From positions 14,114 through 78,113 of the forward strand of contig JAYPOZ010000005.1 in the NCBI GenBank assembly GCA_038131165.1: a stretch of 64,000 bases of DNA, given 5' to 3'. The position numbers were made by a program, and so were the translations under genes. A model generated the notes under the pieces. It was given only the letters and a program-made list of their open reading frames with translations. It made no database searches and was not told the DNA's origin. How positions within the stretch are numbered: the first letter of the stretch is position 1; each line of letters begins with the position of its first letter. This DNA comes from Rickettsiales bacterium (lineage in GTDB: Bacteria; Pseudomonadota; Alphaproteobacteria; UBA8366). This document shows positions 1 through 64,000 of the stretch, one piece after another.

Positions 1-1
1 G

Positions 2-1615
2 GTGGCGCTGATGCGCGATCAGGTGGCGGCGCTCAGGCTCAACGGAATCGCGGCGGCGACGATCAATTCCGATCTTTCGCGCGAGGAGAATGTGCGGACC
101 TGGTATGCGGTGCGGGACGGCGAGATCCGGCTGCTCTACCTCTCGCCCGAGCGCTTGATGACGGAGCGCATGCTGGCGGCGCTCGGGCAGCTTGATGTCG
201 GACTGTTTGCCATCGACGAGGCCCACTGCATCTCCCAATGGGGCCCCGCCTTTCGGCCCGAATACGCCATGCTGGCCGATCTGCGGACGCGCTTTCCAGG
301 GGTGCCCGTCATCGGTCTGACCGCGACCGCCGACGGGGCGACGCGAGAGGATATCGAACAGCGCATGTTCGCGGGCGACGTGGTCAGCGTCGTCACCGGC
401 TTCGACCGTCCGAATCTTTCGCTCGGCGTGACGCTCAAGAACAATTGGAAACGCCAGGTCGCGGATTTTGTCGCCGAGCGCAAGGACGCGTCCGGCATTG
501 TCTACTGTTTGTCGCGCCGCAAGACCGAGGAGGTCGCGGAGATGCTGCGCGCCCAAGGGCACAAGGCGCTCGCCTTTCACGCCGGGATGGACAGTGTCGA
601 GAAGGCGGCCATTCAGAACCGTTTTATGACCGAGCCCGGCATCGTCATGGTGGCGACCATCGCCTTCGGCATGGGAATCGACAAGCCGGACATCCGCTAT
701 GTGCTGCACACCGACCTGCCGGGCAGTCCCGAGGCCTATTACCAGGAGATCGGCCGCGCCGGACGTGACGGACTGCCGGCCGAGACCATGCTGTTCTACG
801 GGCTCGACGATATCCGCATGCGCCGGGTCTTCATTGAGGAGGCGGAGACCACCGACGACCACAAGCGCCGGGAGCATAAACGTCTCGATTCTCTGATCGC
901 CTATTGCGAGGCGCCGGATTGCCGGCGACGCATGTTGCTCCGTTACTTCGGCGAGCCGATGCACGAGCCGTGCGGCAATTGCGATACCTGCATCGACCCG
1001 GTGGAGACGACGGACGGCACCGACGAGGCGCGCATGGTCTTGGCCGCCGTGCAAGGGACCGGCAACCGCTTCGGCGTCGCCCATGTGGTCAGCGTGCTGC
1101 GCGGCAAATCCAACGACAAGATCGAGCAACAGGGCCACGACCGCCTCGACGTCTACGGCGCCGGCGCCGGGCGCGGTCAGAAGGAATGGCAAGGCATAAC
1201 CCGCCAAATGGTCGCCGCCGGGTTGTTGGAGATCGATGTAGCGGGATATGGCGGCATCAAGATGACGGCTGCCGGGCAGGCGCTGGCTCGGGGCGAGGGC
1301 GAATTCCGCTACCGCGCCGACCGGATCGCCAAGACGCCGGCCCGCGCCCGGCGCGGAGCCGCCGTCGGCGAGACGGCGCCGCTCGATTCCGCCGCGAATG
1401 CCCTGTTGGCGGTGCTCAAGGCGAAGCGGCTGCGCCTCGCCGAGGAACGCGGCGTGCCCGCCTATGTGATCTTCTCCGACCGCAGCCTGGCCGACATGGC
1501 GGTAAAGCGCCCGGCGACGCGCGCGGAGTTTGCCGAAGTCTTCGGCGTCGGCGAAGCCAAGCTCCGCGATTTCTCGGAAATGTTCCTCGAAATTATCGCG
1601 AAGGACGCGGGCTAA
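2..1615 (+). CDS. recQ: ATP-dependent DNA helicase RecQ (5' truncated by window edge)
   Basis: DEAHCISQWG motif II plus aromatic loop, TATA, VATIAFGMGIDK, QEIGRAGRDG, Zn-binding CRR...CGNCDTC, RQC and C-terminal HRDC (VPAYVIFSDRSL). Confidence 0.96.
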   Translation: MALMRDQVAALRLNGIAAATINSDLSREENVRTWYAVRDGEIRLLYLSPERLMTERMLAALGQLDVGLFAIDEAHCISQWGPAFRPEYAMLADLRTRFPGVPVIGLTATADGATREDIEQRMFAGDVVSVVTGFDRPNLSLGVTLKNNWKRQVADFVAERKDASGIVYCLSRRKTEEVAEMLRAQGHKALAFHAGMDSVEKAAIQNRFMTEPGIVMVATIAFGMGIDKPDIRYVLHTDLPGSPEAYYQEIGRAGRDGLPAETMLFYGLDDIRMRRVFIEEAETTDDHKRREHKRLDSLIAYCEAPDCRRRMLLRYFGEPMHEPCGNCDTCIDPVETTDGTDEARMVLAAVQGTGNRFGVAHVVSVLRGKSNDKIEQQGHDRLDVYGAGAGRGQKEWQGITRQMVAAGLLEIDVAGYGGIKMTAAGQALARGEGEFRYRADRIAKTPARARRGAAVGETAPLDSAANALLAVLKAKRLRLAEERGVPAYVIFSDRSLADMAVKRPATRAEFAEVFGVGEAKLRDFSEMFLEIIAKDAG

Positions 1616-2655
1616 CCCCGCTTCTCCCGCCACAATGCGAGTTTCTCCTGAACCGGGCGGTCGGAGAAGCTGAACAGCACGCAATCCGGGCCGGCCTCGT
1701 GCACGACCGGTTGCCAGCTGGGGGCGACGAAGATGTCGCGGGGGCCCCATTCCAGGGTCCTGCGCCCGATCCGGGTCGTCCCCTTGCCCTCGACGCAGAC
1801 GAAGACGGTGGCGTCGGTCGCCCGGTAGCGTTTCGTCCGGAAGCCCTTCGGCAGCAGTTGGATGAAGGCGCCGATGGTCGGCATCGCGTGGCCGCCGTCG
1901 TTGGGATTGCTGTAGCGCATCTTGAGGCCGTGGCAGGGGTCCCATTCCGCGCGTTTGCGCATGGTCTCCAGCGCTTCGCGCGTGCGCGCATAGGGATAGG
2001 CGAAGAGCGGAGAGACCGGCGACGATGATTTATAGTCGACCGGCAGCATATTGGCGCCGTAGCGGGCCTCGCTGTCGCGATCCGGGGTCGTGATCGGCTG
2101 CTCGTCCTCGGGATAGCCCTCGGCGAAGGAAGTGTTGAAGAACCGGACCAGCGGAATGTCGAGCCCATCGAGCCAGATCATCGGCGCGTCGGATTCGTTG
2201 GCGTGGTCGTGCCAGGACCAGGGCGGCGTGATGACGAAATCGCCTTCTTCCATGATCGTGCGCTCGCCGTCGACGGCGGTCTGGCCGCCAGATCCCTCGA
2301 TGATGAACCGCAGCGCGGACTGGCTGTGCCGGTGGGCCGGGGCAACCTCGCCCGGCAGCACAAGCTGCAGGCCGGAGAACAGCGACGTGGTGATCCGCGC
2401 TTCGCCGGCAAAGCCCGGATTCTCGAGGATCAGCACCCGCCGCTCGGCCTCCTTGGCCGAGATCAACGTGCCCGCCTCCATCAGGCATTCCCGCAAGCGC
2501 GCATAGCGCCACAAATGCGCCCGGCAATCGCTCTTCGGCTCCTTGGTGATCAGGGTGCTGAACACCTGCCAGAGCGGTGCCAGATGGTCGCCTCGGATAC
2601 GGTCGTAATAGGCGAGGCGATCGGGCGATTCGTCGGGTGCATCGTGTATCGACAT
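1612..2655 (-). CDS. gtdA: gentisate 1,2-dioxygenase (bicupin)
   Basis: AERRVLILENPG, APAHRHSQSALRFIIEG, WSWHDH, WLDGLDIP motifs; start placed at ATG 2655 (MSIHD) after AAGGAGA; stop overlaps the recQ stop. Confidence 0.92.
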   Translation of the reverse strand: MSIHDAPDESPDRLAYYDRIRGDHLAPLWQVFSTLITKEPKSDCRAHLWRYARLRECLMEAGTLISAKEAERRVLILENPGFAGEARITTSLFSGLQLVLPGEVAPAHRHSQSALRFIIEGSGGQTAVDGERTIMEEGDFVITPPWSWHDHANESDAPMIWLDGLDIPLVRFFNTSFAEGYPEDEQPITTPDRDSEARYGANMLPVDYKSSSPVSPLFAYPYARTREALETMRKRAEWDPCHGLKMRYSNPNDGGHAMPTIGAFIQLLPKGFRTKRYRATDATVFVCVEGKGTTRIGRRTLEWGPRDIFVAPSWQPVVHEAGPDCVLFSFSDRPVQEKLALWREKRG

Positions 2656-2770
2656 CGGGCTTGTCTCCTTCCCTGGCTCGGGGCGATTGTGGTGCCGTAT
2701 CCGAATATTGACCGGTATCAATGCGGCTGCTCGCCGTTCGTTGCGAGTATGATAGCGAACAACCGATCGG

Positions 2771-3229
2771 ATGTCGCAGATGAAGAAAATCGTAACTTGG
2801 GTCCTGGTGGCCGATGCGGGCGCCGGGCAGGTCTATGTCAACGAGGGGCCGGGGCGCGGTCTCGCAGCCGTGGCCGGGGGGACATTCGAAGCCGATCCGT
2901 CCAAAGGGCAGGACGTCTTCAGCGACCGCGAAGGGCGGAGTTTCGACAGGGTGGGCGGCGGCCGGCACGCGATGGCGCCGCCGACGAGTGCGCGCGAACA
3001 GGGGCGGGAGAGCTTCGCGAAGGAGATGGTGCATTGGCTGGAGGCGCCGGCGCGGGCGAAGGCCTTCGACCGATTGGCGCTCGTGGCCGAGCCGAAGACC
3101 CTCGGCGTTCTGCGCGATGCGCTCTCTCCGGCAACGCAAAAGAAAGTCGTGGCGGAGCTGGCGAAGGATCTGACCAAGGCCGGCGCGCCCGAAATCGCCC
3201 GTGCGCTCGGCGATCAGATAGACGTATAG
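2771..3229 (+). CDS. host-attachment (AtsE/baeRF12-like) family protein
   Basis: TWVLVAD start, SDREGRSF, RLALVAEPKTLGVLR, KDLTK pattern typical of the family; alternative start 2780. Confidence 0.8.
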   Translation: MSQMKKIVTWVLVADAGAGQVYVNEGPGRGLAAVAGGTFEADPSKGQDVFSDREGRSFDRVGGGRHAMAPPTSAREQGRESFAKEMVHWLEAPARAKAFDRLALVAEPKTLGVLRDALSPATQKKVVAELAKDLTKAGAPEIARALGDQIDV

Positions 3230-3236
3230 GCGGCGC

Positions 3237-4433
3237 TTACAAAATCTGGCCACCGGTCTCGTCGACGCCGTTGTAGAGCCACGCCATGCCGTCATAGGCC
3301 TGCGCCGGCGTGCGCGGGGCCAGGGCACGGTTGCGGAGCTCGCGGGTGACGCCTTCCGCATGATAGACGTCGCCGTAGAACCGCGCGGTCAGTTGGACCC
3401 GGCCGGTCCGCAGATAACGCTTGTCCCGATAGGCTCGAAACGCGGCCGCGAGATCCTGGCCGTGCCGGTCGACCTGATGGGCGAGGCACACCGCGTCCTC
3501 GATCGCCATGCAGGCGCCCTGCGCCAGATATTGCAGCATCGGATGCGCGGCGTCGCCGAGCAGGGCGATAGGCCCTCGGCTCCATTCCTTGATCGGCTCG
3601 CGGTCGCAGAGCACCCACATGCGCCAGGAGTCTATCTTGCCGAGCAATTCCAGGACATGGGGATGCTCGCCGGAGAACCGTTGGAACAGCTCGTCCGCGT
3701 CGCCGAAGACGTCCCAGCCCTCCTCGTAGCGGTCGCTGTGGAAGACGGCCACAAGATTGAAGATCTCGCTGCGCCGCAACGGATACTGGACCAGATGGGT
3801 GCGCGGTCCGGCCCAGAGCACGACTTCGTTCCAGCGGAGATGCGCCGGCATCTCCTCGGCGGGCAGGACGGCGCGGTAGGCAATGTGCCCCGAGACGCGG
3901 GGCGGACCGTCGCCGATCAGGGTCTCGCGAATCTTCGACCAGAGTCCGTCGGCGCCGATCAGCCCGGCGCCTTCGGCTCGCCCGCCGTCCTGGAGGGTGG
4001 CGGTCACCCGGTCGCCATCGGTCTCGTAGCCGGTCACTTTGGCGGCAGTCACGAGGTCGACCAGCGGCTCGGCGCGGCAGGCGTCGATCAAGGCATTCTG
4101 CAGGTCCGGGCGATAGGTCACCGCGTAGGGATAGGGGAAGCGCGCGCGGAAACCGTCGTCGTTCAGGGGCACCCGGGTGACGACCTCGCCGTCGAGCGCA
4201 TCGCGCATGACGAGCGCGTCCGGCCGGACGGCGGTCTCTTCGATGGCTTCGGTCAGTCCCAGTTGTTCGAACATCCGGAAGACGTTCGGGCCGAGCTGGA
4301 TGCCGGCGCCGATCTCGCCGAAGGCGCGGGATTGCTCCAGCAGGCGTACCGGGCGGCCCTTCCGCGCCAGCGCCAATGCCGCGGCGGCGCCGCCGATACC
4401 GCCGCCGGCGATCAGGATGGGGTCGTCGTTCAC
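3237..4433 (-). CDS. 3-hydroxybenzoate 6-monooxygenase (FAD-dependent)
   Basis: GGGIGG, EIGAGIQLGPN, IGADGLWS, LLGDAAHPMLQYLAQGACMAIED; lies next to gentisate dioxygenase. Confidence 0.88.
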   Translation of the reverse strand: MNDDPILIAGGGIGGAAAALALARKGRPVRLLEQSRAFGEIGAGIQLGPNVFRMFEQLGLTEAIEETAVRPDALVMRDALDGEVVTRVPLNDDGFRARFPYPYAVTYRPDLQNALIDACRAEPLVDLVTAAKVTGYETDGDRVTATLQDGGRAEGAGLIGADGLWSKIRETLIGDGPPRVSGHIAYRAVLPAEEMPAHLRWNEVVLWAGPRTHLVQYPLRRSEIFNLVAVFHSDRYEEGWDVFGDADELFQRFSGEHPHVLELLGKIDSWRMWVLCDREPIKEWSRGPIALLGDAAHPMLQYLAQGACMAIEDAVCLAHQVDRHGQDLAAAFRAYRDKRYLRTGRVQLTARFYGDVYHAEGVTRELRNRALAPRTPAQAYDGMAWLYNGVDETGGQIL

Positions 4434-4452
4434 GTCGTCTGCCCCGGCTCGG

Positions 4453-4498
4453 GTTTACATTAATCAGTATTATGCGCATAATACTGATTAATGTAAAC
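4453..4498. promoter_or_regulatory. perfect 46-bp palindrome containing mirror-image sigma70-like promoters / probable MarR operator
   Basis: GTTTACATTAATCAGTATTATGC|GCATAATACTGATTAATGTAAAC is fully self-complementary; TTTACA (4454-4459), 17 bp, CATAAT (4477-4482) on both strands, between divergent genes. Confidence 0.75.
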
Positions 4499-4514
4499 AG
4501 CCGCTGGAGGCGAC

Positions 4515-5855
4515 ATGGCCGAGCATCCCGGTATGCGAACGATCCGGCGCGGCGCGGGCGGGCCGGAGCGGATCGTCTGCGATGTTTGCGTGATCGGCAG
4601 CGGGGCCGCCGGCCTCTCCGCCGCGCTCGAGGCCCGGGCGCTCGGCAAGGACGTCGTCCTGGTCGACGGCGCGCCGCAGATCGGCGGTCAGGCGGTCAAT
4701 TCCTTCATCGGCACGATCTGCGGCCTCTACAGCAACGGGCTGGACCCCTACCGCGTGACCTATGGCGCGATGGACGGCTTGCTGTCGGATCTGTTTTCCG
4801 CCGGCGCGGCCAATGCCCGGCGGGCGCGCAACACCACCATTGTCGACTATTCGGCGAACGCCTGGATGCGCTGGGCGGAACGGCAGGTCGCGGAGCGGGA
4901 GATCACGCCGCTGTTGGGCGCGGTCCTGCGCGACGTGGCGCGCGAGGGCGAACGGATCGTCGAGCTGTCGCTGGCGACGCGCTGGGGCGATTATGCGATC
5001 CGGCCGCGCTATGTGATCGACGCCTCCGGCGATGCGGTCGTCCCTTGGCTCGCCGATCTGCCGCTCAACGAGGCGGACCAGGAGATATACGGAACCGTCA
5101 TGGCGGTGTTCGAGAATGTCGATGTCGCCGTCTCCGACACCATTCCCCGCGGCGACTACCACGAGGCGATGCGGCGTCGGGGCGCCGAGTTCGGCCTGAT
5201 CCGGTTCGACGGTTTCATCTTCTCTATGGCGGAGGAAGGCAAGGTGCTCTTGAACCAGACCCATATTCCGACGCCGCAGGACGCCGTCGGCATCAACCGG
5301 GCGATGTTCGAGGGGCGCCGCCAAGTCGATGGATTGCTGGCACTGTTCCGCGAGGAATTTCCGCGGGCCTTCGCCAATGCACGGGTCGCGACCTACGGCC
5401 AGACCGGCATCCGCCAGACCCGAACGATCATGGGACAGAGTCGCATGGCCGTGGAAGACGTCCGCGACGGCGTGCGCCCGGACGACGCCATCGGCCGCTG
5501 CAGCTGGCCGATAGAGCTGCACACACGGGTCGAAGACACGTCCTGGGAGATATTCGGCGAGGCCCACATGCACTACATGCCCTATGGCGCCATGGTGCCG
5601 CAGGGCATGGACAATCTGGTGGTCGCGGGGCGCTGCATCGACGCCGAGCCGGCGGCGCTCGCCAGCGTGCGGGTGATGGGTCCGTGTTTTTCGATGGGCC
5701 GGGCGGCGGCCGCGGCGGTCGATCTGGTCGACGGCGGTTCGCTGCGTCAGATCGACATCTCGGCGCTGCAGGCAACGCTCGACGACAATCTCGAGGCGCG
5801 GCGCAAGGATCCCTGGCTTCGGGATATCCGCGAGGAAGCGTCGGCACGTGGCTAA
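4515..5855 (+). CDS. FAD-dependent oxidoreductase (FAD_oxidored-like family)
   Basis: DVCVIGSGAAG, IDASGDA, GIRQTR, NLVVAGRCI, SVRVMGPCFSMGRAA; GGAGG RBS. Confidence 0.85.
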   Translation: MAEHPGMRTIRRGAGGPERIVCDVCVIGSGAAGLSAALEARALGKDVVLVDGAPQIGGQAVNSFIGTICGLYSNGLDPYRVTYGAMDGLLSDLFSAGAANARRARNTTIVDYSANAWMRWAERQVAEREITPLLGAVLRDVAREGERIVELSLATRWGDYAIRPRYVIDASGDAVVPWLADLPLNEADQEIYGTVMAVFENVDVAVSDTIPRGDYHEAMRRRGAEFGLIRFDGFIFSMAEEGKVLLNQTHIPTPQDAVGINRAMFEGRRQVDGLLALFREEFPRAFANARVATYGQTGIRQTRTIMGQSRMAVEDVRDGVRPDDAIGRCSWPIELHTRVEDTSWEIFGEAHMHYMPYGAMVPQGMDNLVVAGRCIDAEPAALASVRVMGPCFSMGRAAAAAVDLVDGGSLRQIDISALQATLDDNLEARRKDPWLRDIREEASARG

Positions 5856-6339
5856 GGCGAAACCCCCCGCCGGTGAGAGCCGGCCGGCCTCGTTTCAGGA
5901 GATGCCCGGCCATCTGCTGCGCCGGTGTCAGCAAATCGCGGTTTCGATTTTTCTGAAGGAATGCCGGGCGTGCGATCTGACGCCGCTTCAGTTCGCGGCT
6001 CTCTCCGCCCTGGCGGAGCACGGCGCGCTCGACCAGGCGCATCTCGGCGGCATTTCGGCGCTGGACCGCACGACCGTGAGCGTGATCGTGCGGAAACTGG
6101 AAAGCCGCGCTCTGGTCACCCGTGCCCGCAACCGGGCGGACCGCCGCTCGAAGCTGATCTCCATTACCGCGAAGGGCCGGGCGCTGCTCCGCCGGGTCCT
6201 GCCTCGGGTGCAGGCGGCGCAGGACCGTATTCTGGCTCCCCTGAACGATCGGGAACGCGCGCAGTTCACCGCCCTGATGCGTAAGGTGGCGGATGCCAAT
6301 AACCTGGAAAGCCGCGCCCCGTACCGGCTTGCCGATTAG
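5848..6339 (+). CDS. MarR family transcriptional regulator
   Basis: PGHLLRRCQQ, LTPLQFAAL, LDRTTVS, DRRSKLISITAKG; overlaps the upstream stop. Confidence 0.92.
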   Translation: MAKAKPPAGESRPASFQEMPGHLLRRCQQIAVSIFLKECRACDLTPLQFAALSALAEHGALDQAHLGGISALDRTTVSVIVRKLESRALVTRARNRADRRSKLISITAKGRALLRRVLPRVQAAQDRILAPLNDRERAQFTALMRKVADANNLESRAPYRLAD

Positions 6340-7157
6340 GCGAGCTTGGCGAGATGGCGGGCGACGATATCCGCCACTTGCTGGGGATGCGTCAGGGGCG
6401 ACATGTGTTCCGCCTCCGGGATCACGACGTAGGACGCGCCGGGGATCGTGTCGCGCAGCAGCTCGGTGACCCGCCTGTCTGGCGCGGTCGTTCGTTCGCC
6501 GCAGACTATGGTCACCGGCAGGTTCAACGACCGGCAATCCGAGAGGGTCGTCGGGTTCGCCAGATTGGACTGGAACGCCTTATAGGTCGCGTCGGTCTGT
6601 GCCAGAAACCGCGCCCGGGTCTTCTCGGGGAATCCGTCCCAGCTGCCCGCGCCGTTGCGGTAGTCGATGAAGAAGCGCCAGGCGTCGACATACCGGCCCT
6701 CGGCCACCCGGTCGAGAAAGCCATAAGCCAGAACTTCGTACTCGGCGAAAAGATCTGCTTCGCCAGCCTCCGGCAGCAACCGGGCCAGCATGGGCTCGAT
6801 CAGGACGAGGCTGCGGACCGGGGCCAACCCGCGCAGGACCATCCGCACCGCGCCGGCCCCGCCATAGGAATGTCCGACAATATCGATGGGAGATTTCGCG
6901 AGTCCCGCATCTCTCAACACGGCGGCGGCCAGATCCGCCTGATCGTCGTGCTGCAACACCGTTTCGCGTTGCCAGGACGCGCTGCCGCCGTGGCCATAGA
7001 AGTCCGGCGTCAAATGGCGGTGCCCGGGCATCATCGCGTCGGTGACCTTGCGCCATTGCGCGCCGGAACTGCCGCCGGAATGCAGGAGCAGTAGGGGTGC
7101 GCCCTCGCCGCTATCGCCGTAGTGAACTTCGGTGCCCCTATGTTCGAAAGTCGGCAT
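6336..7157 (-). CDS. alpha/beta-fold hydrolase
   Basis: GHSYGG nucleophile elbow, C-terminal EAEHMSPL His; start at MPTFEH. Confidence 0.87.
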   Translation of the reverse strand: MPTFEHRGTEVHYGDSGEGAPLLLLHSGGSSGAQWRKVTDAMMPGHRHLTPDFYGHGGSASWQRETVLQHDDQADLAAAVLRDAGLAKSPIDIVGHSYGGAGAVRMVLRGLAPVRSLVLIEPMLARLLPEAGEADLFAEYEVLAYGFLDRVAEGRYVDAWRFFIDYRNGAGSWDGFPEKTRARFLAQTDATYKAFQSNLANPTTLSDCRSLNLPVTIVCGERTTAPDRRVTELLRDTIPGASYVVIPEAEHMSPLTHPQQVADIVARHLAKLA

Positions 7158-7236
7158 GCCGCCCCATTCCGCCTGTCTTCGCCGACAGGAATGTTGGATG
7201 ATCGGCACCGGGAATCAAACGCGCGGTGCAGAATAG

Positions 7237-8853
7237 ATGGCGAAAGCCGAAACACCCGTTGCGGCCGGGGAGGGAACGATGCGGGAATCGTCCGCCGGCT
7301 TGGCCGAGCGCTACGGGGCGGCCTATCCCTGGCTGGTGGCGATCACCACGCTCTCCGCTTTTGCCACCGCCGTCCTCACCAGCAGCATCGTCAATGTCGC
7401 GGTCCCCGACGTGATGGGTGCCTTCGGCGTGGGGCAGGACCGGGTACAGTTCATCGCGACCGCGTTCTTCGCGACGATGACCGCGAGCCTGCTGCTCAGT
7501 CCATGGGCGGTGGCGCGCTTTGGCCCGCGGCTGACCTTCTCGGTCTCGCTGGCGTTCTTCACCCTCGGCGCCCTGATGTGCACCTTCAGCGCGAGCCTGC
7601 CCGCGATCATTGTCGGCCGCGTCGTCCAGGGCTTTGCGTCCGGCATCTTGCAGCCGCTGGTCATGGTGTCGCTGGTGCAGGCCTTTCCGCCCGAGCGGCG
7701 GGGCCTGGCGATGGGCCTGTTCAGCATGGGCATCGTCTGCGCCCATGGCGTCGGGCCCTATTTCGGCGGCTTGACCATCGATCATTTCAATTGGCGGCTG
7801 ATCTTTTTGGTCCCGCTGCCGGTCGTGTTTTTCGCGTTCGCAATGGGGTTGATCTTTCTGCCGCGCCGGGCGTCGGGATCGGCGGGGCCCAGAATCCTCT
7901 TCGATTTCCGGGGATTCGGGCTCTTGTGCATCGCGCTCTTCAGCGTGATGACAGCGATCGCGAACGGCCAGCGCGACGGCTGGGTTTCGGACGGGATTCT
8001 TATGCTCCTGCTGATCGCCGTGATTTCGGGAGGCGGGTTCGTGGCCTCGCAGCTTCGGCGCGGCGCCGGAATGCTGGACCTGACGTTGTTCCGGAACATT
8101 CCGTTCTCGGCGGCGATCTGCGTGGCCTTCGTCTACGGACTGTCGAACTTCGCCGGCGTCTATCTCTACCCGGTGTTCGGCCAGTTGGTGCAGGATTACA
8201 CGCCGACGGCGGCTGGATTTCTGATCCTGCCGGGAACCTTGTTCGCGGCGTTGATTCTGCCGCTGACGGGCCGCTTCGCCGATATTGCGCCGCCGCAATT
8301 CGGCATTGCCCTGGGCGTGTCTCTGTTCGCGGCCAGCAATCTCGTCCTCGCGGGCGCGGACATCAGCACGATGTTTCCGGTGGTTGCCTTCCTGATCTTC
8401 GTCGGCCGGGTGGGGCTCGCCTTCATGACGCCGGCGATGACCAGCGCCGCGCTCGGAGCGCTTCCGCCCGAGAAGCTGAGCCAGGGGGCGGCCATCGTTA
8501 ACTTCACCATGCTTGGCGGCGGGGCCCTCGGCATCAATGGGCTCGTCGTTATTCTCGATCGCCGCACGCAGTTTCACGGCGACGCCCTGACCGCGACACA
8601 GACTTCGGCCAATCCGGCGACGCGGGAATTGCTCGCCAGCGTCGCCCGCTTGCTCGGCGAGGAAGGCTTCGCCGAGGCGTTGCGCCCGTCGGTGGCCCTC
8701 AATTATCTGGGCGAGGTGTTGCACGCGCAGGCGAATACTTTCGGTTTTCAGGACGGTTTCACGGCCATCGCCATCGTCGCGATGCTGGGGCTCGCTCCCG
8801 CCGCGGTGCTGCATCTGAACGCGCGCACCGGCAAAAGGCCCCATACGCAATGA
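7237..8853 (+). CDS. DHA2 (EmrB/QacA-like) MFS transporter
   Basis: About 14 hydrophobic segments, IVNVAVP, GRVVQG, FPPERRG, WRLIFL motifs. Confidence 0.9.
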   Translation: MAKAETPVAAGEGTMRESSAGLAERYGAAYPWLVAITTLSAFATAVLTSSIVNVAVPDVMGAFGVGQDRVQFIATAFFATMTASLLLSPWAVARFGPRLTFSVSLAFFTLGALMCTFSASLPAIIVGRVVQGFASGILQPLVMVSLVQAFPPERRGLAMGLFSMGIVCAHGVGPYFGGLTIDHFNWRLIFLVPLPVVFFAFAMGLIFLPRRASGSAGPRILFDFRGFGLLCIALFSVMTAIANGQRDGWVSDGILMLLLIAVISGGGFVASQLRRGAGMLDLTLFRNIPFSAAICVAFVYGLSNFAGVYLYPVFGQLVQDYTPTAAGFLILPGTLFAALILPLTGRFADIAPPQFGIALGVSLFAASNLVLAGADISTMFPVVAFLIFVGRVGLAFMTPAMTSAALGALPPEKLSQGAAIVNFTMLGGGALGINGLVVILDRRTQFHGDALTATQTSANPATRELLASVARLLGEEGFAEALRPSVALNYLGEVLHAQANTFGFQDGFTAIAIVAMLGLAPAAVLHLNARTGKRPHTQ

Positions 8854-9740
8854 CCGCCCGTCCGGAGCAAGATACGCCGCGCGCCCGGCGCCTCGTCGCC
8901 ATCGGGCTGATGGCGGCCGGATCGATCGCGATCAGTTTCGGCGGCCTGATCGTGCGCAGTATCGAGCAGGCGGACGAGTGGCAGCTGATGTTCTACCGCG
9001 CCATGGGTCTTTCGTTTTCGGCTTCCGTCTTGGTCGCAATACGATACCGACGCCACACGATCTTCCGCATCCGCGACATCGGCTGGCCGGGACTCTGGGG
9101 CGCCTGCCTCGTCGCCGTCGCCAGCATGGCCTTCGTGCAGGCGGTCACCCATACCACTGTCGCCAATGCCCTGTTTATGCTGTGTGCGATCCCTTTCATC
9201 AGCGCGGCCTTCGCGCGCCTGTTCCTGAAGGAAGCACTGGCATGGCCGACGGTGGTCACGATGGCGCTGGCGGCCGCGGGGGTCGGCGTCATGCTGATCG
9301 AGGGGTTCGGAATCGGCTCCGTCTTCGGCAATGGAATGGGCTTGCTGACGGCGCTGGCCTTCGCGGCTTATGCGGTCATCGTGAGATGGCGCCGCGACGT
9401 CGACATGATGCCGGTCTTGATCGTCTCGTCGCTGATCATCATGGCGACGGCGACGGTCGTGACGCGGGGAGCACTCGATGTGCCGTGGCACGAGATTGCG
9501 CTCTGTCTGTTGTGGGGCGGCGTGCTTTCCGGTTTTGCCAACTGGATGTTCATCCTCGCGTCGCGCCAGCTGATCGCCGCCGAAGTGACGCTGATAATGC
9601 TTTTGGAATTCGTCTTCGGCCCGATTTGGGTCTGGCTCTTCGTAAACGAAGTGCCGACAGAATGGACGATGGTAGGAGGCCTGCTGGTGATCGGCGCCGT
9701 CGCCTTCCGCGCTTTGGTCGAACTGAGGCACCCGGGCTGA
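8850..9740 (+). CDS. DMT/EamA family transporter
   Basis: About 10 TM segments in two repeats, LLEFVFGPIWVWL; ATGA-coupled to the MFS gene. Confidence 0.87.
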   Translation: MTARPEQDTPRARRLVAIGLMAAGSIAISFGGLIVRSIEQADEWQLMFYRAMGLSFSASVLVAIRYRRHTIFRIRDIGWPGLWGACLVAVASMAFVQAVTHTTVANALFMLCAIPFISAAFARLFLKEALAWPTVVTMALAAAGVGVMLIEGFGIGSVFGNGMGLLTALAFAAYAVIVRWRRDVDMMPVLIVSSLIIMATATVVTRGALDVPWHEIALCLLWGGVLSGFANWMFILASRQLIAAEVTLIMLLEFVFGPIWVWLFVNEVPTEWTMVGGLLVIGAVAFRALVELRHPG

Positions 9741-9753
9741 CCCGACCCGGCTT

Positions 9754-10929
9754 TCAATGATGCGCTTCGGTGAAACTGTCTCCAAAGTTCTGCAGCCGCC
9801 GCTCCGCCTGCCGGGTGATTTTCTCGTTGATTTTCGGGTGGCGGCTCATGAGGTTGCGGAAGTCCGTCGCCGGAATCGCCAGCAATTGGCAATCCGTCAT
9901 GGTGATCACGGTCGCGGTGCGCTCGATATCCTTCAACAGCGCGATCTCGCCGAAGAACTGGCCTTGTTTGAGGCGCACCGGCTTCGGGGTTATCTCGACC
10001 TCGACCTCGCCGGACATGATGATGTACATCGCATCGCCGGTATCGCCGTGATGCACCACGACCCGGTGGGCGGGGATGACCTGCGGCCGGAGAAGCCGGG
10101 TGATCTCCGCGATCTCTGAGGCGTTCAAGTCCTCGAACAGAGGCACGTTGGCGACCGTTTGCCAGGTGACGAGAAAATTGCGCCGCCGCATTTCGCTGGC
10201 GAAACCGCTGGCGAGAATACCCGCCGGCATGGCGAAGGTGGCGACGCCGAGGATCATGATGATGCCGCCGAAAAGGCGGCCCAAATCGGTTGCCGGGGTC
10301 ATGTCGCCGTATCCGACCGTCGCCACCGTGACCACGGCCCACCAGATCGTCGTCGGGACCGAGCTGAAGATTTCCGGTTGGGCGTCGTGTTCGAAGCGGT
10401 ACATCAGTCCCGAGGCCAAGACCACGAGGATCATCAGCAATAGCAGAACGGAGACGAGCGAACGGGCCTCGTTGCGGACGACCTGGGTCAATAGGCCGAG
10501 ACCCGCGACGTAGCGGGCACTTTTGCAGAGCGAAATCAGCATGAGTTCGCCGACGTCTTCGTAGGATGCGACGCCCGCGAGGACGAGCACGACCGGCAGC
10601 GCCGAGAGCACATCCACGATGCCCATCCCGGACATCAGGTATCTTCGGCGAAAGGGCCAGGTCGCCAAGGCGGGGTCGATCTCCGTCTGCGGTGCCAGCC
10701 ACAGGCGGAGCAGAAACTCGACGGTCAGGACCAGCCCGCCCGCGAGATAGGCGCCGCGCGCCAATTCACGCGTGGAGTCCGAGAGATTCGGGATGGTTCC
10801 CGCCGCGAAGGCGGCCGAGGCGACGACGGCCGCGCCCATAAACGCGCCGGCCACGGCGATCTGCGGCGCGGACATCGATCCGGAGGAATCGATCAACCGT
10901 GCCGCATGCTGTCGACGGGTGAACTCCAT
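9754..10929 (-). CDS. cyclic nucleotide-gated potassium channel (MloK1-like)
   Basis: WWAVVTVATVGYGD selectivity filter; C-terminal cNMP-binding domain FFGEIALL...RTATV. Confidence 0.92.
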   Translation of the reverse strand: MEFTRRQHAARLIDSSGSMSAPQIAVAGAFMGAAVVASAAFAAGTIPNLSDSTRELARGAYLAGGLVLTVEFLLRLWLAPQTEIDPALATWPFRRRYLMSGMGIVDVLSALPVVLVLAGVASYEDVGELMLISLCKSARYVAGLGLLTQVVRNEARSLVSVLLLLMILVVLASGLMYRFEHDAQPEIFSSVPTTIWWAVVTVATVGYGDMTPATDLGRLFGGIIMILGVATFAMPAGILASGFASEMRRRNFLVTWQTVANVPLFEDLNASEIAEITRLLRPQVIPAHRVVVHHGDTGDAMYIIMSGEVEVEITPKPVRLKQGQFFGEIALLKDIERTATVITMTDCQLLAIPATDFRNLMSRHPKINEKITRQAERRLQNFGDSFTEAHH

Positions 10930-10957
10930 CTGGCCGTGGCCCTTCTCGGGAACGCTT

Positions 10958-12586
10958 CTAGAATACCGAGATGTCGACTTCCTGCGAGGTGATGAACTCG
11001 AGCAGCGCCGGCACGCCTTTCTCGGTCTGCTCGATGCCGCGCTTGATCGCCGGCACGATATCCTCGGGCGCGGTCACCCGCTCGCCGTAGCCGCCGAACG
11101 CGCGCGCCATGGCGGCGTAGTCGCCGGAAATGTCGGTGCTGCGGTACTTCTCCGTCGAGACCGGCATGACCTTCAACTCGATGGCCATCGAGAAATTGTT
11201 CAACAGGATCGACAGGATCGGAATGCGCTCGCGCACCGCCGTCTCGAAATCCATGCCCGTAAAGCCGATCGCCGCATCGCCCCAGACGTTGATACAGAGC
11301 TTGTCCGGGCAGGCGAGCTTGGCGCCCATCGCGAGGCCGAGCCCGTAGCCGAGCTGCGTGGTCTTGCCCCAGCCGATATAGGAGAGCGGCGTCGTCGATT
11401 CCCAGAACGGCGAAATCTGATCGCGCGGGCTGCCGGCGTCGTGGGTGATGATGGTGTTGGGCCGGTCGACCGTATGCGCCAGGTCCCACAGCACGCGGTA
11501 GGGATTGAGCGGAGAATCGTTGCAGGTCAGTTTCGGCATCCATTCGGCGAGCCAGGCTTTCTTGCCGTCGGCAATCTCCGCCGCGACCTGCGCCGAATTG
11601 CGCTGCGTGACGCCATTCTCCTTCAAGGTCGCGATCAGGGCGTCGAGGATCAGCGCGGCGTCGCCCACCAGCGCGTGCTGGCTGACCACGTTCTTGTTGA
11701 GGTCCGTGGGGTCCAGGGTCGCGTGGATGATGGTCTTGCCCGTCGGCATGGTGACGCCGAAATTCGTCGTCGTGAAGCTGCAGCCGATGCCGAAGATGAC
11801 GTCGGATTTCTGCAGAAAATCGTGGACGGTGCGCGGCATGGAGCGGCCGCCGGAGCCGAGCGAAAGCGGGTGATCCTCGGGAAAGGCGCTCTTGCCCTCG
11901 AGGCTTGTGGTCACAGGCGATGCCAGGAGTTCCGCCAACTCCTTCAGCTGAGGCCAGGCTTCGGCATAGTGGACGCCTTGCCCGGCATAGATCACGGGCC
12001 GTTTCGCCGCCATCAGCACTTTCGCCGCCGTCTTCACGGCTTCCGGGTCCGGCCCGCTGCGGGTCGTGTAGACCGGCGTGTAATCGAGCTCGCCCTCGAA
12101 ATCTTCCGGGAATATATCGGTCGGCACCTCGATCAGCACTGGCCGGCCCCGTCCGTTGCGCAGCTGCGTGAAGGCGCGGCGCATGATGTCCGGAATATCC
12201 TGCACATTGGTCACAGGTTCGGTCGATTTGGTGACGTGCTTGAAATTGAGCACCGAATTGAACTGGGGATCCGTATGCGCGATGTTGCGGGCGTAGCCCA
12301 TCGGCATCACCAGGATCGGCACCGATTCGCCGTAGGCCTGCGCCACGCCGCCGAAGGCGTTCTCCGCGCCCGGGCCATGCTGCATCAGAAACACGCCGAT
12401 TTTCTTGCCGCTGGTCATCCGCGAGATGGCATCCGCCATGTGCAGGCCGATGCGCTCCTGGCGCACGATGACCGGGCGGATATCGGCCCGGGCGGCAAAT
12501 TCCAGAATATGGTTCACCGGATACCCGATGACGATCTCGACGCCCTCGCGTTTCAGAATCTCGGAAATGGCTTCGGCGGCTTTCAT
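10958..12586 (-). CDS. thiamine pyrophosphate-dependent enzyme (acetolactate synthase-like)
   Basis: VRQER catalytic Glu, HGPG, GDAAIG...LLNN ThDP motif. Confidence 0.88.
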   Translation of the reverse strand: MKAAEAISEILKREGVEIVIGYPVNHILEFAARADIRPVIVRQERIGLHMADAISRMTSGKKIGVFLMQHGPGAENAFGGVAQAYGESVPILVMPMGYARNIAHTDPQFNSVLNFKHVTKSTEPVTNVQDIPDIMRRAFTQLRNGRGRPVLIEVPTDIFPEDFEGELDYTPVYTTRSGPDPEAVKTAAKVLMAAKRPVIYAGQGVHYAEAWPQLKELAELLASPVTTSLEGKSAFPEDHPLSLGSGGRSMPRTVHDFLQKSDVIFGIGCSFTTTNFGVTMPTGKTIIHATLDPTDLNKNVVSQHALVGDAALILDALIATLKENGVTQRNSAQVAAEIADGKKAWLAEWMPKLTCNDSPLNPYRVLWDLAHTVDRPNTIITHDAGSPRDQISPFWESTTPLSYIGWGKTTQLGYGLGLAMGAKLACPDKLCINVWGDAAIGFTGMDFETAVRERIPILSILLNNFSMAIELKVMPVSTEKYRSTDISGDYAAMARAFGGYGERVTAPEDIVPAIKRGIEQTEKGVPALLEFITSQEVDISVF

Positions 12587-12847
12587 GCTGTTCTCCCTGG
12601 TGCGGCTGGCGCAAATGCGTTTGTTCTAATTTGAGCCGAATTCGGCACGAAACAAACATTAGGCGATCCCCGGGCCGGCCGTCATGCTCTGATTGTTTCC
12701 GATATTCCATTAGCGGGAGCAGGAGACCGCCCTATATTTTTCGGAAAGGCCGGCTCCCGGAGGGGCGCGGCCCTTGCCGTCCGCCGTCGAAGGCGGCAGG
12801 ATTTACGGCACTCATCGGGCCAACAGAACTACCGAGGCGCTCAGGAC

Positions 12848-15127
12848 ATGAACGACGCAGCAATCCCCGGAAACGGCGAGTATAAGTGGGTCGGCAAACG
12901 GACGATCCGGCCGGATGGTGTGGACAAGGTGACGGGCCGGGCGGCCTACGGCGCCGATTTCAGCCTGCCGGGAATGCTCTATGGCGCGGTCCTGCGCAGC
13001 CCGCACGCCCATGCGCGGATCCTCAAGATCGACACCTCCAAGGCGGAGGCGCTGAAGGGGGTGAAGGCAGTGATCACCGCCGCCGACTGGCCGGAAATCC
13101 CGGCCTCGGAAGCGACCAAAGGCACCGCGCCGGTGAACTTCCAGCACCTGTCCGACAATCTTATGGCACGCAAGAAAGTGCTCTATGACGGCCACGGCGT
13201 GGCGGCGGTGGCGGCGACGTCGCTGGCGATCGCCAAGCGGGCGGCGAAATTGATCGAGGTCGAGTACGAGGTCCTGCCGCATGTCATCGATGTGCTTGAG
13301 GCGTCCAAACCGGATGCGCCGCTGCTGCATGATGATCTGTATACATCGGGGCTCGACGAGAAACCGGCGAAACCCTCGAACGTGGCCCGCAAGGTCGCCT
13401 TCGGCATCGGCGATATCGACGCCGGCTTCAAGGCGGCCGACGCCGTGATCGAGCGCGAGTATACGACGAAGCCGGTGCACCAAGGCTATATCGAGCCGAG
13501 CGCGTGTGTCGCGAACATGTCGGAAGACGGCACGTCGACGGTATGGTCGAGCAGCCAGGGCCAATACATGATTCGGCAATATTGCGCCGGATTGCTGGAG
13601 GTCCCGGCCTCGAACATCCGCGTCACGCCGGCGGAGATCGGCGGCGGTTTCGGCGGCAAGACGACCGTGTGGCTGGAGCCGCACGCGTTGTTGCTGTCGA
13701 AGAAGGCGGGCCATCCGGTCAAGATGACGATGACCCGCGACGAGGTTTTCCGTGCGTCCGGCCCGACCTCCGGTGCCTGGATGAAGATCAAGATCGGCGC
13801 CAAGAAGGACGGCACCATCGTCGCCGGTCAGGCCGAATACATGTTCCAGGCCGGAGCCTATGCGGGCTCTCCGGTCCAGCTCGCCTGCATGTGCGGTTTC
13901 ACGCCCTACGATATTCCGAACGTGGAGAGCATCGGCTACGACGTCGTGGTCAACCGGCCGAAAGCGACCGCTTACCGCGCGCCGGGTGCTCCGATCGGCG
14001 CCTATGGGATCGAGAGCGCCCTCGACGAGCTGGCGCGGGAGCTGAAGATCGACCCGATGGAAATGCGCCTGAAGAATGCGGCGAAACAGGGCACGAAGAC
14101 GTCTTACGGGCCGACCCTCGGCGTCGTCGGCAATATCGAGACGATGACCGCCGCCAAGGAGCATCCGCATTACAGCGCGCCGCTCGGCGAGAATCAGGGC
14201 CGCGGCGTGGCCTCCGGCTTCTGGTTCAATGTCGGCGGCGAGACCAGTGTCGCGGTCAGCCTGCTGGAGGACGGCACGGTGATGGTGACCTCGGGATCGC
14301 CGGATATCGGCGGCTCGCGCGCGTCGCTCTGCAGCATGGCCGCAGAGGTACTCGGCACCGACGTGAAGAACGTGAAGGCGATCATCGCCGACACCAGCTC
14401 GCTTGCCTATAACCGGCATACCGGCGGCAGCCGCGTCACCTTCGCGGCCGGCATCGTGGTGATCGAAGCGACCCGGGACATCGTCCAGCAGCTGCGCGAA
14501 CGCGCGGCGATGATCTGGGAAATCGATGTCGACGCCGTGGTCTGGGAAGAAGGCGAAGCCCGACCCGCCGGCCCCAACGCGGGCGAATTCGAACCCCTCA
14601 CGCTTGCGGATATCGCCGGCAAGACGATCGAGACCGGGGGCCCGATCGGCGCCCGCAGATCGAAAAACGTACAGGCGCCCGGCCCGGCGTTTGGAACCCA
14701 TATCGTCGATGTCGAGGTCGACAGGGAAACCGGCCATGTCAAAATCCTGCGCTACACGGCGGTGCAGGATGTCGGCAAGGCGGTCCATCCGAGTTACGTG
14801 GAAGGACAGATTCAGGGCGGGGCCGCGCAGGGTATCGGATGGGCGCTCAACGAGGAGTATATTTACGACGAAAAGGGGCGCATGGAGAATCCGGGCTTCC
14901 TCGACTATCGCATTCCCGTCGCGTCCGATCTGCCCATGATCGAAGCCGTGATGGTCGAAGTGGCGAATCCGACCCATCCGTTCGGCGTGCGGGGCGTGGG
15001 CGAGGTGCCGATCATTCCGCCGATGGCTGCGATCGCCAATGCCATCGAGGACGCCATCGGCGTTCGCATGAAGGACCTGCCGATGTCGCCGCCGAAGGTG
15101 CTCGCCGCCATCGACGCGGCCGGCTGA
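12848..15127 (+). CDS. xanthine dehydrogenase/CoxL-family molybdopterin-binding large subunit
   Basis: RSPHAHARI, QGYIEP, GGGFGGK, AYRAPG, VEGQIQGG, RGVGEVP. Confidence 0.92.
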   Translation: MNDAAIPGNGEYKWVGKRTIRPDGVDKVTGRAAYGADFSLPGMLYGAVLRSPHAHARILKIDTSKAEALKGVKAVITAADWPEIPASEATKGTAPVNFQHLSDNLMARKKVLYDGHGVAAVAATSLAIAKRAAKLIEVEYEVLPHVIDVLEASKPDAPLLHDDLYTSGLDEKPAKPSNVARKVAFGIGDIDAGFKAADAVIEREYTTKPVHQGYIEPSACVANMSEDGTSTVWSSSQGQYMIRQYCAGLLEVPASNIRVTPAEIGGGFGGKTTVWLEPHALLLSKKAGHPVKMTMTRDEVFRASGPTSGAWMKIKIGAKKDGTIVAGQAEYMFQAGAYAGSPVQLACMCGFTPYDIPNVESIGYDVVVNRPKATAYRAPGAPIGAYGIESALDELARELKIDPMEMRLKNAAKQGTKTSYGPTLGVVGNIETMTAAKEHPHYSAPLGENQGRGVASGFWFNVGGETSVAVSLLEDGTVMVTSGSPDIGGSRASLCSMAAEVLGTDVKNVKAIIADTSSLAYNRHTGGSRVTFAAGIVVIEATRDIVQQLRERAAMIWEIDVDAVVWEEGEARPAGPNAGEFEPLTLADIAGKTIETGGPIGARRSKNVQAPGPAFGTHIVDVEVDRETGHVKILRYTAVQDVGKAVHPSYVEGQIQGGAAQGIGWALNEEYIYDEKGRMENPGFLDYRIPVASDLPMIEAVMVEVANPTHPFGVRGVGEVPIIPPMAAIANAIEDAIGVRMKDLPMSPPKVLAAIDAAG

Positions 15128-15142
15128 GCCGGACGCTCGAAC

Positions 15143-15391
15143 GTGGCAACGGTCATATTGAACCGGGAGATCGCCCGGCAGTTCACCGACGGCGCGACGG
15201 AGATCGATGTCGTATCGGACAACATCCGGGCCGTCATCCGCGAACTCGATGCACGGTTTCCGGGCGTCGGTGCCGTGTTGCGGCACGATATGGCCGTCGC
15301 CATCGACGGCGAGATTTATCAGGATGTCCTCCTCGAGCCGGTCGGACCGAACAGCGAGGTCGCGTTCATCCCGGCCATCGAAGGCGGATAA
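15143..15391 (+). CDS. MoaD/ThiS family ubiquitin-like sulfur carrier
   Basis: 82 aa beta-grasp-like sequence, VAIDG, C-terminal IEGG. Confidence 0.85.
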   Translation: MATVILNREIARQFTDGATEIDVVSDNIRAVIRELDARFPGVGAVLRHDMAVAIDGEIYQDVLLEPVGPNSEVAFIPAIEGG

Positions 15392-15432
15392 CGCTCACAG
15401 GTGCCCCGGCGGGGGCGGAACGGAGACTTGCA

Positions 15433-16272
15433 TTGAAAATCGGCGTGATTTTTCCCGCCTCCGACAAGGGCATGCGGGTTCAGGAACTGGCTTGCGAATT
15501 AGAGGCGCGCGGCTTCGAATCGTTGTTCATCCCGGAACATACCCATATCCCGGTGAATACCGAGAAGACCTTCCGGGGCGGCACCGAACGGATGCCGAAA
15601 AGCTATGCGGAGATGATGGACCCGTTCGTCGCCTGCATGGCGGCGGCCGCGGTGACCGAACGCCTGACCGTCGGCACCGGGATTTGTCTGGTCCCGCAGC
15701 ACGACCCGATCGTGCTGGCAAAGACCGTTGCGACCCTGGACGTGCTGTCGGGCGGGCGCTTCGTCCTCGGCATGGGGGGCGGCTGGAACGTCGGCGAGAT
15801 GAACAATCACGGCGTGGCCTACGAGACCCGTTTCGAGCAGTTGCGCGAGCACGTGTTGGCCATGAAGGCGCTGTGGACCGAGGAAGAATCTGAGTTTCAC
15901 GGGAAATTCGTCGATTTCGGGCCGGTCTGGTGCTATCCGAAGCCGACCCAAAAGCCGCACCCGCCGCTGCTGCTCGGCGGCGAGACGGATCACACCCTGC
16001 GCCGGGTGGTCGAGTATTGCGACGGCTGGTTCCCGCGCCCCACGCACGGCTTCGATCCGGAAGACGGCATGGCGCGCCTGTGTCGGATCGCCGAGGAAGC
16101 CGGGCGCGACCCGGCCACCCTGTCCGTCACGGTCTTCCGCCTGCCGCACGAGAAAGACGAAATCGCGCGTTACGAGGCTGCCGGCATCGAGCGCGGATTG
16201 TTGCAGTTTCCCGGACTGAAACGGGATGAGATTCTGAAAAGCCTGGATACATTCGCGCCGCTGCTCGACTGA
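15433..16272 (+). CDS. LLM class (probably F420-dependent) oxidoreductase
   Basis: TTG start after GGAGA; PEHTHIP, DPFV, TLDVLSGGRFVLGMGGGWN; true CDS is the 3' part of track ORF 14839..16272. Confidence 0.88.
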   Translation: MKIGVIFPASDKGMRVQELACELEARGFESLFIPEHTHIPVNTEKTFRGGTERMPKSYAEMMDPFVACMAAAAVTERLTVGTGICLVPQHDPIVLAKTVATLDVLSGGRFVLGMGGGWNVGEMNNHGVAYETRFEQLREHVLAMKALWTEEESEFHGKFVDFGPVWCYPKPTQKPHPPLLLGGETDHTLRRVVEYCDGWFPRPTHGFDPEDGMARLCRIAEEAGRDPATLSVTVFRLPHEKDEIARYEAAGIERGLLQFPGLKRDEILKSLDTFAPLLD

Positions 16273-16316
16273 GCCGATGGCGGCGCACACCGCAATAAGA
16301 GAGAGGGAGAGACGAC

Positions 16317-17279
16317 ATGAAAGCCGCTGTCATTACGGAAAACGGTCTGGAATTGAAGGATGTCGATCGGCCGGAGCCGAAGGCGGGGGAAATCCTCGTC
16401 AAGGTGGCGGCGGCGGGCCTGAACCGGGCCGATCTGATGGCGCTGCAGGGCGCGCGCGGGTTCGCGGGCGGCGGTGTCGGCGGCCGCGAATGGGCGGGTG
16501 AAGTTGCCGCCTTGGGCGACGGTGTCACCGGCCTGCAGGTTGGCGACCGGGTCATGTGCACCGGCAATGGCGCCTATGCCGAATACGCCGTGACGGTGCC
16601 GGCGCGTGCCTGGAAGGTGCCCGGCAACAACATGAGCCTGGAACAGGCGGCGACGTTGCCGGTATCGCTGCAGACCATGCACAACGCGATCGTCACCGCA
16701 GGCCGTATGGAGAAGGGCGATGCGGTGCTGATTCAGGGCGCCAGCTCCGGGGTCGGTATTCTCGGCATGCAGATCGCCAAGCTCATGGGCGCGCGTCTCG
16801 TCATCGGCACCTCGACCCATGAAGGCCGCCGCGCCAAGCTGACCCAGTATGGCGCCGATATGGCGCTCGATTCGAAAAGCCCGGACTGGGCCGACAAGGT
16901 TCTGGAAGCGACGGACGGCAAGGGCGTCGATCTGATCGTCGACCAGGTCTCCGCCGGGGTAATGAACGACAATCTCAAGGCGACCCGGATTCTGGGCCGC
17001 ATCGTCAATGTCGGCCGGCTCGGCGGGTTCAAGGGCGAACTCGACTTCGACCTGCATGCGGCGCGGCGCATCGACTATATCGGCGTGACCTTCCGCACCC
17101 GCAGCGAAGAGGAAGTCGCCGAGATCATTCGCCTGATGAAGGCCGATCTTTGGGGAGCGGTCGAGGCCGGCGACCTGTCGATCCCGATCGACAAGGCCTT
17201 TCCGCTCGAGCAGGCCGCGGAAGCGCACCAGTACATGAAAGACAATCAGCATTTCGGGAAGATTTTGCTGACCGCGTGA
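16317..17279 (+). CDS. NADPH:quinone oxidoreductase (zeta-crystallin-like MDR)
   Basis: GLNRAD, QGASSGVG, HFGKILL; no Zn ligands. Confidence 0.88.
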   Translation: MKAAVITENGLELKDVDRPEPKAGEILVKVAAAGLNRADLMALQGARGFAGGGVGGREWAGEVAALGDGVTGLQVGDRVMCTGNGAYAEYAVTVPARAWKVPGNNMSLEQAATLPVSLQTMHNAIVTAGRMEKGDAVLIQGASSGVGILGMQIAKLMGARLVIGTSTHEGRRAKLTQYGADMALDSKSPDWADKVLEATDGKGVDLIVDQVSAGVMNDNLKATRILGRIVNVGRLGGFKGELDFDLHAARRIDYIGVTFRTRSEEEVAEIIRLMKADLWGAVEAGDLSIPIDKAFPLEQAAEAHQYMKDNQHFGKILLTA

Positions 17280-17325
17280 TCTTCCCGAACCGGACGAGAA
17301 GCGCGCAAGGCGACCGTTTCGGCGG

Positions 17326-18834
17326 CTATTTCGCTTGCTTGAGTTGCGCCTCCATCCGGTCGCAGAGCGTCCGGATGACTTTCAGCCGTGCGTAGTGCTT
17401 GTTGTTGGCTTCGACCAGCGTCCACGGGGCGGCGACGGTGCTGGTCCGTTCGACCATCTCGTCGACGGTGGCCTCGTAGGCGTCCCAATTATCGCGGTTG
17501 CGCCAATCTTCGTCGGTGAGCTTCCAACTCTTATAGGGTGTGTTCTTGCGTTCCAGGAAGCGCCGCTCCTGTTCTTCCGGGTCGATATGAAGCCAGAACT
17601 TCGCCAGCACGATTCCGTGCTCGGTGAGCTGCTCCTCGAAATCGTTGATCTCGGCGAAGGCGCGGCGGTAGGTGTCCTCCGAGATCAAGTGTTCCACGTG
17701 CTCGACCAGGACCCTGCCGTACCAGCTCCGGTCGAAGATCGTAAACCGGCCGCTGCGGGCGATATGCCGCCAGAAGCGCCACAGATAATGATGGGCGCGT
17801 TCCTCGTCGGTCGGCGCGGCGATCGGAATGACCCGGTAATCGCGGGCGTCGAGCGCCGCCGTCAGGCGCCGGATCGCGCCGCCCTTGCCGCCGGCGTCCC
17901 AGCCTTCGAACACGAGGACCGTCGACATCGACTGCTCCTTCGCTTGCCGATAGAGGCCGTGCAGCCGGGCCCGTAGCTTCCGCAATTCCTTGCCGTATTG
18001 CTTGCGCGAGATCTCCTTCGAGAGGTCCAGGCACGACAAGACGCTGGCCGTGTGGTTTTGAGCTATCGCCGACGCTGCAGGTTTCTTGCGCCGCCGCTTC
18101 GTTTGTTCCGCCGCCGCCCGGGTGCGCGCGTCGATGTGTTCGCTCACCGCTTTGTGCAGAGTGGTCAACACGGTGTGGGCGCGGTAGGGCGGGTCCGCGG
18201 CTTCGACCAGGCACCAGGGAGACGCGGCGGTGCTCGTCCGCATGATGATCCGCTCCGACGTTTCGATGAACTTCTCGTAGCGCTTCCAGTTGTCCCAATC
18301 CTGGGAGGTGATCTTCCAATGGTGATAGGGGTCCTTTTCGAGTTTCTTCAGCCTCTCCTTTTGCGCCTTCTTGTCGAGATGCATCCAGAACTTGAGGATC
18401 AGCGCGCCGTCATCGGCGAGCGTGCGCTCGAAACTTGCGATCCGCTCGAGCCGGGCGTCCAGTTTCGCCCGGCCGATCCGGCGGTAGACCCGGTCGAGCA
18501 GGGGGGCCGTGTACCAGGCGCTCTGAAACAGCCCGATTTGGCCGGCCGCGGGCAGGTCGCGCCAGTAGCGCCAGAACTCGGGCCGTTCCCGTTCTTCGTC
18601 CGAGGGCCGGACATAGGCGCGGGTGACGATCCAGCGCGGGTCCATCCACTCGTTCAGGAGGTTGACGGATTCGCTCTTTCCCGCGCCATCGACTCCGGCA
18701 AACAGGACGATAACGGGGAAATCGCTGCGCCGCAGCGCCTGCTGCATCTCGACCATCGCCAAACGCAGGTCCGGCGCGATGGCGTTGAATTCCGGCTTCG
18801 AAAGCTTGCGGCCAAGTTCGGCGGCTTCAAACAT
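17326..18834 (-). CDS. pap: polyphosphate:AMP phosphotransferase (two-domain PPK2)
   Basis: Two PPK2 domains (AGVDGAGK; FEGWDAGGKGGAIRR, FDRSWYGRVLVE); start MFEAAELG after AAGGAGG. Confidence 0.92.
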   Translation of the reverse strand: MFEAAELGRKLSKPEFNAIAPDLRLAMVEMQQALRRSDFPVIVLFAGVDGAGKSESVNLLNEWMDPRWIVTRAYVRPSDEERERPEFWRYWRDLPAAGQIGLFQSAWYTAPLLDRVYRRIGRAKLDARLERIASFERTLADDGALILKFWMHLDKKAQKERLKKLEKDPYHHWKITSQDWDNWKRYEKFIETSERIIMRTSTAASPWCLVEAADPPYRAHTVLTTLHKAVSEHIDARTRAAAEQTKRRRKKPAASAIAQNHTASVLSCLDLSKEISRKQYGKELRKLRARLHGLYRQAKEQSMSTVLVFEGWDAGGKGGAIRRLTAALDARDYRVIPIAAPTDEERAHHYLWRFWRHIARSGRFTIFDRSWYGRVLVEHVEHLISEDTYRRAFAEINDFEEQLTEHGIVLAKFWLHIDPEEQERRFLERKNTPYKSWKLTDEDWRNRDNWDAYEATVDEMVERTSTVAAPWTLVEANNKHYARLKVIRTLCDRMEAQLKQAK

Positions 18835-18938
18835 GACGGCCTCCTTAACTGAATCCTTTTCATCCCTATCGTGCCAATCGGAACCGAAGGCGGGAAGAGA
18901 CGGATCGTCACAGGGTGCCCGCCGGATCGTGGGAAGCC

Positions 18939-19940
18939 TCAGCCGATCCGCGCGGCGATTCGGCCCACCCGCTCGATGGTCTCCAGCATCGGCGCCTGAC
19001 CCATGCCGACCCAGCTCATCCGCAGGATAAACGTGTCGATTCCGAGCTCGTCGCGATAACGCAGGAATTCGTCGGCTACTTCCGCCTCGTCGCCGACGAT
19101 GAAGCGGTCGACCATAAAGTCGTCGAAGGCATCGGCGAACGTGCGGGCTTTCTCGCCGCTGCCTGCCGCCCCCCAGGAGGCGTAGGCCTTGTATTTGTCG
19201 AGCAGAGATGGCCGGCATACGTCCAGCGCCTCGGCCCGCGTGCCGCGCACGCAGCACTCGCGGGTGATCGGCATGCTTTCCGGCATCGGCAATCCTGCTT
19301 CGGTCCGGGCCGCGCGGAACATCTCTATGCATTTGGCGACGCGCCCGATACTGTCCGTCGGCGCCGCCATCCAGGCATCGCCGAGCCGCGCCGCGCGCGC
19401 CACCGCCGCCGGGACCTGACCGCCCAGCCAGATCGGCGGTCCCCCGGGGCGCTTCGGCTTGATGCTGGTGCCGAGCCCGTCGATATTGAAATACTTGCCG
19501 TGATGATCGACCCGGTCCTCGGTCCACAAGCGGCGAATGACCTCGATCCCTTCCTCGAGCCGGCCGACCCGTTGATTGAAGGGCACGCCGAGGGTCTCGA
19601 ACTCCTCCTTGCGGTAGCCCATGCCGACGCCGAGGGTGAAGTTGCCCCCGGTGATCCAGTCGAGCGTCGCGGCCTCCTCGGCGACGACGGCCGGGTTCAG
19701 CATGGAGAGCAGGATCACCGCGGTGCCGAAGGTCATCCCCTCGCCCTCCGCCGCGAGCCGCGCCAGCAGCGGCATGGTCTGCATCATCTGCATCGGCGCC
19801 ACCAGATAATGCTGGCCCATCCAGACGGAAGAGAAGCCGCTGTCGCGGGCCACCCGGACCTGCTCCATCATGTTGTCCATCTCGGACGAGATGTCCGCGC
19901 CCTCCGGCCATTGGGTCGAAATATAGAGCCCGAATTTCAT
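18939..19940 (-). CDS. LLM class flavin-dependent oxidoreductase
   Basis: MKFGL start, WMGQHY, VAEEAATLDWITGG, GVGMGYRKEEF, PPIWLGG. Confidence 0.88.
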   Translation of the reverse strand: MKFGLYISTQWPEGADISSEMDNMMEQVRVARDSGFSSVWMGQHYLVAPMQMMQTMPLLARLAAEGEGMTFGTAVILLSMLNPAVVAEEAATLDWITGGNFTLGVGMGYRKEEFETLGVPFNQRVGRLEEGIEVIRRLWTEDRVDHHGKYFNIDGLGTSIKPKRPGGPPIWLGGQVPAAVARAARLGDAWMAAPTDSIGRVAKCIEMFRAARTEAGLPMPESMPITRECCVRGTRAEALDVCRPSLLDKYKAYASWGAAGSGEKARTFADAFDDFMVDRFIVGDEAEVADEFLRYRDELGIDTFILRMSWVGMGQAPMLETIERVGRIAARIG

Positions 19941-20039
19941 CGTCTTTACTTCCTTTGTCTGCGCGCGGTTCTTTGACTCGATATAGACCGCGCCTTATGG
20001 TCGAGCCACAACCTAAATCCACTAGGGAGACAGGTCGCC

Positions 20040-20738
20040 ATGGCCGAGAAATTTCATCTGATCAGTTCCGTTACCTGACCCTGGGTCCAGCGCGCCGTGA
20101 TCGTGCTGCGTACCAAGGAAGTCGATTTCGACGTTACCTACATCAATCTGCAGGAAAAGCCGGATTGGTTTCTCAAGATCTCGCCGCACGGCAAGGTGCC
20201 GGTGCTGAATGTCGACGGCCAGCCGCTGTTCGAATCCAACGCCATCGCCGAGTATCTCGACGAGGTCGTCGAGCCGCGCCTGCATCCGGAAGACCCGATC
20301 AAGCGCGCGCGCAACCGGGCTTGGACGGATTTCGTGCCCGATTTTTCGAAAGGGCTGAGCGCCGCTTACCGGCGCGAGACCCTGGCGGAAATGGAAGCAG
20401 GCCGCGAAGACGCGCTTAAGGTTCTCGGCAAGCTCGAGGAGGCGATCAAGACCGAGCGCGGCAACGACGGACCGTTCTTCAACGGCGACAAGATTAGCCT
20501 GGTCGATGCGGCCTATGCGCCGTTCTTCCAGCGCTTCATGATCGCCGAGGAGAAGTTGCAGACCGGGTTGCTCGACGGATTTCCGCTGGTGAAGGCCTGG
20601 TGCGGAGCCTTGCTCGCGTCGGAATTGGTCACCGGTTCGGTCGCCGATAGTTTCGTGCCGGACTTCAAGGCGGCGATGAAACGTTACGGGTATCACATCG
20701 GCACCCTGTTCGAGCAGGAAGCCGCCGCGGCGGAATAG
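20040..20738 (+). CDS. glutathione S-transferase family protein, probable selenoprotein (Sec13, UGA 20076-20078)
   Basis: ATG 20040 after AGGGAGA reads MAEKFHLISSVT-UGA-PWVQRAVIVL in frame with track ORF 20097..20738; UGA occupies the Cys of the CP[FYW]xxR GST motif; SPHGKVPVL and FESNAIAEYLDE present. Confidence 0.85.
20080..20118 (+). promoter_or_regulatory. putative bacterial SECIS hairpin of the GST gene
   Basis: CAGCGCG (20088-20094) pairs with CGTGCTG (20102-20108) around loop CCGTGAT; lower stem CCTGGGT/ACCAAGG immediately 3' of the UGA. Confidence 0.55.
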
Positions 20739-20747
20739 CAGGCGTTC

Positions 20748-20792
20748 CTCATTCCCCAACCCGCTCCCCCGACGGGAGAGGGTTGGGGTGAG
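20748..20792. repeat. REP-like GC-rich hairpin between convergent genes (may act as terminator)
   Basis: CTCA..CCCCAACCC-G-CTCCC / GGGAG-A-GGGTTGGGG-TGAG; same family as 55605 and 57703. Confidence 0.7.
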
Positions 20793-20797
20793 AGTTT

Positions 20798-21349
20798 CTA
20801 GCTTATCTGCTTCGACCAGGCCGCCAAAGACGCCAGGAGGGCGGTCAGGCGTTCCCCGGTGTCGCTGTCCGTCAGTTTGCCCGAGTCGTCGAACAGCTTG
20901 CCGGCGCCGGGCAGGAACAACTCCGGCTTGTTGATCGGCCGCATGTCGAGGAACACCATCACCTGGCGCAGATGATATTGCGCCCGCATGGTGCCGGAGG
21001 TGCCGCCCGAACAGCCGAGCATTGCGACCGGCTTGCCGGTGAAGGGATGATCCGGCGGACGCGAAACCCAGTCGACGGCGTTCTTCAGCACGCCCGGGAT
21101 CGAATAATTGTACTCCGGCGTGGCGAACAGCAGCGCATCCGCCGACTTGATCTGGGTCCGAAGGGTTTCGACGGAGGCCGGAAATCCCTTTTGATAGATG
21201 TCGTCGTCGTAGACCGGAATACCGGAGATATCGGCGATCTCCACCGTGACCCCGTCCGGCGCGTGTTCCGCGGCGGCGCGGAGTGCCGCCATGTTGAGCG
21301 ACGCTTTTCGCAGGCTGCCGCAAATACCCAAGATTTTAGTGTCCGCCAT
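20798..21349 (-). CDS. NADPH-dependent FMN reductase (ChrR/SsuE-like flavodoxin fold)
   Basis: GSLRKASLN, ATPEYNYSIPGVLKNAVDWVSR, RAQYHLRQ. Confidence 0.92.
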   Translation of the reverse strand: MADTKILGICGSLRKASLNMAALRAAAEHAPDGVTVEIADISGIPVYDDDIYQKGFPASVETLRTQIKSADALLFATPEYNYSIPGVLKNAVDWVSRPPDHPFTGKPVAMLGCSGGTSGTMRAQYHLRQVMVFLDMRPINKPELFLPGAGKLFDDSGKLTDSDTGERLTALLASLAAWSKQIS

Positions 21350-21469
21350 ACGCGTGTCTCCCGTGCATGAGAATGTGTTGCCGAGACTCTAATCAGGTGG
21401 AAGCTGCATGGACAGTACCGGTCTTGCGAGATTTAATGGGAAAAATCACATTCATCGGGAGCCGCCTAC

Positions 21470-22306
21470 ATGGAAATCGGGGTCTTGTTCTTTGCCACCG
21501 ACTATTCGATCGATATCGCCGAACTCGCCGTCGAACTGGAGCAGCGGGGCTTCACGACCTTGCTGCAGCCGGAACACACGCATATTCCGGCGAGCCGCAA
21601 GACGCCGTGGGCCGGCGCCGGCGACCTGCCGCGCGAATACTACTGCACCTACGACCCCTTCGTGGCCCTTTCGTTTGCGGCGGCAGCGACGAAGACGCTG
21701 AAGATCGGTACCGGCATCTGTCTGGTGCCGCAACGCGATCCCATCGTCACCGCGAAGAACGTGGCCAGTATCGACAAGCTGTCGGGCGGGCGCTTCGTCT
21801 TTGGCATCGGCGGCGGATGGAACGTCGACGAGATGGAGAACCACGGGGTGCGGTACAAGACCCGCTTCAGGCAGATGCGGGAGAATATTCTCGCGATGAA
21901 GCAACTCTGGACCGAGGAGCAGGGCGAATTTCACGGCGAGTTCGTGAATTTCGATCCGGCGTTCTCCGACCCGAAGCCGACGCAGAAACCGCACCCGCCG
22001 ATCCTGCTCGGCGGCGAATCGGACCATACCCTGAAGCGGGTCGTCGAGTATTGCGACGGCTGGTTGCCGCGCGGGCGCGGCGGCTTCGATCCCGTCGAGG
22101 CGAAGCAGCGTCTGACCGCGATGGCCGAGGGAGCGGGCCGGGACCCGGCGTCGCTCTCGCTTACGGTCTTCGGCGCCCCCGCCGACCGGGCCGAGCTCGA
22201 CAAATACCGGGCCGCCGGGATCGACGGCGCCTTGCTGCGGATGCCGACGGAAGACCGCGACAGCTGCATGAAGTTGCTCGAGGAATTCACGCCGCTGGTC
22301 AACTGA
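21470..22306 (+). CDS. LLM class (probably F420-dependent) oxidoreductase, paralog of 15433..16272
   Basis: PEHTHIPASR, YDPFVAL, DKLSGGRFVFGIGGGWN, PHPPILLGG. Confidence 0.9.
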   Translation: MEIGVLFFATDYSIDIAELAVELEQRGFTTLLQPEHTHIPASRKTPWAGAGDLPREYYCTYDPFVALSFAAAATKTLKIGTGICLVPQRDPIVTAKNVASIDKLSGGRFVFGIGGGWNVDEMENHGVRYKTRFRQMRENILAMKQLWTEEQGEFHGEFVNFDPAFSDPKPTQKPHPPILLGGESDHTLKRVVEYCDGWLPRGRGGFDPVEAKQRLTAMAEGAGRDPASLSLTVFGAPADRAELDKYRAAGIDGALLRMPTEDRDSCMKLLEEFTPLVN

Positions 22307-22316
22307 GGTTAGAGTC

Positions 22317-23018
22317 ATGGCAGACGCCGCGCAGCTGGATCGAAGCTATCATTTCATTCTCGGATTCATCGTCGAGAATGGAGTGGCCCCGCATTACACC
22401 GAGCTGGCGCGGGAATTCGGGGTCTCTCCCGCCGAAGGGCGTGAACTGCTGCATGAGCTCATGTCGCAGGCCCTGCCCAACTGGCTTCATCCCGGAACCG
22501 ACCTGATCGCCTCCTTCGCGCCTTTCAACAACCTGCCGACGCATTATCGGGTCACCGTCGACGGGGAGCGGAAATGGTATGCGCAATGCGGTCTCGAGGC
22601 GACCGCGATTTCCTGGCTGTTTCCGGGCAAGACCGTGGAGATCGAAGCGCCATGCCTGCAGTCGGGCGCCGAAATGCGGGTCGTCTTCCGGGACGGCGTG
22701 CTGGAGGATACGGCGCCGGAAGGCATCCATTTCTACGTCACCCAGCCGATCAAAAAGTGGCATAACGATATGCCGTTTGCCTGAGCGAACATGAACCTCT
22801 TTCGGTCGAAAGAGGATGCCTTGAAGTGGTCGGGGTTCGTTGCGGGAACGGAGGCCGGCGTGCTGAGCCTGGCGCAGGCGGCCGCGGTGATGAGCACGCC
22901 GCGTCACAGCGCGCGGCTCAACGGCAGCTACGTCTCGTCGCGCCCGGACTTCACGCCGCGCTTCGTCGAAAAGCTGATGGAGGTCACCGGCGGTTCGCAA
23001 TATTGGGACCCGCGCTGA
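22317..23018 (+). CDS. MerB (organomercurial lyase)-like protein, probable selenoprotein (Sec156, UGA 22782-22784)
   Basis: Track ORFs 22317..22784 and 22791..23018 are in the same frame (TGA GCG AAC ATG); motifs WYAQCGLEA, APCLQSG and FA-U-ANMNLFRS parallel MerB WCALD, HCAATG and FCCHVHFFAS; SECIS-like hairpin follows. Confidence 0.82.
22796..22815 (+). promoter_or_regulatory. putative bacterial SECIS hairpin of the MerB-like gene
   Basis: CCTCTTTC-GGTC-GAAAGAGG, a perfect 8-bp stem with GGUC loop beginning 11 nt after the UGA. Confidence 0.75.
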
Positions 23019-23033
23019 ACGGGTTCCGCCAGT

Positions 23034-23087
23034 TTCCTTCCAGGATACGAACTTCACGAAGTTCTTAATTTCGTATCCTGGAAGGAA
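23034..23087. repeat. 18-bp perfect inverted repeat with nested alternative hairpin
   Basis: TTCCTTCCAGGATACGAA (23034-23051) / TTCGTATCCTGGAAGGAA (23070-23087); inner GAACTTC-AC-GAAGTTC. Confidence 0.8.
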
Positions 23088-23104
23088 TTTAAGGGAGAGG
23101 GGCC

Positions 23105-24553
23105 ATGGCGATCACGCATTTTTCAAAGGTGGACTGGATCGTCGTTTGGGACGAGGGCCGACAGGGCCATGCGTATCTGACGGGCGGCGATCTCGTCTTC
23201 GAGGGCAACACGGTCACCCATGTCGGCGCCGGCTACGACGGCCCCGCCGACACCGTGATCGCCGGCGCCGGGCTGTGCCTCCTGCCGGGTTTCGTCGACA
23301 TTCACGCGCACCCGGCGACCGAGGTATTCTACCGCGGACTGCGCGAGGATCACAGCGTTCCCGAACATTACATGAGCGGTTTGTACGAGCGGTCCTGCGC
23401 CTATTCGGCGCATATCGACCGGGACCTGCTGCCTTACGGAGCGGAGGTTTCCTATGCGGAACTGATGCTGAGCGGCGTGACCACGCTGGTCGACATCACG
23501 GCCCCCTATCCGGGCTGGATCGACGTGATGGCGCGCTCCGGCCTTCGGATGTACGCGGCGCCCACCTTCGAGACCTCGCGCTGGACCCGCGACAACGTCC
23601 ATCAGCTGAAATTCATCGAGGACGTGCAAAAAGGCGAGCAGGGATTTGCCGCCGCGCTGGAGGTGATCGACGCGGCGCGCGCGCACCCGAGCGGCCGTCT
23701 CGACGGGATCGTCTCGCCGTCGACCATCGACAAGGTGACGCCTGACCTGCTGGTCGCCAGCCATGCGGAGGCGAAGAAGCGCGGACTGCCCTGGACGACC
23801 CACACCAGCCAATCGGTGCTGGAATTCAATATCATGGTGGAGCGCCACGGGATGACGCCGATCCAGTTCCTCGCCGAGCGCGGCCTGCTCGGCAAAGGGA
23901 CGATCCTCGGCCATGCGATTCTGCCGGACGACAGTTCCTGGATCGGCTGGCACAGCCGCACCGATGTGGCATTGCTCGGCGACAGCGGCACCGCCGTGGC
24001 GCATTGCCCGACCCCGTTCATGCGGTACGGCACGGTCATGGAAAGCTTCGGTCGCTATCGCGACGCCGGCGTTGTGCTCGGCATCGGCACCGACACGATC
24101 CCCCATAATTTCATCGAAGACATGCGCTCGGCGGCGATCCTGGGCCGGGTCGCGGCGCACAGCGGGAAAACAGCCTCGACAGGCGATGTGTTTCATGCCG
24201 GCACGGCGGGCGGCGCCAAGGCCTTGATGCGCGACGATATCGGCCGCCTCGCGGTCGGATCGAAAGCCGATATCGTGGTCGTGGACTGCACCCACCCGAT
24301 GATGCTGCCGTCGCGCGATCCGCTGGCCTGCCTGATCCATTCGGCCGCCGACCGCGCGGTCAAGGACGTGTATATCGACGGCCGGCAGGTGGTGAAGGAC
24401 CGACAGGTGCTGACGCTCGACCGTCAGGCGGCGGCGGAGCGCATTGTCGCGGGACAGGTGCGGATGGAGGCGGCGGTTGCGGGAACCGATTTCTTGGGGC
24501 GCTCAAGCCGAGAGATCGCGCCGCTGTCGCTGCCGCCGGCGGGCGTAGGCTAG
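23105..24553 (+). CDS. metal-dependent amidohydrolase (AtzA/SsnA-like deaminase/chlorohydrolase)
   Basis: PGFVDIHAH, TTHTSQS, ILGH, VAHCP, GIGTD, GSKADIV. Confidence 0.9.
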   Translation: MAITHFSKVDWIVVWDEGRQGHAYLTGGDLVFEGNTVTHVGAGYDGPADTVIAGAGLCLLPGFVDIHAHPATEVFYRGLREDHSVPEHYMSGLYERSCAYSAHIDRDLLPYGAEVSYAELMLSGVTTLVDITAPYPGWIDVMARSGLRMYAAPTFETSRWTRDNVHQLKFIEDVQKGEQGFAAALEVIDAARAHPSGRLDGIVSPSTIDKVTPDLLVASHAEAKKRGLPWTTHTSQSVLEFNIMVERHGMTPIQFLAERGLLGKGTILGHAILPDDSSWIGWHSRTDVALLGDSGTAVAHCPTPFMRYGTVMESFGRYRDAGVVLGIGTDTIPHNFIEDMRSAAILGRVAAHSGKTASTGDVFHAGTAGGAKALMRDDIGRLAVGSKADIVVVDCTHPMMLPSRDPLACLIHSAADRAVKDVYIDGRQVVKDRQVLTLDRQAAAERIVAGQVRMEAAVAGTDFLGRSSREIAPLSLPPAGVG

Positions 24554-24625
24554 GGTTATCACCTATTTCTCGGCTCGACCGGCGCTGCTAACACCTTCGG
24601 CGCGCCGTCGCGATAGGAAGAAGCG

Positions 24626-25888
24626 ATGAATGAATTCCCGAACGGAGAGAGCGAAAGCGAGCGGATGAAGCTCCGCGCCGAGAACGCCGAACTGCGCCAG
24701 CGGATTGCCGATCTGGAAGCGCGTTTGGCGTCGTCGTCGGCGAGCCGGGAGAGCGGGGAGGAGAGCGCACAGAAACAGCTCGCCTTTCTGCAGACGCTGA
24801 TCGATGTGGTGCCGGTGCCGATTTTCTATAAGGACGCGACCCATCGCTATCTGGGCTGCAACTCCGCTTTCGAGGTTTTCCTGGGCCGCAGCAAGGCGGA
24901 GATTGTCTACCATGGTGTCGAGGATGTTGCCCCCGGCGATTTGGCGGCGGTCTACCGGGCGGCGGATACGGCGTTGCTGGAGCGCGGCGGCACGCAGGTT
25001 TACGAAACGCAGGTCAGCGATGCCAATGGCGAGCGGCGCGACGTGGTCTTTCACAAGGCCGTTTTCGACGGCGAAGATGGGCGCTCGGCCGGCTTGATCG
25101 GCATCATTCTGGACATTACCGATCACAAACGCTTCGAGCGCGAGCTCAAGCTTTCGAAAGAGCGGGTTGAGTTCGCCAATCGCAGCATGACCGAGTTTCT
25201 CGCCAATATGAGCCACGAGTTGCGCACGCCGCTGAATTCCATCATCGGGTTTTCGGACGTAATGAGGACCGAGACTTTCGGTCCGATCGCGCAGCCGCAG
25301 TATCGCGAGTATGTCGGCAATATTCACGCGTCGGGCACTCATCTTTTGGCATTGATCAGTGAAATTCTGGACGTCTCGAAGATCGAAGCCGGAGAACTCG
25401 TGTTGGATGTCGGCCCGGTCGATGTGCCGCAATTGGCGGTATTCTGTCTCGATATGGTGCGGGAGCGGGCCGAGCGGGCGGAATTGCAGGTGACTTCGGA
25501 AATCGATCCGGTGCTTCAAACGATTCAGGCCGACGGGCTGAGGGTGAAGCAGATTTTGCTCAATCTCCTTTCGAACGCCATTAAGTTTACGCCCGGTGGC
25601 GGCGCGGTCGTCCTGCGGATCGAGCCGGAGCAAGGCAATCGCATCCGCTTCACGGTCAGCGACAGCGGCATCGGCATTCCCGAAGACGAGCTGGCGCGCG
25701 TGGTGCAACCCTTCGTGCAAGGATCGACGAATCCGTCGCATCGCCAGATGGGCAGCGGTCTCGGGCTTAGCCTCGCGCGGTCGCTGAGCGAACTCCACGG
25801 CGGCACGTTGGAAATCGACAGTACCGTTGGCGAAGGCACAAAGGTCACGGTTCGACTGCCGCGCGATCAGCGCTCTGCGCGCGGCTGA
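24626..25888 (+). CDS. soluble PAS-domain sensor histidine kinase
   Basis: Coiled coil, PAS (PIFYKD...YLGCN), FLANMSHELRTPL, NLLSNAIKFT, DSGIGI, GSGLGL. Confidence 0.93.
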   Translation: MNEFPNGESESERMKLRAENAELRQRIADLEARLASSSASRESGEESAQKQLAFLQTLIDVVPVPIFYKDATHRYLGCNSAFEVFLGRSKAEIVYHGVEDVAPGDLAAVYRAADTALLERGGTQVYETQVSDANGERRDVVFHKAVFDGEDGRSAGLIGIILDITDHKRFERELKLSKERVEFANRSMTEFLANMSHELRTPLNSIIGFSDVMRTETFGPIAQPQYREYVGNIHASGTHLLALISEILDVSKIEAGELVLDVGPVDVPQLAVFCLDMVRERAERAELQVTSEIDPVLQTIQADGLRVKQILLNLLSNAIKFTPGGGAVVLRIEPEQGNRIRFTVSDSGIGIPEDELARVVQPFVQGSTNPSHRQMGSGLGLSLARSLSELHGGTLEIDSTVGEGTKVTVRLPRDQRSARG

Positions 25889-25996
25889 GAAGGTGCGCGC
25901 GCGCTAGATTGGCGCCGGCCTCCCCGTCGCCCTAGATGTCTATCAGGAAGGGGCCGCCATGCGCGGTCTTGTTTGGGCATTTGCAGGAGGGTCGCC

Positions 25997-26374
25997 ATGC
26001 GCGTCGTCACGTTGAAGGATATTCCGGAAATCGATCTTGGAGAGGCCGTGCCGGTCCCTGGTTGGACCGGCGGCGAAGTGCGCCGCTCGCGGCAGAACAT
26101 TATCGAGCCGGGCGACTCCGAGAATTACAATTGCAGCGTCGTCAATTTCACCAAGGGCTCGACCACCGGCTGGCACGTTCACGACTGCGACCAGATCCTC
26201 GTGGTGGTGCATGGCTCGGGGATCGTCGCCACCGAGACGGAAGAGCGCGAGATCAACGTCGGCGACGTCGTTCACGTCAAGGCGGGCGAGAATCACTGGC
26301 ACGGCGCCAAGGCCGATACGGTGATGGGGCATATCACCGTGACCCTGCGCGGCAGCAAAGCCGTCTTCGCCTAA
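25997..26374 (+). CDS. cupin domain protein
   Basis: TGWHVHDCDQILVV...GDVV...ENHWHGA; AGGAGG RBS before ATG 25997. Confidence 0.87.
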   Translation: MRVVTLKDIPEIDLGEAVPVPGWTGGEVRRSRQNIIEPGDSENYNCSVVNFTKGSTTGWHVHDCDQILVVVHGSGIVATETEEREINVGDVVHVKAGENHWHGAKADTVMGHITVTLRGSKAVFA

Positions 26375-26385
26375 GGGCCGCAAGG

Positions 26386-27303
26386 ATGAAAGCCGGCGTC
26401 AATCTGATCAACTTCGGCCCTTCGGCCAATCCCGTGAACCTGCGCCGCTGGGTGCGCGTCGTCGAAGGGTTGGGGTTTCACTCGCTGCTGACCTCGGACC
26501 ATATCGCGGTGACGCCCGATGTCTCTTCGCGCTATCCGGCGCCGCTCTACGAGCCGATCAGCACCCTCGGCTGGCTGGCGGGTATTACCGACAGGATCGA
26601 GATCGGCACCACGGTCATCATCGTGCCGTATCGCAGCCCGCTGGAGACCGCCCGGGCGCTGGCCAATATCGACCAGCTCAGCGGCGGGCGCCTCATCTTC
26701 GGCGTCGGCGTCGGCTGGGCGCAGGAGGAATTCGCGGCACTCGGGCTCGACTACCGCAAGCGCGGCGCGATGACCGACGAGTATCTGGCCGCGATCAAGC
26801 AGTTGTGGACGGAGGACGTAGCCAGCTTCGAGGGCGCCTACGTGCGTTACAGCGGCGTCGATACGGCGCCGCGCCCGGTGCGCCAACCGCACCCGCCGAT
26901 CTGGGTCGGCGGCTCGAGCGACGCCGCGCTGCGCCGCGCCATCCGGCTCGGCGACGCCTGGCACCCGATCCGCATCCGCGAAGAGGGACTGCGCAAGGAG
27001 GGCATTCCCCGACTGCAGGCATTGGCGGCGGAAGAGGGCCTGCCGGTGCCGGCGCTCTGTCCGCGCATCCGGTTGCGCCTGCTGGAGACGCCGGCGGACG
27101 ACGCGACCCGGGTGATGGGCGAAGGCACCGCCGATCAGGTGCACCGCGATCTTGCCGCGCTCGAGGAGATGGGCTGCGCGCATGTCCTGCTGGACACCTA
27201 TTTCGAGGACATCGAAGCGACCCGCAATGTCGAGGCGTCGTGGCGCATGCTGGCGACGGTGGCTGAGCGGATGCTGGACCTCGACGGCGAGTGCGTGCGC
27301 TAG
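26386..27303 (+). CDS. LLM class (probably F420-dependent) oxidoreductase
   Basis: LTSDHIAV, DQLSGGRLIFGVGVGW, PHPPIWVGG; start MKAGVNL. Confidence 0.88.
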   Translation: MKAGVNLINFGPSANPVNLRRWVRVVEGLGFHSLLTSDHIAVTPDVSSRYPAPLYEPISTLGWLAGITDRIEIGTTVIIVPYRSPLETARALANIDQLSGGRLIFGVGVGWAQEEFAALGLDYRKRGAMTDEYLAAIKQLWTEDVASFEGAYVRYSGVDTAPRPVRQPHPPIWVGGSSDAALRRAIRLGDAWHPIRIREEGLRKEGIPRLQALAAEEGLPVPALCPRIRLRLLETPADDATRVMGEGTADQVHRDLAALEEMGCAHVLLDTYFEDIEATRNVEASWRMLATVAERMLDLDGECVR

Positions 27304-28364
27304 GGAAATACCCGTTCGGCGCGGAAGTGATCGAACAGGCGGAAGAACATTTCCTCCGAATCGACGAAGTCCCGGAACCCGTAAAGGCGGGCTTTCGTCG
27401 TCGAGGAGACGATATCCCAATGCGGCGTCCAAAGGTGCTTCCAGTACGACCAGAGCGCCACCTGATCCAGCGGTTGGCGCACCAGACCGTGCTTCTCGAC
27501 GACCCGCTGCCAGACCGGCTCCATATCCGCCATGTGCCGCGCCAAATCGACGGTCTGCACCGGCCCGACCTCCATATCGAAGTAGTCGGCAAATTTCGGC
27601 CACAGATTGGCCCAGCGGAAGGTGTCGCCATTGGTGACGTTGAAGTCCTGGTTGGCGCATTTCGGCTCCGTCGCCATCCAGACGGTCGCCTTGGCGAGAT
27701 GCAGGGCCTCCGTGCACTGATAGAGCGCGTGGTAGTTGCCCTCGGTCCCGGGGAAGCGGAGCGGCAGCCCCAGCTCCTTCGAGATCGCCGCATAGGCGCA
27801 GATCAGGCTGATCATGCTGCGGGTGATGCCCGGCGCGGTATCGCAGAGCCCGGTCGGCCGCGCGGTCGACCAGGACCATGCCTTCCCGGTCTGAAGGGCG
27901 CGGATATAGTCTTCCTGCTGATAGTAGAAACTGGGCTGCAGGGTGCGCGGCGTGTCCTCGCGGGCCGGCGTCGGCGCCGGGCCCAACTGCAACCCGTAAT
28001 TCTTATGGCCGCTGCCGACATGAACATGCTTGAGGCGCGGCGCGATCGGCACCACCGTATCGACGACGTTGCGGAACATCGCGACGTTGGTTTCGATCGG
28101 CTCCGGCTGGCCTTCCGGGTGGTCGAAACGGGCCTCGTAGAAGATATGGGTGACGTCGCTGAGACCGCCGAGCCGCTTGCGGCTGTCCGCCGCGTCCGTC
28201 AGGTCGACCGCGATCCGGGGCACATCGCTGCCGCCGATCGGCTCCCGGCGGGAGAGGCCGACGACCTCCCAATCATCGAGGCCGTGCAGGTATTCGGCGA
28301 GCCGCCGCCCGACGACGCCCGAGGCGCCGACAACCAGCGCTTTCTTGAGTTCCCGATCCGTCAT
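27300..28364 (-). CDS. SDR family oxidoreductase (PRISE / progesterone 5-beta-reductase-like)
   Basis: VGASGVVG, GLSRR, GHKNYG, FYYQQED, LRFPG, FNVTNGD. Confidence 0.85.
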   Translation of the reverse strand: MTDRELKKALVVGASGVVGRRLAEYLHGLDDWEVVGLSRREPIGGSDVPRIAVDLTDAADSRKRLGGLSDVTHIFYEARFDHPEGQPEPIETNVAMFRNVVDTVVPIAPRLKHVHVGSGHKNYGLQLGPAPTPAREDTPRTLQPSFYYQQEDYIRALQTGKAWSWSTARPTGLCDTAPGITRSMISLICAYAAISKELGLPLRFPGTEGNYHALYQCTEALHLAKATVWMATEPKCANQDFNVTNGDTFRWANLWPKFADYFDMEVGPVQTVDLARHMADMEPVWQRVVEKHGLVRQPLDQVALWSYWKHLWTPHWDIVSSTTKARLYGFRDFVDSEEMFFRLFDHFRAERVFP

Positions 28365-28497
28365 GTGCCGCCGATCTCCTCAGATTTGCTTCGGAACTGA
28401 TCTAGTGTGCCGATGCGCGGCGGCGAAACCCAAGGCGGATGGTTGCATTGCGTCACCCGCTTGGTAACGTCGGCGGCGATCATGAGCGGAGGCGGCG

Positions 28498-29817
28498 ATG
28501 GCGAAGCGCAAATTTCATCTGGCGCAATTTCTGGTGCACGGGCCGAGCTACCACAGCCTCGGCATGTGGCGGCACCCGAAGACCGAGTTCACGCGGGAGA
28601 ATTGGGCCCGGCCGGAGCTCTATCAGCATATCGCGCGGACCTGCGAGCGCGGTCTCTTCGACATGGTGTTCTTCGCCGACCTGAATTACATCTCCGATAC
28701 GTTTCGCGGCACGCTGGAGCCGGCCCTGCGCTATGCGGCCCAGGCGCCGGAGCACGATCCGATCCCGTTGCTCGGCTGGATGGCGGCGGTCACCAAGCAT
28801 ATCGGCCTCGGCGCCACCTTCTCGACCAGCAACCAGCACCCGTTCTATGCGGCGCGGCTGTGGGCGACCCTCGATCATCTGACCAACGGGCGGGCCGCGT
28901 GGAACGTGGTGACCTCGATCAACCGCAACCAGCAGGCCAATTACGGGACCGAGCGCGCGGATGCCGATACCCGCTACGATCAGGCGCACGAATATATGGA
29001 GGTCTGCCGCAAACTCTGGGACAGCTGGGAGGAGGACGCGGTCGTGCTCGACAAGGAGGGTGCCGTTTTCGCGGATGCCTCGAAGGTCCATCGCATCGAG
29101 CATGAGGGCCGCTTCTTCAAGTCGCGCGGGCCTCTCAACGTCGTCCGATCGCCGCAGAACGGCCCCGCCATTCTGCAGGCCGGCACCTCGCCGAAAGGCA
29201 TGGATTTCGCGGCGAAATACGCGGACGGGATTTTCGCGATCCAGCCGCGCGCCGAGAACGCGAAGGAATACTTCGAGGCCGTGAAGGGCCGCATGGATCA
29301 GTTCGGGCGGCCTCCCAGCCACTGCCGCATTCTGTTCGGCGCCCAGCCGATCATCGGCGAGAGCGAGGCGGAGGCCCGCGAGAGGCAGGAAGAGCACAAC
29401 GCGCTGGTGCCGCTCGACGCGGGGCTCACGATCCTGTCGGCGCATCTCGATTTCGATCTCTCGCAGATTCCGCTCGACGCCGATATGACGGCGCGGCCGG
29501 AGCCGGAACTCCACCGCATGCGGACCCGCTTCCTGCGGCCCGACGGCTCCGGCATGACCCTGCGCGAGGTCGCCCTCCGCCACGGGCAAGGCGTCGGCCT
29601 GCCGCAGTTCGTCGGCACGGTGCAGAGCGTCGCCGACCAGATGGAAGCCTTCATGGAGACGGTCGGCGGCGACGGATTTATGCTGACGCCGATCCACTCG
29701 CCCGGCGCCATCGACGCCTTCGTCGATCTGATGGTGCCGGAATTCCAGCGCCGCGGCCTCTACCGCACGGCCTATAAGGGCCGGACGCAGCGGGAATTGC
29801 TGCGCCAGGAGGATTAG
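28498..29817 (+). CDS. NtaA/DszA/DmoA family FMN-dependent monooxygenase
   Basis: GMWRHP, FDMVFFAD, TLDHLTNGRAAWNVVTS, LQAGTSPKG, VPEFQRRG. Confidence 0.9.
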   Translation: MAKRKFHLAQFLVHGPSYHSLGMWRHPKTEFTRENWARPELYQHIARTCERGLFDMVFFADLNYISDTFRGTLEPALRYAAQAPEHDPIPLLGWMAAVTKHIGLGATFSTSNQHPFYAARLWATLDHLTNGRAAWNVVTSINRNQQANYGTERADADTRYDQAHEYMEVCRKLWDSWEEDAVVLDKEGAVFADASKVHRIEHEGRFFKSRGPLNVVRSPQNGPAILQAGTSPKGMDFAAKYADGIFAIQPRAENAKEYFEAVKGRMDQFGRPPSHCRILFGAQPIIGESEAEARERQEEHNALVPLDAGLTILSAHLDFDLSQIPLDADMTARPEPELHRMRTRFLRPDGSGMTLREVALRHGQGVGLPQFVGTVQSVADQMEAFMETVGGDGFMLTPIHSPGAIDAFVDLMVPEFQRRGLYRTAYKGRTQRELLRQED

Positions 29818-29903
29818 AATCCGGCCGCGGCGAGGCATCTCTTGCCCGGTCTCCGCCGAGGGCATACGGTTCCGGGGCCCACTGTTTAACCCAAAATTCT
29901 CCC

Positions 29904-30872
29904 ATGCCGCCTGACAGCAAGATGCTCTACCTCACCCGCGCCGACGTGGAGGCGCTCGCCATCACGGCGGTCGATACGGTGGCGCAGATCGAGCATCTCT
30001 GCCGGGAGCGCGATGCGTCGCGCGTCCTGAATGCACCGAAGAGCCTGGTTCGACCCGTGCCGGACGTGCTGTTCATGTCGACGCTGGCCGCTTCCGAGGA
30101 CCCGCCCTACATGGCGGTGAAGGCGCTCGGCGTGAACGCGGCGAACGCGGCGCGCGGCATGGATACGATCGGCTCGACGATCACTCTCTTCGACCGTGCC
30201 ACGGCCTATCCGATTGCGATCATGGACGGGTCGTGGATCACCGAGGTGCGGACCGCGGCGCTCAGTGCCGTCGCGGCGAAACATTTCGCGCGCCCGGACT
30301 CCGAATCGATCGCCTTTATCGGCAGCGGCGCGCAGGCCCGCAGCCATCTCGAAGCGTTCCTCGACCTGTTTCCGCTGCGGTCCGTCCGCGTCTTCGGCCG
30401 CGGCGAGCCGAACCGCATGGCGCTGTGCCGCAAAGCGGAGGACCTTGGTCTCCACGCCACCGATTACGGTGACCCGCGCGACGCCGTCGAGGGCGCGGAT
30501 ATCGTTGTTTCCTCCGTCCCGCTCTCAAGCGGGCTGGAGCCGTTTCTGGAGACCGCCTGGGTCAAGCCCGGCGCCTACGTGAACCTGGTCGACCTGGCCC
30601 GGACCTGGCGGCAGGAGACGCTGGTTCAATTCGACCGTATCGTCATCGAGGACGCGGCGCAGGAGGCGGCGATGGCGGATCGGATGATCCCGGAATCCCT
30701 CATCGGCGACGATCTGCTGGATCTCGTGACGGGGCGCATCCGCGGCCGGACGAATGCGCGCGAGCGCATCGCCTTTATCTTCCGGGGCCTCGCGATCGGC
30801 GATCTGGCCCTGGCGATCCTCGCCTACGAACGGGCCCTGCAAGCCGGCACCGGTACCTATTTGCCGCGCTAG
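29904..30872 (+). CDS. ornithine cyclodeaminase/mu-crystallin family protein
   Basis: ITEVRTAALS, FIGSGAQARSH, GLAIGDLA. Confidence 0.88.
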   Translation: MPPDSKMLYLTRADVEALAITAVDTVAQIEHLCRERDASRVLNAPKSLVRPVPDVLFMSTLAASEDPPYMAVKALGVNAANAARGMDTIGSTITLFDRATAYPIAIMDGSWITEVRTAALSAVAAKHFARPDSESIAFIGSGAQARSHLEAFLDLFPLRSVRVFGRGEPNRMALCRKAEDLGLHATDYGDPRDAVEGADIVVSSVPLSSGLEPFLETAWVKPGAYVNLVDLARTWRQETLVQFDRIVIEDAAQEAAMADRMIPESLIGDDLLDLVTGRIRGRTNARERIAFIFRGLAIGDLALAILAYERALQAGTGTYLPR

Positions 30873-31000
30873 GCGGCGGCAGCCGTGGATCGCGGCGGAT
30901 AAACCCGTAATTTCAGCTTGAAGTGCGCCACGATGGCGCAAGATCGTTGGTAACGCAGACCCCATACGCGCCGCCGCCGCGCGGCGACAGGAGCCAGATC

Positions 31001-31552
31001 ATGCCGCGATTGCCGATCCCTTCCGATACCGATGAGTTTGCCGAGGAAACCCGCGCCGCCGTGCGCCATATCCAGGAGACGCGGGGCAGCATGCCGCCGC
31101 CGAGCAGCTACATGACCTATGCCGGACAGGCGGGCGCGAGGCTCTCCGATCTCGTCGAGCATCTCCGCTATCATACCACGTTGAGCGACGCGGAGACGGA
31201 ACTGGCGATCTGCACCGCCGCGCGGGCGGCGGGCGCCGACTATATCTGGAACGCGCATGTCCGGCTGGGCCTGAAGGCCGGCACCCGCGAGGAAGCGATC
31301 CATGCGGTCGATACCTACGCGCCGCTCGACGGGTTGACGGCCGACGAGGCGCTGATCGTCGGTTTCGGGCGCGAGTTGCTGGAATCGCCGAAAGTCAGCG
31401 ACGCGACCTTCGAGGCCGTGCGGGCGCGCTACGGCGAAAAGGGCCTGATGGAACTCACCGCGCTGATGAGCGTCTATATGATGAACGCCTCCATCCTGCG
31501 GGTGATGGACCATCAGGCGGCGCCCGACGCGCGGCATTTGACGCCGCGCTAA
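31001..31552 (+). CDS. carboxymuconolactone decarboxylase/AhpD-like protein
   Basis: MPRLP start after AGGAG; ELAICTAAR...YIWNAH, VSDATF, LMELT. Confidence 0.78.
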   Translation: MPRLPIPSDTDEFAEETRAAVRHIQETRGSMPPPSSYMTYAGQAGARLSDLVEHLRYHTTLSDAETELAICTAARAAGADYIWNAHVRLGLKAGTREEAIHAVDTYAPLDGLTADEALIVGFGRELLESPKVSDATFEAVRARYGEKGLMELTALMSVYMMNASILRVMDHQAAPDARHLTPR

Positions 31553-31565
31553 AGCCCCCTCGGGC

Positions 31566-32315
31566 CTAAGCCGCGGGTTCGTTCGCCTCAAGAAACATCC
31601 GGATATGCCGCACGGCGAGCCGGATTTTCTGCTCGTTCTCCTTCCAGGGGTAAAGGCTTACCTGCGCGTTCGGCGCCAGCAGCGCCGTTTCCATCGCCGT
31701 CGCATAGGGATGGGCCGGGATGTCGTCCGGCAGCACAAGGACCGGCGTCTCGCAGGCGCGCACGAAATCGCGGGTGACCGTGAAGACGAAATCCGCCTTG
31801 GCCGTATACATGTTGTTGAGAAACTGGGAGATCATCTCCATCGTTACGTCGTCGCGGCGCTTGCAGAATTGGGGGCCCCAAGCGGCGATGTTGTTCTCGT
31901 AGAACTGATTGGGCCGGTCCGAGCGGTGGCCGCTGGGGTGGACCAGCGTGGCGGCGACGACCCGGTCCGGCGCCCGGCGCATCAGGTTCCAGATCAAGGG
32001 CCCGCCGATGCAGAATCCCATGACCAGAAATTTGTCGATGCCGAGATGGTCCATGAGGGCAATCTGATCGTCGGCAAAGGAATCCCACGTCCGTTCGATG
32101 TCGAGCGGTCCTTCCGACGCGCCGCCGGTGGCGTTGCGCAGATCAAGGGCGATGCAGCGGAACCGGTCGCTGAACTCCTCCAGCGGATTGAAGGCGTGGC
32201 CGGCAAGGCCGGCGATGGTGGCGTTCAGGCCGCCGCCCGGAATGACCAGCAGCGGGAAGCCGGACCCGGCTTCCTCGTAATTGATCTTGATATCGCCGTT
32301 TTCGAGAATTGGCAT
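31566..32315 (-). CDS. alpha/beta hydrolase with Cys nucleophile motif
   Basis: PGGG oxyanion loop, GFCIGG elbow. Confidence 0.82.
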   Translation of the reverse strand: MPILENGDIKINYEEAGSGFPLLVIPGGGLNATIAGLAGHAFNPLEEFSDRFRCIALDLRNATGGASEGPLDIERTWDSFADDQIALMDHLGIDKFLVMGFCIGGPLIWNLMRRAPDRVVAATLVHPSGHRSDRPNQFYENNIAAWGPQFCKRRDDVTMEMISQFLNNMYTAKADFVFTVTRDFVRACETPVLVLPDDIPAHPYATAMETALLAPNAQVSLYPWKENEQKIRLAVRHIRMFLEANEPAA

Positions 32316-32328
32316 CGTGGCTCTCCCT

Positions 32329-33225
32329 TTAGTCGCGGGTTTTGGGCAGTTGGAAATCGGCCGCCCGCTCGATCAGTTTAACGATCTCGCTGAAATCGCC
32401 GCCGCGCAAGCCCATCGCCAGGCCTTGTTGCAGCGTTTGATAGGTTGCGCTGGCGACGTTCTGCGGCACTTCCAGCCGTTCCGATTCCATGCGCCACAGC
32501 ATCGCGTCCTTGGCGATGATGTGCATGGGCGCCTCCATGTTGAAATCGCGCTTGAGGACGAAGTTCGGAATTTTGGAAAGCGTCGCGCTGTTCTGCCCCG
32601 AGCCGGAATTGATCACGGCGAGCACTTTCTCCGGATCGACGCCGCCCTTTGCCGCCATCACCATGGCTTCCAGGCCGATCATCATGTTGGTGAACGACAT
32701 GATGTTGTTGCAGATCTTCGTGATCTGCGCCTGCCCGACCTTGTCGCCGACATAGTGAATGTCGCGCGCGAAGGACTTAAGCATCGGCTCCACCTGATCG
32801 TAGACCGCCTGCGGCCCCGAGGTGACGACGGTTATGTCGCCCGCATAGGCGCGCTGCACGCCGCCGGTGATCGGTGAATCGAGCACGGGAATCCCCTTGG
32901 CGGCGAGCGCGGATTCGATCTCCGCAAGCGCCTCCGTTCCCATCGTGCCGAGATTGACGAAGGTCTTTATCTGGCTACCGTGGATGATGCCTTCGTCGCC
33001 GGTGACGATGGTACGGAACGTCTCGATGCTCGGCATGCAGGCGAAAACGATGTCGGATTCGTTCGCGACCTCGACCGGAGAGGCGACGATCCGGGCCTGC
33101 CGTTCGGCGAGCGGCGCCGTGGCTTCCGGATTGATGTCGTAGGCGACAAGCGCCTTCTCCTGGTCCAACAAATTGGAGGCGAGGGGGAAGCCGATGCTTC
33201 CGGTGCCGATGAAACCCGCTTTCAT
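32329..33225 (-). CDS. NAD(P)-dependent beta-hydroxyacid dehydrogenase (3-hydroxyisobutyrate/tartronate semialdehyde family)
   Basis: GFIGTGSIG, DSPITGG, KICNN, KD motif. Confidence 0.88.
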   Translation of the reverse strand: MKAGFIGTGSIGFPLASNLLDQEKALVAYDINPEATAPLAERQARIVASPVEVANESDIVFACMPSIETFRTIVTGDEGIIHGSQIKTFVNLGTMGTEALAEIESALAAKGIPVLDSPITGGVQRAYAGDITVVTSGPQAVYDQVEPMLKSFARDIHYVGDKVGQAQITKICNNIMSFTNMMIGLEAMVMAAKGGVDPEKVLAVINSGSGQNSATLSKIPNFVLKRDFNMEAPMHIIAKDAMLWRMESERLEVPQNVASATYQTLQQGLAMGLRGGDFSEIVKLIERAADFQLPKTRD

Positions 33226-33293
33226 GCTGCTATCTCCCGATATGCGTTAAGTCCGTTGTGACAGAGATTAGCCCGCCGGGCCGGGATCGGTAG

Positions 33294-34205
33294 TTAGCCC
33301 CGTGCGGCCTGACGCACCAAACGGACGAAATTGTTCGCCGCGGTGGTCGGGTTCAGGGCGCGACAGGCGAGATGCAGCGGGGCAATCAGGTTGGTGCTCC
33401 GCTTCAGGCGCCGGTAGGCGATGCCGCGTAGCTGCAACTCGCCGAGCGAAGCCGGGACCAGCGAGATTCCGAGCCCGGCCGCGACCAGATTTAGGGTCGA
33501 GACGATGCGGGGGGCTTCCTGCTCGATGCGCGGATTGAAGCCGGCGCGGTGGCAGGCGGCGATGATGCCGTCGTATAGTCCCGGACCTTCCGGACGGCGG
33601 TAGAGCACGAAGGCTTCTTCCGCGAAGGCTTCCAGGCCGAGCGGGCGGCTTTTCTCGCCGGTCGCAAGCGGGGCATAGCGGTGCCCGGAGGGCAGCGCGG
33701 CCAGCATCTCCTCCTCGAACAATTCGTGGACCGCCAATCCTTGGCGGTTGGCGACCGGAGAGCGGATGAAGGCGGCGTCCATCTCTTCGCTCTGAATGGC
33801 GGCGACCAGCGCGTTGGTGCCGGCTTCCTCGAGCTTCAGGGAGACGCCGGGATGGCTCTCGCGGAACTGCCGGATGACGCCGGGCAGGAAGGGGTGGAAA
33901 GGCGCCGAACTGGTGAAGCCGACGACGATGGCGCCCTGTTGGCCGCGGGCCGTTCGGTGCACCTTGGCGACCGCGCGTTCCATCTGCGCCATGATCGCCC
34001 GGGCGTCCGGCAGCAGGCTCTCTCCGGCATCCGTCAGCTCGACCCCGCGCGGCAGGCGGCGGAACAGCCTGACGTCGAGCTCGTCCTCCAGCGCCTTGAT
34101 CTGCTGGCTCAGCGGCGGCTGCTGGATGCCGAGCTTCTCGGCGGCGCGGGTGATATGCTTCTCCTCGGCGACCGCGAGGAAATAGCGGAGGTGTCGTATA
34201 TCCAT
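33294..34205 (-). CDS. LysR family transcriptional regulator (BenM/HcaR-like)
   Basis: LRYFLAVAEEKHITRAAEKLGIQQPPLSQQIKALE HTH; LVAAGLGISLVP. Confidence 0.94.
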   Translation of the reverse strand: MDIRHLRYFLAVAEEKHITRAAEKLGIQQPPLSQQIKALEDELDVRLFRRLPRGVELTDAGESLLPDARAIMAQMERAVAKVHRTARGQQGAIVVGFTSSAPFHPFLPGVIRQFRESHPGVSLKLEEAGTNALVAAIQSEEMDAAFIRSPVANRQGLAVHELFEEEMLAALPSGHRYAPLATGEKSRPLGLEAFAEEAFVLYRRPEGPGLYDGIIAACHRAGFNPRIEQEAPRIVSTLNLVAAGLGISLVPASLGELQLRGIAYRRLKRSTNLIAPLHLACRALNPTTAANNFVRLVRQAARG

Positions 34206-34207
34206 GA

Positions 34208-34257
34208 CATATAATTTATATATGAAAAATAGAAAAACCATATATTATAATTATGGT
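34208..34257. promoter_or_regulatory. AT-rich divergent promoter with LysR T-N11-A boxes
   Basis: CATATA-ATTTA-TATATG (34208-34224) and ACCATA-N9-TATGGT (34237-34257) inverted repeats between lysR and the aconitase gene. Confidence 0.65.
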
Positions 34258-34317
34258 CATTCCGGCTCTAGTGTTCCTCCCGCGACGACCCACGCAAACC
34301 ATCGGGAGACTCGGATC

Positions 34318-36597
34318 ATGGTACAAATCGAAGTCACGCCACAGGCGGCGAAGGCGCTTTATGACAGGATGGCGGCGAACATCGCCGCTGTCCGGGCCAG
34401 GGACGCTGGTCCGCTGACGCTTGCGGACAAGCTGCTCTATGGCCATTTGGACGATGCGGCTTCTCAGGAACTCGATCCGGGCCGCGCCACTCTGCGGCTG
34501 CGGCCCGACCGGGTGGTGTTTCAGGACGTGCTCGGCCAGAGCGGGATGCTGCAGTTCATGATGACCGGGCGCCACCGGGTCGCCGTGCCGACCAGCATCC
34601 ATTGCGATCATCTGATCGAAGCGCGGCAGACGGCAGGCCCGGACCTGGCGCAGTCGCTGGACGAGAACCGTGAGGTCTACGATTTCCTGCGGTCCGCCGC
34701 CGCGAAATACGGCGCCGGGTTCTGGGCGCCGGGGGCCGGGATCATCCACCAAGTGGTGCTGGAGAACTACGCTTATCCCGGCACGATGATCATCGGCACC
34801 GATTCCCATACGCCGAATGGGGGCGGTCTCTGGGCCTGCGACGTCGGCGTCGGCGGCGCCGATGCGACCGAGGTGATCGCCGGCCTGCACTGGGAGCTTC
34901 TGCATCCCAGGCGGATCGCCGTCTATCTGACGGGCGCGCTCTCCGGCTGGACGGCGCCCAAGGATATCATTCTTTATGTGGCGGGTGCGCTCGGCGTCTC
35001 CGGCGGCACCAATGCGATCGTGGAATATATCGGCCCCGGCGCGCGGACCATCAGCGCCACGGGCAAGGCGACCATCGCCAATATGGGGGCGGAACTGGGA
35101 GCCACGACGTCGGTCTTCCCCTACGACCCGAAGATGGCGGCCTATCTGGAGGCGACGGGCCGGAGCGGCTTGGTGCCGCTGGCCGATGCCGCGCGCGATC
35201 TGTTGGCGCCCGACGCGGAGGCCGAGGCCGACCCCGATGCCTATTACGACCGGGTCGTGCGTCTCGATCTGTCGGCGCTGGAGCCGCATGTCGTCGGGCC
35301 GCACACGCCGGATCGGGCGCGGCCGATCTCGGCGCTGAAGGCTGAAATCCGGGATTCGGCGAACGGCTTTCCCGAGACCCTCAGCAGCGTGTTGATCGGC
35401 AGTTGCACCAATTCGTCATACGAGGATATGAGCCGCGCCGCCGACGTTGCGGCGCAGGCGGCCGCGCGGGGGGCGGCGAGCGCGGTGCCTTTCATGGTGA
35501 CGCCGGGCTCGGAGCAGGTGCGCGCGACGATCGAACGCGACGGTCAGATGGCGGCGCTGGAAGCGGTGGGCGCCGCTGTGCTGGCGAATGCCTGCGGTCC
35601 CTGCATCGGGCAATGGCGCCGCCGCGATCCCGCGGCCGAGAAACCGAATGCGATCGTGACGTCCTATAATCGAAACTTTCCGCAACGCAACGACGGGCGC
35701 GCGACGACGTTGAACTTCATCGCCAGTCCGGAACTGGCGACGGCCATGGCGCTTGCGGGGCGGCTGGACTTCAACCCATTGACCGACGCGCTGACCGCCG
35801 CCGACGGCTCGGCCTTTCGGCTGGCGCCGCCCGCCCCCGCGCCCGAGGTGCCGCCCGACGGATTCGAGCAAGGGCAAGCTTATTATCAGGCGCCGCCGGC
35901 GGACGGCAGCAAGATCGAGATTGCCATCGCCCCGGACAGCGAAAGGCTTCAGGCGCTGCAGCCTTGGTCCGCGTGGGATGGTGCCGATTTCCGCGATCTG
36001 CCGGTGCTCTTGAAGGCCAAGGGCAAGACGACGACGGACCAGATTTCGCCGGCCGGGCCCTGGCTGCGGTTGCGCGGCCATCTCGATCGGTTCAGCGACA
36101 ATATGTTCATGGGAGTCATCAACGCCTATACGGGCGAGCGCGGCGCGGGCCGCAACGTCCTGACCGTAAACGTCGCCGGTTTCTCCGATATCGCACGCGA
36201 CTACCAGCGGCGCGGGTTACGCTGGGTCGCCGTCGGCGACGGCAATTACGGGGAAGGCAGCAGCCGCGAGCATGCCGCATTGTCGCCGCGGCTGCTCGGC
36301 GCGGCCGCCGTCATCGCGCGCAGCTTCGCCCGCATCCACGAGACCAATCTGAAGAAACAGGGCGTGCTCGCGCTGACCTTCGCCGATCCCGCCGATTACG
36401 ACCGGCTGCGCGAGGACGACCGGATCAGCTTGCGGCATCTCGACGCCCTGGCGCCGGGAGAGCCGGTCGCCTGCGTACTGCGTCACAGCGACGGAGGGCA
36501 GGAGGCGATCTCGCTCCGGCACAGCTATACCGCTGCCCAGCTGGACTGGTTCCGCTGCGGCTCGGCACTCAACGTGCTGCGCGGCGGACCGGCTTAG
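34318..36597 (+). CDS. aconitate hydratase, mitochondrial/Bacteroidetes-type
   Basis: LRPDRV..QD, IHCDHLI, GIIHQ, GTDSHTPN, IGSCTNSSYED, ACGPCIGQW, SYNRNF..RNDG, NYGEGSSREHAA, FARIHETNLKKQG. Confidence 0.9.
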   Translation: MVQIEVTPQAAKALYDRMAANIAAVRARDAGPLTLADKLLYGHLDDAASQELDPGRATLRLRPDRVVFQDVLGQSGMLQFMMTGRHRVAVPTSIHCDHLIEARQTAGPDLAQSLDENREVYDFLRSAAAKYGAGFWAPGAGIIHQVVLENYAYPGTMIIGTDSHTPNGGGLWACDVGVGGADATEVIAGLHWELLHPRRIAVYLTGALSGWTAPKDIILYVAGALGVSGGTNAIVEYIGPGARTISATGKATIANMGAELGATTSVFPYDPKMAAYLEATGRSGLVPLADAARDLLAPDAEAEADPDAYYDRVVRLDLSALEPHVVGPHTPDRARPISALKAEIRDSANGFPETLSSVLIGSCTNSSYEDMSRAADVAAQAAARGAASAVPFMVTPGSEQVRATIERDGQMAALEAVGAAVLANACGPCIGQWRRRDPAAEKPNAIVTSYNRNFPQRNDGRATTLNFIASPELATAMALAGRLDFNPLTDALTAADGSAFRLAPPAPAPEVPPDGFEQGQAYYQAPPADGSKIEIAIAPDSERLQALQPWSAWDGADFRDLPVLLKAKGKTTTDQISPAGPWLRLRGHLDRFSDNMFMGVINAYTGERGAGRNVLTVNVAGFSDIARDYQRRGLRWVAVGDGNYGEGSSREHAALSPRLLGAAAVIARSFARIHETNLKKQGVLALTFADPADYDRLREDDRISLRHLDALAPGEPVACVLRHSDGGQEAISLRHSYTAAQLDWFRCGSALNVLRGGPA

Positions 36598-38030
36598 CAG
36601 GTCGGTGGTTGTGCGCCGACGTTCCGGCCGGCGACGGGAAGTTCGATCCAGAATGCCGTCTCGCTGCCGGACTCGCTGCGGAAGCCGATCCGGCCGCCCA
36701 TGAGCTCGGTCAATTGCTTCGAGATCGTCAGGCCGATTCCGCTCCCTTCGATGCTGCCGGATTCATGGCCGAGCCTGTTGAAGGCCTCGAAAATGTGGGG
36801 CTGCATTTCCTGGGGTATGCCCGTGCCGGTATCGGCGACATTGATTCGGAGCCTATCGTCCGCGCTCCGGGACGCGGAGAGCCGAACGGCGCCGTTGTCG
36901 ATGTTGTATTTGATGCCGTTCGAGATCAGGTTCAGGAGAATTTGGCGCAGATGCATCGGGTCCGCGCGACAGGCCGGCGCGAATTTTACGCTGTCTTCGA
37001 CGATCAGCCGGATATCCCGTTTTTCGGCGGCCGGCCGCGATTTGGCGATGCAATCCTCGACCATTTCCACCAGTGAGATGTCGACGATCTCGACCTTCAG
37101 TTTTCCGGACTCTATTCGCGACAAATCCAGGACTTGATTGATCAAGGCAAGAAGGTGGTCGCCATTGTCCAGGACCTGATTGATGTAGCGGAGGTGGGTT
37201 TCGCTCGGCGGATCGTCGGGATCGTCGGCAAGCAATTGACTGAAGCCGAGAATGGAATTCAGTGGCGTGCGCAGCTCGTGGCTCATCGACGAGAGGAATT
37301 CGGATTTGGCCCGACTTGCATTCTCGGCGCGATCGCGTTCGTTCGATATCTCCTCGACAAGCCTCAGATTCTCCAAGCCCAACCGCAAAACCGCGGTCGT
37401 CTGCATGTTTGCGTTGCGCCCGAACATGGCGAGGACGACGACATAGACAAGCATGCAAAGGGCCAGGATATAGAGAATCTCGTCCCGTTCGACGGCCAAC
37501 CGGATCATAAAAAGCAGGTTAAGCGGCAGCAGATAAGACAGATACGCGAGACGATAGACGGACAATCCCGCGATCGAGCCCGCCGACATTCCCGCGATCA
37601 CGAATACCGAGAGCGACACCGCACGCGTGTCGTCGAATGGCGTGGCCGCAATCAAGGCGGTGGACCAAATCAGCGATGAAGCCAGCGTGAGACCGATGAA
37701 ACCGAAGCGGTGCCGTCGCCGCGCTTCGTCGTTGGCGGGTTGCTCTGCGCCCAGGAATCGTTGGGCCATCCAATAGCGCAGAATGCTCAGCGGTATCATC
37801 GGGCTCAGCAGCCACACCGCGTCGAAGCGTCCGGAGATATAGGACATGGCGCTCGCGAATACGCACGCGACGGTAAGATTCGCCCAGATCAGACCTCTCT
37901 GGTTTTCCGCAAGCAACCGCAACCGGGCATTCTCGACGGCCGCGGACGACGGTGACGCATCCGACGCCTCGGCTGTGTGGCCCGGTGAAAGCCCCGTCTG
38001 ATCCAGACTATGGGAATCCGTGGAATCCAT
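36594..38030 (-). CDS. membrane-bound sensor histidine kinase
   Basis: About 6 N-terminal TM helices; FLSSMSHELRTPL, NLISNGIKYN, DTGTGI, GSGIGL; start uncertain (38030 or 38042). Confidence 0.9.
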   Translation of the reverse strand: MDSTDSHSLDQTGLSPGHTAEASDASPSSAAVENARLRLLAENQRGLIWANLTVACVFASAMSYISGRFDAVWLLSPMIPLSILRYWMAQRFLGAEQPANDEARRRHRFGFIGLTLASSLIWSTALIAATPFDDTRAVSLSVFVIAGMSAGSIAGLSVYRLAYLSYLLPLNLLFMIRLAVERDEILYILALCMLVYVVVLAMFGRNANMQTTAVLRLGLENLRLVEEISNERDRAENASRAKSEFLSSMSHELRTPLNSILGFSQLLADDPDDPPSETHLRYINQVLDNGDHLLALINQVLDLSRIESGKLKVEIVDISLVEMVEDCIAKSRPAAEKRDIRLIVEDSVKFAPACRADPMHLRQILLNLISNGIKYNIDNGAVRLSASRSADDRLRINVADTGTGIPQEMQPHIFEAFNRLGHESGSIEGSGIGLTISKQLTELMGGRIGFRSESGSETAFWIELPVAGRNVGAQPPTC

Positions 38031-38178
38031 TGTACCTGTCAATCGCGCCGCCTGCTCGGACCGAACTCTCTCCCGAGTCGGCTCTCGGGACGGGCGACTT
38101 CCGGTCTTCCCTGCGTCATGTTAGAGGAACCGAAACGGGCTGTCGAAAGGCGCTTTCGGATGAGGGGTCGGTCACGGC

Positions 38179-39171
38179 CTAGCGGCTGCCCCGGAGCGCG
38201 ATGTTGTCGAGCGGCTCGCCGCGCGCCAGATGATCGAGATTGCGCGGTACCGTCATCCAGCGGCGTTCCCGCGAGGCTTCGCTCCGCGAGCTGCAATGCG
38301 GGGTCATGATGACGTTGTCGAGTTCGTGGATCGGGAAGCGCGACGGCGGCCGTTCCGGGTCTTCCGGTGCCGGGTAGCCGTACCACACATCGAGGAAGGC
38401 CCCGCCGATCCGCTTCTCCGCGAGCGCGTTGTAGAGCGCTTCCTCGTCGATGACCGGCGCGCGGCCGACATTGATGATGGTCGCGCTGGTTTTCATCAGA
38501 TCGAACTTCGTCGCGTCGATCAGGCCGCGCGTCTCCGGCGCCGTCGGCAGCGTCATGAGGATGTAATCGCTCTCGCCGAGGAGCCGGTCGAGCTGGTCGA
38601 GACCGTCGAGCCGCTCCAGCGGCGGCGGCGCGCTCCGCGCGGTTCGGTTGACGGCGACGATGCGCATGCCGAAGGCGGCCGCGCGTTCGGCGGCGGCCTT
38701 CCCGATATGCCCGTAGCCAACGATGCCGAGGGTCTTGCCGCAAAGTTCGCCGTGGCTCGGACCGATGCCCGGCACGCGGCCCTGCCAGCCCTTCTCGCGG
38801 AACTCCCGGTCATAGGTCGAGAGGCCGATCTCCCGCTCCAGCATGCCGGCCAGAATGAACTCGGCGATGGCGACTTCGTGGCCATAGGCGTTGCAGACGG
38901 TGCACCCCTTCGGCAGGTCTTCGGGCCGCAGGAACTCGTAGCCGGTGAACGGCACCTGATAGAGGCGCAGCCGCGGCACTTCCGGCCACTCCCCCTTGAT
39001 GCGTCCGCCGACCATGGCGGCGGCCTCGACGATCAATTCCGCGAAACGCTCGAACGGTTCCGCCTCGCTCCAGGTGGTGATCCTCCAGTCGGTGGCGAGA
39101 TGTTCGGCGAGCCAGGCGGCGCGGGGCTCGGACATCTGTCCGGCGAGCAGGACGGTCGGCGCGTCGTTCAT
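38179..39171 (-). CDS. D-2-hydroxyacid dehydrogenase family protein
   Basis: GIVGYGHIG, INVGRAPVIDEEAL, LDVW, MTPH. Confidence 0.9.
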   Translation of the reverse strand: MNDAPTVLLAGQMSEPRAAWLAEHLATDWRITTWSEAEPFERFAELIVEAAAMVGGRIKGEWPEVPRLRLYQVPFTGYEFLRPEDLPKGCTVCNAYGHEVAIAEFILAGMLEREIGLSTYDREFREKGWQGRVPGIGPSHGELCGKTLGIVGYGHIGKAAAERAAAFGMRIVAVNRTARSAPPPLERLDGLDQLDRLLGESDYILMTLPTAPETRGLIDATKFDLMKTSATIINVGRAPVIDEEALYNALAEKRIGGAFLDVWYGYPAPEDPERPPSRFPIHELDNVIMTPHCSSRSEASRERRWMTVPRNLDHLARGEPLDNIALRGSR

Positions 39172-39172
39172 G

Positions 39173-40006
39173 TCAGGCGCCTTTGAAGGCTTTGAAACGG
39201 TCGGCGAAATCCGGATGCCAGCGCGACAGCGGCGGCCGGTTTTCCGCGATATCTCCCGCCGCCCATAACACGCGGCGCCGGTCCTCGGCGGTGTCGACCT
39301 CGTCGTCGGGACACAGAATATAGAAATCGCCCCGCTCGACCGCGGCCAGCATGTAGTCCACGACCTGCATCGGGAGCCAGGCCCCTGGCTGGTGGGTTCT
39401 GGTGCCGGTCGTCGTCCATCCGGGAATCAGCAGATGGGCGGTCACTTGGCAGCCGTCCCGGTTGCGCAGCTCGTGCTGCAGGCTTTCGGTGTAGTTGATG
39501 ACCGCGGCCTTCGCCATGTTGTAGGCGGGTTTGCCGCCGGGCGGATTGGTGATGCCCTGCTTCGAGCCGACATTGACGATCAACGCGGGATCGGCGCCCG
39601 CAATCATCGCCGGGGCGAAGGCGAGCACGCCGTTGACGACCCCCATGATGTTGACGGAGACCGTTCGGCGCCAGGCTTCGGGATTCTCCCAAGTTCCCGC
39701 ATCGATCCGGGTGACGGCGTTGTTCATCAGGAACGCGATTTCTCCGAACTCCGAGGCGACCGTGTCCTGGAAGGCCGTCATCGCGTCGAGCTCGCCGACA
39801 TCCAAGCCGACGGCCCTGACCGTGCCGGCGTCGGGCGATGCTTCTCTCACTTCCCGCGCCGCCGCTTCCAGGGCCTCGTCGGCGATGTCCGTCATGCAGA
39901 CGTTCATGCCGAAGGACGCGAGCTTCTTGCAGGTCGCGAGACCGATGCCGCTGGCGGCGCCGGTGACGACGGCCGTGCGGCCGGGACTGAATGCGGGATG
40001 TGTCAT
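39173..40006 (-). CDS. SDR family oxidoreductase
   Basis: TGAASGIG, NNA, YNMAK. Confidence 0.9.
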   Translation of the reverse strand: MTHPAFSPGRTAVVTGAASGIGLATCKKLASFGMNVCMTDIADEALEAAAREVREASPDAGTVRAVGLDVGELDAMTAFQDTVASEFGEIAFLMNNAVTRIDAGTWENPEAWRRTVSVNIMGVVNGVLAFAPAMIAGADPALIVNVGSKQGITNPPGGKPAYNMAKAAVINYTESLQHELRNRDGCQVTAHLLIPGWTTTGTRTHQPGAWLPMQVVDYMLAAVERGDFYILCPDDEVDTAEDRRRVLWAAGDIAENRPPLSRWHPDFADRFKAFKGA

Positions 40007-40149
40007 ATCTGCTGCCTTTCCGGAAGCGGCGAAAGCGTCGCACCGGTATCTAAAAGGTCAGTTCAAATGCGACAAGGGCAACGTTATTCGGTTAGTCTCG
40101 TCTCATGACGGCTTAATCCGAGTTTTGGCGAGAAGCGGGAGGGCAGACA

Positions 40150-40995
40150 ATGCTGCTGGTACAAATGACCGATACCCATATCGAGGAGCCAGGAGACCTC
40201 GCCTACGGCCGCTACGACACGGCGGCCAACCTGCGAGCCGCCGTCGCCGCGATCAACCGGATGGACCCCGCGCCCGATCTGGTGCTGCATACGGGCGACA
40301 TGGCGCATCACGGCTCCGCCGAACGCTACAGCCACTTCAGGGAGTTGATTGCCGATCTGCGGGTGCCGTTCTATGCCATTCCGGGCAATCACGACGGGCG
40401 CGATTCGTTTCGGGCCGCTTTCGCCGATACCGCGTGGATGCCCAAGGACGGCGTCTTCCTGCACTACGTCATCGACGATTTTGCGCTGCGGATCATCTGC
40501 TGCGATTCCGTCCGGGAAGGCGAGACACCCGGCGGATTCTGCACCGAGCGGCTGTCCTGGCTCGACACGCAGTTGAGCCGGGACCCGGCAAAGCCGACCA
40601 TTGTCGCTCTGCACCATCCGCCGTTCGGCTCCGGCATGACCGGAACCACAAGCAACGGACTGGTCGAGGGCGGCCCGGAACTGGCGGCCCTGCTGCGCCG
40701 CCATCCCCAGGTGGTGCGCGTCATCGCGGGGCACGCCCACCGGCCCTTCACTTGCGCCTTCGGCGGCACGATCGGCTATGCCGCGCCGACGACCTGCTAC
40801 CCTTTCGCGCTGGAGACCGGGCCGGAGCGGGTACTCTCGATCACCGGAGAGCCGCCCGCCTTCGCCGTCCATCTGTGGATGGAGGATGCGGGGGCCGGAG
40901 AGGCGGATCTCGTCAGTCATACGGTGCCGGTCGGCGAGTGGGGCGAGCCGGTTGTGCTGCTGCGCGCCGGAAAGCGGGTTATTTCGGCGGCGTGA
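40150..40995 (+). CDS. metallophosphoesterase (CpdA/GpdQ-like phosphodiesterase)
   Basis: TDTH, TGD, PGNHD, LHHPP, GHAH. Confidence 0.9.
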   Translation: MLLVQMTDTHIEEPGDLAYGRYDTAANLRAAVAAINRMDPAPDLVLHTGDMAHHGSAERYSHFRELIADLRVPFYAIPGNHDGRDSFRAAFADTAWMPKDGVFLHYVIDDFALRIICCDSVREGETPGGFCTERLSWLDTQLSRDPAKPTIVALHHPPFGSGMTGTTSNGLVEGGPELAALLRRHPQVVRVIAGHAHRPFTCAFGGTIGYAAPTTCYPFALETGPERVLSITGEPPAFAVHLWMEDAGAGEADLVSHTVPVGEWGEPVVLLRAGKRVISAA

Positions 40996-41782
40996 CCGCC
41001 GTCGCCAGCGCGCTGCCGTCGCGCGGCCGTTCGGCGGCATCCGGTCGCAACGCTGCCGCAATCCAGTCCCGCACCGCGCCGGACGGCAGCCGCTTGTAGC
41101 TTTTCTGCCCGTCGTCGGGAAGTTCGCCGACCAGCATGAGATGGCCGATCAGGCCGATGGCGAAGATATCGGCCCGGCCGTCGACGGTGTCGGGCGCGTC
41201 GCGCAATTCGGGCGCCACATAAGGGTAGGTTCCCGGAGATTTGAGGGGCAGCGCGGTACCGTCGTCAGCGGAAAGCGCCTGTCCCAGATCGCATATGGCG
41301 GCGTTTCCATTCGCGGCGATCAGAATATTCTGCGGTTTCAGGTCCCGGTGGACGACGCCGCGTCCATGCAGGATGGCGACGCCCGAGAGGGTGTCCCGCA
41401 GAATCGACAAGGCCAGATCGCGCGGCAAGGGATTGGCAGATTTCTTCGGCAGGTTGGTGCCCCACATCCGGGTCGCGATTGTGTCGATGAAATAGGGCAT
41501 GACGAAATAGGGCGCCTCGTCCTCCGTCACGTCTTGGTCCAGTACCGGTACGATGGCCGGATGGTCGAATGTCGCCAACAGAGCCGCCTCCCATTCAAAG
41601 GCGCGGCGCCAGTCCGGCACGGTATCCGCCTGGCGGCGGCGGAGCGCGTGGCGCTGGCGCCGCCGGGACGGTCGGAAGAGTTTGAGCGCGACCGTCCGGC
41701 CGTCGCGTCGGCACTCGTGGACGCTCGAGAAGGGACCACCGCCCAAACGGCGGACTATGCGGTAGGGACCGATGGCGTCCAT
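40979..41782 (-). CDS. Hanks-type serine/threonine protein kinase (kinase domain only)
   Basis: LGGGPFSSV, VALK, HRDLKPQN, DLG, GTYPYVAPE, DIFAIG. Confidence 0.88.
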   Translation of the reverse strand: MDAIGPYRIVRRLGGGPFSSVHECRRDGRTVALKLFRPSRRRQRHALRRRQADTVPDWRRAFEWEAALLATFDHPAIVPVLDQDVTEDEAPYFVMPYFIDTIATRMWGTNLPKKSANPLPRDLALSILRDTLSGVAILHGRGVVHRDLKPQNILIAANGNAAICDLGQALSADDGTALPLKSPGTYPYVAPELRDAPDTVDGRADIFAIGLIGHLMLVGELPDDGQKSYKRLPSGAVRDWIAAALRPDAAERPRDGSALATAVTPPK

Positions 41783-41807
41783 GAATGAGGGCCTGGGGCG
41801 GCTTCGG

Positions 41808-42980
41808 CTATTCGCCGAAAGAGCCGTGGCGCGAGGCGGCCCGGGCCAGACATTGCACAACATCGACCCGCTTGCGCAGTTTGGCCACGAACTCGCGCAG
41901 TTTAGCGCCCTGCAGGATGGTGCCGTTCGGTGCCTTCAGGGCGCCGCCTCTGGCCATGGTGTTCTCCGTCCGAATCAGGTGATCGCTCCACTTCTTCGTG
42001 TAGGCGCCCCACTGCCCCTCGTGATGTTTTTCGATATACTCCGCGATGCTGTTCGGCGTCACGTTTTGCCACCAGTCGACCAGCGGAATAACGCCGCAAT
42101 GCGCTTCCCGGACCCAGTCGTATTTGTTGAAGGCCCGCTTTGGGCCGCTATCGGCCAATGCCCCGGTTTCCGGCAGCGCCGTCAATCCGGATGGCGCCGC
42201 AGCCAGCGGCGCGGGGGCCGGTCCAGGGGCCGGCGTCGGGATTGGTACGGAAGCAGCGGGTGCCGGTGTCGACAGACGCGGGGCCGGAAGAGGTGGCGAC
42301 GCCGGAAGGGACGCCGGCGACACGGCTTCCGGCGTCCCCCGGGGCTGTGCCGCTTCGGGTTGTGCCGCTTGGGGCAGTGGCGCCTGGGGCTGTGGCGCTT
42401 GAACCGCGATCGAAGGGGCGGGAGCCGGCTGCGCGGCCGCCGGTATGCGGGCCGGTTCGCGGCTGGATTTCCATAAATCAAGATACCCATGGGTGAAATA
42501 CCCGATGCCGCCCGCGAGCAGCACCGCACAGGCGCCATAGGCGAGATATCGGCCGCGCCGGTGCCGCAGCACGGTGTTCAGTTCCTCGCCCTGATGCAGC
42601 ATCGACAGGTAGTTCTTTACCTTCGAGGCGACGATCTCCGTATCGAAGGGTTTGACGACGTAGTCGATGGCGCCGAGCTTCAGGGCCGCGGCCTCGAAGC
42701 CCCGGTCGGTCTGCGCAGTGATAAAAACGATCGGAATATGCCGGGTTTCGGGATTCCGCTTCAGTGTCTTGCAAACCTGATATCCGTCCGTCCCCGGCAT
42801 CATGAGGTCGAGGAGAATGAGATCCGGCAATTCTGATTCGGCGAGTTCGATCCCCTTGTCGCCATTGGTCGCCTTGATGGTGTCGGCGCTATCGTGGATC
42901 AGCACGGAAAGATAGGTGCAGATATCCTCGTCGTCATCGACGACGAGCACCAATGGTTTATCGATAGATTCGTCCGACAT
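41808..42980 (-). CDS. response regulator receiver fused to TM helix, Pro/Ala linker and extracytoplasmic domain
   Basis: VVDD, LLDLMMP, FIT, KPF receiver residues; YLAYGACAVLLAGGIGYF TM; PA-rich linker; C-terminal domain with two Cys. Confidence 0.8.
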   Translation of the reverse strand: MSDESIDKPLVLVVDDDEDICTYLSVLIHDSADTIKATNGDKGIELAESELPDLILLDLMMPGTDGYQVCKTLKRNPETRHIPIVFITAQTDRGFEAAALKLGAIDYVVKPFDTEIVASKVKNYLSMLHQGEELNTVLRHRRGRYLAYGACAVLLAGGIGYFTHGYLDLWKSSREPARIPAAAQPAPAPSIAVQAPQPQAPLPQAAQPEAAQPRGTPEAVSPASLPASPPLPAPRLSTPAPAASVPIPTPAPGPAPAPLAAAPSGLTALPETGALADSGPKRAFNKYDWVREAHCGVIPLVDWWQNVTPNSIAEYIEKHHEGQWGAYTKKWSDHLIRTENTMARGGALKAPNGTILQGAKLREFVAKLRKRVDVVQCLARAASRHGSFGE

Positions 42981-43043
42981 TTACGAATCAGCTTAGCACA
43001 ACGGCCTGACCCAGATGTGACGCAGCGCACAGCCGGTATACGA

Positions 43044-44075
43044 CTATTTCCGTGCCGCTTCGACCATCGGCAAGACCTTTTCGCCCAGCAGCCGCACCGT
43101 TCGCAGCACGATCTCCTGGTCCATGCCGAGCCATTGCACCCGGGCCACGAGGCGCGTTAAATCGGTGGCGTCCTGCAGCGCGGCCAGTTGCTCCGCGCAC
43201 TCCTCGGGCGATCCCAGAATGACCCGCCCGGCGATCAGCTCTTCGAGGTCGAGCTGCGCCTTATCCCCGCCGACCGGGCCGGTGAAGAGGCCCCATTGAC
43301 CGAAGATGCGGTAACTCGCCTCGAGGAACGGCCCCGCGTCGCGCAGCGCCGTCGCCCGGTCTTCGGCGACCACGATGTTGCGCAGCAAGGGGAACTCCTT
43401 GGGTCGCGGCTTGCCGAGTTCCGCGAGCCGGTCCTGAAAGACCCCGGCTTGCTTGGTGATGACGTCGCCCACCAGATGCGCGGAGGCGACCCAGCTGTCG
43501 CCGAGCGACGGGTCGGCCAGATCCGCGGCGCGGGAGACCGCCTTGGCGACGCTGCCGCCGTACCACATGGGGGGCCGGGGCCGCTGGACCGGCTTCATCG
43601 CGAGAGACAGGCCCTCCGCGGTAAAGTGCTGGCCCTGGAAATCGACCTTGTCCTCCATGAACAGACGTTGGATCAGGGTCAGACCCTCGACGTAGCGGCT
43701 GATGCGCCGCTTGTAGTCGAGGTCCATGACCTTGAACTCGTCCTCGGTCCAGCCGGGCGCCACGCCGAGAATCAGCCGTCCGCCCGAGACGATATCGAGA
43801 TAGGCCGCCTGCTGCGCCACGTGCAATGGGTGGAACAGCGGCAGGATCAGCATGCTGGTCGCAAGCGACATGCCCTCCGCGGCCGGCGCGAGGCTGGTCA
43901 GTAGTTCCAGCGGCGGAAACCAGGCGGACGAGCCGTAGGAAAGATGCATGCCGACGGCGATGCCGTCGAAACCGACGTCGCGCGCGACTCGGACCTGTTC
44001 CGTATGCTCCGCGAAGCGGCGGGCGAGATCGTCCCCTTCTCTATGTTCGGCGTTGATGAAGAGGGTAAGGTCCAT
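43044..44075 (-). CDS. LLM class flavin-dependent oxidoreductase
   Basis: HPLHVAQQAAYLDIVSGGRLILGV, PRPPMWYGG, GSPEEC. Confidence 0.88.
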   Translation of the reverse strand: MDLTLFINAEHREGDDLARRFAEHTEQVRVARDVGFDGIAVGMHLSYGSSAWFPPLELLTSLAPAAEGMSLATSMLILPLFHPLHVAQQAAYLDIVSGGRLILGVAPGWTEDEFKVMDLDYKRRISRYVEGLTLIQRLFMEDKVDFQGQHFTAEGLSLAMKPVQRPRPPMWYGGSVAKAVSRAADLADPSLGDSWVASAHLVGDVITKQAGVFQDRLAELGKPRPKEFPLLRNIVVAEDRATALRDAGPFLEASYRIFGQWGLFTGPVGGDKAQLDLEELIAGRVILGSPEECAEQLAALQDATDLTRLVARVQWLGMDQEIVLRTVRLLGEKVLPMVEAARK

Positions 44076-44156
44076 AGTAGAAATTCCCTTGATTGGCTCG
44101 CTTTAGAAAACGGTACAGCCCCTTTGGGTGTTTTAATGGCGGAACCGTGGGTGCGC

Positions 44157-44238
44157 CACACTTCGACAAGCTCCGTGTGACGAATAGTGGAGAGTTGCAA
44201 TATCCATTAAAGCGTCGTCTTGACCCGCTCGAAAGGCG
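44157..44238. repeat. degenerate REP-like element (CTTCGACAAGCTC family)
   Basis: CACACTTCGACAAGCTCCGTGTGAC ... CGTCGTCTTGACCCGCTCGAAAGG resembles the copy at 52879-52950. Confidence 0.55.
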
Positions 44239-44273
44239 CCGTGGGCACAATCCGCCTTAGAATATACGGACGC

Positions 44274-44684
44274 TTACTCTGCGGCTTGTGCCGGCGCCTC
44301 GACGATTTCGGTCTCGAAATTCGCGGGCGAGACGATCTCCAGCACCTCGAAATCCTCCGAGCAGGCGATCTCGCGGTGGCGGATGCCCGGGCGCTGATTG
44401 ATCACGTCGCCCTTCTCGATCCGGTGCACGCCTTGGCCTTCGTATTCGAATTCGGCCCAGCCGTTCAGCACCATGACGAACTGGAAATCGCAATGGTGCA
44501 CGTGCCAGTGCTGAACCTCGTCCGGATCGGACATGCCTTTGGAGCGGATCACATGGGCGACGTAATCGCCGTTCGTCGCCGCCTTGATGCCGAGATCCCG
44601 GTACTCGAAGATTTCCCGCAGGCCGGGCGTCCATTCCGCCTCGGACGCATGGTTGTGGGTGAATTTCCAATCCTCTTTCGCCAT
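44274..44684 (-). CDS. cupin domain protein
   Basis: YRDLGI, WHVHHCDFQFVMVLNG, PGIRHRE. Confidence 0.85.
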   Translation of the reverse strand: MAKEDWKFTHNHASEAEWTPGLREIFEYRDLGIKAATNGDYVAHVIRSKGMSDPDEVQHWHVHHCDFQFVMVLNGWAEFEYEGQGVHRIEKGDVINQRPGIRHREIACSEDFEVLEIVSPANFETEIVEAPAQAAE

Positions 44685-44769
44685 GTCTCTCTCCCTCGTT
44701 TAAATGCGGACCAGACCCGCCTTGAAGACGAAACTAGCCCGATCCGGGCCGTTCGCTAGCGTGCCGCCG

Positions 44770-45249
44770 CTATTTTGGCGGGTGCGCGGCCAGCCAGTTG
44801 CGCCGCATCTCGATACATTCGGCCAGCCGCACCCCGGTGACGATCTCGAGCCCGGCGTCGGTCAATTCATTCAGCGCCTCGACCGTATATTTGCCGTAAC
44901 GCCTCGAAGGCGGGTTGAGGTCATGAATGTCCGCATGCCGCGCGCCGATCACCATGCCGGCCAGACCGGACGTCTTGATGGCCCAGCAGCACATCGGGCA
45001 CGGCTCCATCGACGTGTAGCAGACCGCACCCGAGAGATCGGTCGTCCCCAGCTTGCGGCAGGCATCGCGGATGGCGTCGACTTCCGCATGGGCGGTCGGG
45101 TCGGTGTCGCTGGTCACCCGGTTCTGGCCGAGGCCGATCACTTCGCCGTCGCGCACGATGACCGAGCCGACGGGCGAATTGCCCGCCGCTTCCGCCTTGC
45201 GCGACTCCGCGATGGCGATGTCCATGAAATGTCCGTGGTCGACGCTCAT
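44770..45249 (-). CDS. nucleoside deaminase (guanine/tRNA-adenosine deaminase-like)
   Basis: DPTAHAE and EPCPMC zinc motifs. Confidence 0.9.
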   Translation of the reverse strand: MSVDHGHFMDIAIAESRKAEAAGNSPVGSVIVRDGEVIGLGQNRVTSDTDPTAHAEVDAIRDACRKLGTTDLSGAVCYTSMEPCPMCCWAIKTSGLAGMVIGARHADIHDLNPPSRRYGKYTVEALNELTDAGLEIVTGVRLAECIEMRRNWLAAHPPK

Positions 45250-45345
45250 CCGCTCGCTCCCTTCGCAAAGCTCGGTTTGCCGTGCAGCATAGCATGTCGC
45301 CTTGGTCGCCGGCCCTGGAAATCGGCCATCATGCGCCCTGCAGGG

Positions 45346-45978
45346 TCAGGCGGCCCAGCCGTGCTTCGCCCTGTGCCGTTCGGCGAAATCCGTGATCTTA
45401 TCGTCGAATTCCATCGTCAGGCCGATATCGTCGAGGCCGTTCATCAGCCGGTATTTGTCGAAGGTATCGATTTCGAAGGAATAATTCGTCTGATCCGGTC
45501 CGGTGACGCTCTGGCTGTCGAGATCGACGGCGATTTCCGCGCCCGGATTGTCGCGCAATTGACGGCGCAGGGTCTCGCAGGCCTCCGAAGACAGGCGGAC
45601 CGGCAGGATTCCGTTCTTGATGCAGTTCGAAAAATGGATGTCGCCGAAGCTGGGCGCGATCACGCACCGCACGCGGTTGGCGTCGAGGGCGTTGACGGCG
45701 TTCTCCCGCGACGAGCCGCAGCCCCAATTGACGTCCGCGACGAAGATGCGGCCGTGACGGTACGGCTCCTTGTTGAAGACGAAATCCTTCTCGGAGCCGT
45801 CGGCGTTGAAGCGGAGATCATGGAACAGGAATTTCGCGTATTCGGGATCGTCGACGGCGCGGCGCAGGAAGCGCGCCGGAATGATCTGGTCGGTGTCGCA
45901 ATTCGGGATGTCGATCGGAACGGCGACCGAGGCGAAGGTCGTGAACGGTTCGAGCGCGTCTGTGCGGGCGGGGGTCAT
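45346..45978 (-). CDS. leuD: 3-isopropylmalate dehydratase-like small subunit
   Basis: [44 protein letters not shown]; ATGA-type overlap with the large subunit. Confidence 0.85.
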
Positions 45979-47378
45979 TTCTCCTCCATGAGCTTGCGGA
46001 CGTCGGTGAAATGTCCGGTGACGGATGCGGCCGCGGCCATGGCCGGGCTGACGAGATGGGTGCGGCTGCCGAGCCCCTGGCGTCCGCGGAAATTGCGGTT
46101 GCTGGTCGAGGCCGAACGTTCTCCGGGCGCCAGCATGTCGCCGTTCAGGGCGATGCACATGGAGCATCCGGGTTCGCGCCATTCCATGCCCGCCTCGATG
46201 AAGATCTTGTCCAATCCTTCCGCCTCGGCCTGGTTCTTGACCAACCCGGAACCGGGCACGATCAGGGTGCGGACCTTGGCCCGCCGGCCTTTCGCCACCT
46301 CGGCTGCCGCGCGCAAGTCCTCGATCCGGCTGTTGGTGCAGGCGCCGACGAAGACGGTGTCGACCTTGATGTCGGAAAACGCCATCCCGGGCTTGAGGTC
46401 CATGTAATCGAGCGCCGCTTCCATGTCGACACGGACCATCGGATCGGCTTCGTTCGACGGGTCGGGAATGCGCTCGGTGACGGGAAGCGCCCATTGGGGC
46501 GAATTGCCCCAGGTGACCATGGGCGCGATGGCGTCGCCGTCGAGGGTGATTTCCTTGTCGAAGACCGCGTCCGGGTCGGAGGGCAGAGTGCGCCAATAGG
46601 CGACGGCCTCGTCCCACTTCTCGCCTTTCGGCGCATAGGGCCGCCCGGCACAGTACTCGATGGTTTTCTCGTCGGGCGCGATGATGCCGGAGCGCGCGCC
46701 TGCCTCGATGGTCATGTTGCAGATCGTCATCCGGCCTTCCATGGAAAGCGCGTCGATGGCGGGGCCGGCGTATTCGATGGCGTAGCCCGTCCCGCCGGCG
46801 GTGCCGATCTCGCGGATGATCGCCAGAATGACGTCCTTGCCGCTGACCCCGAAGCCGATCCGGCCGGTGATGTTGATGCGCATCATCTTCGGTTTGCGCT
46901 GCCACAGGGTCTGGGTCGCCATGACGTGCTGGACCTCGGTCGAGCCGATGCCGAAGGAGATGCAGCCGAGCGCCCCGTGCGTGGAGGTGTGCGAATCGCC
47001 GCAGACCAGGGTGAGGCCCGGCAGGGTGATGCCCTGTTCGGGGCCGACCACATGGACGATGCCGTGGCGGTCGTCGGTCATGCCGAAATGGGCAAAGCCC
47101 ATTTCCTCGGCGAAGGCGGCCAGCACTTCGACCGGTTCCCGCATTTCGCCCGCCGGAATATCGTCGACCGTCTTGGCGGTGGTGGGCACGCTGTGATCGG
47201 GGACGCCGAACAGCTTGTCCGGTTCCCTGATCGAAAGGCCCTTCGCCTTCATCGCGTTAAAGGAACGGAAATGCAGGTCGTGCGTCAGGTGCCGGTCGAT
47301 ATAGAGCAGGACGTCGCCGTCTTCGCGCTCGAAGATGACGTGTTCGTCCCAGATTTTCTCGAATACGGTTTTGCCCAT
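45975..47378 (-). CDS. leuC: 3-isopropylmalate dehydratase-like large subunit (divergent; substrate uncertain)
   Basis: [52 protein letters not shown]; atypical HDLHFRSF in place of HEVTSPQAF. Confidence 0.8.
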
Positions 47379-47492
47379 GGTGCTTTTGTTCGCCTCGCGG
47401 AACGGGTCGGTCTAAGTCTTTTCATGTAAGTGGTGCGCCGAGGGGACCTCGGCGAGAGCCGACGCAAAATTCGATTCAGACACGGGAGCGAG

Positions 47493-47891
47493 ATGATGGG
47501 ACTGACCCTGGCCGAAGCCAATAAAGTGATTGCGGGCGCCATCGCCAAGGCGGACGAGATCGGTTGCAAGATGAACATCGCCGTCTGCGACGGCGGCGGG
47601 CGGCTGCTGGCGTTCCAGCGGATGGACGGCGCCCGCTGGGCCGGATCCTACGGCAGCCAGGGCAAGGCCGTCGCGTCGGCCGCTTTCGGTCGGCCGAGCG
47701 GGGAGCTGACCGAACGCGCCGATCATCCGACCTTGCGCGGCATCGTGGCCGCCGAGGGCCATCACATGTTCCTTGGCCAGGGGGCCGTGCCGATCATCCG
47801 CGACGGCGTCGTGATTGGCGCCTGCGGCGTCGGCGGCGGCACCGCGCAGGAGGACGAGGACTGCGCGCAGGCGGGGGTCGACTGCCTCTGA
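47493..47891 (+). CDS. GlcG/HbpS family heme-binding protein
   Basis: IAVCDGGG, RMDGA, GKA, GAVPI, GVGGGTAQED. Confidence 0.87.
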   Translation: MMGLTLAEANKVIAGAIAKADEIGCKMNIAVCDGGGRLLAFQRMDGARWAGSYGSQGKAVASAAFGRPSGELTERADHPTLRGIVAAEGHHMFLGQGAVPIIRDGVVIGACGVGGGTAQEDEDCAQAGVDCL

Positions 47892-47965
47892 CCCGGCGAA
47901 CTCCCCCTCGTCGGGTGCCGCCTTAGATCAATCCACAGGTTGGGATAGCAGGGAGGACGGAACTC

Positions 47966-48793
47966 ATGAGCGATCTCGAAGGCAAGGTCGTCGTTATCAC
48001 GGGCGTCGGCAGGCCGCAGGGTGTCGGCCGCGCCGCGGCGCTGCGCTTCGCGCGCGAGGGGGCGAAGCTGGTGCTCGCAGACCTCGCCACCGGCGACCGC
48101 CGGGTCGGTGAGATCGAGGGCACCCCGCCCGATCTCGAGGCGATGACGAACGAAGTCGTCGCCGGCGGGGGCGAGGCCATCGCGGTGCCGACCGATGTCA
48201 GCAAGGAAGCGGATGTCCGCCGCCTCATCGCCGCCGCGGTCGAGCGCTTCGGGCGGGTCGATTCGATGGTCGCCAACGCGGCGCTGCTGGCGGGCAAGGG
48301 CGATCCGCTGGACATCTCGCTGGAGACCTTCATGCGGATTCAGGAAGTCAATCTCGCCGGAGTGTTTCTCTGCGCCCGCGAATCCGTGTGCCAGATGCTG
48401 GCACAGGGCGGCGGCGGGACGATCGTCACCGTCGGGTCGCGGGCGGCGCGGCGGGGCGATGCCAATATCGCCGCCTATTCCGCCTCCAAGTTCGGGGTCA
48501 TCGGGTTGACCCAGAGTTTCGCAATGGCCTATGCGAAGGACGGCATCCGGGTGAACTGCGTCTGTCCGGGCGCGGTCGATACCGACATGTATGTCCGCCA
48601 GACTAAGGATTTCGCGGCCCGGGAAGGGCTCGACCTGGAGGCGGCGCGCGAGAAGATGGGCAGCGTCATACCGCTCGGTCGGCTGACCAGCGGCGAGGAC
48701 GTCGCCAAGGCCATCGTCTGGTTCGCCAGCGACGAGACCAGTCACGTCACGGGGCAGGCGTTCAACGTAAACGGCGGCTCCTGGATGAATTGA
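47966..48793 (+). CDS. SDR family oxidoreductase
   Basis: TGVGRPQGVG, ANAA, YSASKFG, VCPGAVDT. Confidence 0.9.
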   Translation: MSDLEGKVVVITGVGRPQGVGRAAALRFAREGAKLVLADLATGDRRVGEIEGTPPDLEAMTNEVVAGGGEAIAVPTDVSKEADVRRLIAAAVERFGRVDSMVANAALLAGKGDPLDISLETFMRIQEVNLAGVFLCARESVCQMLAQGGGGTIVTVGSRAARRGDANIAAYSASKFGVIGLTQSFAMAYAKDGIRVNCVCPGAVDTDMYVRQTKDFAAREGLDLEAAREKMGSVIPLGRLTSGEDVAKAIVWFASDETSHVTGQAFNVNGGSWMN

Positions 48794-48866
48794 GGCCGAA
48801 AGGCACCTTGGCAATTTCGGAGACGCGGTTAGAAAGAACCCTGGCCAAGCAACAGAAGGACGATCG

Positions 48867-50480
48867 ATGTCGGATAGGAAAACGGAGAGTTTCGATGCCG
48901 TGGTTGTCGGCGCGGGGTTTGCGGGCATGTATGCCCTGCACCGCCTGCGCCGCATGGGGATGACGGTCAGGGTCTTCGAGGCCGGCGACGGCGTTGGCGG
49001 GACCTGGTACTGGAACCGCTATCCGGGCGCGCGCTGCGACGTCGAGAGCATGGAGTACTCCTATTCCTTCGATCCCGAGCTCGAGCAGGAATGGGTCTGG
49101 CCCGACAAGTACAGCAAGCAGGAGGATATCCTGCGCTACGCCAACCATGTGGCGGACCGCTTCGATCTGCGCCGCGACATCCAGTTCGAGACGCGCATCA
49201 CATCCGCAATCTACGACAAGGCGAGCAACCGCTGGGCGGTCGCGACCGATAAGGGCGACACGGTTTCGGCGCATTTCTGCATCATGGCGGTCGGCAATCT
49301 GTCAACGCCGCGGGTGCCGGACTTCAAGGGGATCGAGCGTTTCAAGGGCGAGTGGTATCACAGCGGGCTGTGGCCGAAAGAGGGCGTCGATTTCACCGGC
49401 AAGCGCGTCGGCGTCGTCGGCACCGGCTCGACCGGCATTCAGATCATCCCGCAGGTCGCCCCGCAGGCGAAGCATCTGCACGTCTTCCAGCGGACCGCGA
49501 ATTACAGCCTGCCGGCGCGCAACGGGCCGCTGCCGGAAGAGGTGCGGGCCGCGCATAAGAGGAAGTACCGCGAATTGCGCGAGCAGGCCTATTTCACGCC
49601 GTTCGGGATCGCGGGCTATCCGCCGCCGACCAAGGGCGCCGTCGAAGCCGATGCGGAGGAGCGCGAGCGGGCATACGCGCAGAAATGGGCGGAGGGCGGC
49701 ACCATCAGTTATCTGTTCGCCTACAACGATCTGCTGACCAATGCGGAATCCAACGAAACCGCATCCGAATTCGTGCGCGAGCGCATCCGCGAGATCGTCA
49801 AGAACCCGGAGACGGCCGAGCTGCTGGCGCCGAAGGACCATCCCATCGGCACCAAGCGCATCTGTCTCGACAGCGGCTATTACGAGACCTACAACCGCGA
49901 CAACGTCACCCTGGTCGATGTCCGCAGCGCGCCGATCCAGGAGATCACCGAGACCGGCCTGCGGACCACGGCGGAAGAATTCGAGCTCGACGCGATCATC
50001 TTCGCGACCGGCTTCGACGCCATGACCGGCGCCATTCTGGAGATGGACGTCCGCACCGCCGACGGCCTCGCGATGCGGGACAAGTGGAAGGACGGCCCAC
50101 AGACCTATCTCGGCATCATGGTCTCCGGCTTCCCCAACCTGTTCGTCATCACCGGCCCGGGCAGCCCGGGCGTCAAATCGCAGATGATTCTCTCGATCGA
50201 GCAGCACACCGAATGGATCACGGACTGCATCGCCAACATGCGCGAGAAGGGCCTGTCCCGGGCCGAGGCCCTGCCGGACGCCGAGGCCGAGTGGGGCCGC
50301 CACGTCAACGAGGTCGCGGATTCGACCCTCTATCCGCTGGCCAATTCCTGGTATGTGGGCGCCAATATTCCGGGCAAACCGCGGGTCTTCATGCCCTATG
50401 TCGGCGGCGTCGAGGCGTATAAGAAAATCTGCGACGAGGTCGCGGCCGACGGCTACAAAGGGATCGCGATGGCGCCCTGA
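48867..50480 (+). CDS. Baeyer-Villiger monooxygenase (cyclohexanone/phenylacetone monooxygenase family)
   Basis: GAGFAG, GGTWYWNRYPGARCD, FKGEWYHSGLWP BVMO fingerprint, GTGSTG, ATGFD. Confidence 0.93.
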   Translation: MSDRKTESFDAVVVGAGFAGMYALHRLRRMGMTVRVFEAGDGVGGTWYWNRYPGARCDVESMEYSYSFDPELEQEWVWPDKYSKQEDILRYANHVADRFDLRRDIQFETRITSAIYDKASNRWAVATDKGDTVSAHFCIMAVGNLSTPRVPDFKGIERFKGEWYHSGLWPKEGVDFTGKRVGVVGTGSTGIQIIPQVAPQAKHLHVFQRTANYSLPARNGPLPEEVRAAHKRKYRELREQAYFTPFGIAGYPPPTKGAVEADAEERERAYAQKWAEGGTISYLFAYNDLLTNAESNETASEFVRERIREIVKNPETAELLAPKDHPIGTKRICLDSGYYETYNRDNVTLVDVRSAPIQEITETGLRTTAEEFELDAIIFATGFDAMTGAILEMDVRTADGLAMRDKWKDGPQTYLGIMVSGFPNLFVITGPGSPGVKSQMILSIEQHTEWITDCIANMREKGLSRAEALPDAEAEWGRHVNEVADSTLYPLANSWYVGANIPGKPRVFMPYVGGVEAYKKICDEVAADGYKGIAMAP

Positions 50481-50552
50481 CGATGGATGGCGGCGGCCGG
50501 CGCGCCATATCCCTGAAACGACGTGCGAGGCAACGATGGCTGAGGAGCGGCA

Positions 50553-51317
50553 ATGAGCAACAGAGTGCGTGTCGAGGTGGGGGGACCGGTGAAGACGGTG
50601 ACCCTGACCCGACCGGAGAAGCGCAATGCCATGGATACGGCGATGCTGGACGCGCTGTACGACGTCTTCACCGAAGCGCCGGCGCCGACGGATCGGCTCA
50701 TCGTGCTGCGCGCGGAGGGGTCGACCTATTGCTCGGGCGTCGATCTCAAGGAGCGCCTCGCCCTCGGCGTGACCTCGGGGGAAAGCCCGGTCGAGCGGGT
50801 CTTCCACGCCATGGAGCATCACCCGTTGCCCATCGTCACCGTCGTTGAAGGACCTGCCATAGCCGGCGGCTGCGAGCTGGCGCTGCACTGCGAGTTCGTC
50901 GTGGCGTCGGAAGACGCGCGCTTCGGCATGTCGTTGGCGCAGGTGGGCCTTGCGCCGACCTGGTTCCTGGCGAAGAAGCTGATGGAGGTGGCCGGCCCCG
51001 TCGGCACCCGCGAGATATTGCTGCTCGGCGATCCGATGCCGGCGCGCTGGATGTTCGAGCGCGGCCTGATCGCCCGGGTCGCCGCCAAGGATCAATTGGA
51101 GACGGAAGTCGCGAAGATCGTCGACCGGCTGTCGGCGAACGCGCCGCTGTCGCTCAAGGCGATGAAAGCCATGATCACCCGCCAGCTGGCCTTTCGCGAC
51201 GGCGTCGCCCATGACGATGTGGACGCCCTGGTGCAGGCGGCGCGCAAGAGCAACGATTCGAAAGAAGGCATGTCCGCGCGCCTCGAGAAGCGCAAACCCA
51301 GCTTCACCGGAACCTGA
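50553..51317 (+). CDS. enoyl-CoA hydratase/isomerase family protein
   Basis: RPEKRNAM, CSGVDL, AIAGGCELAL, EKRKPSF. Confidence 0.9.
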   Translation: MSNRVRVEVGGPVKTVTLTRPEKRNAMDTAMLDALYDVFTEAPAPTDRLIVLRAEGSTYCSGVDLKERLALGVTSGESPVERVFHAMEHHPLPIVTVVEGPAIAGGCELALHCEFVVASEDARFGMSLAQVGLAPTWFLAKKLMEVAGPVGTREILLLGDPMPARWMFERGLIARVAAKDQLETEVAKIVDRLSANAPLSLKAMKAMITRQLAFRDGVAHDDVDALVQAARKSNDSKEGMSARLEKRKPSFTGT

Positions 51318-51330
51318 GGGGAGCAAACCG

Positions 51331-51672
51331 ATGCCGGTCCGCATGGATAAACCTTGGATGCCGCTCGACGAGGAGGCGCTGAAAATCGTCGCGTCGCATC
51401 TCGGCGTCTACCAGCTGGCGAACGCCGCCGGCGAGATCGTCTATATCGGCGTCGCCGACGCCCGCACCTTGTTCGGCCTGAAGGGCGAGCTGCGCAAGGC
51501 GATCGCTGCGCCGCCCGCCGGCGCCACCCAGTTCCGGGTCGAGGTCAACATGGCCTACCGGACCCGCCATGCCGAATTGCTGCAGGCTTACCAGCACGAC
51601 CACGGCGCGCTGCCGGTCGCCAACACGGATATCGATCCCCGGATGCTGGGCTGCTTGCGCCCCGCCGGTTGA
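51331..51672 (+). CDS. small GIY-YIG-like hypothetical protein
   Basis: ATG after GAGGGGAG; GVYQL...VYIG motif; fits between operon genes. Confidence 0.65.
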   Translation: MPVRMDKPWMPLDEEALKIVASHLGVYQLANAAGEIVYIGVADARTLFGLKGELRKAIAAPPAGATQFRVEVNMAYRTRHAELLQAYQHDHGALPVANTDIDPRMLGCLRPAG

Positions 51673-51691
51673 GGAAGAGAAGGACACCCAA

Positions 51692-52855
51692 ATGGATTTT
51701 GCCCTGACGGACGAGCAACGGATCATCGTCGACATGGTGCGCCGCTTCGTGCGCGAGGAAATCGTGCCGCTGGAGGACAATCTCGACCCGGACGCGGACG
51801 AGGTGTCGCCCGAGAAACTGGCGGAACTGGTCGCGAAGACCAAGGAAATGGGCCTCTACGGGCTCGACACGCCGCCGGAATACGGCGGGCCGGAGATCGA
51901 TCTGGTGACCCGCTGCCTGATCGCCATCGAGTGCAGCCAGCATCGCGCCGGGCTCTATGCGCCGTGCTACTACGCCTTCGGCGGTGCCCGGCAAGCGCAG
52001 CTGTTCGAGGCCACCGAAGCGCAGAAGGAAAAGTACCTCTACCCGATGCTGAACGGCGAGAAGAAGGTCTTCTTCGGCCTCTCCGAGCCGTCGGGCGGCA
52101 GCGATCCGGGACGCGCCATTCAGACCCGCGCGGTGCGCGACGGCGACCATTGGGTGCTGAACGGCACCAAGCTCTGGATCAGCGGCGCCGACCGGGCCGA
52201 TTACGGGTTGCTTTTCGCGCGCACCGGCGGACCGGGCCGCGGCGGCGTTACCGCCTTCATCGTCGAGACCGAATGGGAAGGCTTCAACGTGCGCCGGGTG
52301 GTCCATACTTTGCGCTCGGCAAAATACGCCACGGAAATCCAGCTCGAGAACTTGCGCGTCCCGCACGAAAACATCCTCGGCGAGGAAGGCGGCGGCTTCG
52401 CCATCGCCAACGACCGCCTGTCGCGCCAGCGCGTGCCCTATTCGGCGGAATGCCTCGGCGTCGCGATCAAGGCGCACCAGATGGCGACCGAATACGCGAA
52501 GATCAGGGAGACCTTCGGGGCTCCGCTTTCCCATCGCCAGGGCATCCAGTGGATGCTGGTCGAGAACGAGATCGATATCCGCGCCGCCCGGCTGTTGGTG
52601 CTAGACGCCGCATCGAAGGCCGACCGGGGCGAGCCGTTCCGGACCGAATCCGCCATCGCCAAGCTGGTGGCGAGCGAAAACAGCTTCCGTGTCGTCGACC
52701 GCTCGATGCAGATTCACGGCGGCCTCGGCGTCGCCAAGGACCTGCCGCTGGAGCGCTGGTTCCGCGAGATGCGCATTCGCCGGGTCGGCGAGGGACCGAG
52801 CGAAGTACAAAAACACGTGATCGCCCGCGATCTCCTGAACGAATCGCTCAGGTAG
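51692..52855 (+). CDS. acyl-CoA dehydrogenase
   Basis: MDFALTDEQ, LSEPSGGSD, LNGTKLWIS, RETFG, QIHGGLG, EGPSE. Confidence 0.93.
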   Translation: MDFALTDEQRIIVDMVRRFVREEIVPLEDNLDPDADEVSPEKLAELVAKTKEMGLYGLDTPPEYGGPEIDLVTRCLIAIECSQHRAGLYAPCYYAFGGARQAQLFEATEAQKEKYLYPMLNGEKKVFFGLSEPSGGSDPGRAIQTRAVRDGDHWVLNGTKLWISGADRADYGLLFARTGGPGRGGVTAFIVETEWEGFNVRRVVHTLRSAKYATEIQLENLRVPHENILGEEGGGFAIANDRLSRQRVPYSAECLGVAIKAHQMATEYAKIRETFGAPLSHRQGIQWMLVENEIDIRAARLLVLDAASKADRGEPFRTESAIAKLVASENSFRVVDRSMQIHGGLGVAKDLPLERWFREMRIRRVGEGPSEVQKHVIARDLLNESLR

Positions 52856-52878
52856 GATTTGTCGGTGCCCGCTCGCCT

Positions 52879-52950
52879 GTCACCCTTCGACAAGCTCAGG
52901 GTGACGTGACTGTTCGTTAACGCTCGTCATCCTGAGCCTGTCGAAGGATG
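52879..52950. repeat. REP-like doublet (CTTCGACAAGCTCAGG family)
   Basis: GTCACCCTTCGACAAGCTCAGGGTGAC ... GTCATCCTGAGCCTGTCGAAGGATG, two inverted palindromic units. Confidence 0.75.
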
Positions 52951-52974
52951 GCGGTTGCACTGACCGAGGTTCCA

Positions 52975-54180
52975 ATGACCGAACAACCGCGCTGGCCGCT
53001 CGAAGGGGTGAAGGTCCTCGACCTTGGGCAGATCTATAACGGACCCTATGCCGGATTCCTGCTCGCCCATGCGGGTGCCGACGTGGTCAAGGTGGAGCCG
53101 CTCGGCGGCGAGGTGCTGCGCCAGCGGGGCGGCGGGCTCGGCGTGCCGTTCTCGCTCACCATACTGAACACCAACAAGCGCGGCCTTGCCATCGATCTCA
53201 AGCATCCGGACGGCAAGGCGCTGCTGATCGACCTGGTCCGGCAGGCCGATGTCCTGCTGGAAAATTTTGCCCCCGGCGCCATGGATCGGCTCGGCCTCGG
53301 CCCGGAAACGTTGCTCGAGGTGAACCCGAGCCTGATTTACGGCTCAAGCTCCGGCTACGGCCTCTCGGGCCCGGACCGGGACAATCTGGCGATGGACCTG
53401 ACGGTGCAGGCGGTCGGCGGCGTGATGAGCATCAACGGCCCCGAAGACGGCCCGCCGCTGAAGGCCGGACTCGCGGTGTGCGATTTCGCCGGTGGCGTGC
53501 ATCTCTACGCCGGTATCATGACCGCGCTCTACGAACGCTCGGTCACCGGTCGGGGCCGCGTCGTCGAGGTCGCGATGCAGGAGGCAATCTACCCCTTCCT
53601 CACCAGCAACGTCACCAGCATGCACGGCAACGGCTGGAAACATCCGGAGCGGCGCGGCAACAGCCACCCGACCCGGGGCTCCGCCCCCTACAACGTCTAT
53701 CGCTGCGCCGACGGGCATGTGGCGATCATCTGCGTGCAGGAAGCGCATTGGGACAGTCTGCTGAAATTGATGGGGCGCGAGGACCTGAAGGGCGACCCGC
53801 GCTTCGAGACGCAGGGCATCCGGGCGCAAAACGACGCGGCGGTCGACGAGGTCGTCGAGGCCTGGACCCGGACGCTGCCGAAGGCCGAAGCGGCGCGCCT
53901 GATGCGGGAGCACCGGGTGCCCGCCGCGCAGGTCCGCAATCTGGAGGAAGTCACCGCCGACCCGCACATGCATCAGCGCGGGATGCTGCACGATATCGAT
54001 CATCCGGAGATGGGCCGGGTGGTGCTGCCGACCAGCCCGCTGCGCTTTCACGGCAGTCCGGCGCCGGATATCGCGCTGGAGCCCGGCATCGGCGAACATA
54101 CGGACGTCGTGCTGCGGGAATGGTTGGGACTGGACGGGGCCGCGATCGACGCCCTGCGCAAAAGCGACGCCGTCCGATGA
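52975..54180 (+). CDS. CaiB/BaiF family III CoA transferase
   Basis: PLEGVKVLDL, GADVVKVEP, NKRG, DVLLENFAPG, AMD catalytic Asp. Confidence 0.92.
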   Translation: MTEQPRWPLEGVKVLDLGQIYNGPYAGFLLAHAGADVVKVEPLGGEVLRQRGGGLGVPFSLTILNTNKRGLAIDLKHPDGKALLIDLVRQADVLLENFAPGAMDRLGLGPETLLEVNPSLIYGSSSGYGLSGPDRDNLAMDLTVQAVGGVMSINGPEDGPPLKAGLAVCDFAGGVHLYAGIMTALYERSVTGRGRVVEVAMQEAIYPFLTSNVTSMHGNGWKHPERRGNSHPTRGSAPYNVYRCADGHVAIICVQEAHWDSLLKLMGREDLKGDPRFETQGIRAQNDAAVDEVVEAWTRTLPKAEAARLMREHRVPAAQVRNLEEVTADPHMHQRGMLHDIDHPEMGRVVLPTSPLRFHGSPAPDIALEPGIGEHTDVVLREWLGLDGAAIDALRKSDAVR

Positions 54181-54193
54181 CGCGAAGCGGGGA

Positions 54194-54844
54194 CTAGCCG
54201 TCGAACCAGGCGCGCCAGCCGCTCCAGGCGGTGATCTGGGCCGCCATCATGACGTATCCGTCGGCATTCGGGTGCAGGCCGTCGGATGCCCGCAGGCTGG
54301 CCTCCCAATCCGGGTCGTCCTTGAAAGCCGAATACAGATCGAGATACGGCACGCCGAGTTCCGCCGCTTTCCCGGCATAGGCCTGGCTGTAGCTCTCGAT
54401 GGTCGGGTTCCGGAAATCGTAGCTGACCCCGGGGACGCGATTGACCGGCATCATGTCGGCGATGACCGGGGTCGGGCCGACCCACAAGGCGGGTCCGAGG
54501 GCGCGTGCCGCGGAAATCATGCGCTCGATGCGCTCCAGCGATTCGTCGAGGGCGACCCGCTGGCCGGTGCGGGCGGCGCTGGTTTCGAAGGCGCTGTCGT
54601 TGATCCCGATGGCCCAGACCGTGCCGCAGTTCATGGGCGGCTTCAGTCTGGCGTTGACCTCGATCTCCCAGCGCGCCTCCAACAGCTCCGAGGTGTCTGC
54701 TCTGATCCCCAGATTGTAGACGGTGACGTCGTGCCCTCTCGCGACTTCCGCCTGCCCGGCCCGATAGGGCCAGCCGAGCAGGGTTTCGTCGCCGGTGCCA
54801 TGGGTGATGCTGTCTCCGGCAAAGCCAATGCGAATCTCGACCAT
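54194..54844 (-). CDS. SGNH/GDSL family esterase
   Basis: GDSIT, NLGI, GIND, DGLHP. Confidence 0.9.
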   Translation of the reverse strand: MVEIRIGFAGDSITHGTGDETLLGWPYRAGQAEVARGHDVTVYNLGIRADTSELLEARWEIEVNARLKPPMNCGTVWAIGINDSAFETSAARTGQRVALDESLERIERMISAARALGPALWVGPTPVIADMMPVNRVPGVSYDFRNPTIESYSQAYAGKAAELGVPYLDLYSAFKDDPDWEASLRASDGLHPNADGYVMMAAQITAWSGWRAWFDG

Positions 54845-54906
54845 GATGTGCGTAACGCCCCCTGAAGCTGTTCTGTTTTGTAAGTTAGGCGGTGTCCCGC
54901 GCGGGT

Positions 54907-55563
54907 CTAGACGGCGACGGCAAGCGTCCCGATGGCGATACAGGCGGCGGCTTGCGTCGGGTCGATGACCGGAATGCCGAGCGACGCCTCCAGGGGGGCG
55001 CGGTGCCGCGCCATCCCGGCGCAGCCCATGATGATAACCTCTGCGCCGTCTTCATCGCGCAGTTGGGCACCTACCTTCTTCATGCGGGCGAAGGTATCCG
55101 CGCCGCCTTCGACCTCGGCGACGGAGAGGCCGAGCGGGCGGTCGCCGGCACAGCGCGGGTGCAGCAGGCGTTCCTGAAGATGACGGCGATGGCGGGCGAC
55201 GGAGTTCGCCAGGATCGAAATCACCCCGAATGGCCCGCCGCGGGTCAGCGCCGTTGCGACGGCGCACTCGGCGATGCCGAAGACCGGCCGGTCCGTCGCC
55301 TCACGGCACATGTGCAGGCCCGGGTCGCTGTAGCAGGCGATTACGAAAGCATCGGCCTCGTTGTCCTCGCGCATCCAGTCGGCGAGCAGCGGCGCCACCC
55401 GGATCGAATCCGCCTCGCTCTCGATGCCGAAGGGACCGTCCGCGAGGGTGACGCAGTCGAGCGACGGGCCGCCGTTGCGGCGCAGCGGGTCAAGCGCCGC
55501 CGACATGCTGTCTGTCACGGCGGCATTCGAATTCGGGTTGATGATACGGATGGTTTGAGTCAT
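54907..55563 (-). CDS. hydantoin racemase-like Asp/Glu racemase family protein
   Basis: IINPNS, IACYSDPG, MGCAGM, PVIDPT; both catalytic Cys present. Confidence 0.9.
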   Translation of the reverse strand: MTQTIRIINPNSNAAVTDSMSAALDPLRRNGGPSLDCVTLADGPFGIESEADSIRVAPLLADWMREDNEADAFVIACYSDPGLHMCREATDRPVFGIAECAVATALTRGGPFGVISILANSVARHRRHLQERLLHPRCAGDRPLGLSVAEVEGGADTFARMKKVGAQLRDEDGAEVIIMGCAGMARHRAPLEASLGIPVIDPTQAAACIAIGTLAVAV

Positions 55564-55604
55564 GGGTTCGGCTCCCGGCAGGGCCTGCGGTTCGCGTCGG
55601 TCGA

Positions 55605-55737
55605 CCCCCTCACCCTACCCTCTCCTCCTCGCCAGGGGGAGAGGGGATTCCACAAGGCTTTAGCGAGGTTCCCCTCTCCCGCGTGCGGGAGCGGGAGGGG
55701 CCCGTGCCCGCGTAGCGGGCATGGGAGGGTGAGGGCC
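55605..55737. repeat. composite REP-like element (CCCTCACCC...GGGAGAGGG family)
   Basis: CCCTCACCCTACCCTCTCC...GGGGAGAGGGG, then CCCCTCTCCCGCGTGCGGGAG..., ending GGGTGAGGG; near copy at 57703. Confidence 0.8.
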
Positions 55738-56499
55738 TTACAGCCGTGCCAATCTCGGCGTCCAGCCACCGATCAGCACCTCGCCCGGATGCGTGGGCGG
55801 CGCGAGGTGGGCGAGGCCGAGCTCGTCCAGCAGCGCCCAGGCGAGACAGATGTTGGAACAGAGGAACGGCTTGCCGGTGCGTTCGGTCAGAGGGGCGACG
55901 GCGGGCAGGGTCGCCATGCCGGAGCCGGTGACGACGATGACATCGGCACGTTCGGTATCCAGTGCCTTGGAGGCCTCCAGCATGCCCTCTGTGCGCAGTC
56001 CGTAGATGTTCACCGTGTCGGAAGTGTCGTCCGGCATCGAAGCGACGGAGACGACCTCGTAGCCCTTCTTCGTCCAATAGGCGCTGCTGAGCTCGGTCAG
56101 CCAGTCGGGATAAGGGCTGAACAGCGCCAGCCGCTCCGCGCCCAGGCGCTGCAAGGCGCGCTCGATGGCCTGCGCCGAAGCGATGATCGGATAGCCCATC
56201 TTCTCCGACATGGCCGCCAGCCGCTCGTCCTGACGGACGTCTTCCAGATAAGCGGTGGCGGTGAAGGAAAACCCGAAGGCGTCGATCTTCGCCTTGCCGT
56301 AGGCCTTCAGGCTGGTCTCCAGATTGTCGATATATTCGTAGAACCGGGTGCGGGCGTTGTCGGCTTTGCCGGTCAGGCGCGTGACCAGCATGCCGACGCC
56401 GTCGGGCAGCAGCGCCGACATTTCCGCCTCGACGACGGGATTGGTCTGCGGCGGGGCGATGCCGAGCAAGGCATGGCGGGCGTATTCGCGGTCGGGCAT
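55738..56499 (-). CDS. maleate isomerase/arylmalonate decarboxylase-like protein (no catalytic Cys)
   Basis: PQTNPVVEAE, FSFTA, LFSPY, VTGSGM, KPFLCSN; start MPDREY after AAGGAG. Confidence 0.8.
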   Translation of the reverse strand: MPDREYARHALLGIAPPQTNPVVEAEMSALLPDGVGMLVTRLTGKADNARTRFYEYIDNLETSLKAYGKAKIDAFGFSFTATAYLEDVRQDERLAAMSEKMGYPIIASAQAIERALQRLGAERLALFSPYPDWLTELSSAYWTKKGYEVVSVASMPDDTSDTVNIYGLRTEGMLEASKALDTERADVIVVTGSGMATLPAVAPLTERTGKPFLCSNICLAWALLDELGLAHLAPPTHPGEVLIGGWTPRLARL

Positions 56500-56553
56500 T
56501 TTTTGCTCCTTGTTCATTTGCTAGGCTCCAGAATGAACTGAGAGGATAGGTAA

Positions 56554-57702
56554 ATGCCAGACATTCGTCCCTTCGAATTGCACGTCCCTGACGAGACGCT
56601 AAAGGACATCGAAGCCCGCGTGCGGGCCTTTCCCTGGCACGAGATGCCGGAGGACGGCGGTTGGGCCTATGGCGCCAATCTCGATTACATGAAGGAACTC
56701 TGCGCCTATTGGCTCGACGGCTTCGATTGGCGCACGCAGGAGGCGGCGATCAACCGGCATGCGCATTTCGTCGCCCCGGTCGACGGCATCGACATCCATT
56801 TTATGCACGAGAAGGGCAGCGGGCCCGACCCGATGCCCTTGATCCTGAGCCACGGCTGGCCCGGCAGCGTCGTCGAATTCCTGGATTTCGTCGAGCCCCT
56901 GGCGCATCCGGAGCGCTTTGGCGGCAAGGTCGAGGATGCCTTCGACGTGGTGGCGCCGTCGCTTATCGGGTTCGGGTTTTCCGGCAAGCCGCCGCGCCCG
57001 TTCGGTCCCCGCAAAATGGCCGGATATTTCAACAAGCTGATGACGGAGGTCCTGGGATACGAGCGCTACATGGCCCAGGGCGGCGATTGGGGCGGCGCGC
57101 TCTCCAGTTGGCTCGGCTTCGATCATGCGCCCGCCTGCCGGGGCATCCACGTCAACATCATGATCATGCGGACGGCGGACGGCCCGCAGGGCCCCGATGA
57201 AGAAGCCTGGGCCGCGGCCTTCGAGCGGGAACAGGAGATGGAGAACGGCTACCGTACCCAGCAGGCGACCAAACCGCAGACCCTCAGCTATGCGATGATG
57301 GACAGCCCGGTCGGCATCGCCGCCTGGCTGATCGAGAAGTTCAATTCCTGGTCCGATACCGTGGGGGACGACATCGAGAGCGTCCACAGCAAAGATGCGA
57401 TGCTCACCAACATCATGGTCTATATCGCCAGCCGCACCTTCAACACGGCCTCGTGGATCTATTACGGCCGGCGCGAGGAAGGCGGCCGCGTGATGTCGCC
57501 CGACGGCAGGCGCGTCGAGGTACCGACCGCCTGCGCGCTGTTTCCGAAGGAGCTGCTCTCCTGGCCGCCCCGCAGTTACGCGGAGCGTATCTATAACGTG
57601 ACGCAATGGACGGAAATGCCGCGCGGCGGCCATTTCGCCGCCATGGAGGAGCCGGACCTGCTCTTGGCGGACATCCGCAAATTCGCGCGGACGCTGCGCT
57701 AG
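56554..57702 (+). CDS. epoxide hydrolase (microsomal/EHN type)
   Basis: FDWR, HGWPGS, QGGDWG, GGHFAAMEEP. Confidence 0.93.
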   Translation: MPDIRPFELHVPDETLKDIEARVRAFPWHEMPEDGGWAYGANLDYMKELCAYWLDGFDWRTQEAAINRHAHFVAPVDGIDIHFMHEKGSGPDPMPLILSHGWPGSVVEFLDFVEPLAHPERFGGKVEDAFDVVAPSLIGFGFSGKPPRPFGPRKMAGYFNKLMTEVLGYERYMAQGGDWGGALSSWLGFDHAPACRGIHVNIMIMRTADGPQGPDEEAWAAAFEREQEMENGYRTQQATKPQTLSYAMMDSPVGIAAWLIEKFNSWSDTVGDDIESVHSKDAMLTNIMVYIASRTFNTASWIYYGRREEGGRVMSPDGRRVEVPTACALFPKELLSWPPRSYAERIYNVTQWTEMPRGGHFAAMEEPDLLLADIRKFARTLR

Positions 57703-57815
57703 GGCCCTCACCCTAACCGTCTCCCGCAGACGGGAGAGGGAACCAGATCGTAATCTCCTCTCCCGCGCGCGGGAGAGGAAGGGGCCCGCCGCGAAGCGGT
57801 GGGAAGGTGAGGGCC
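57703..57815. repeat. composite REP-like element, copy of the 55605 family
   Basis: GGCCCTCACCCTAACCGTCTCCCGCAGACGGGAGAGGG ... CTCCTCTCCCGCGCGCGGGAGAGG ... GGTGAGGGCC. Confidence 0.8.
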
Positions 57816-57870
57816 TTTCAGCTGCGAGTTCCCTGGTGTCGTCAAACGGACGTGAAGGGCTCAGGCCATA

Positions 57871-57996
57871 ATTCCGGATAACGCCGATGGCGTTTCCGGA
57901 ATGAAGGGAGTGGCGGTTCTCTCTGATCGGGCGGTCCCTGGCATCGTGCCCCCTCGCTCGTCATTCCGGGGCGATGCGAAGCAGCGAACCCGGAAT
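57871..57996. repeat. pair of ATTCCGG...CCGGAAT palindromic REP-like units
   Basis: ATTCCGGA-TAACGCCGATGGCGTT-TCCGGAAT (57871-57902) and ATTCCGGG...CCCGGAAT (57963-57996). Confidence 0.7.
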
Positions 57997-58069
57997 TAAG
58001 GCCTGAGCGTTGCCTGCCGTCGTCTTTCTGTGTCGGAAGATTCAGGCTCTGGTTCAGGATAACGACCGG

Positions 58070-58831
58070 CTACAGCCGCGCGAGGCGTGGCGACCAGCCG
58101 CCGAGCAGCGTCTCCCAGGGGGCTGCGGGCGGGGCGAGAGTGGCGAGGCCGAGCGCGTCCAGGAGTGCCCAGGCGAGACAGAGGTTGGAACACAGCACCG
58201 GTTTCCCCGTGCGCTCGAACAAGGGCCGGATGGCGGGGAGCACCGGCATGCCCGTCCCGGTGACGAGAACGACGTCGGCGGCATCGGTCTCCAGCGCTTC
58301 GGCGGCCCTCAGGAACCCGGCCGAGCTCAGGCCGTAGATATTGACCGTGTCGGAGGTGTCGTCCGGCATCGTGCCCCAGGACACGATGTCGTAGCCGAGC
58401 CCGGCCCAGTAATTGCGGCTGGCGGCGGTCAGCCAGTCCGGATAGGGGCTGAAGAGCGCGATCCGCCGGGCGCCGATCCGCACCAGCGCCCGCCGGATCG
58501 CCATCGCCGAGGAGAGCACCGGCACCCCGAGCCGGTCCGAGGCAGCTCCCAGAATATCCGGCTCGTCGCTGCCGAACAGATACGCGGTCGCGGTGCAGGC
58601 GAAGCCGATGGCGTCCGGCCTTGCCTTGCCGTAGGCGGCGAGGCTCCGGTCGAAATTCTCCAGAAACTGATGGAAGCGCGTCTTCGGATCTTCCGCGGTG
58701 CCGGTCAGCCGGGTCGTCAGCATCCCGACCCCGTCCGGCAGCAGGGCCGAATACTCCGCCTCCACCACCGGGTTCGATTGCGGCGGCGCAATGCCGAGAA
58801 GCGCGTGGCGGGCATATTCGCGAGCGGGCAT
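58070..58831 (-). CDS. maleate isomerase/arylmalonate decarboxylase-like protein (single Cys), paralog of 55738
   Basis: PQSNPVVEAE, FACTA, LFSPY, VTGTGM, KPVLCSN. Confidence 0.82.
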   Translation of the reverse strand: MPAREYARHALLGIAPPQSNPVVEAEYSALLPDGVGMLTTRLTGTAEDPKTRFHQFLENFDRSLAAYGKARPDAIGFACTATAYLFGSDEPDILGAASDRLGVPVLSSAMAIRRALVRIGARRIALFSPYPDWLTAASRNYWAGLGYDIVSWGTMPDDTSDTVNIYGLSSAGFLRAAEALETDAADVVLVTGTGMPVLPAIRPLFERTGKPVLCSNLCLAWALLDALGLATLAPPAAPWETLLGGWSPRLARL

Positions 58832-58849
58832 GGGTAACCTCTTTCCATA

Positions 58850-58920
58850 TCATTCCCGAGACGGCGGGAATCCAGAACGGAGGAAAGAAGGTAGTGGATT
58901 TCCGCCTTCTCGGGAATGAC
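58850..58920. repeat. REP-like doublet TCATTCCCG-N-CGGGAATCCA
   Basis: TCATTCCCGAGACGGCGGGAATCCAG ... TGGATTTCCGCCTTCTCGGGAATGAC, an inverted pair of ATTCCC-N8-GGGAAT-type units. Confidence 0.75.
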
Positions 58921-59201
58921 GGAGAGTATGCCTCCAAACTGACCGGTGCTGCTGCAAAGCAGCGTGGACAAAATGTCGATAATCTGCTACCCTCTCCACG
59001 CGTTCTTGGACAAGTGAAGCCAACAGTTTTTCCGAAATCATCCAAACGGCGACGCCCCGCCGTACCGCAGGCGCGGTAGGTTATTACCGCAATTCGCGGG
59101 CGCACGGGGCTGTTCTCCGATTTTTGCTAATGGCGCCGTGCGGCCATTTTTGTCCTTCGAGACGCCCGCTTGCGCGGCCCCTCTGGGTTGAAGGGAGTGG
59201 G

Positions 59202-60986
59202 CTACCCTGCCGCCAGCGCCTGGGCGTCTTCCAGCGTCACTTTGCCCCGGCGCAACAGCGCCACGGCCATCGGATCCTCGTCGGCGGGGATCGCCAGCGG
59301 GTCCTGCGGGCGCAGGCGGTGGTCGATGACCATGCGGGCCAGGATCAGGCGCCGCGCGTCCTCGCCCATGGCGCCCAGCTGCGCGCCTTCGCGGGCCATC
59401 AGCACCGCGCTGGTGATGTGATAGAGCGCGTCGGAGGCCTTGCGGGCCAGGGTCTCGTTGCCGGTGGTGGCGATCTCCTCGGCGACGGCGAGCGCGCGTT
59501 CCGTGGTGTTCTGCAGCGCGCCCCGGAACTGGCCCGGAATCTCCGGCGTGTCGGCGGCGAGATCCTGCAAGGCCTCGCCGAGCGCCTTGTGGGCGCCCAC
59601 CTTGGCGATGGCGCGGGTGGTGACGTCGAGCGCGTTGATGTTTGAGGTGCCTTCCCAGAGCACGCCCAGATGGGCGTCGCGCACGAGGCGGGAATTCACC
59701 CAATCCTCGATATAGCCGTTGCCGCCGCGCACCTCCATCGCGCCCGTGGCGACGGCGATGTTGTCGCGGCAGGTACGGAACTTGAGCAGCGGGGTGAGGA
59801 TGCGCATCAGCTCGGCCGCCTTCTTGTCGCCGGCATCGGCCCGTTCCAGTTGCTGGCCGGTATAGAACGACATCGAGAGCGCCTGCTCCGCCGGGACCAT
59901 CAGCTTCATCAGCTGGCGGCGCAGCAGCGGCTTTTCGATCAGAATCTCGCCGAAGGCCTCGCGGTTGCGGGCGACGGCGAGGGCTTCGTTCAGGCAGCGC
60001 CGCATCATGGCGGCGGCGCGGACTCCGTGCGAGAGGCGCGACATGTTGACCTGATCCAGCATCTGCTTGAGGCCCTGGTTCTTTCCCGGGCCGACTTCGC
60101 CCAGGGGATAGGCGACGGCGCCCTCGAAGACGATCTCGCCGGACGCCATCGACTTGGTGCCGAGCTTATCCTTCAGGCGCACGATCCGGTATTTGTTGCG
60201 GCTGCCGTCGTCGAGCCGGCGCGGCAGGGCGAAGAGGCCGAGCCCGGCGGTGCCGGGGGCGCCGCCTTCGGGGCGCGCCAGCAGCAGGGCGACGTCGCCG
60301 TCGGCGCAGGAGCAGAACCACTTGTCGCCGTAGAGCCGCCATTCGCCGTCTTCGTACTTGGCCGTGAGCTCGATCTGGCCGACGTCGGAGCCGCCGGTCT
60401 TCTCGGTCATGAACTGCGCGCTTTTCAGGATTTTATCCATGTCCTGGCTGTACATGCCGGGAAGGAAACGGTTCTTTACCTCTTCGCTGCCGTAGCGCTC
60501 GATCAGCAAGGCCGAAGTATCGGTGACCGAAATCGGGCACATCAGGCCGAATTCCGACTGCACGAACAGATACTGGAAGACGTATTTGGCGAGGCCCGGC
60601 ACCTTGTCCCGCCAGCCGTGGACGCCGGGGGTGCGCGACATGCAGTGGATGCCGAAATCGCCGAAGCCGATCTTCTCCATCTCGCGGTAGGCCGGGTGGA
60701 ACTCGATCCAGTCCTCGTCGCGCCCGAAACTGTCGCGGCTGTGCAGCACCGGCGCGTGGCGGTCCGACATCCGCGCCAGATCGTCGAGACGCCCGCCCGC
60801 GACCTCGCCGAGACGCCGGTAGTGGGGCGTCATGTGCGCGCGCAGATCGTCGGGCAGATAGAGCTTCAGCAGGTCCTGCAGGCTCTGGTCGATCTCGAAG
60901 AAGTTCTGACCGTGCGCATCCGGCGCGATCCAGTCCGAATTGGTTTTTTTCTCGCGGAGGTTCTCGGCGACGAGCAGGTCGTTCAT
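59202..60986 (-). CDS. acyl-CoA dehydrogenase, AidB-like
   Basis: FHPAY, CPISVT, MTEKTGGSDV, GDKWFCS, RLKDKLGTKSMASGE, GGNGYIE, WEGTSN; start MNDLL. Confidence 0.9.
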   Translation of the reverse strand: MNDLLVAENLREKKTNSDWIAPDAHGQNFFEIDQSLQDLLKLYLPDDLRAHMTPHYRRLGEVAGGRLDDLARMSDRHAPVLHSRDSFGRDEDWIEFHPAYREMEKIGFGDFGIHCMSRTPGVHGWRDKVPGLAKYVFQYLFVQSEFGLMCPISVTDTSALLIERYGSEEVKNRFLPGMYSQDMDKILKSAQFMTEKTGGSDVGQIELTAKYEDGEWRLYGDKWFCSCADGDVALLLARPEGGAPGTAGLGLFALPRRLDDGSRNKYRIVRLKDKLGTKSMASGEIVFEGAVAYPLGEVGPGKNQGLKQMLDQVNMSRLSHGVRAAAMMRRCLNEALAVARNREAFGEILIEKPLLRRQLMKLMVPAEQALSMSFYTGQQLERADAGDKKAAELMRILTPLLKFRTCRDNIAVATGAMEVRGGNGYIEDWVNSRLVRDAHLGVLWEGTSNINALDVTTRAIAKVGAHKALGEALQDLAADTPEIPGQFRGALQNTTERALAVAEEIATTGNETLARKASDALYHITSAVLMAREGAQLGAMGEDARRLILARMVIDHRLRPQDPLAIPADEDPMAVALLRRGKVTLEDAQALAAG

Positions 60987-61073
60987 GCGATCGGTTCCTT
61001 GGGCACGTGATCCTTGCCGGCGTTGTAGCGACCGGAAGGCTTGTCCCACAACCGATTTATTCGTAGGACTGAG

Positions 61074-61086
61074 TGAGTTTTAATCA
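61074..61086. promoter_or_regulatory. possible LysR binding box
   Basis: TGA-GTTTTAA-TCA (T-N11-A with dyad symmetry) just upstream of the LysR gene, in a divergent intergenic region. Confidence 0.4.
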
Positions 61087-61099
61087 ATCGAATACGCTT

Positions 61100-62017
61100 A
61101 TGGCCCGCCGTTTGCCCCCGCTCAATGCGCTTCGGAGCTTCGAGGTCGCCGCCAGACACGTGAGTTTCATTCACGCAGCCGAAGAGCTTGCGGTGACGCC
61201 GGGCGCGGTCAGCCGCCAGGTCAAGGCGCTGGAGCAGTGGCTCGGCGCACCCTTATTCCGCCGCGCCCATCGGCAGGTCTCGCTGACGCCTCTCGGCCGC
61301 TCCTATCTGGAAGCAGTGAGCGAGCCGCTCGAGGCCTTGGCGCTGGCGACCGACCGGGCCAGCCGCCGCGAGGCGTCCCGGCCGCTGGCGATCTACTGCT
61401 ATCCGACCTTCGCGCTCCGTTGGCTGGTGCCGCGCTGGGGCCGCTTCTACGACGCGTATCCGGAGATTGACGTGCAGCTGACCACGTCCCTGCATCCGGT
61501 CGATTTCTCCCGCGACGATTACGACGCGGCGATCCGGGTCGGCGACCGGCTCGACGTCCAGCCGGGGCTGACCGCCATGCGGCTCGTCGATGTCGAATTG
61601 ATCCCGGTCTGCGTTGCCGAAATCGCCGAGACGCTGAAGACGCCGTCCGATCTTGCGCAGGCCACCTTGTTGCACAACGCGCCGCGGCCCGACGATTGGC
61701 GGCGCTGGCTGGCGGCGGCGGGCGTGGACGACCCCGACGTCGATCCGGACGCGGGTCCGCGCTTCGACAGCCTCAACCTGTCGATCCAGGCCGCCATCGG
61801 CGGCGTCGGGGTCGGCATCGCGATTCGCGCCCTGGTCGAGGAAGAACTCGCGAGCGGGCGGCTGGTGCAGCCCTTCGGCCCGGCGCGGGTGTCGAGCCGG
61901 CCCTTCTACCTGACCTATCCGTCGCACCGCGCCCGGGACCGGCGGCTCGCCGCCTTTGCCGCGTGGCTGGGGGCGGAAGCGGGCACCGATCCCTCCTCGG
62001 CGGGAGCGATCCGATGA
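61100..62017 (+). CDS. LysR family regulator (GcvA-like)
   Basis: RRLPPLNALRSFEVAARHVSF..AAEELAVTPGAVSRQVK, RWLVPR, DAAIR. Confidence 0.93.
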   Translation: MARRLPPLNALRSFEVAARHVSFIHAAEELAVTPGAVSRQVKALEQWLGAPLFRRAHRQVSLTPLGRSYLEAVSEPLEALALATDRASRREASRPLAIYCYPTFALRWLVPRWGRFYDAYPEIDVQLTTSLHPVDFSRDDYDAAIRVGDRLDVQPGLTAMRLVDVELIPVCVAEIAETLKTPSDLAQATLLHNAPRPDDWRRWLAAAGVDDPDVDPDAGPRFDSLNLSIQAAIGGVGVGIAIRALVEEELASGRLVQPFGPARVSSRPFYLTYPSHRARDRRLAAFAAWLGAEAGTDPSSAGAIR

Positions 62018-62138
62018 GCCAGCGGGCGATTGCCCTCCGCCACGCCATAATGTCATCGCCCCCAGCGCCTGAACTGCCGGTTTCGCTGGCACAGGCGGCG
62101 CCCGGTCTGGCAAGCTCGGTTATCGCTGGGAGGGGCGC

Positions 62139-63333
62139 ATGACGTCGGTTATCCGGGGCGGCATTGTGATCGCGTGGCAGGGGGGCAGGCACCGCGTCCT
62201 GAAGCGGGGCGAGGTCGCGTTCGATGGCAACGAGATCGTGTTTGTCGGCGAGGCCTATGGCGGCGCGGCGGACGTGGTGATCGACGCGACGGGGCGCTTG
62301 GTCATCCCGGGGCTGGTCAACGCGCATCTGCATGTGACGGACACGCCCTACACCAAGGGGTTTCTCGAAGATACCGGCAGTTCCGCGAACACCGCGCAGG
62401 CGCAGAACTTCGTCTCGTTGTACAAGATATTGCCCGAAGTGCGTCACGCGACCGATCCGGATGCCCAGGCGGTCGCCGCCGAATGCGCCTTCGCGGAGCT
62501 GGCGCGCACGGGATCGACCACGGTGGTCGAACTCGGCTACGATTTCGAGGTCGGCGGCGACGGCGATATCGCGCTGACCGAGCGGGTGGCGGCCATCGCC
62601 GGCGATCTGGGGTTGCGCTGCTATTCGGGGCCGCGCTACCGCACAAAGCATTACGGCTACGACGGCGACGGCTCGGTGTTCTATCGCGATTACGACCGGC
62701 GGGGGTGGCCGCGCTTCGAGGCCTGCGTCGACTTCTGCCGGACCTGGAACGGCCGCTACGACGACCGGCTGCGCACCATGCTGGCGCCGGGGCAGGTCGA
62801 TACCTGCGATGCGGATCTCCTGGAGGCGACGCGCGAGGCGGCCGACCGCGCTGGCGTGTTGGTCCAAATTCACGCCGGCCAGTCGCCCAACGAATACCAG
62901 CGTGTTCTGGCGACGCAGGGCAAGACCACGGTCGAATACCTGCGCGACACGGGGTTGCTGGGGCCCGACTTCATCATCGGGCACGGTCAGTGCATGACCG
63001 CGGACGGCGACATCGGCAGCCTGACGGCGGACGAGGTCGCGGCGCTGCGCGACAGCGGGACGAGCGTCTGCCATCTGCCGTGGGTAAAGGCGCGGCGCGG
63101 CGGGGTGTAAGGCGGATATCGTGCTGGTCCGGATCGACACGCCGAAGGCGGCGCCGGTCTACGATCCCTTCAAGTTTCTGGTGCTGACCGCGAGTGGCGA
63201 GGATGTCGACCGGGTGATCGTGGACGGGCGCACCATCGTGGAGGACGGCGCGGTCCTGACGCTCGACGTGGCGGATGCGGTCCGCCGCCTCAACGCGGCG
63301 AGCGAGCGGGTCTGGGCCAGACTCGACTTGTAA
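62139..63333 (+). pseudogene. amidohydrolase with internal deletion/frameshift (62139..63110 plus 63121..63333)
   Basis: PGLVNAHLH, QIHAGQS, IIGHG, VCHLP, then TAA at 63108-63110; the C-terminal KADIVLV...DRVIVDGR continues in another frame; the GTD segment is missing. Confidence 0.72.
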
Positions 63334-63376
63334 GGCTCAGCCGATATTCTCCAGGCTCATATTCGAAAGAAACAAG

Positions 63377-64000
63377 ATGACAGATCGCGCCGCCAAATTA
63401 GCCCGAGCCAGAGGGTATCCCTATCCCTATCCGGGTCGCTCCTATCTCTGGCACGGGGGCGACATCCTGGATTTCGACCCCGCCGCGAAGGACGGCCGGA
63501 CGGCGGTGCTGGCGGTCGGCTCGAACCGGGCGCCGATCCGGCTCGACCAGAAGTTTCTCGGCAATACGAAAAGCTGGGTTCCGGTCCAGCATGCCCGTCT
63601 GCGGGATTTCGATATCGTCTATGCGGCGCATCTGACCCGTTACGGTTCGGTGCCGGCGATGCTTCAACGCGCGCCGGGGACCACGGTGGAGCTTGCCGTG
63701 ACCTGGCTTGACGACGAACAGCTCGAGATCATGCACGCCACCGAAGGCGGCTATCACTTTGCGGAGATCGGCGAGATCGAACTCGTCTACGACGACGGTG
63801 TCGCCGCCGACAGCGTGCATCTCTATGTCGGCCGGGAGGGTCATTTGGTACACGACGACCAGCCGATCGCGCTGATCGAAATCGCGGGCGAGGCTCGGCC
63901 TCATACGGCCCGCAACACCGCCGAGGTGCTGGAGATCGTCCACAGACGGGTGGCGCCCGAGGTGCCGCATGACGATTTCATCCTGCGGGTGATCGACGAT
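63377..64000 (+). CDS. hypothetical protein, gamma-glutamylcyclotransferase-like fold (3' truncated by window edge)
   Basis: Open frame MTDRAAKLARARGYPYPYP...VLAVGSN...YAAHLTRYGSVPA...MHATEG to the window end; absent from the track because it has no stop. Confidence 0.65.
   Translation, partial: MTDRAAKLARARGYPYPYPGRSYLWHGGDILDFDPAAKDGRTAVLAVGSNRAPIRLDQKFLGNTKSWVPVQHARLRDFDIVYAAHLTRYGSVPAMLQRAPGTTVELAVTWLDDEQLEIMHATEGGYHFAEIGEIELVYDDGVAADSVHLYVGREGHLVHDDQPIALIEIAGEARPHTARNTAEVLEIVHRRVAPEVPHDDFILRVIDD

Follow-up and report, generated by a model that had tools for sequence, protein, structure and literature searches.

Omega-class glutathione S-transferases (GSTs) act through a motif Cys that forms a mixed disulfide with glutathione, and an FMN reductase gene adjoining the gene of a luciferase-like (LLM class) oxidoreductase is the usual layout of two-component flavin systems. 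A family of GST-like selenoproteins is described, in the accessible text of the reports, from marine metagenomes (Zhang et al. 2005, Sargasso Sea; Zhang and Gladyshev 2008, GOS). The accessible part of a preprint by Haft and Gwadz describes SaoL, an organometallic lyase and selenoprotein of the SAO system (NCBIfam NF040728) with the fold of the organomercurial lyase MerB (PF03243), and reports that one site change turns MerB into a copper binder. Here we compare with these systems a locus in which a GST-like and a MerB-like gene, each interrupted by an in-frame TGA, lie 2.7 kb apart.

Layout of the six-gene locus

By reading the open reading frames and searching for domains in the window (the whole 64,000-nucleotide stretch of a Rickettsiales genome that was analysed), we located all six genes named by a first-pass annotation, and their coordinates, strands, and family matches agree with the arrangement it gave (Table 1). 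LLM1 and the GST-like gene are divergent (gap 99 bp), as are the FMN reductase gene and LLM2 (120 bp), while LLM2, the MerB-like gene, and the amidohydrolase gene all run in one direction, separated by 10 and 86 bp. The GST-like and FMN reductase genes converge across 59 bp and have in common a hairpin that is possibly a two-way terminator for both; it was not called by the terminator scan because it is without a T run. The palindrome ahead of the amidohydrolase gene has a predicted hairpin of -38.7 kcal/mol, and its arm, with up to 3 mismatches allowed, matches the genome 16 times (its own 2 arms and 14 sites elsewhere).

Table 1. Features of the locus, in positions of the window
Feature	Position	Strand	Evidence
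LLM1, luciferase-like (LLM class) oxidoreductase, 333 aa	18939..19940	-	PF00296, E 2e-58
GST-like selenoprotein gene, omega-like, U-P-W motif, 232 aa with Sec13	20040..20738	+	GST_N_2, GST_N_3, GST_C_2 matches
Sec codon (TGA), GST-like gene	20076..20078	+	kept in 20/20 orthologues
Candidate SECIS hairpin, GST-like gene	20090..20111	+	consensus fold, 19 distinct sequences
G+C-rich hairpin, GST/FMN reductase intergenic	20754..20788		read directly from intergenic sequence
NAD(P)H-dependent FMN reductase, 183 aa	20798..21349	-	PF03358, E 1e-45
LLM2, TIGR03619-family (F420-dependent LLM class) oxidoreductase, 278 aa	21470..22306	+	TIGR03619, 260.1 bits
MerB-like selenoprotein gene, 233 aa, Cys91-Glu94-Sec156	22317..23018	+	PF03243, 72.8 bits (cut-off 27)
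Codons Cys91 (TGC) to Glu94 (GAG), equivalent to MerB Cys96...Asp99	22587..22598	+	HMM alignment to MerB chains
Sec codon (TGA), MerB-like gene, residue 156, equivalent to MerB Cys159	22782..22784	+	kept in 81/81
SECIS hairpin, MerB-like gene, 8-bp stem, GGUC loop	22796..22815	+	folds and compensatory changes
54-bp palindrome, 18-bp arms, between MerB-like and amidohydrolase genes; REP-like genome repeat	23034..23087
Amidohydrolase (chlorohydrolase/deaminase superfamily), 482 aa	23105..24553	+	PF01979, E 6e-30

LLM2 passes the TIGR03619 cut-off of 166.9 bits, and this is also the best NCBIfam match of LLM1, just below it at 157.7 bits; F420 is plausible for LLM2, since a CofD scoring above its cut-off is encoded in the genome. 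The FMN reductase matches SsuE, MsuE, and ArsH weakly, all under their cut-offs, and the best NCBIfam match of the amidohydrolase is the PRK06151 chlorohydrolase family (334 bits, cut-off 416). The genome holds 88 LLM matches; in this region, five such genes fall within about 15 kb.

Two in-frame UGA codons

Judged from sequence comparison, both TGAs are true Sec codons and both genes are genuine selenoprotein genes, belonging to two unrelated, widely distributed selenoprotein families. The TGA is conserved in 81/81 members of the MerB-like family and in 20/20 GST-like orthologues (the window and 19 further loci, 65-88% identical to the window protein), far beyond chance, and Cys homologues have Cys at both sites: invariantly in 14 distant homologues of the MerB-like protein, and as the Cys of CPWVQR in the CPW/CPF alignment of the GST-like one. 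After the MerB-like TGA the frame is open in 80/80 loci, 79 of which are full length while one ends at a contig end. The genome encodes the Sec machinery, with selA and selB adjoining on contig C1, selD on C52, and tRNA-Sec on C57, by which both UGAs would be decoded, aided by the hairpins just downstream.

The hairpin of the MerB-like gene is, by comparison across the family, a SECIS element with compensatory changes. Its six inner pairs form in 80/80 distinct sequences and its loop is GGUC in 76/80. The compensatory variants, with numbers of sequences in brackets, are CG (70) and UA (10) at pair 21-28, CG (74), GC (4), and AU (2) at pair 22-27, and CG (59) and UA (6) at pair 16-33. The candidate hairpin of the GST-like gene has consensus stems 15-19/32-36 and 21-22/27-28 (numbered from the U of UGA) in a region that is almost invariant, third codon positions included, so that covariation is uninformative there.

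That the TGAs are instead nonsense mutations, assembly errors, or signs of another genetic code, the genes being broken or read differently, would fit their truncation by standard gene calling: 106 of the best 120 listed homologues of the MerB-like protein have 153-156 aa, and most close GST homologues in databases are N-terminally truncated products of 213-214 aa. We give this reading almost no weight, and it is already contradicted by TGAs at the same column across different assemblies, by open and conserved frames 3' of them, by the hairpins that follow, and by the presence of Sec machinery. LLM2 and the MerB-like gene themselves terminate at TGA, which is thus a normal stop elsewhere, and independent contigs from salt-marsh RNA libraries carry both TGAs unchanged (the MerB-like one in X15 record 5; the GST one in X16 record 6 and X19 record 18, with zero differing letters). 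The interpretation first offered for the locus thus holds in part: Sec at the catalytic Cys positions, TGAs that are not random nonsense, and genes cut short by gene callers are all borne out.

The GST-like protein begins MAEKFHLISSVTU-PWVQR, with Sec as residue 13, and its top Pfam match is PF13409. In its closest solved relatives, TDR1 and GSTO1, the Sec column falls on the Cys of CPF, and a marine (Tara) data set supplies a close homologue that is 82% identical. By alignment, it is an omega-class-like GST whose C-P-W/F motif has Sec at the catalytic Cys position; most likely it would serve as a glutathione-dependent thiol transferase or reductase, as do omega, lambda, and DHAR-type GSTs, presumably via a mixed Se-S(glutathione) intermediate.

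Conservation of the gene neighbourhood

What did not stand is the proposal of a dedicated six-gene pathway, as synteny is not conserved among relatives and the genes occur independently. The MerB-like gene is found in 6/40 relatives and the Sec-GST gene in 18/40, and two relatives with both genes have them on separate contigs (G024, G035). Apart from the window's genome, the six occur together in a single genome, G007 of the same genus; being together only in this genus, they are not a conserved pathway. G006 carries these pieces split between two short contigs, and the LLM2-MerB-like-amidohydrolase trio recurs in two genomes of the genus besides that of the window. None of the five partner genes accompanies the MerB-like gene in 77/80 loci, the 3 loci with cluster partners all being within the window's own family; two further loci have one unrelated LLM or FMN-reductase match each, and no neighbouring family recurs in more than 5 of the 80. 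Among the 18 GST loci of relatives, 11 are without a partner gene, 6 have a divergent LLM1, and conservation of neighbours stops at the genus. Neither selenoprotein gene has a partner beside it outside the family-level clade.

We consider it probable that these are six ordinary-looking genes, two of them genuine Sec genes, in a genus-level arrangement within an LLM-rich genome rather than a conserved functional module. To find two selenoprotein genes within 2.7 kb by chance is somewhat unlikely: with 10-15 selenoprotein genes in the genome, a rough guess from a genome scan, 0.05-0.12 such pairs would be expected.

We regard as improbable a reading limited to this genus in which the six genes form a functioning selenium-dependent pathway that turns over organosulfur or organometal(loid) compounds, with the LLMs supplied by the FMN reductase (or F420) and thiol-reactive intermediates handled by the GST-like and MerB-like proteins. 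The 10-bp gap between LLM2 and the MerB-like gene, the full cluster in G007 with its pieces in G006, LLM1-GST-FMN reductase in G004, G005, and G012, and the two-component placing of an FMN reductase beside an LLM gene would all suit it, as would RNA-library contigs that touch the GST-like, FMN reductase, LLM2, MerB-like, and amidohydrolase genes. Conservation is confined to close kin, however, where the arrangement is common by descent, and G004 has LLM1-GST-FMN reductase-LLM2 with no MerB-like or amidohydrolase match in the 14.7 kb covered and no MerB-like match in the genome (73% complete). The GST-like and FMN reductase genes are convergent and hence not co-transcribed, and theirs is the only gene junction bridged by RNA-library contigs; a REP-like palindrome parts the MerB-like gene from the amidohydrolase gene, and LLM adjacency is cheap, and so weak evidence, with 88 matches in the genome. 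Given the 10-bp gap and the trio in two more genomes, a local functional link of LLM2, MerB-like, and amidohydrolase genes is possible within the genus-level arrangement that we favor, in which, at most, LLM2 and the MerB-like gene may be co-transcribed.

The MerB-like family and comparison with described systems

The MerB-like family is the most interesting result of our analysis: it comprises 455 matching stretches from many phyla, and we found no description of it. By model and alignment, the window protein has the MerB fold with a Cys91/Glu94/Sec156 triad for Cys96/Asp99/Cys159. A profile of its Cys homologues matches MerB2 (5c17; E 1.7e-25) and also MerB, and the top 11 fold matches of its AlphaFold2 model (pLDDT 95.7) are all MerB or MerB2 (Foldseek against MerB, E 5.6e-10, TM 0.57-0.66). 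The Cys91 column holds Sec in 56/81 members and Cys in 25/81, giving one or two Sec per member; two-Sec members have a second hairpin after the first UGA, each pair of which forms in at least 53/56, and the same columns are paired in only 9-23/25 of the Cys91 forms.

Most likely the protein would bind a soft metal(loid) between Cys and Sec and cleave a carbon-metal(loid) bond by protonolysis, and Glu for Asp and Sec for Cys may shift its chemistry away from that of MerB. Less probably, it is no lyase but a metal(loid) or selenium binder, or a Cys-Sec (Sec-Sec) redox protein forming a selenenylsulfide or diselenide. Retention of the entire fold, an acidic proton-donor position, and conservation in 81/81 of the three active-site columns and of Cys113, probably the counterpart of MerB's structural Cys117, speak against this second reading. 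In its favor, the general acid is Glu in 81/81, Sec occupies both metal-ligand positions in 56/81, MerB-like loci are without conserved neighbours, and there is no mer operon near the gene and no MerA above cut-off in the 95.7%-complete genome. A 'MerB mutant D99S' entry and the MerB2 form also appear among PDB titles, and the copper binder reported in the accessible text of Haft and Gwadz arises from a single site change.

Among described systems, the GST-like protein has its best solved relatives (E 1e-32 to 1e-20) in omega-class GSTs and their kin, namely human GSTO1, Leishmania TDR1, and plant DHAR and lambda GSTs, from which it differs in being bacterial and in having Sec for Cys in a UPWVQR motif. 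The marine-metagenome selenoproteins likewise combine a COG0625/PF13409 GST fold with Sec in the accessible text, and, compared by description, the two are likely one family. As in two-component flavin-dependent LLM systems such as SsuD/SsuE and SfnG/MsuE, an NAD(P)H:FMN reductase gene adjoins LLM genes, but window matches to SsuD, SsuE, SfnG, and MsuE are all far under cut-offs, and LLM2 falls in an F420-type subfamily in a genome with CofD. MerB (PDB 3f0o, 3f0p, 5c17) matches the MerB-like protein in fold and active-site columns, whereas the protein scores only 26 and 22 bits against the MerB models NF033555 and NF009710 (cut-offs 193 and 200). With SaoL, as far as the accessible text describes it, the protein shares Sec at the MerB Cys159 position and a database product truncated at the UGA, yet it reaches 35.5 bits against the SaoL model (cut-off 140), and all 37 family members scanned are weak matches. 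In contrast to SaoL, the family has A, T, or S immediately before Sec, in no case Cys, and is hence without a CU motif (0/81); its acidic residue is Glu, and most members carry the second Sec at the Cys96 position. SaoL, in the same text, marks a nine-gene locus in anaerobes, whereas the MerB-like family, without a conserved neighbourhood, also occurs by record titles in Alphaproteobacteria, Burkholderiales, Methylomirabilota/Rokubacteria, Nitrospinota, and others.

The locus and its two in-frame UGA codons

We checked the six genes that the first-pass annotation had placed in the window by listing open reading frames with and without read-through of TGA and by family scans, and these bear out all six assignments (see table). 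The locus is part of contig C5 in an assembly of 4.82 Mb (253 contigs, 95.7% complete), the G+C content of the window is 61 to 68%, and near-identical DNA (at least 47% of sampled words) is present in 14 metagenome runs from estuary, salt-marsh, marsh, and marine sources. Judged from their spacing, the genes are likely to form five transcription units: LLM1, the GST-like gene, and the FMN reductase gene each alone, LLM2 together with the MerB-like gene (10-bp gap), and the amidohydrolase gene. The GST-like gene ends in a G+C-rich hairpin that it has in common with the convergent FMN reductase gene, and the 86-bp spacer between the MerB-like and amidohydrolase genes is occupied by a 54-bp palindrome with 18-bp arms (23034-23087). 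At up to three mismatches, the arm has 16 matches in the genome, namely its own two arms and 14 elsewhere (one on C5 and 13 on 12 other contigs, with both arms on C95), and the palindrome looks like a member of a REP-like repeat family.

Genes of the locus, with window coordinates
Gene	Coordinates	Strand	Remarks
LLM1 (luciferase-like oxidoreductase)	18939-19940	-	
GST-like gene	20040-20738	+	TGA at 20076-20078
NAD(P)H-dependent FMN reductase	20798-21349	-	
LLM2 (luciferase-like oxidoreductase)	21470-22306	+	TIGR03619 member
MerB-like gene	22317-23018	+	TGA at 22782-22784
Amidohydrolase	23105-24553	+	

Both internal UGAs had been read as selenocysteine (Sec) codons, and this reading holds: the TGAs are conserved, homologues carry Cys at the same sites, a hairpin follows the UGA of the MerB-like gene and one is predicted after that of the GST-like gene, and SelA, SelB, SelD, and tRNA-Sec are all encoded. 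The genes selB (459.9 bits), selA (590.5 bits; adjoining selB), and selD (319.3 bits) each score above cut-off, and a whole-genome ARAGORN search places a tRNA-SeC with anticodon tca on contig C57; of the eight best Rfam tRNA-Sec matches, the four re-read by ARAGORN are all tRNA-Ser. Contigs from four salt-marsh RNA libraries contain both TGAs with zero letter differences; as assembled contigs they are no proof of transcription, but being independent they exclude an assembly error at the TGAs. As had also been suggested, standard gene callers miss both genes, leaving stumps of 155 and 213 aa or placing Trp at the Sec sites, and correct gene models would mend hundreds of public records.

A genome scan for in-frame TGA followed by a hairpin returned 172 matches, mostly noise, and missed the GST-like gene; it is not a count of the selenoproteome. 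By this rough scan, at least seven other likely selenoprotein genes lie on contigs C15, C38, C63, C186, C45, C52, and C84, with the motifs U-G-S-C (four), W-U-P-Y-C (two, one of them on the selD contig), and U-T-S-C (one), which we take to be UGSC-type, redoxin-like, and ArsC/Spx-like proteins, respectively.

A MerB-like family with one or two Sec residues

Most database homologues of the MerB-like protein stop where its UGA stands: 106 of the best 120 are 153 to 156 aa long and end at the same place. With each species represented by a single genome, a scan gave 484 pattern matches, 455 of them encoding a relative, and the alignment counts that follow refer to the best 80 of these 455 loci plus the window (81 sequences). 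Column 156 is encoded by TGA in 81/81, the frame stays open past it to full length in 79 of the 80 loci (the remaining one ends at a contig edge), and the C-terminal part is ~40% identical to that of the window protein. All 14 more distant full-length homologues have Cys at this column. The UGA is followed by a hairpin, CUCUU(C/U)C-GGUC-G(G/A)AAGAG, whose first nucleotide lies 16 from the U of the UGA; its six inner pairs form in 80/80 distinct sequences, the loop is GGUC in 76/80, a tetraloop that the fdhF SECIS of E. coli has as well, and compensatory double changes occur at three pairs. One compensatory change, across the 80 loci, couples a synonymous Phe codon (UUU/UUC) to a Lys/Glu replacement three codons on (window 22796-22815), so that the motif LFRS(K/E)E in the protein is shaped by the RNA fold, a clear instance of such an effect.

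Members further differ at column 91, which is Sec in 56/81 and Cys in 25/81; a further SECIS-like hairpin, its loop likewise containing GGUC, is present in the two-Sec forms and missing from the Cys91 forms. Glu94 and Cys113 are invariant (81/81). In most members, C-L-D-C (columns 113-116) follows an invariant Pro112, with Cys116 in 73/81 and Ser or Thr at 116 in the window protein and seven others (all alphaproteobacterial forms among the rows examined). Nine full-length JGI proteins (P0018, P0030, P0031, P0053, P0064, P0087, P0108, P0113, and P0121) have W at both Sec columns, probably through a gene caller that used another code on short contigs and read TGA as Trp, a repeated annotation error by which two-Sec proteins are obscured.

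The family as a whole is spread over Alpha- and Betaproteobacteria, Desulfobacterota, Methylomirabilota/Rokubacteria, Acidobacteriota, Nitrospinota, Chloroflexota, and others. According to record titles, Cys91 forms come mostly from Alpha-/Betaproteobacteria, Methylomirabilota/Rokubacteria, Acidobacteriota, Nitrospinota, and Tectomicrobia, and two-Sec forms mostly from Desulfobacterota, with single Geobacter, Anaerolineae, Dehalococcoidia, and Cytophagales records. The split tracks taxonomy, mostly aerobe-type lineages against anaerobes, and the majority of anaerobe members have Sec at the position of MerB Cys96 in addition to that of Cys159. Some Desulfobacterota encode several two-Sec paralogues, three each in G126 and G139 and two in G094, G110, G116, G117, and G130; G042 and G043 are also among the genomes with more than one. 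The genome of the window has a single MerB-fold gene.

We also compared carriers with non-carriers for the mercury methylation gene hgcA (loci L026-L101; genomes G041-G045, G050-G142, G251, and G267). HgcA is encoded in 5/5 picked carriers of two-Sec forms. In the Desulfobacterota class of one of these, the family occurs in 24 of 106 genomes, with two TGAs in every case, and HgcA is found in 24/24 carriers versus 47/82 non-carriers, a striking difference (p = 1.4e-5, one-sided Fisher test); in the class to which the Geobacter MAG belongs, the figures are 3/3 versus 90/148 (p = 0.23), so that 27/27 carriers in the two classes have hgcA. Carriers picked from three other phyla have no HgcA (0/3), and neither does the genome of the window. 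Where hgcA and the MerB-like gene share a contig they are not adjacent (~49 kb apart in G094, for example). The association is weakened by the relatedness of the genomes, which do not count as independent, and by a high frequency of hgcA in the background, and we regard the co-occurrence as a lead only.

Should organomercurials or other organometal(loid)s be its substrates, the family would matter for the degradation of methylmercury and similar compounds in sediments, a process for which we know of no candidate enzymes outside the mer system so far. The family is very widely spread and tied to no operon, its carriers including bacteria of estuaries and salt marshes and many genomes with hgcA. 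We consider it rather unlikely, as a reading taken whole, that this family, for which we found no description, acts outside mer operons and the SAO system to cleave carbon-metal(loid) bonds and that it could be the enzyme of mer-independent methylmercury breakdown in those mercury-methylating Desulfobacterota that have it.

Gene order around the two selenoprotein genes

The first-pass annotation had proposed that the six genes may form a selenium-dependent pathway for organosulfur or organometal(loid) turnover. The gene order is not conserved across unrelated lineages, and the proposal finds no support beyond a possible local operon of LLM2 and the MerB-like gene. We searched the five partner proteins by tblastn against the 80 MerB-like loci, up to 10 kb on each side. 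The trio of LLM2, MerB-like gene, and amidohydrolase is confined to L022 and L024, both from the genus of the window, L024 having all six genes; L023, from another genus of the same family, has the GST-like and FMN reductase genes 8 kb from the MerB-like gene; two further loci have one unrelated FMN reductase or LLM match each; and the remaining 75/80 have none of the five partners within this distance. Nor does any other family of flanking open reading frames recur in more than 5 of the 80 loci.

The same holds from the side of the GST-like gene. Among 40 relatives, the MerB-like gene is present in 6 and the Sec-GST in 18; several near-complete genomes have the GST and no MerB-like match, and in two relatives with both genes these lie on different contigs. 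Beside the GST in the 18 relatives we find LLM1 in 6, the FMN reductase in 5, and the LLM2 orthologue in 2, with none of the five partners at 11/18 loci, and no other neighbor is conserved beyond close kin. One relative (G004) keeps LLM1, GST, FMN reductase, and LLM2 in order, with the MerB-like and amidohydrolase genes missing, so that these two seem to have been added later, within the genus.

Two observations bear on a link between the genes. One is the proximity of the two selenoprotein genes: with 10 to 15 selenoprotein genes in the genome (a rough guess), ~0.05 to 0.12 pairs 2.7 kb apart are expected by chance, so that a chance pairing is mildly unlikely. The other is the adjacency of LLM genes, and it says little, since the genome has 88 matches to PF00296, the luciferase-like monooxygenase family (E <= 1e-10, in 4.82 Mb), seven of them on the contig of the window and five within ~15 kb around the locus. 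Contigs from the RNA libraries, which show no strand, level, or transcript ends, are no evidence either way on co-transcription; none spans the LLM2/MerB-like or the MerB-like/amidohydrolase junction, and LLM1 is largely, the amidohydrolase gene partly uncovered. Taken by gene order, the six genes are not a conserved module, a local LLM2-MerB-like operon being possible, and we would not retain the six-gene pathway as a conserved system.

The genome is unusually rich in LLM genes. CofD, an F420 biosynthesis protein, scores above its curated cut-off in this alphaproteobacterial genome (C58:4631-5539), with LLM genes on the same contig, and the F420-type LLM2 may therefore really use F420. By Pfam, the flanks of the locus (12848-18852 and 24626-30872) encode a molybdopterin subunit of xanthine-dehydrogenase type, an LLM, a zinc-type alcohol dehydrogenase/quinone reductase, a two-domain PPK2, a PAS histidine kinase, a cupin, two more LLMs, a PRISE/epimerase-like reductase, and an ornithine cyclodeaminase-family protein.

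Relation to GST, MerB, and SaoL

The GST-like protein matches PF13409 (E 1.3e-18), and the relatives of known structure that match it best are Leishmania TDR1 and GSTO1. Its orthologues in the 18 relatives are 65 to 88% identical to it and have one TGA each; three remoter paralogues among the relatives have no internal stop. The TGA lies within the motif U-P-W-V-Q-R in 20/20 sequences (19 loci plus the window), and 12 full-length metagenome homologues have C-P-W-V-Q-R at the same site. In the family profile, tCPWvqr aligns on fCPFAQR of GSTO1, with the Sec column on the Cys of C-P-F; by this alignment, the window protein has Sec where the omega-class GSTs have the catalytic Cys of their C-P-x motif, at the beginning of helix 1. 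Most simply, it would be an omega-like GST of the Cys type with Sec in place of the Cys. Folding predicts a hairpin 14 nt beyond the UGA, and the 36 nt downstream are near invariant, third codon positions included, and offer no informative covariation. Listings of GST-like selenoproteins go back to the Sargasso Sea study and include the GOS table and reviews; matched on GST fold (COG0625/PF13409) and Sec, the window protein likely belongs to this listed family.

The MerB-like protein passes the threshold of PF03243 (72.8 versus 27 bits) and fails both curated MerB models (26.4 bits against a cut-off of 193, and 22.4 against 200). A profile of the Cys homologues matches MerB2 (5c17, E 1.7e-25) and MerB, and eleven MerB/MerB2 chains are the only significant fold matches of an AlphaFold2 model (pLDDT 95.7). 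The profile alignment pairs Cys91 with Cys96, Glu94 with Asp99, and Sec156 with Cys159 of MerB. The active-site positions are kept and the residues differ, being Cys or Sec at the first, Glu at the second (81/81), and Sec at the third (81/81). The gene has no mer operon context, and no MerA scores above cut-off in its genome (best 383 versus 454 bits).

The known MerB-like selenoprotein is SaoL, which a preprint (Haft and Gwadz 2022), in the part available, describes as having a CU motif and belonging to a nine-gene SAO locus of anaerobes. We considered whether the MerB-like family is SaoL and rejected this, as every SaoL-defining feature tested (score, CU, and neighborhood) failed. The SaoL model NF040728 gives the window protein 35.5 bits against a cut-off of 140, matches to it are weak throughout the 37 family members scanned (best E 2.4e-13), and no NCBIfam model (June 2026 release) reaches its cut-off on the window protein or on these 37. 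Whereas SaoL has CU, the dipeptide is absent from the family (0/81), the residue preceding Sec156 being A in 45, T in 18, S in 18, and Cys in 0 of 81 sequences, and no neighbor family is found at more than 5 of the 80 loci by clustering of open reading frames, as against the nine-gene neighborhood of SaoL. Five genomes with two-Sec forms have no true SaoL above cut-off.

Two reviews name GOS 2008 and Peng 2016 as the sources of a "MerB-like" selenoprotein, and the main texts of both have no "MerB," "alkylmercury," or "lyase"; their supplements may already count this family, and in the accessible literature on MerB-like selenoproteins only SaoL is described. As far as we have found in these sources, the MerB-like gene belongs to a large selenoenzyme family with no description. 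By its sequences it takes its place next to SaoL as a second family of MerB-fold selenoproteins, with one or two Sec residues at the two metal-ligand positions, and the lasting value of the locus lies in the recognition of this large one- and two-Sec family as distinct from SaoL.

Follow-up and report, generated by a model that had tools for sequence, protein, structure and literature searches.

The 64,000-nucleotide stretch of DNA analyzed here (the window) contains, at 22317–23018 on the + strand, what is very probably a selenoprotein gene, in which an internal TGA (22782–22784) almost certainly encodes selenocysteine (Sec) at a catalytic position of a MerB-like protein. The explanation that we favor in its entirety, namely a single gene specifying a 233-residue MerB-fold selenoprotein for which a mechanism of metal(loid)-carbon bond protonolysis is proposed, is on the whole likely to be right. 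Of the enzymes that cleave the mercury-carbon bond, MerB is, to our knowledge, the only one that is well understood.

Table-11 ORF calling divides this gene in two. The ORFs 22317–22784 (155 codons, ending with TGA 22782–22784) and 22791–23018, both on the + strand, had been predicted to share one frame, and indeed they do, with the TGA as their joint. Beyond it the frame stays open until TGA 23016–23018, and read-through gives a protein of 233 residues that runs ...DMPFA-U-ANMNLFRS... across the junction. The features of the gene are given below, with conservation scored across 81 loci (the window and 80 homologous genome loci) unless otherwise stated.

22317–23018, + strand: complete gene for the predicted MerB-fold selenoprotein, 233 codons plus terminal TGA, with a winged-helix part at the N terminus and a catalytic core
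22587–22589, + strand: Cys91 (TGC), equivalent to MerB Cys96 by PDB alignment; in 65 of 80 homologous loci the codon is TGA (Sec)
22596–22598, + strand: Glu94 (GAG), at the position of MerB Asp99, the proton donor, by PDB alignment; GAA or GAG in 81/81 loci
22653–22655, + strand: Cys113 (TGC), invariant; TGC or TGT in 81/81 loci
22782–22784, + strand: in-frame TGA, putative Sec156, equivalent to MerB Cys159 and also aligned to a MerB2 Cys
22785–22815, + strand: predicted SECIS element inside codons 157–167, consisting of spacer, stem and apical loop

The MerB-like fold and its catalytic positions

The read-through protein had been predicted to belong to the MerB family, and the Pfam model (PF03243) bears this out with a single match that crosses the TGA, aligning residues 72–190 (72.9 bits, cut-off 27; E = 3e-20); no other gene of the genome belongs to PF03243. 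AlphaFold2 (AF2) models the 233 residues as a single confident fold (pLDDT 96.6, pTM 0.91), and a Foldseek search of the PDB with this model places MerB or MerB2 structures in all of its top 11 matches (E ≤ 0.001). The motif correspondence drawn in the original prediction also survives alignment, with QCGLE matching WCALD, and FA-U-A matching F-CC of MerB and T-C-K of MerB2. Invariant Cys113 may correspond to the structural Cys117 of MerB.

Because Cys91, Glu94 and Sec156 occupy the catalytic places of MerB Cys96, Asp99 and Cys159, respectively, we propose that the protein binds a metal(loid) and promotes protonolysis. By homology to MerB, the thiolate and selenolate would hold a soft metal(loid) center between them, and the carboxylate would protonate the carbon leaving group, thereby cleaving the metal(loid)-carbon bond. 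The selenolate, already ionized and softer, would stand in for a Cys that MerB must first deprotonate. By this analogy we infer either metal(loid)-carbon protonolysis or soft-metal handling at the Cys/Sec-Glu-Sec site. Use of the 91/94/156 triad for catalysis or metal binding is quite probable; for a metal(loid)-carbon lyase specifically, we judge the chances to be about even. Several observations sit uneasily with the lyase mechanism, namely that the putative donor is Glu rather than Asp, that scores against the MerB equivalog models are low, and that no MerA or MerT partner accompanies the protein. Hg(II) bound to a selenolate would also be hard to release without a partner.

The alternative that survives best, which we think credible if rather unlikely, retains the selenoprotein and dispenses with the lyase. 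Cys91 and Sec156, which in homologs are mostly a pair of Sec residues, would then constitute a selenenylsulfide or diselenide redox center, or the protein would bind and hand off a soft metal (Hg, Cu, Cd, As) on the MerB scaffold. Redox proteins make up most prokaryotic selenoproteins, according to the portions of two reviews available to us (PMC9312934, PMC13188914), and the double-Sec (U/U) members of the family hold further conserved Cys residues, in AVCW and CLDCG motifs. The variable genomic context is compatible with such a role as well, as are the Glu carboxylate where MerB has Asp and the want of a MerA or MerT to accept a metal product. On the other hand, the conserved positions coincide exactly with the catalytic triad of MerB, the acidic residue being invariant in 81/81 loci; the fold neighbors are MerB and MerB2 only, with no thioredoxin-like fold among them; and the spacing is not of the CxxC or UxxC type.

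Recoding at codons 156 and 91

The assignment of Sec156 is supported by what homologs have at this codon. Codon 156 is TGA in all 81 genome loci and in 78 of the 79 metagenome loci examined. Had homologs simply ended here, the original prediction would have failed, and what one sees is TGA followed by in-frame continuation in 81/81 loci, with no ordinary stops. The alternation of Cys with UGA that had been anticipated at residue 156 is likewise found, since all 14 of the distant full-length homologs have Cys there; 13 of these 14 also have Cys at position 91. Among the uncharacterized MerB-like proteins, P0128, P0129 and P0132 (22–34% identical) are full length and share the architecture of the window protein, with Cys at 91 and 156, but they have no UGA and lie on long branches outside the Sec clade. 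A selenoprotein family is expected to have Cys-containing counterparts, and these proteins are such counterparts. In the region past the TGA, codon periodicity persists (entropy 1.04/0.86/1.51 at the three positions). Seven of 41 related genomes carry the gene, with exactly one TGA in each.

A second site of recoding emerges at codon 91, which is TGA in 65 of the 81 loci and TGC in the remaining 16. A hairpin downstream of this codon (SECIS-1) is paired to 99% in the 65 TGA91 loci, where 14 GC/CG swaps occur, whereas the same region of the 16 Cys91 loci is 56% paired, which is the level of shuffled sequence. The comparative data thus support a large family in which residue 156 would always be Sec and most members would bear a second Sec at 91, served by its own SECIS. 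The family comprises 313 stretches in a species-representative genome collection and at least 218 metagenome stretches. Its U/U members are found mainly in Thermodesulfobacteriota, and it occurs also in metagenome-assembled genomes (MAGs) titled Alphaproteobacteria, Betaproteobacteria, Nitrospinota and Acidobacteriota. A tree built by a quick method, with SH-aLRT support only, calls for three or more switches between C..U and U..U; its outgroup branches are very long, so that it gives no direction to the Sec/Cys change at 91. If correctly annotated, the family would bring a multi-Sec enzyme into the prokaryotic selenoproteome. It would also offer a natural test of the role of selenium at a metal-binding catalytic site, and its members would be candidates for organometal(loid) turnover independent of mer in sediments, groundwater and soil.

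The hairpin that follows codon 156 is as originally described: a perfect 8-bp stem with a GGTC loop, beginning 11 nt past the TGA. The spacer occupies 22785–22795, and the stem arms CCTCTTTC (22796–22803) and GAAAGAGG (22808–22815) enclose the loop, GGTC in DNA and GGUC in RNA (22804–22807). In its GGUC loop and 11-nt spacing it resembles the E. coli fdhF element. The energy of the 76-nt fold is by itself unremarkable (z = −1.73, with 12 of 200 shuffles folding equally well), and we therefore rely on comparative evidence. In an alignment of 81 sequences, 7 of the 8 stem pairs are conserved, three of them with compensatory changes on both sides (CG/UA 9, CG/UA 9 and CG/GC/AU 4+2), and third codon positions within the stem are nearly frozen (H3 of 0.00–0.50, as opposed to about 1.5 elsewhere). 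An Rfam scan of 22700–22900 at E ≤ 10 returned a chance GABA3 match and no SECIS family, a null that is uninformative given that curated bacterial SECIS models are few. What the data across homolog loci do settle, at the level of sequence comparison, is that the pairing of this TGA with its predicted hairpin is not due to chance.

It is very improbable that the TGA serves as an ordinary stop, leaving a 155-residue truncated MerB-like protein together with either a separate 75-residue protein begun at ATG 22791 or an untranslated downstream part. Such a reading would account for the exactly two ORFs that table-11 calling yields, for the ATG 6 nt past the TGA and for public gene calls of close homologs, which all end here; yet the stop-like codon is never TAA or TAG (TGA in 81/81 at 156 and in 65/65 at the second site). 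In 13 of the 81 loci codon 159, where the downstream ATG lies, is ATC or ATT and so not a start. Distant homologs have Cys in place of the TGA, the hairpin shows covariation, and site 91 has a hairpin only where it has a TGA. Both parts are needed for the one MerB fold of the model, and the truncated product would be without its second catalytic residue.

Database records of the family reflect the recoding in their own way. Among the matches listed, 106 of 120 proteins are 153–156 residues long, i.e., cut exactly at the TGA, and these cut forms terminate in PFA, PFS, PFT and similar; other pieces are of 90–91, 63 and 74–77 residues. Nine full-length database homologs have Trp at both 91 and 156. 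We rejected these as a counter-example, as the DNA reads TGA at both positions: the protein P0030, one of the nine, differs from translated locus L137 solely at residues 91 and 156, for which that DNA has TGA, so that its Trp residues are an artifact of the gene caller. No model of NCBIfam release 20.0 recognizes the family, its matches to the SaoL and MerB models all being sub-threshold. This is, then, a widespread family recorded in databases only as truncated or mistranslated proteins. Scarcely credible in this light is recoding of the TGA as Trp or another standard residue, which those nine Trp-containing records might suggest but which is opposed by the P0030 artifact, by TGA being the commonest end of long ORFs in the genome (1147 of the 2563 with 400 codons or more, counted crudely with shadow frames included) and by its use to terminate both the window gene and its upstream neighbor, while assembly error or decay of a pseudogene is excluded by conservation of TGA and frame in 160 loci.

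Selenium machinery, gene neighborhood and mercury

On the reading that we prefer, UGA 22782–22784 would be decoded as Sec by the SelA, SelB, SelC and SelD of this genome, directed by a SECIS hairpin in the codons that follow (11-nt spacer, 7–8 bp stem, GGUC loop). The selABCD set on which the original prediction depended is there: selD (319 bits), selB (460 bits) and selA (590 bits) all score above their curated cut-offs, and a tRNA-Sec is found as well, namely tRNA-SeC(tca) at G000:C57:21588-21685 (ARAGORN, whole genome). An Rfam-based search of the genome for tRNA-Sec returned tRNA-Ser genes only. The sel genes sit on contigs other than that of the window, in an assembly of 253 contigs with 4.88% estimated contamination, and their linkage to the window contig thus rests on binning.

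The window gene is apparently not alone in drawing on this machinery. A crude and non-exhaustive genome-wide scan for hairpins downstream of in-frame TGAs turned up 198 loose candidates. Just two of them, the window gene and a peroxiredoxin-like gene (L118), have a hairpin 11–12 nt past the TGA in which the stem reaches 8 bp or more and the loop is GGTC. L118 is AhpC/TSA peroxiredoxin-like, with the motif LDW-U-PYC (U-x-x-C); its Pfam domain spans the TGA, and an 8-bp GGTC-loop hairpin lies 12 nt downstream. It was the one true selenoprotein among 20 candidates checked by Pfam; 17 others matched no family, and the remaining two, CbiJ and DctQ, were rejected as ordinary genes in which the Pfam domain lies entirely downstream of the TGA. 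A Sec-containing formate dehydrogenase was sought as an internal control, and no FdhA-like match in the genome has an internal TGA. With the window gene, then, the organism would be maintaining its Sec machinery for at least two proteins.

The immediate neighborhood of the gene includes the following.

21470–22306, + strand: F420-dependent LLM-class oxidoreductase (TIGR03619, 260 bits), upstream neighbor
22305–22308, + strand: GAGG, putative ribosome-binding motif, 8 nt 5' of ATG 22317
23105–24553, + strand: amidohydrolase of the chlorohydrolase/deaminase type (PRK06151, 334 bits against a model cut-off of 416), downstream neighbor

The LLM oxidoreductase ends 10 bp before the selenoprotein start, as first noted. 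Its stop codon (TGA 22304–22306) is overlapped by the GAGG motif at 22305–22308, which suggests possible operon coupling of the two genes. The absence of mer genes nearby, also part of the original prediction, stands: the neighbors are the LLM oxidoreductase, the amidohydrolase, a histidine kinase and PPK2. In the genome as a whole (95.7% complete), the best match to the MerA model reaches 383 bits against a cut-off of 454, and there is no match to MerT. With neither a mer operon nor a SAO locus alongside the gene, this genome is unlikely to confer organomercurial resistance of the classic kind, and the window protein is not a mer-operon MerB. When ORFs within ±4 kb of the 81 loci were clustered, with the target gene masked, no ORF cluster recurred in more than 7 loci. 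The order LLM oxidoreductase, MerB-like gene, amidohydrolase is confined to the window and the two closest loci (L022 and L024), which come from MAGs titled Alphaproteobacteria or Rickettsiales. As the neighborhood is not conserved, context yields no substrate.

A possible connection to mercury comes instead from other members of the family. HgcA is encoded in three of three hand-picked U/U genomes, and in a sample of 301 genomes from the phylum of the U/U genomes, in which kin are not independent, 17 of the 29 that carry the MerB-like gene encode it, as do 75 of the 272 that lack that gene (odds ratio 3.7, Fisher p = 0.001). Since selA is present in 280 of the 301, this contrast is not confounded by the Sec trait. 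Among genomes of at least 4 Mb, the figures become 14/24 and 20/45 (odds ratio 1.75, p = 0.32; strata counted by hand). Because the contrast shrinks in these larger genomes, because kin are not independent and because the window genome has no HgcA, the link of the gene to mercury methylation is a weak lead.

From such observations one can construct a bolder picture, which we consider speculative and improbable in its full extent. This would be a second and far wider family of MerB-like selenoproteins, ancestrally possessing a diselenol (Sec/Sec) plus Glu and acting as a mer-independent, selenium-boosted metal(loid)-carbon lyase, for example in methylmercury demethylation by mer-less anaerobes, with single-Sec derivatives passed to, or kept in, aerobic proteobacteria, the organism of the window among them. 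If true, a class of organometal-transforming enzymes would have been hidden behind truncated or Trp-mistranslated gene calls.

Comparison with MerB, MerB2 and SaoL

The window protein shares its Pfam family with MerB and MerB2, and it aligns with them at both metal-binding Cys positions and at the acidic one. The fold is common to the MerB of plasmid R831b (PDB 3F0O, 3F0P, 1S6L) and to MerB2 (PDB 5C17), at a Foldseek E of 6e-10 and TM scores of 0.57–0.66; sequence identity is about 17–18%. It differs in having Sec, chemically akin to Cys yet not the residue of the MerB family, at the position of MerB Cys159 and Glu at that of Asp99, where MerB2 has Ser, and in the extra C-terminal helices that AF2 places at residues 195–224, unlike MerB. 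Scores against the two NCBIfam MerB models (NF009710 and NF033555) fall far below cut-off, at 26.4 bits against 193 and 22.4 against 200.

One Sec-bearing relative of MerB, SaoL, was recognized in 2022 (10.1101/2022.07.06.499078). In the portion of that report available to us, SaoL (NF040728) is an organometallic lyase, a MerB-like selenoprotein that belongs to the SAO locus of anaerobes including Clostridioides difficile; its C99/D102/U162 correspond to MerB C96/D99/C159. SaoL is the only MerB-like selenoprotein listed in the accessible portions of the two reviews (PMC9312934, PMC13188914), the former of which, from 2022, cites PMC2398784 (GOS) and PMC5029168 (Peng 2016) for an entry named “alkylmercury lyase MerB-like.” That term does not appear in the main texts of PMC2398784 or PMC5029168; the entry may lie in their supplements and is perhaps an earlier listing of the window family.

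So far as SaoL is described in that same portion of the 2022 report, the two proteins have much in common: both belong to Pfam MerB, both place Sec where MerB has Cys159 and carry a first catalytic Cys with an acidic residue three positions on, and both are cut at the UGA in databases. The SaoL model matches 58 of 59 family members at E ≤ 0.001 (best E 3.4e-23). The context of the window gene had nonetheless been predicted to differ from that of the clostridial protein, and it does: the nine-gene SAO neighborhood (SaoA/B/P/X/E/C/T/D) is absent around it, and the SaoL model, with its cut-off of 140, gives the window protein 35.5 bits in an alignment over residues 61–139 only. Elsewhere in the genome, SaoP has no match above cut-off and SaoB has no match, although the SaoB search gave none in control genomes either.

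The residues themselves distinguish the two. The CU dipeptide of SaoL is absent in the window family, all 81 loci of which have Ala, Ser or Thr at residue 155, and Glu94 stands where SaoL, as reported, has Asp. The cut forms diverge accordingly, those of the window family having 155 residues and ending in Ala, Ser or Thr, and those of SaoL, in the text available, having about 197 and ending in Cys. Judged by sequence, the window family is not SaoL. It would stand beside SaoL as a separate family, one in which the second catalytic Cys is always replaced by Sec and in which, unlike SaoL, the first is replaced as well in most members (65 of the 80 homolog loci).

Reading frame and fold of the window gene

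The selenoprotein interpretation of the gene lying directly behind an F420-dependent LLM oxidoreductase gene stands, on comparative TGA, SECIS and Sec-machinery evidence, and the finding is real. Direct reading of the window bears out the original prediction as to the frame, the TGA, the hairpin and the distance from the oxidoreductase:

22317, + strand: start ATG of the selenoprotein gene, 10 bp past the LLM oxidoreductase stop (TGA) and 8 nt past GAGG
22782-22784, + strand: in-frame TGA (codon 156), reached after 155 codons
22796-22803, + strand: hairpin 5' arm, CCTCTTTC, beginning eleven nucleotides past this TGA
22804-22807, + strand: hairpin loop, GGTC
22808-22815, + strand: hairpin 3' arm, GAAAGAGG, pairing perfectly with the 5' arm
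23016-23018, + strand: terminal TGA, after 77 further open codons

A mechanical ORF listing begins an ORF (22791-23018) at the first ATG past the internal TGA, in the same frame. Taken alone, the folding energy of the hairpin region is unremarkable (z = -1.73), and the case for a SECIS element and for Sec therefore rests on comparative evidence. Between the selenoprotein gene and its 3' neighbour, an amidohydrolase gene, lie 86 bp containing a 21-nt inverted repeat (23034-23054 / 23067-23087; arms 95% complementary, 12 nt apart). One 18-nt arm has a single further copy in the genome, at position 6376 of C80; the repeat may serve as a terminator/attenuator hairpin or as an operator.

Upon read-through, the product has 233 residues, of which 72-190 match Pfam MerB (PF03243) at 72.9 bits (cut-off 27). 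This match runs across the TGA at residue 156, and no other PF03243 gene is found in this genome. The best PDB sequence matches are MerB2 and MerB. In these alignments residue 156 falls on the MerB2 Cys and MerB Cys159, Cys91 on MerB Cys96, and Glu94 on Asp99, in agreement with the proposed replacement of Cys159 by Sec and Asp99 by Glu. The AlphaFold2 model, for which 59 sequences were aligned, has very high confidence from end to end, including the 77 residues past the TGA (pLDDT 96.6, pTM 0.91), and all 11 PDB chains retrieved by Foldseek at E <= 0.001 are MerB or MerB2 (target-normalised TM 0.50-0.66). From the domain match, the alignments, the model and the structural search it follows that the two ORFs encode parts of one domain. 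A product stopping at residue 155 would miss one of two metal-binding catalytic positions.

Codons 91 and 156 and their hairpins across the family

A word-indexed protein search returns 303 relatives; among the 120 listed, 106 measure 153-156 residues and stop exactly ahead of the TGA position. Exhaustive HMMER searching of cluster representatives adds fragments 90-91, 63 and 74-77 residues long, corresponding to the stretches that lie between and beyond two TGAs. Species-representative genomes hold 313 stretches with a relative, and in the best 80 of these 313 plus the window (81 loci) codon 156 is always TGA, codon 94 always Glu and codon 113 always Cys. Codon 91, on the other hand, is TGA in 65 loci and TGC in 16, the window included, so the family comprises one-Sec (C..U) and two-Sec (U..U) forms, and position 91 is a Cys/Sec pair inside the family. 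At position 156 the Cys-bearing counterparts are the more distant full-length homologs (22-34% identity), all 14 of which carry Cys there, and 13 of the 14 also at 91; the expected Cys/UGA alternation at residue 156 is thus found between these and the family's 81 TGA loci. In each of two sampled genomes (G206 and G305) the two-Sec gene is present twice, with 37-48% identity to the query; paralogous subfamilies therefore exist inside the Sec clade.

A non-Cys residue in homologs had been named as counting against Sec, and nine full-length public metagenome gene calls (P0017, P0029-P0031, P0052, P0064, P0087, P0107 and P0120) do read Trp at both positions. P0030, however, differs from the translation of metagenome locus L137 (L137:1501-2205) at two residues only, 91 and 156, and at both the DNA is TGA. 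Of the 80 metagenome loci kept, 79 were examined (all but the partial match L181); 78 of them have TGA at both codons, and in the remaining one the motif search missed the second site. Because the underlying DNA reads TGA, the Trp residues are a gene-calling artefact, and such wrong full-length 'W/W' records could mislead Cys/Sec comparisons.

The hairpin past codon 156 conserves seven pairs over the 81 sequences, an eighth, outer pair occurring in the window's subgroup only. Three pairs change on both sides yet keep pairing, two of them as CG/UA (9 sequences) and the closing pair as CG/GC/AU with zero mismatches. The element falls in codons 161-165 (L-F-R-S-K/E), whose third-position entropies are 0.00, 0.50, 0.10, 0.45 and 0.28 versus ~1.5 for the gene; Leu161 is CTC in 68/81 and Arg163 is CGG in 74/81. 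The remaining post-TGA frame has normal codon periodicity (1.04/0.86/1.51) and is therefore translated and under purifying selection. At the 65 TGA91 loci one sees a second hairpin of the same geometry (11-nt spacer, 6-bp stem, GGUCU loop), 99% paired and with 14 GC/CG swaps at the outer pair, whereas at the 16 Cys91 loci, the window among them, the corresponding columns reach 56% paired cells, which is the shuffle level. Because the hairpin occurs exactly where the TGA occurs (65 versus 16 loci), there is strong internal evidence that the hairpins after the TGAs are SECIS elements.

Selenocysteine machinery, distribution and neighbourhood

The proposed genome search for selA, selB, selC and selD finds, in an assembly of 4.82 Mb and 253 contigs (completeness 95.7%, contamination 4.9%), selD (319 bits) as well as selA (590 bits) with selB (460 bits) next to it, each above its curated cut-off, and, by ARAGORN, a tRNA-SeC with anticodon TCA. 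An Rfam-based tRNA-Sec search of the genome returns tRNA-Ser genes only, and no Sec-type formate dehydrogenase is found there. The selD match (L001, G000:C52:11089-12009) lies within a 700-aa open frame, far above the usual SelD length, which suggests a fusion with another domain. A sampled genome with a two-TGA gene, G185, gives no selA match at E <= 1e-80, probably owing to an assembly gap. TGA elsewhere in the window's genome acts as stop. A crude genome scan for TGA plus hairpin yields 198 candidates, and the 20 run against Pfam include a second selenoprotein:

G000:C45:10622-11206, minus strand, outside the window: L118, AhpC/TSA peroxiredoxin-like selenoprotein, motif LDW-U-PYC

The in-frame TGA, at residue 85, falls inside its Pfam domain (residues 47-172), and a hairpin with an 8-bp stem and GGTC loop lies 12 nt past that TGA.

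In a quick maximum-likelihood tree, the window clusters (SH-aLRT 96) with a pair of loci whose MAGs bear the titles Alphaproteobacteria and Rickettsiales. Of the 16 C..U forms, 13 fall into one group, made up of loci from alpha- and betaproteobacteria and Sulfotelmatobacter; most U..U forms belong to Thermodesulfobacteriota and a few to Chloroflexota and other groups. The gene is present in 7/41 genomes related to the window's, with one TGA each, and in 29/301 genomes sampled from the phylum of a U..U carrier, with exactly two TGAs in 29 of 31 matches. No neighbour gene family is found at more than 7/81 loci, and the order LLM oxidoreductase, selenoprotein gene, amidohydrolase is seen only in the window and its two closest relatives. 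Within the 301-genome sample, HgcA occurs in 17/29 genomes with the gene versus 75/272 without, a contrast that weakens in genomes >= 4 Mb (14/24 versus 20/45, p = 0.32); HgcA is not found in the window's genome, and the co-occurrence counts here as a lead rather than a finding.

Another luciferase-like gene (PF00296) follows 3 kb downstream (25936-27303, +), its domain beginning only at residue 165 of a 455-aa ORF, hence either a long N-terminal extension or a mis-set start; in L022, one of the two closest loci, two LLM genes flank the selenoprotein gene. The 898-aa ORF at 17326-20022 (minus) is a duplicated polyphosphate kinase 2 (PPK2) of unusual length, with two PPK2 stretches, and is followed by a 433-aa ORF (20022-21323, minus) with zero Pfam family matches.

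Mechanism and relation to known MerB-like proteins

Comparative evidence supports UGA156 as a conserved, SECIS-associated Sec codon at the MerB Cys159 position of a MerB fold, partnered by Cys or Sec where MerB has Cys96 and by an invariant Glu where it has Asp99. Sec has a low pKa and is soft. We infer for the window protein a MerB-type reaction, in which the thiolate/selenolate at 91 and the selenolate at 156 would hold a soft metal(loid) between them while the Glu94 carboxylate gives a proton to the departing carbon; the acidity and softness of Sec would keep the second ligand ionised at all times and make it more activating. The main rival, in which the same site performs Se-S or Se-Se redox cycling, or binds or transfers metal with no bond cleavage, stays alive because there is no partner to take up a tightly bound metal and because Glu replaces Asp.

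SaoL (NF040728), the published MerB-like selenoprotein, is described as having Cys next to Sec in a dipeptide, Asp as its acid residue, a nine-gene SAO locus and a strictly anaerobic distribution (10.1101/2022.07.06.499078). In two reviews it is the sole MerB-like selenoprotein entry (PMC9312934, PMC13188914), and the literature searched contains no other, though an earlier listing of the window gene's family may exist. SaoL and the window gene's family place Sec at the same catalytic position. The window protein, however, scores 35.5 bits against the SaoL cut-off of 140, has Ala where SaoL has the Cys preceding Sec (Cys at position 155 in 0/81 family loci) and carries Glu for Asp. The context, too, differs from the published clostridial system, as had been anticipated: the neighbours are unrelated to the SAO locus, and searches of the window's genome give no SaoP above cut-off and no SaoB match. 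Against the two NCBIfam MerB equivalogs the protein reaches 26 and 22 bits (cut-offs 193 and 200), and the genome has no MerA over cut-off and no MerT. By sequence and context, the window protein is neither SaoL nor a mer-operon MerB. The finding is not categorically new, because SaoL is already published; the window gene's family, which escapes current family models and gene calls, is distinct from SaoL and far more widespread, with a two-Sec majority form.
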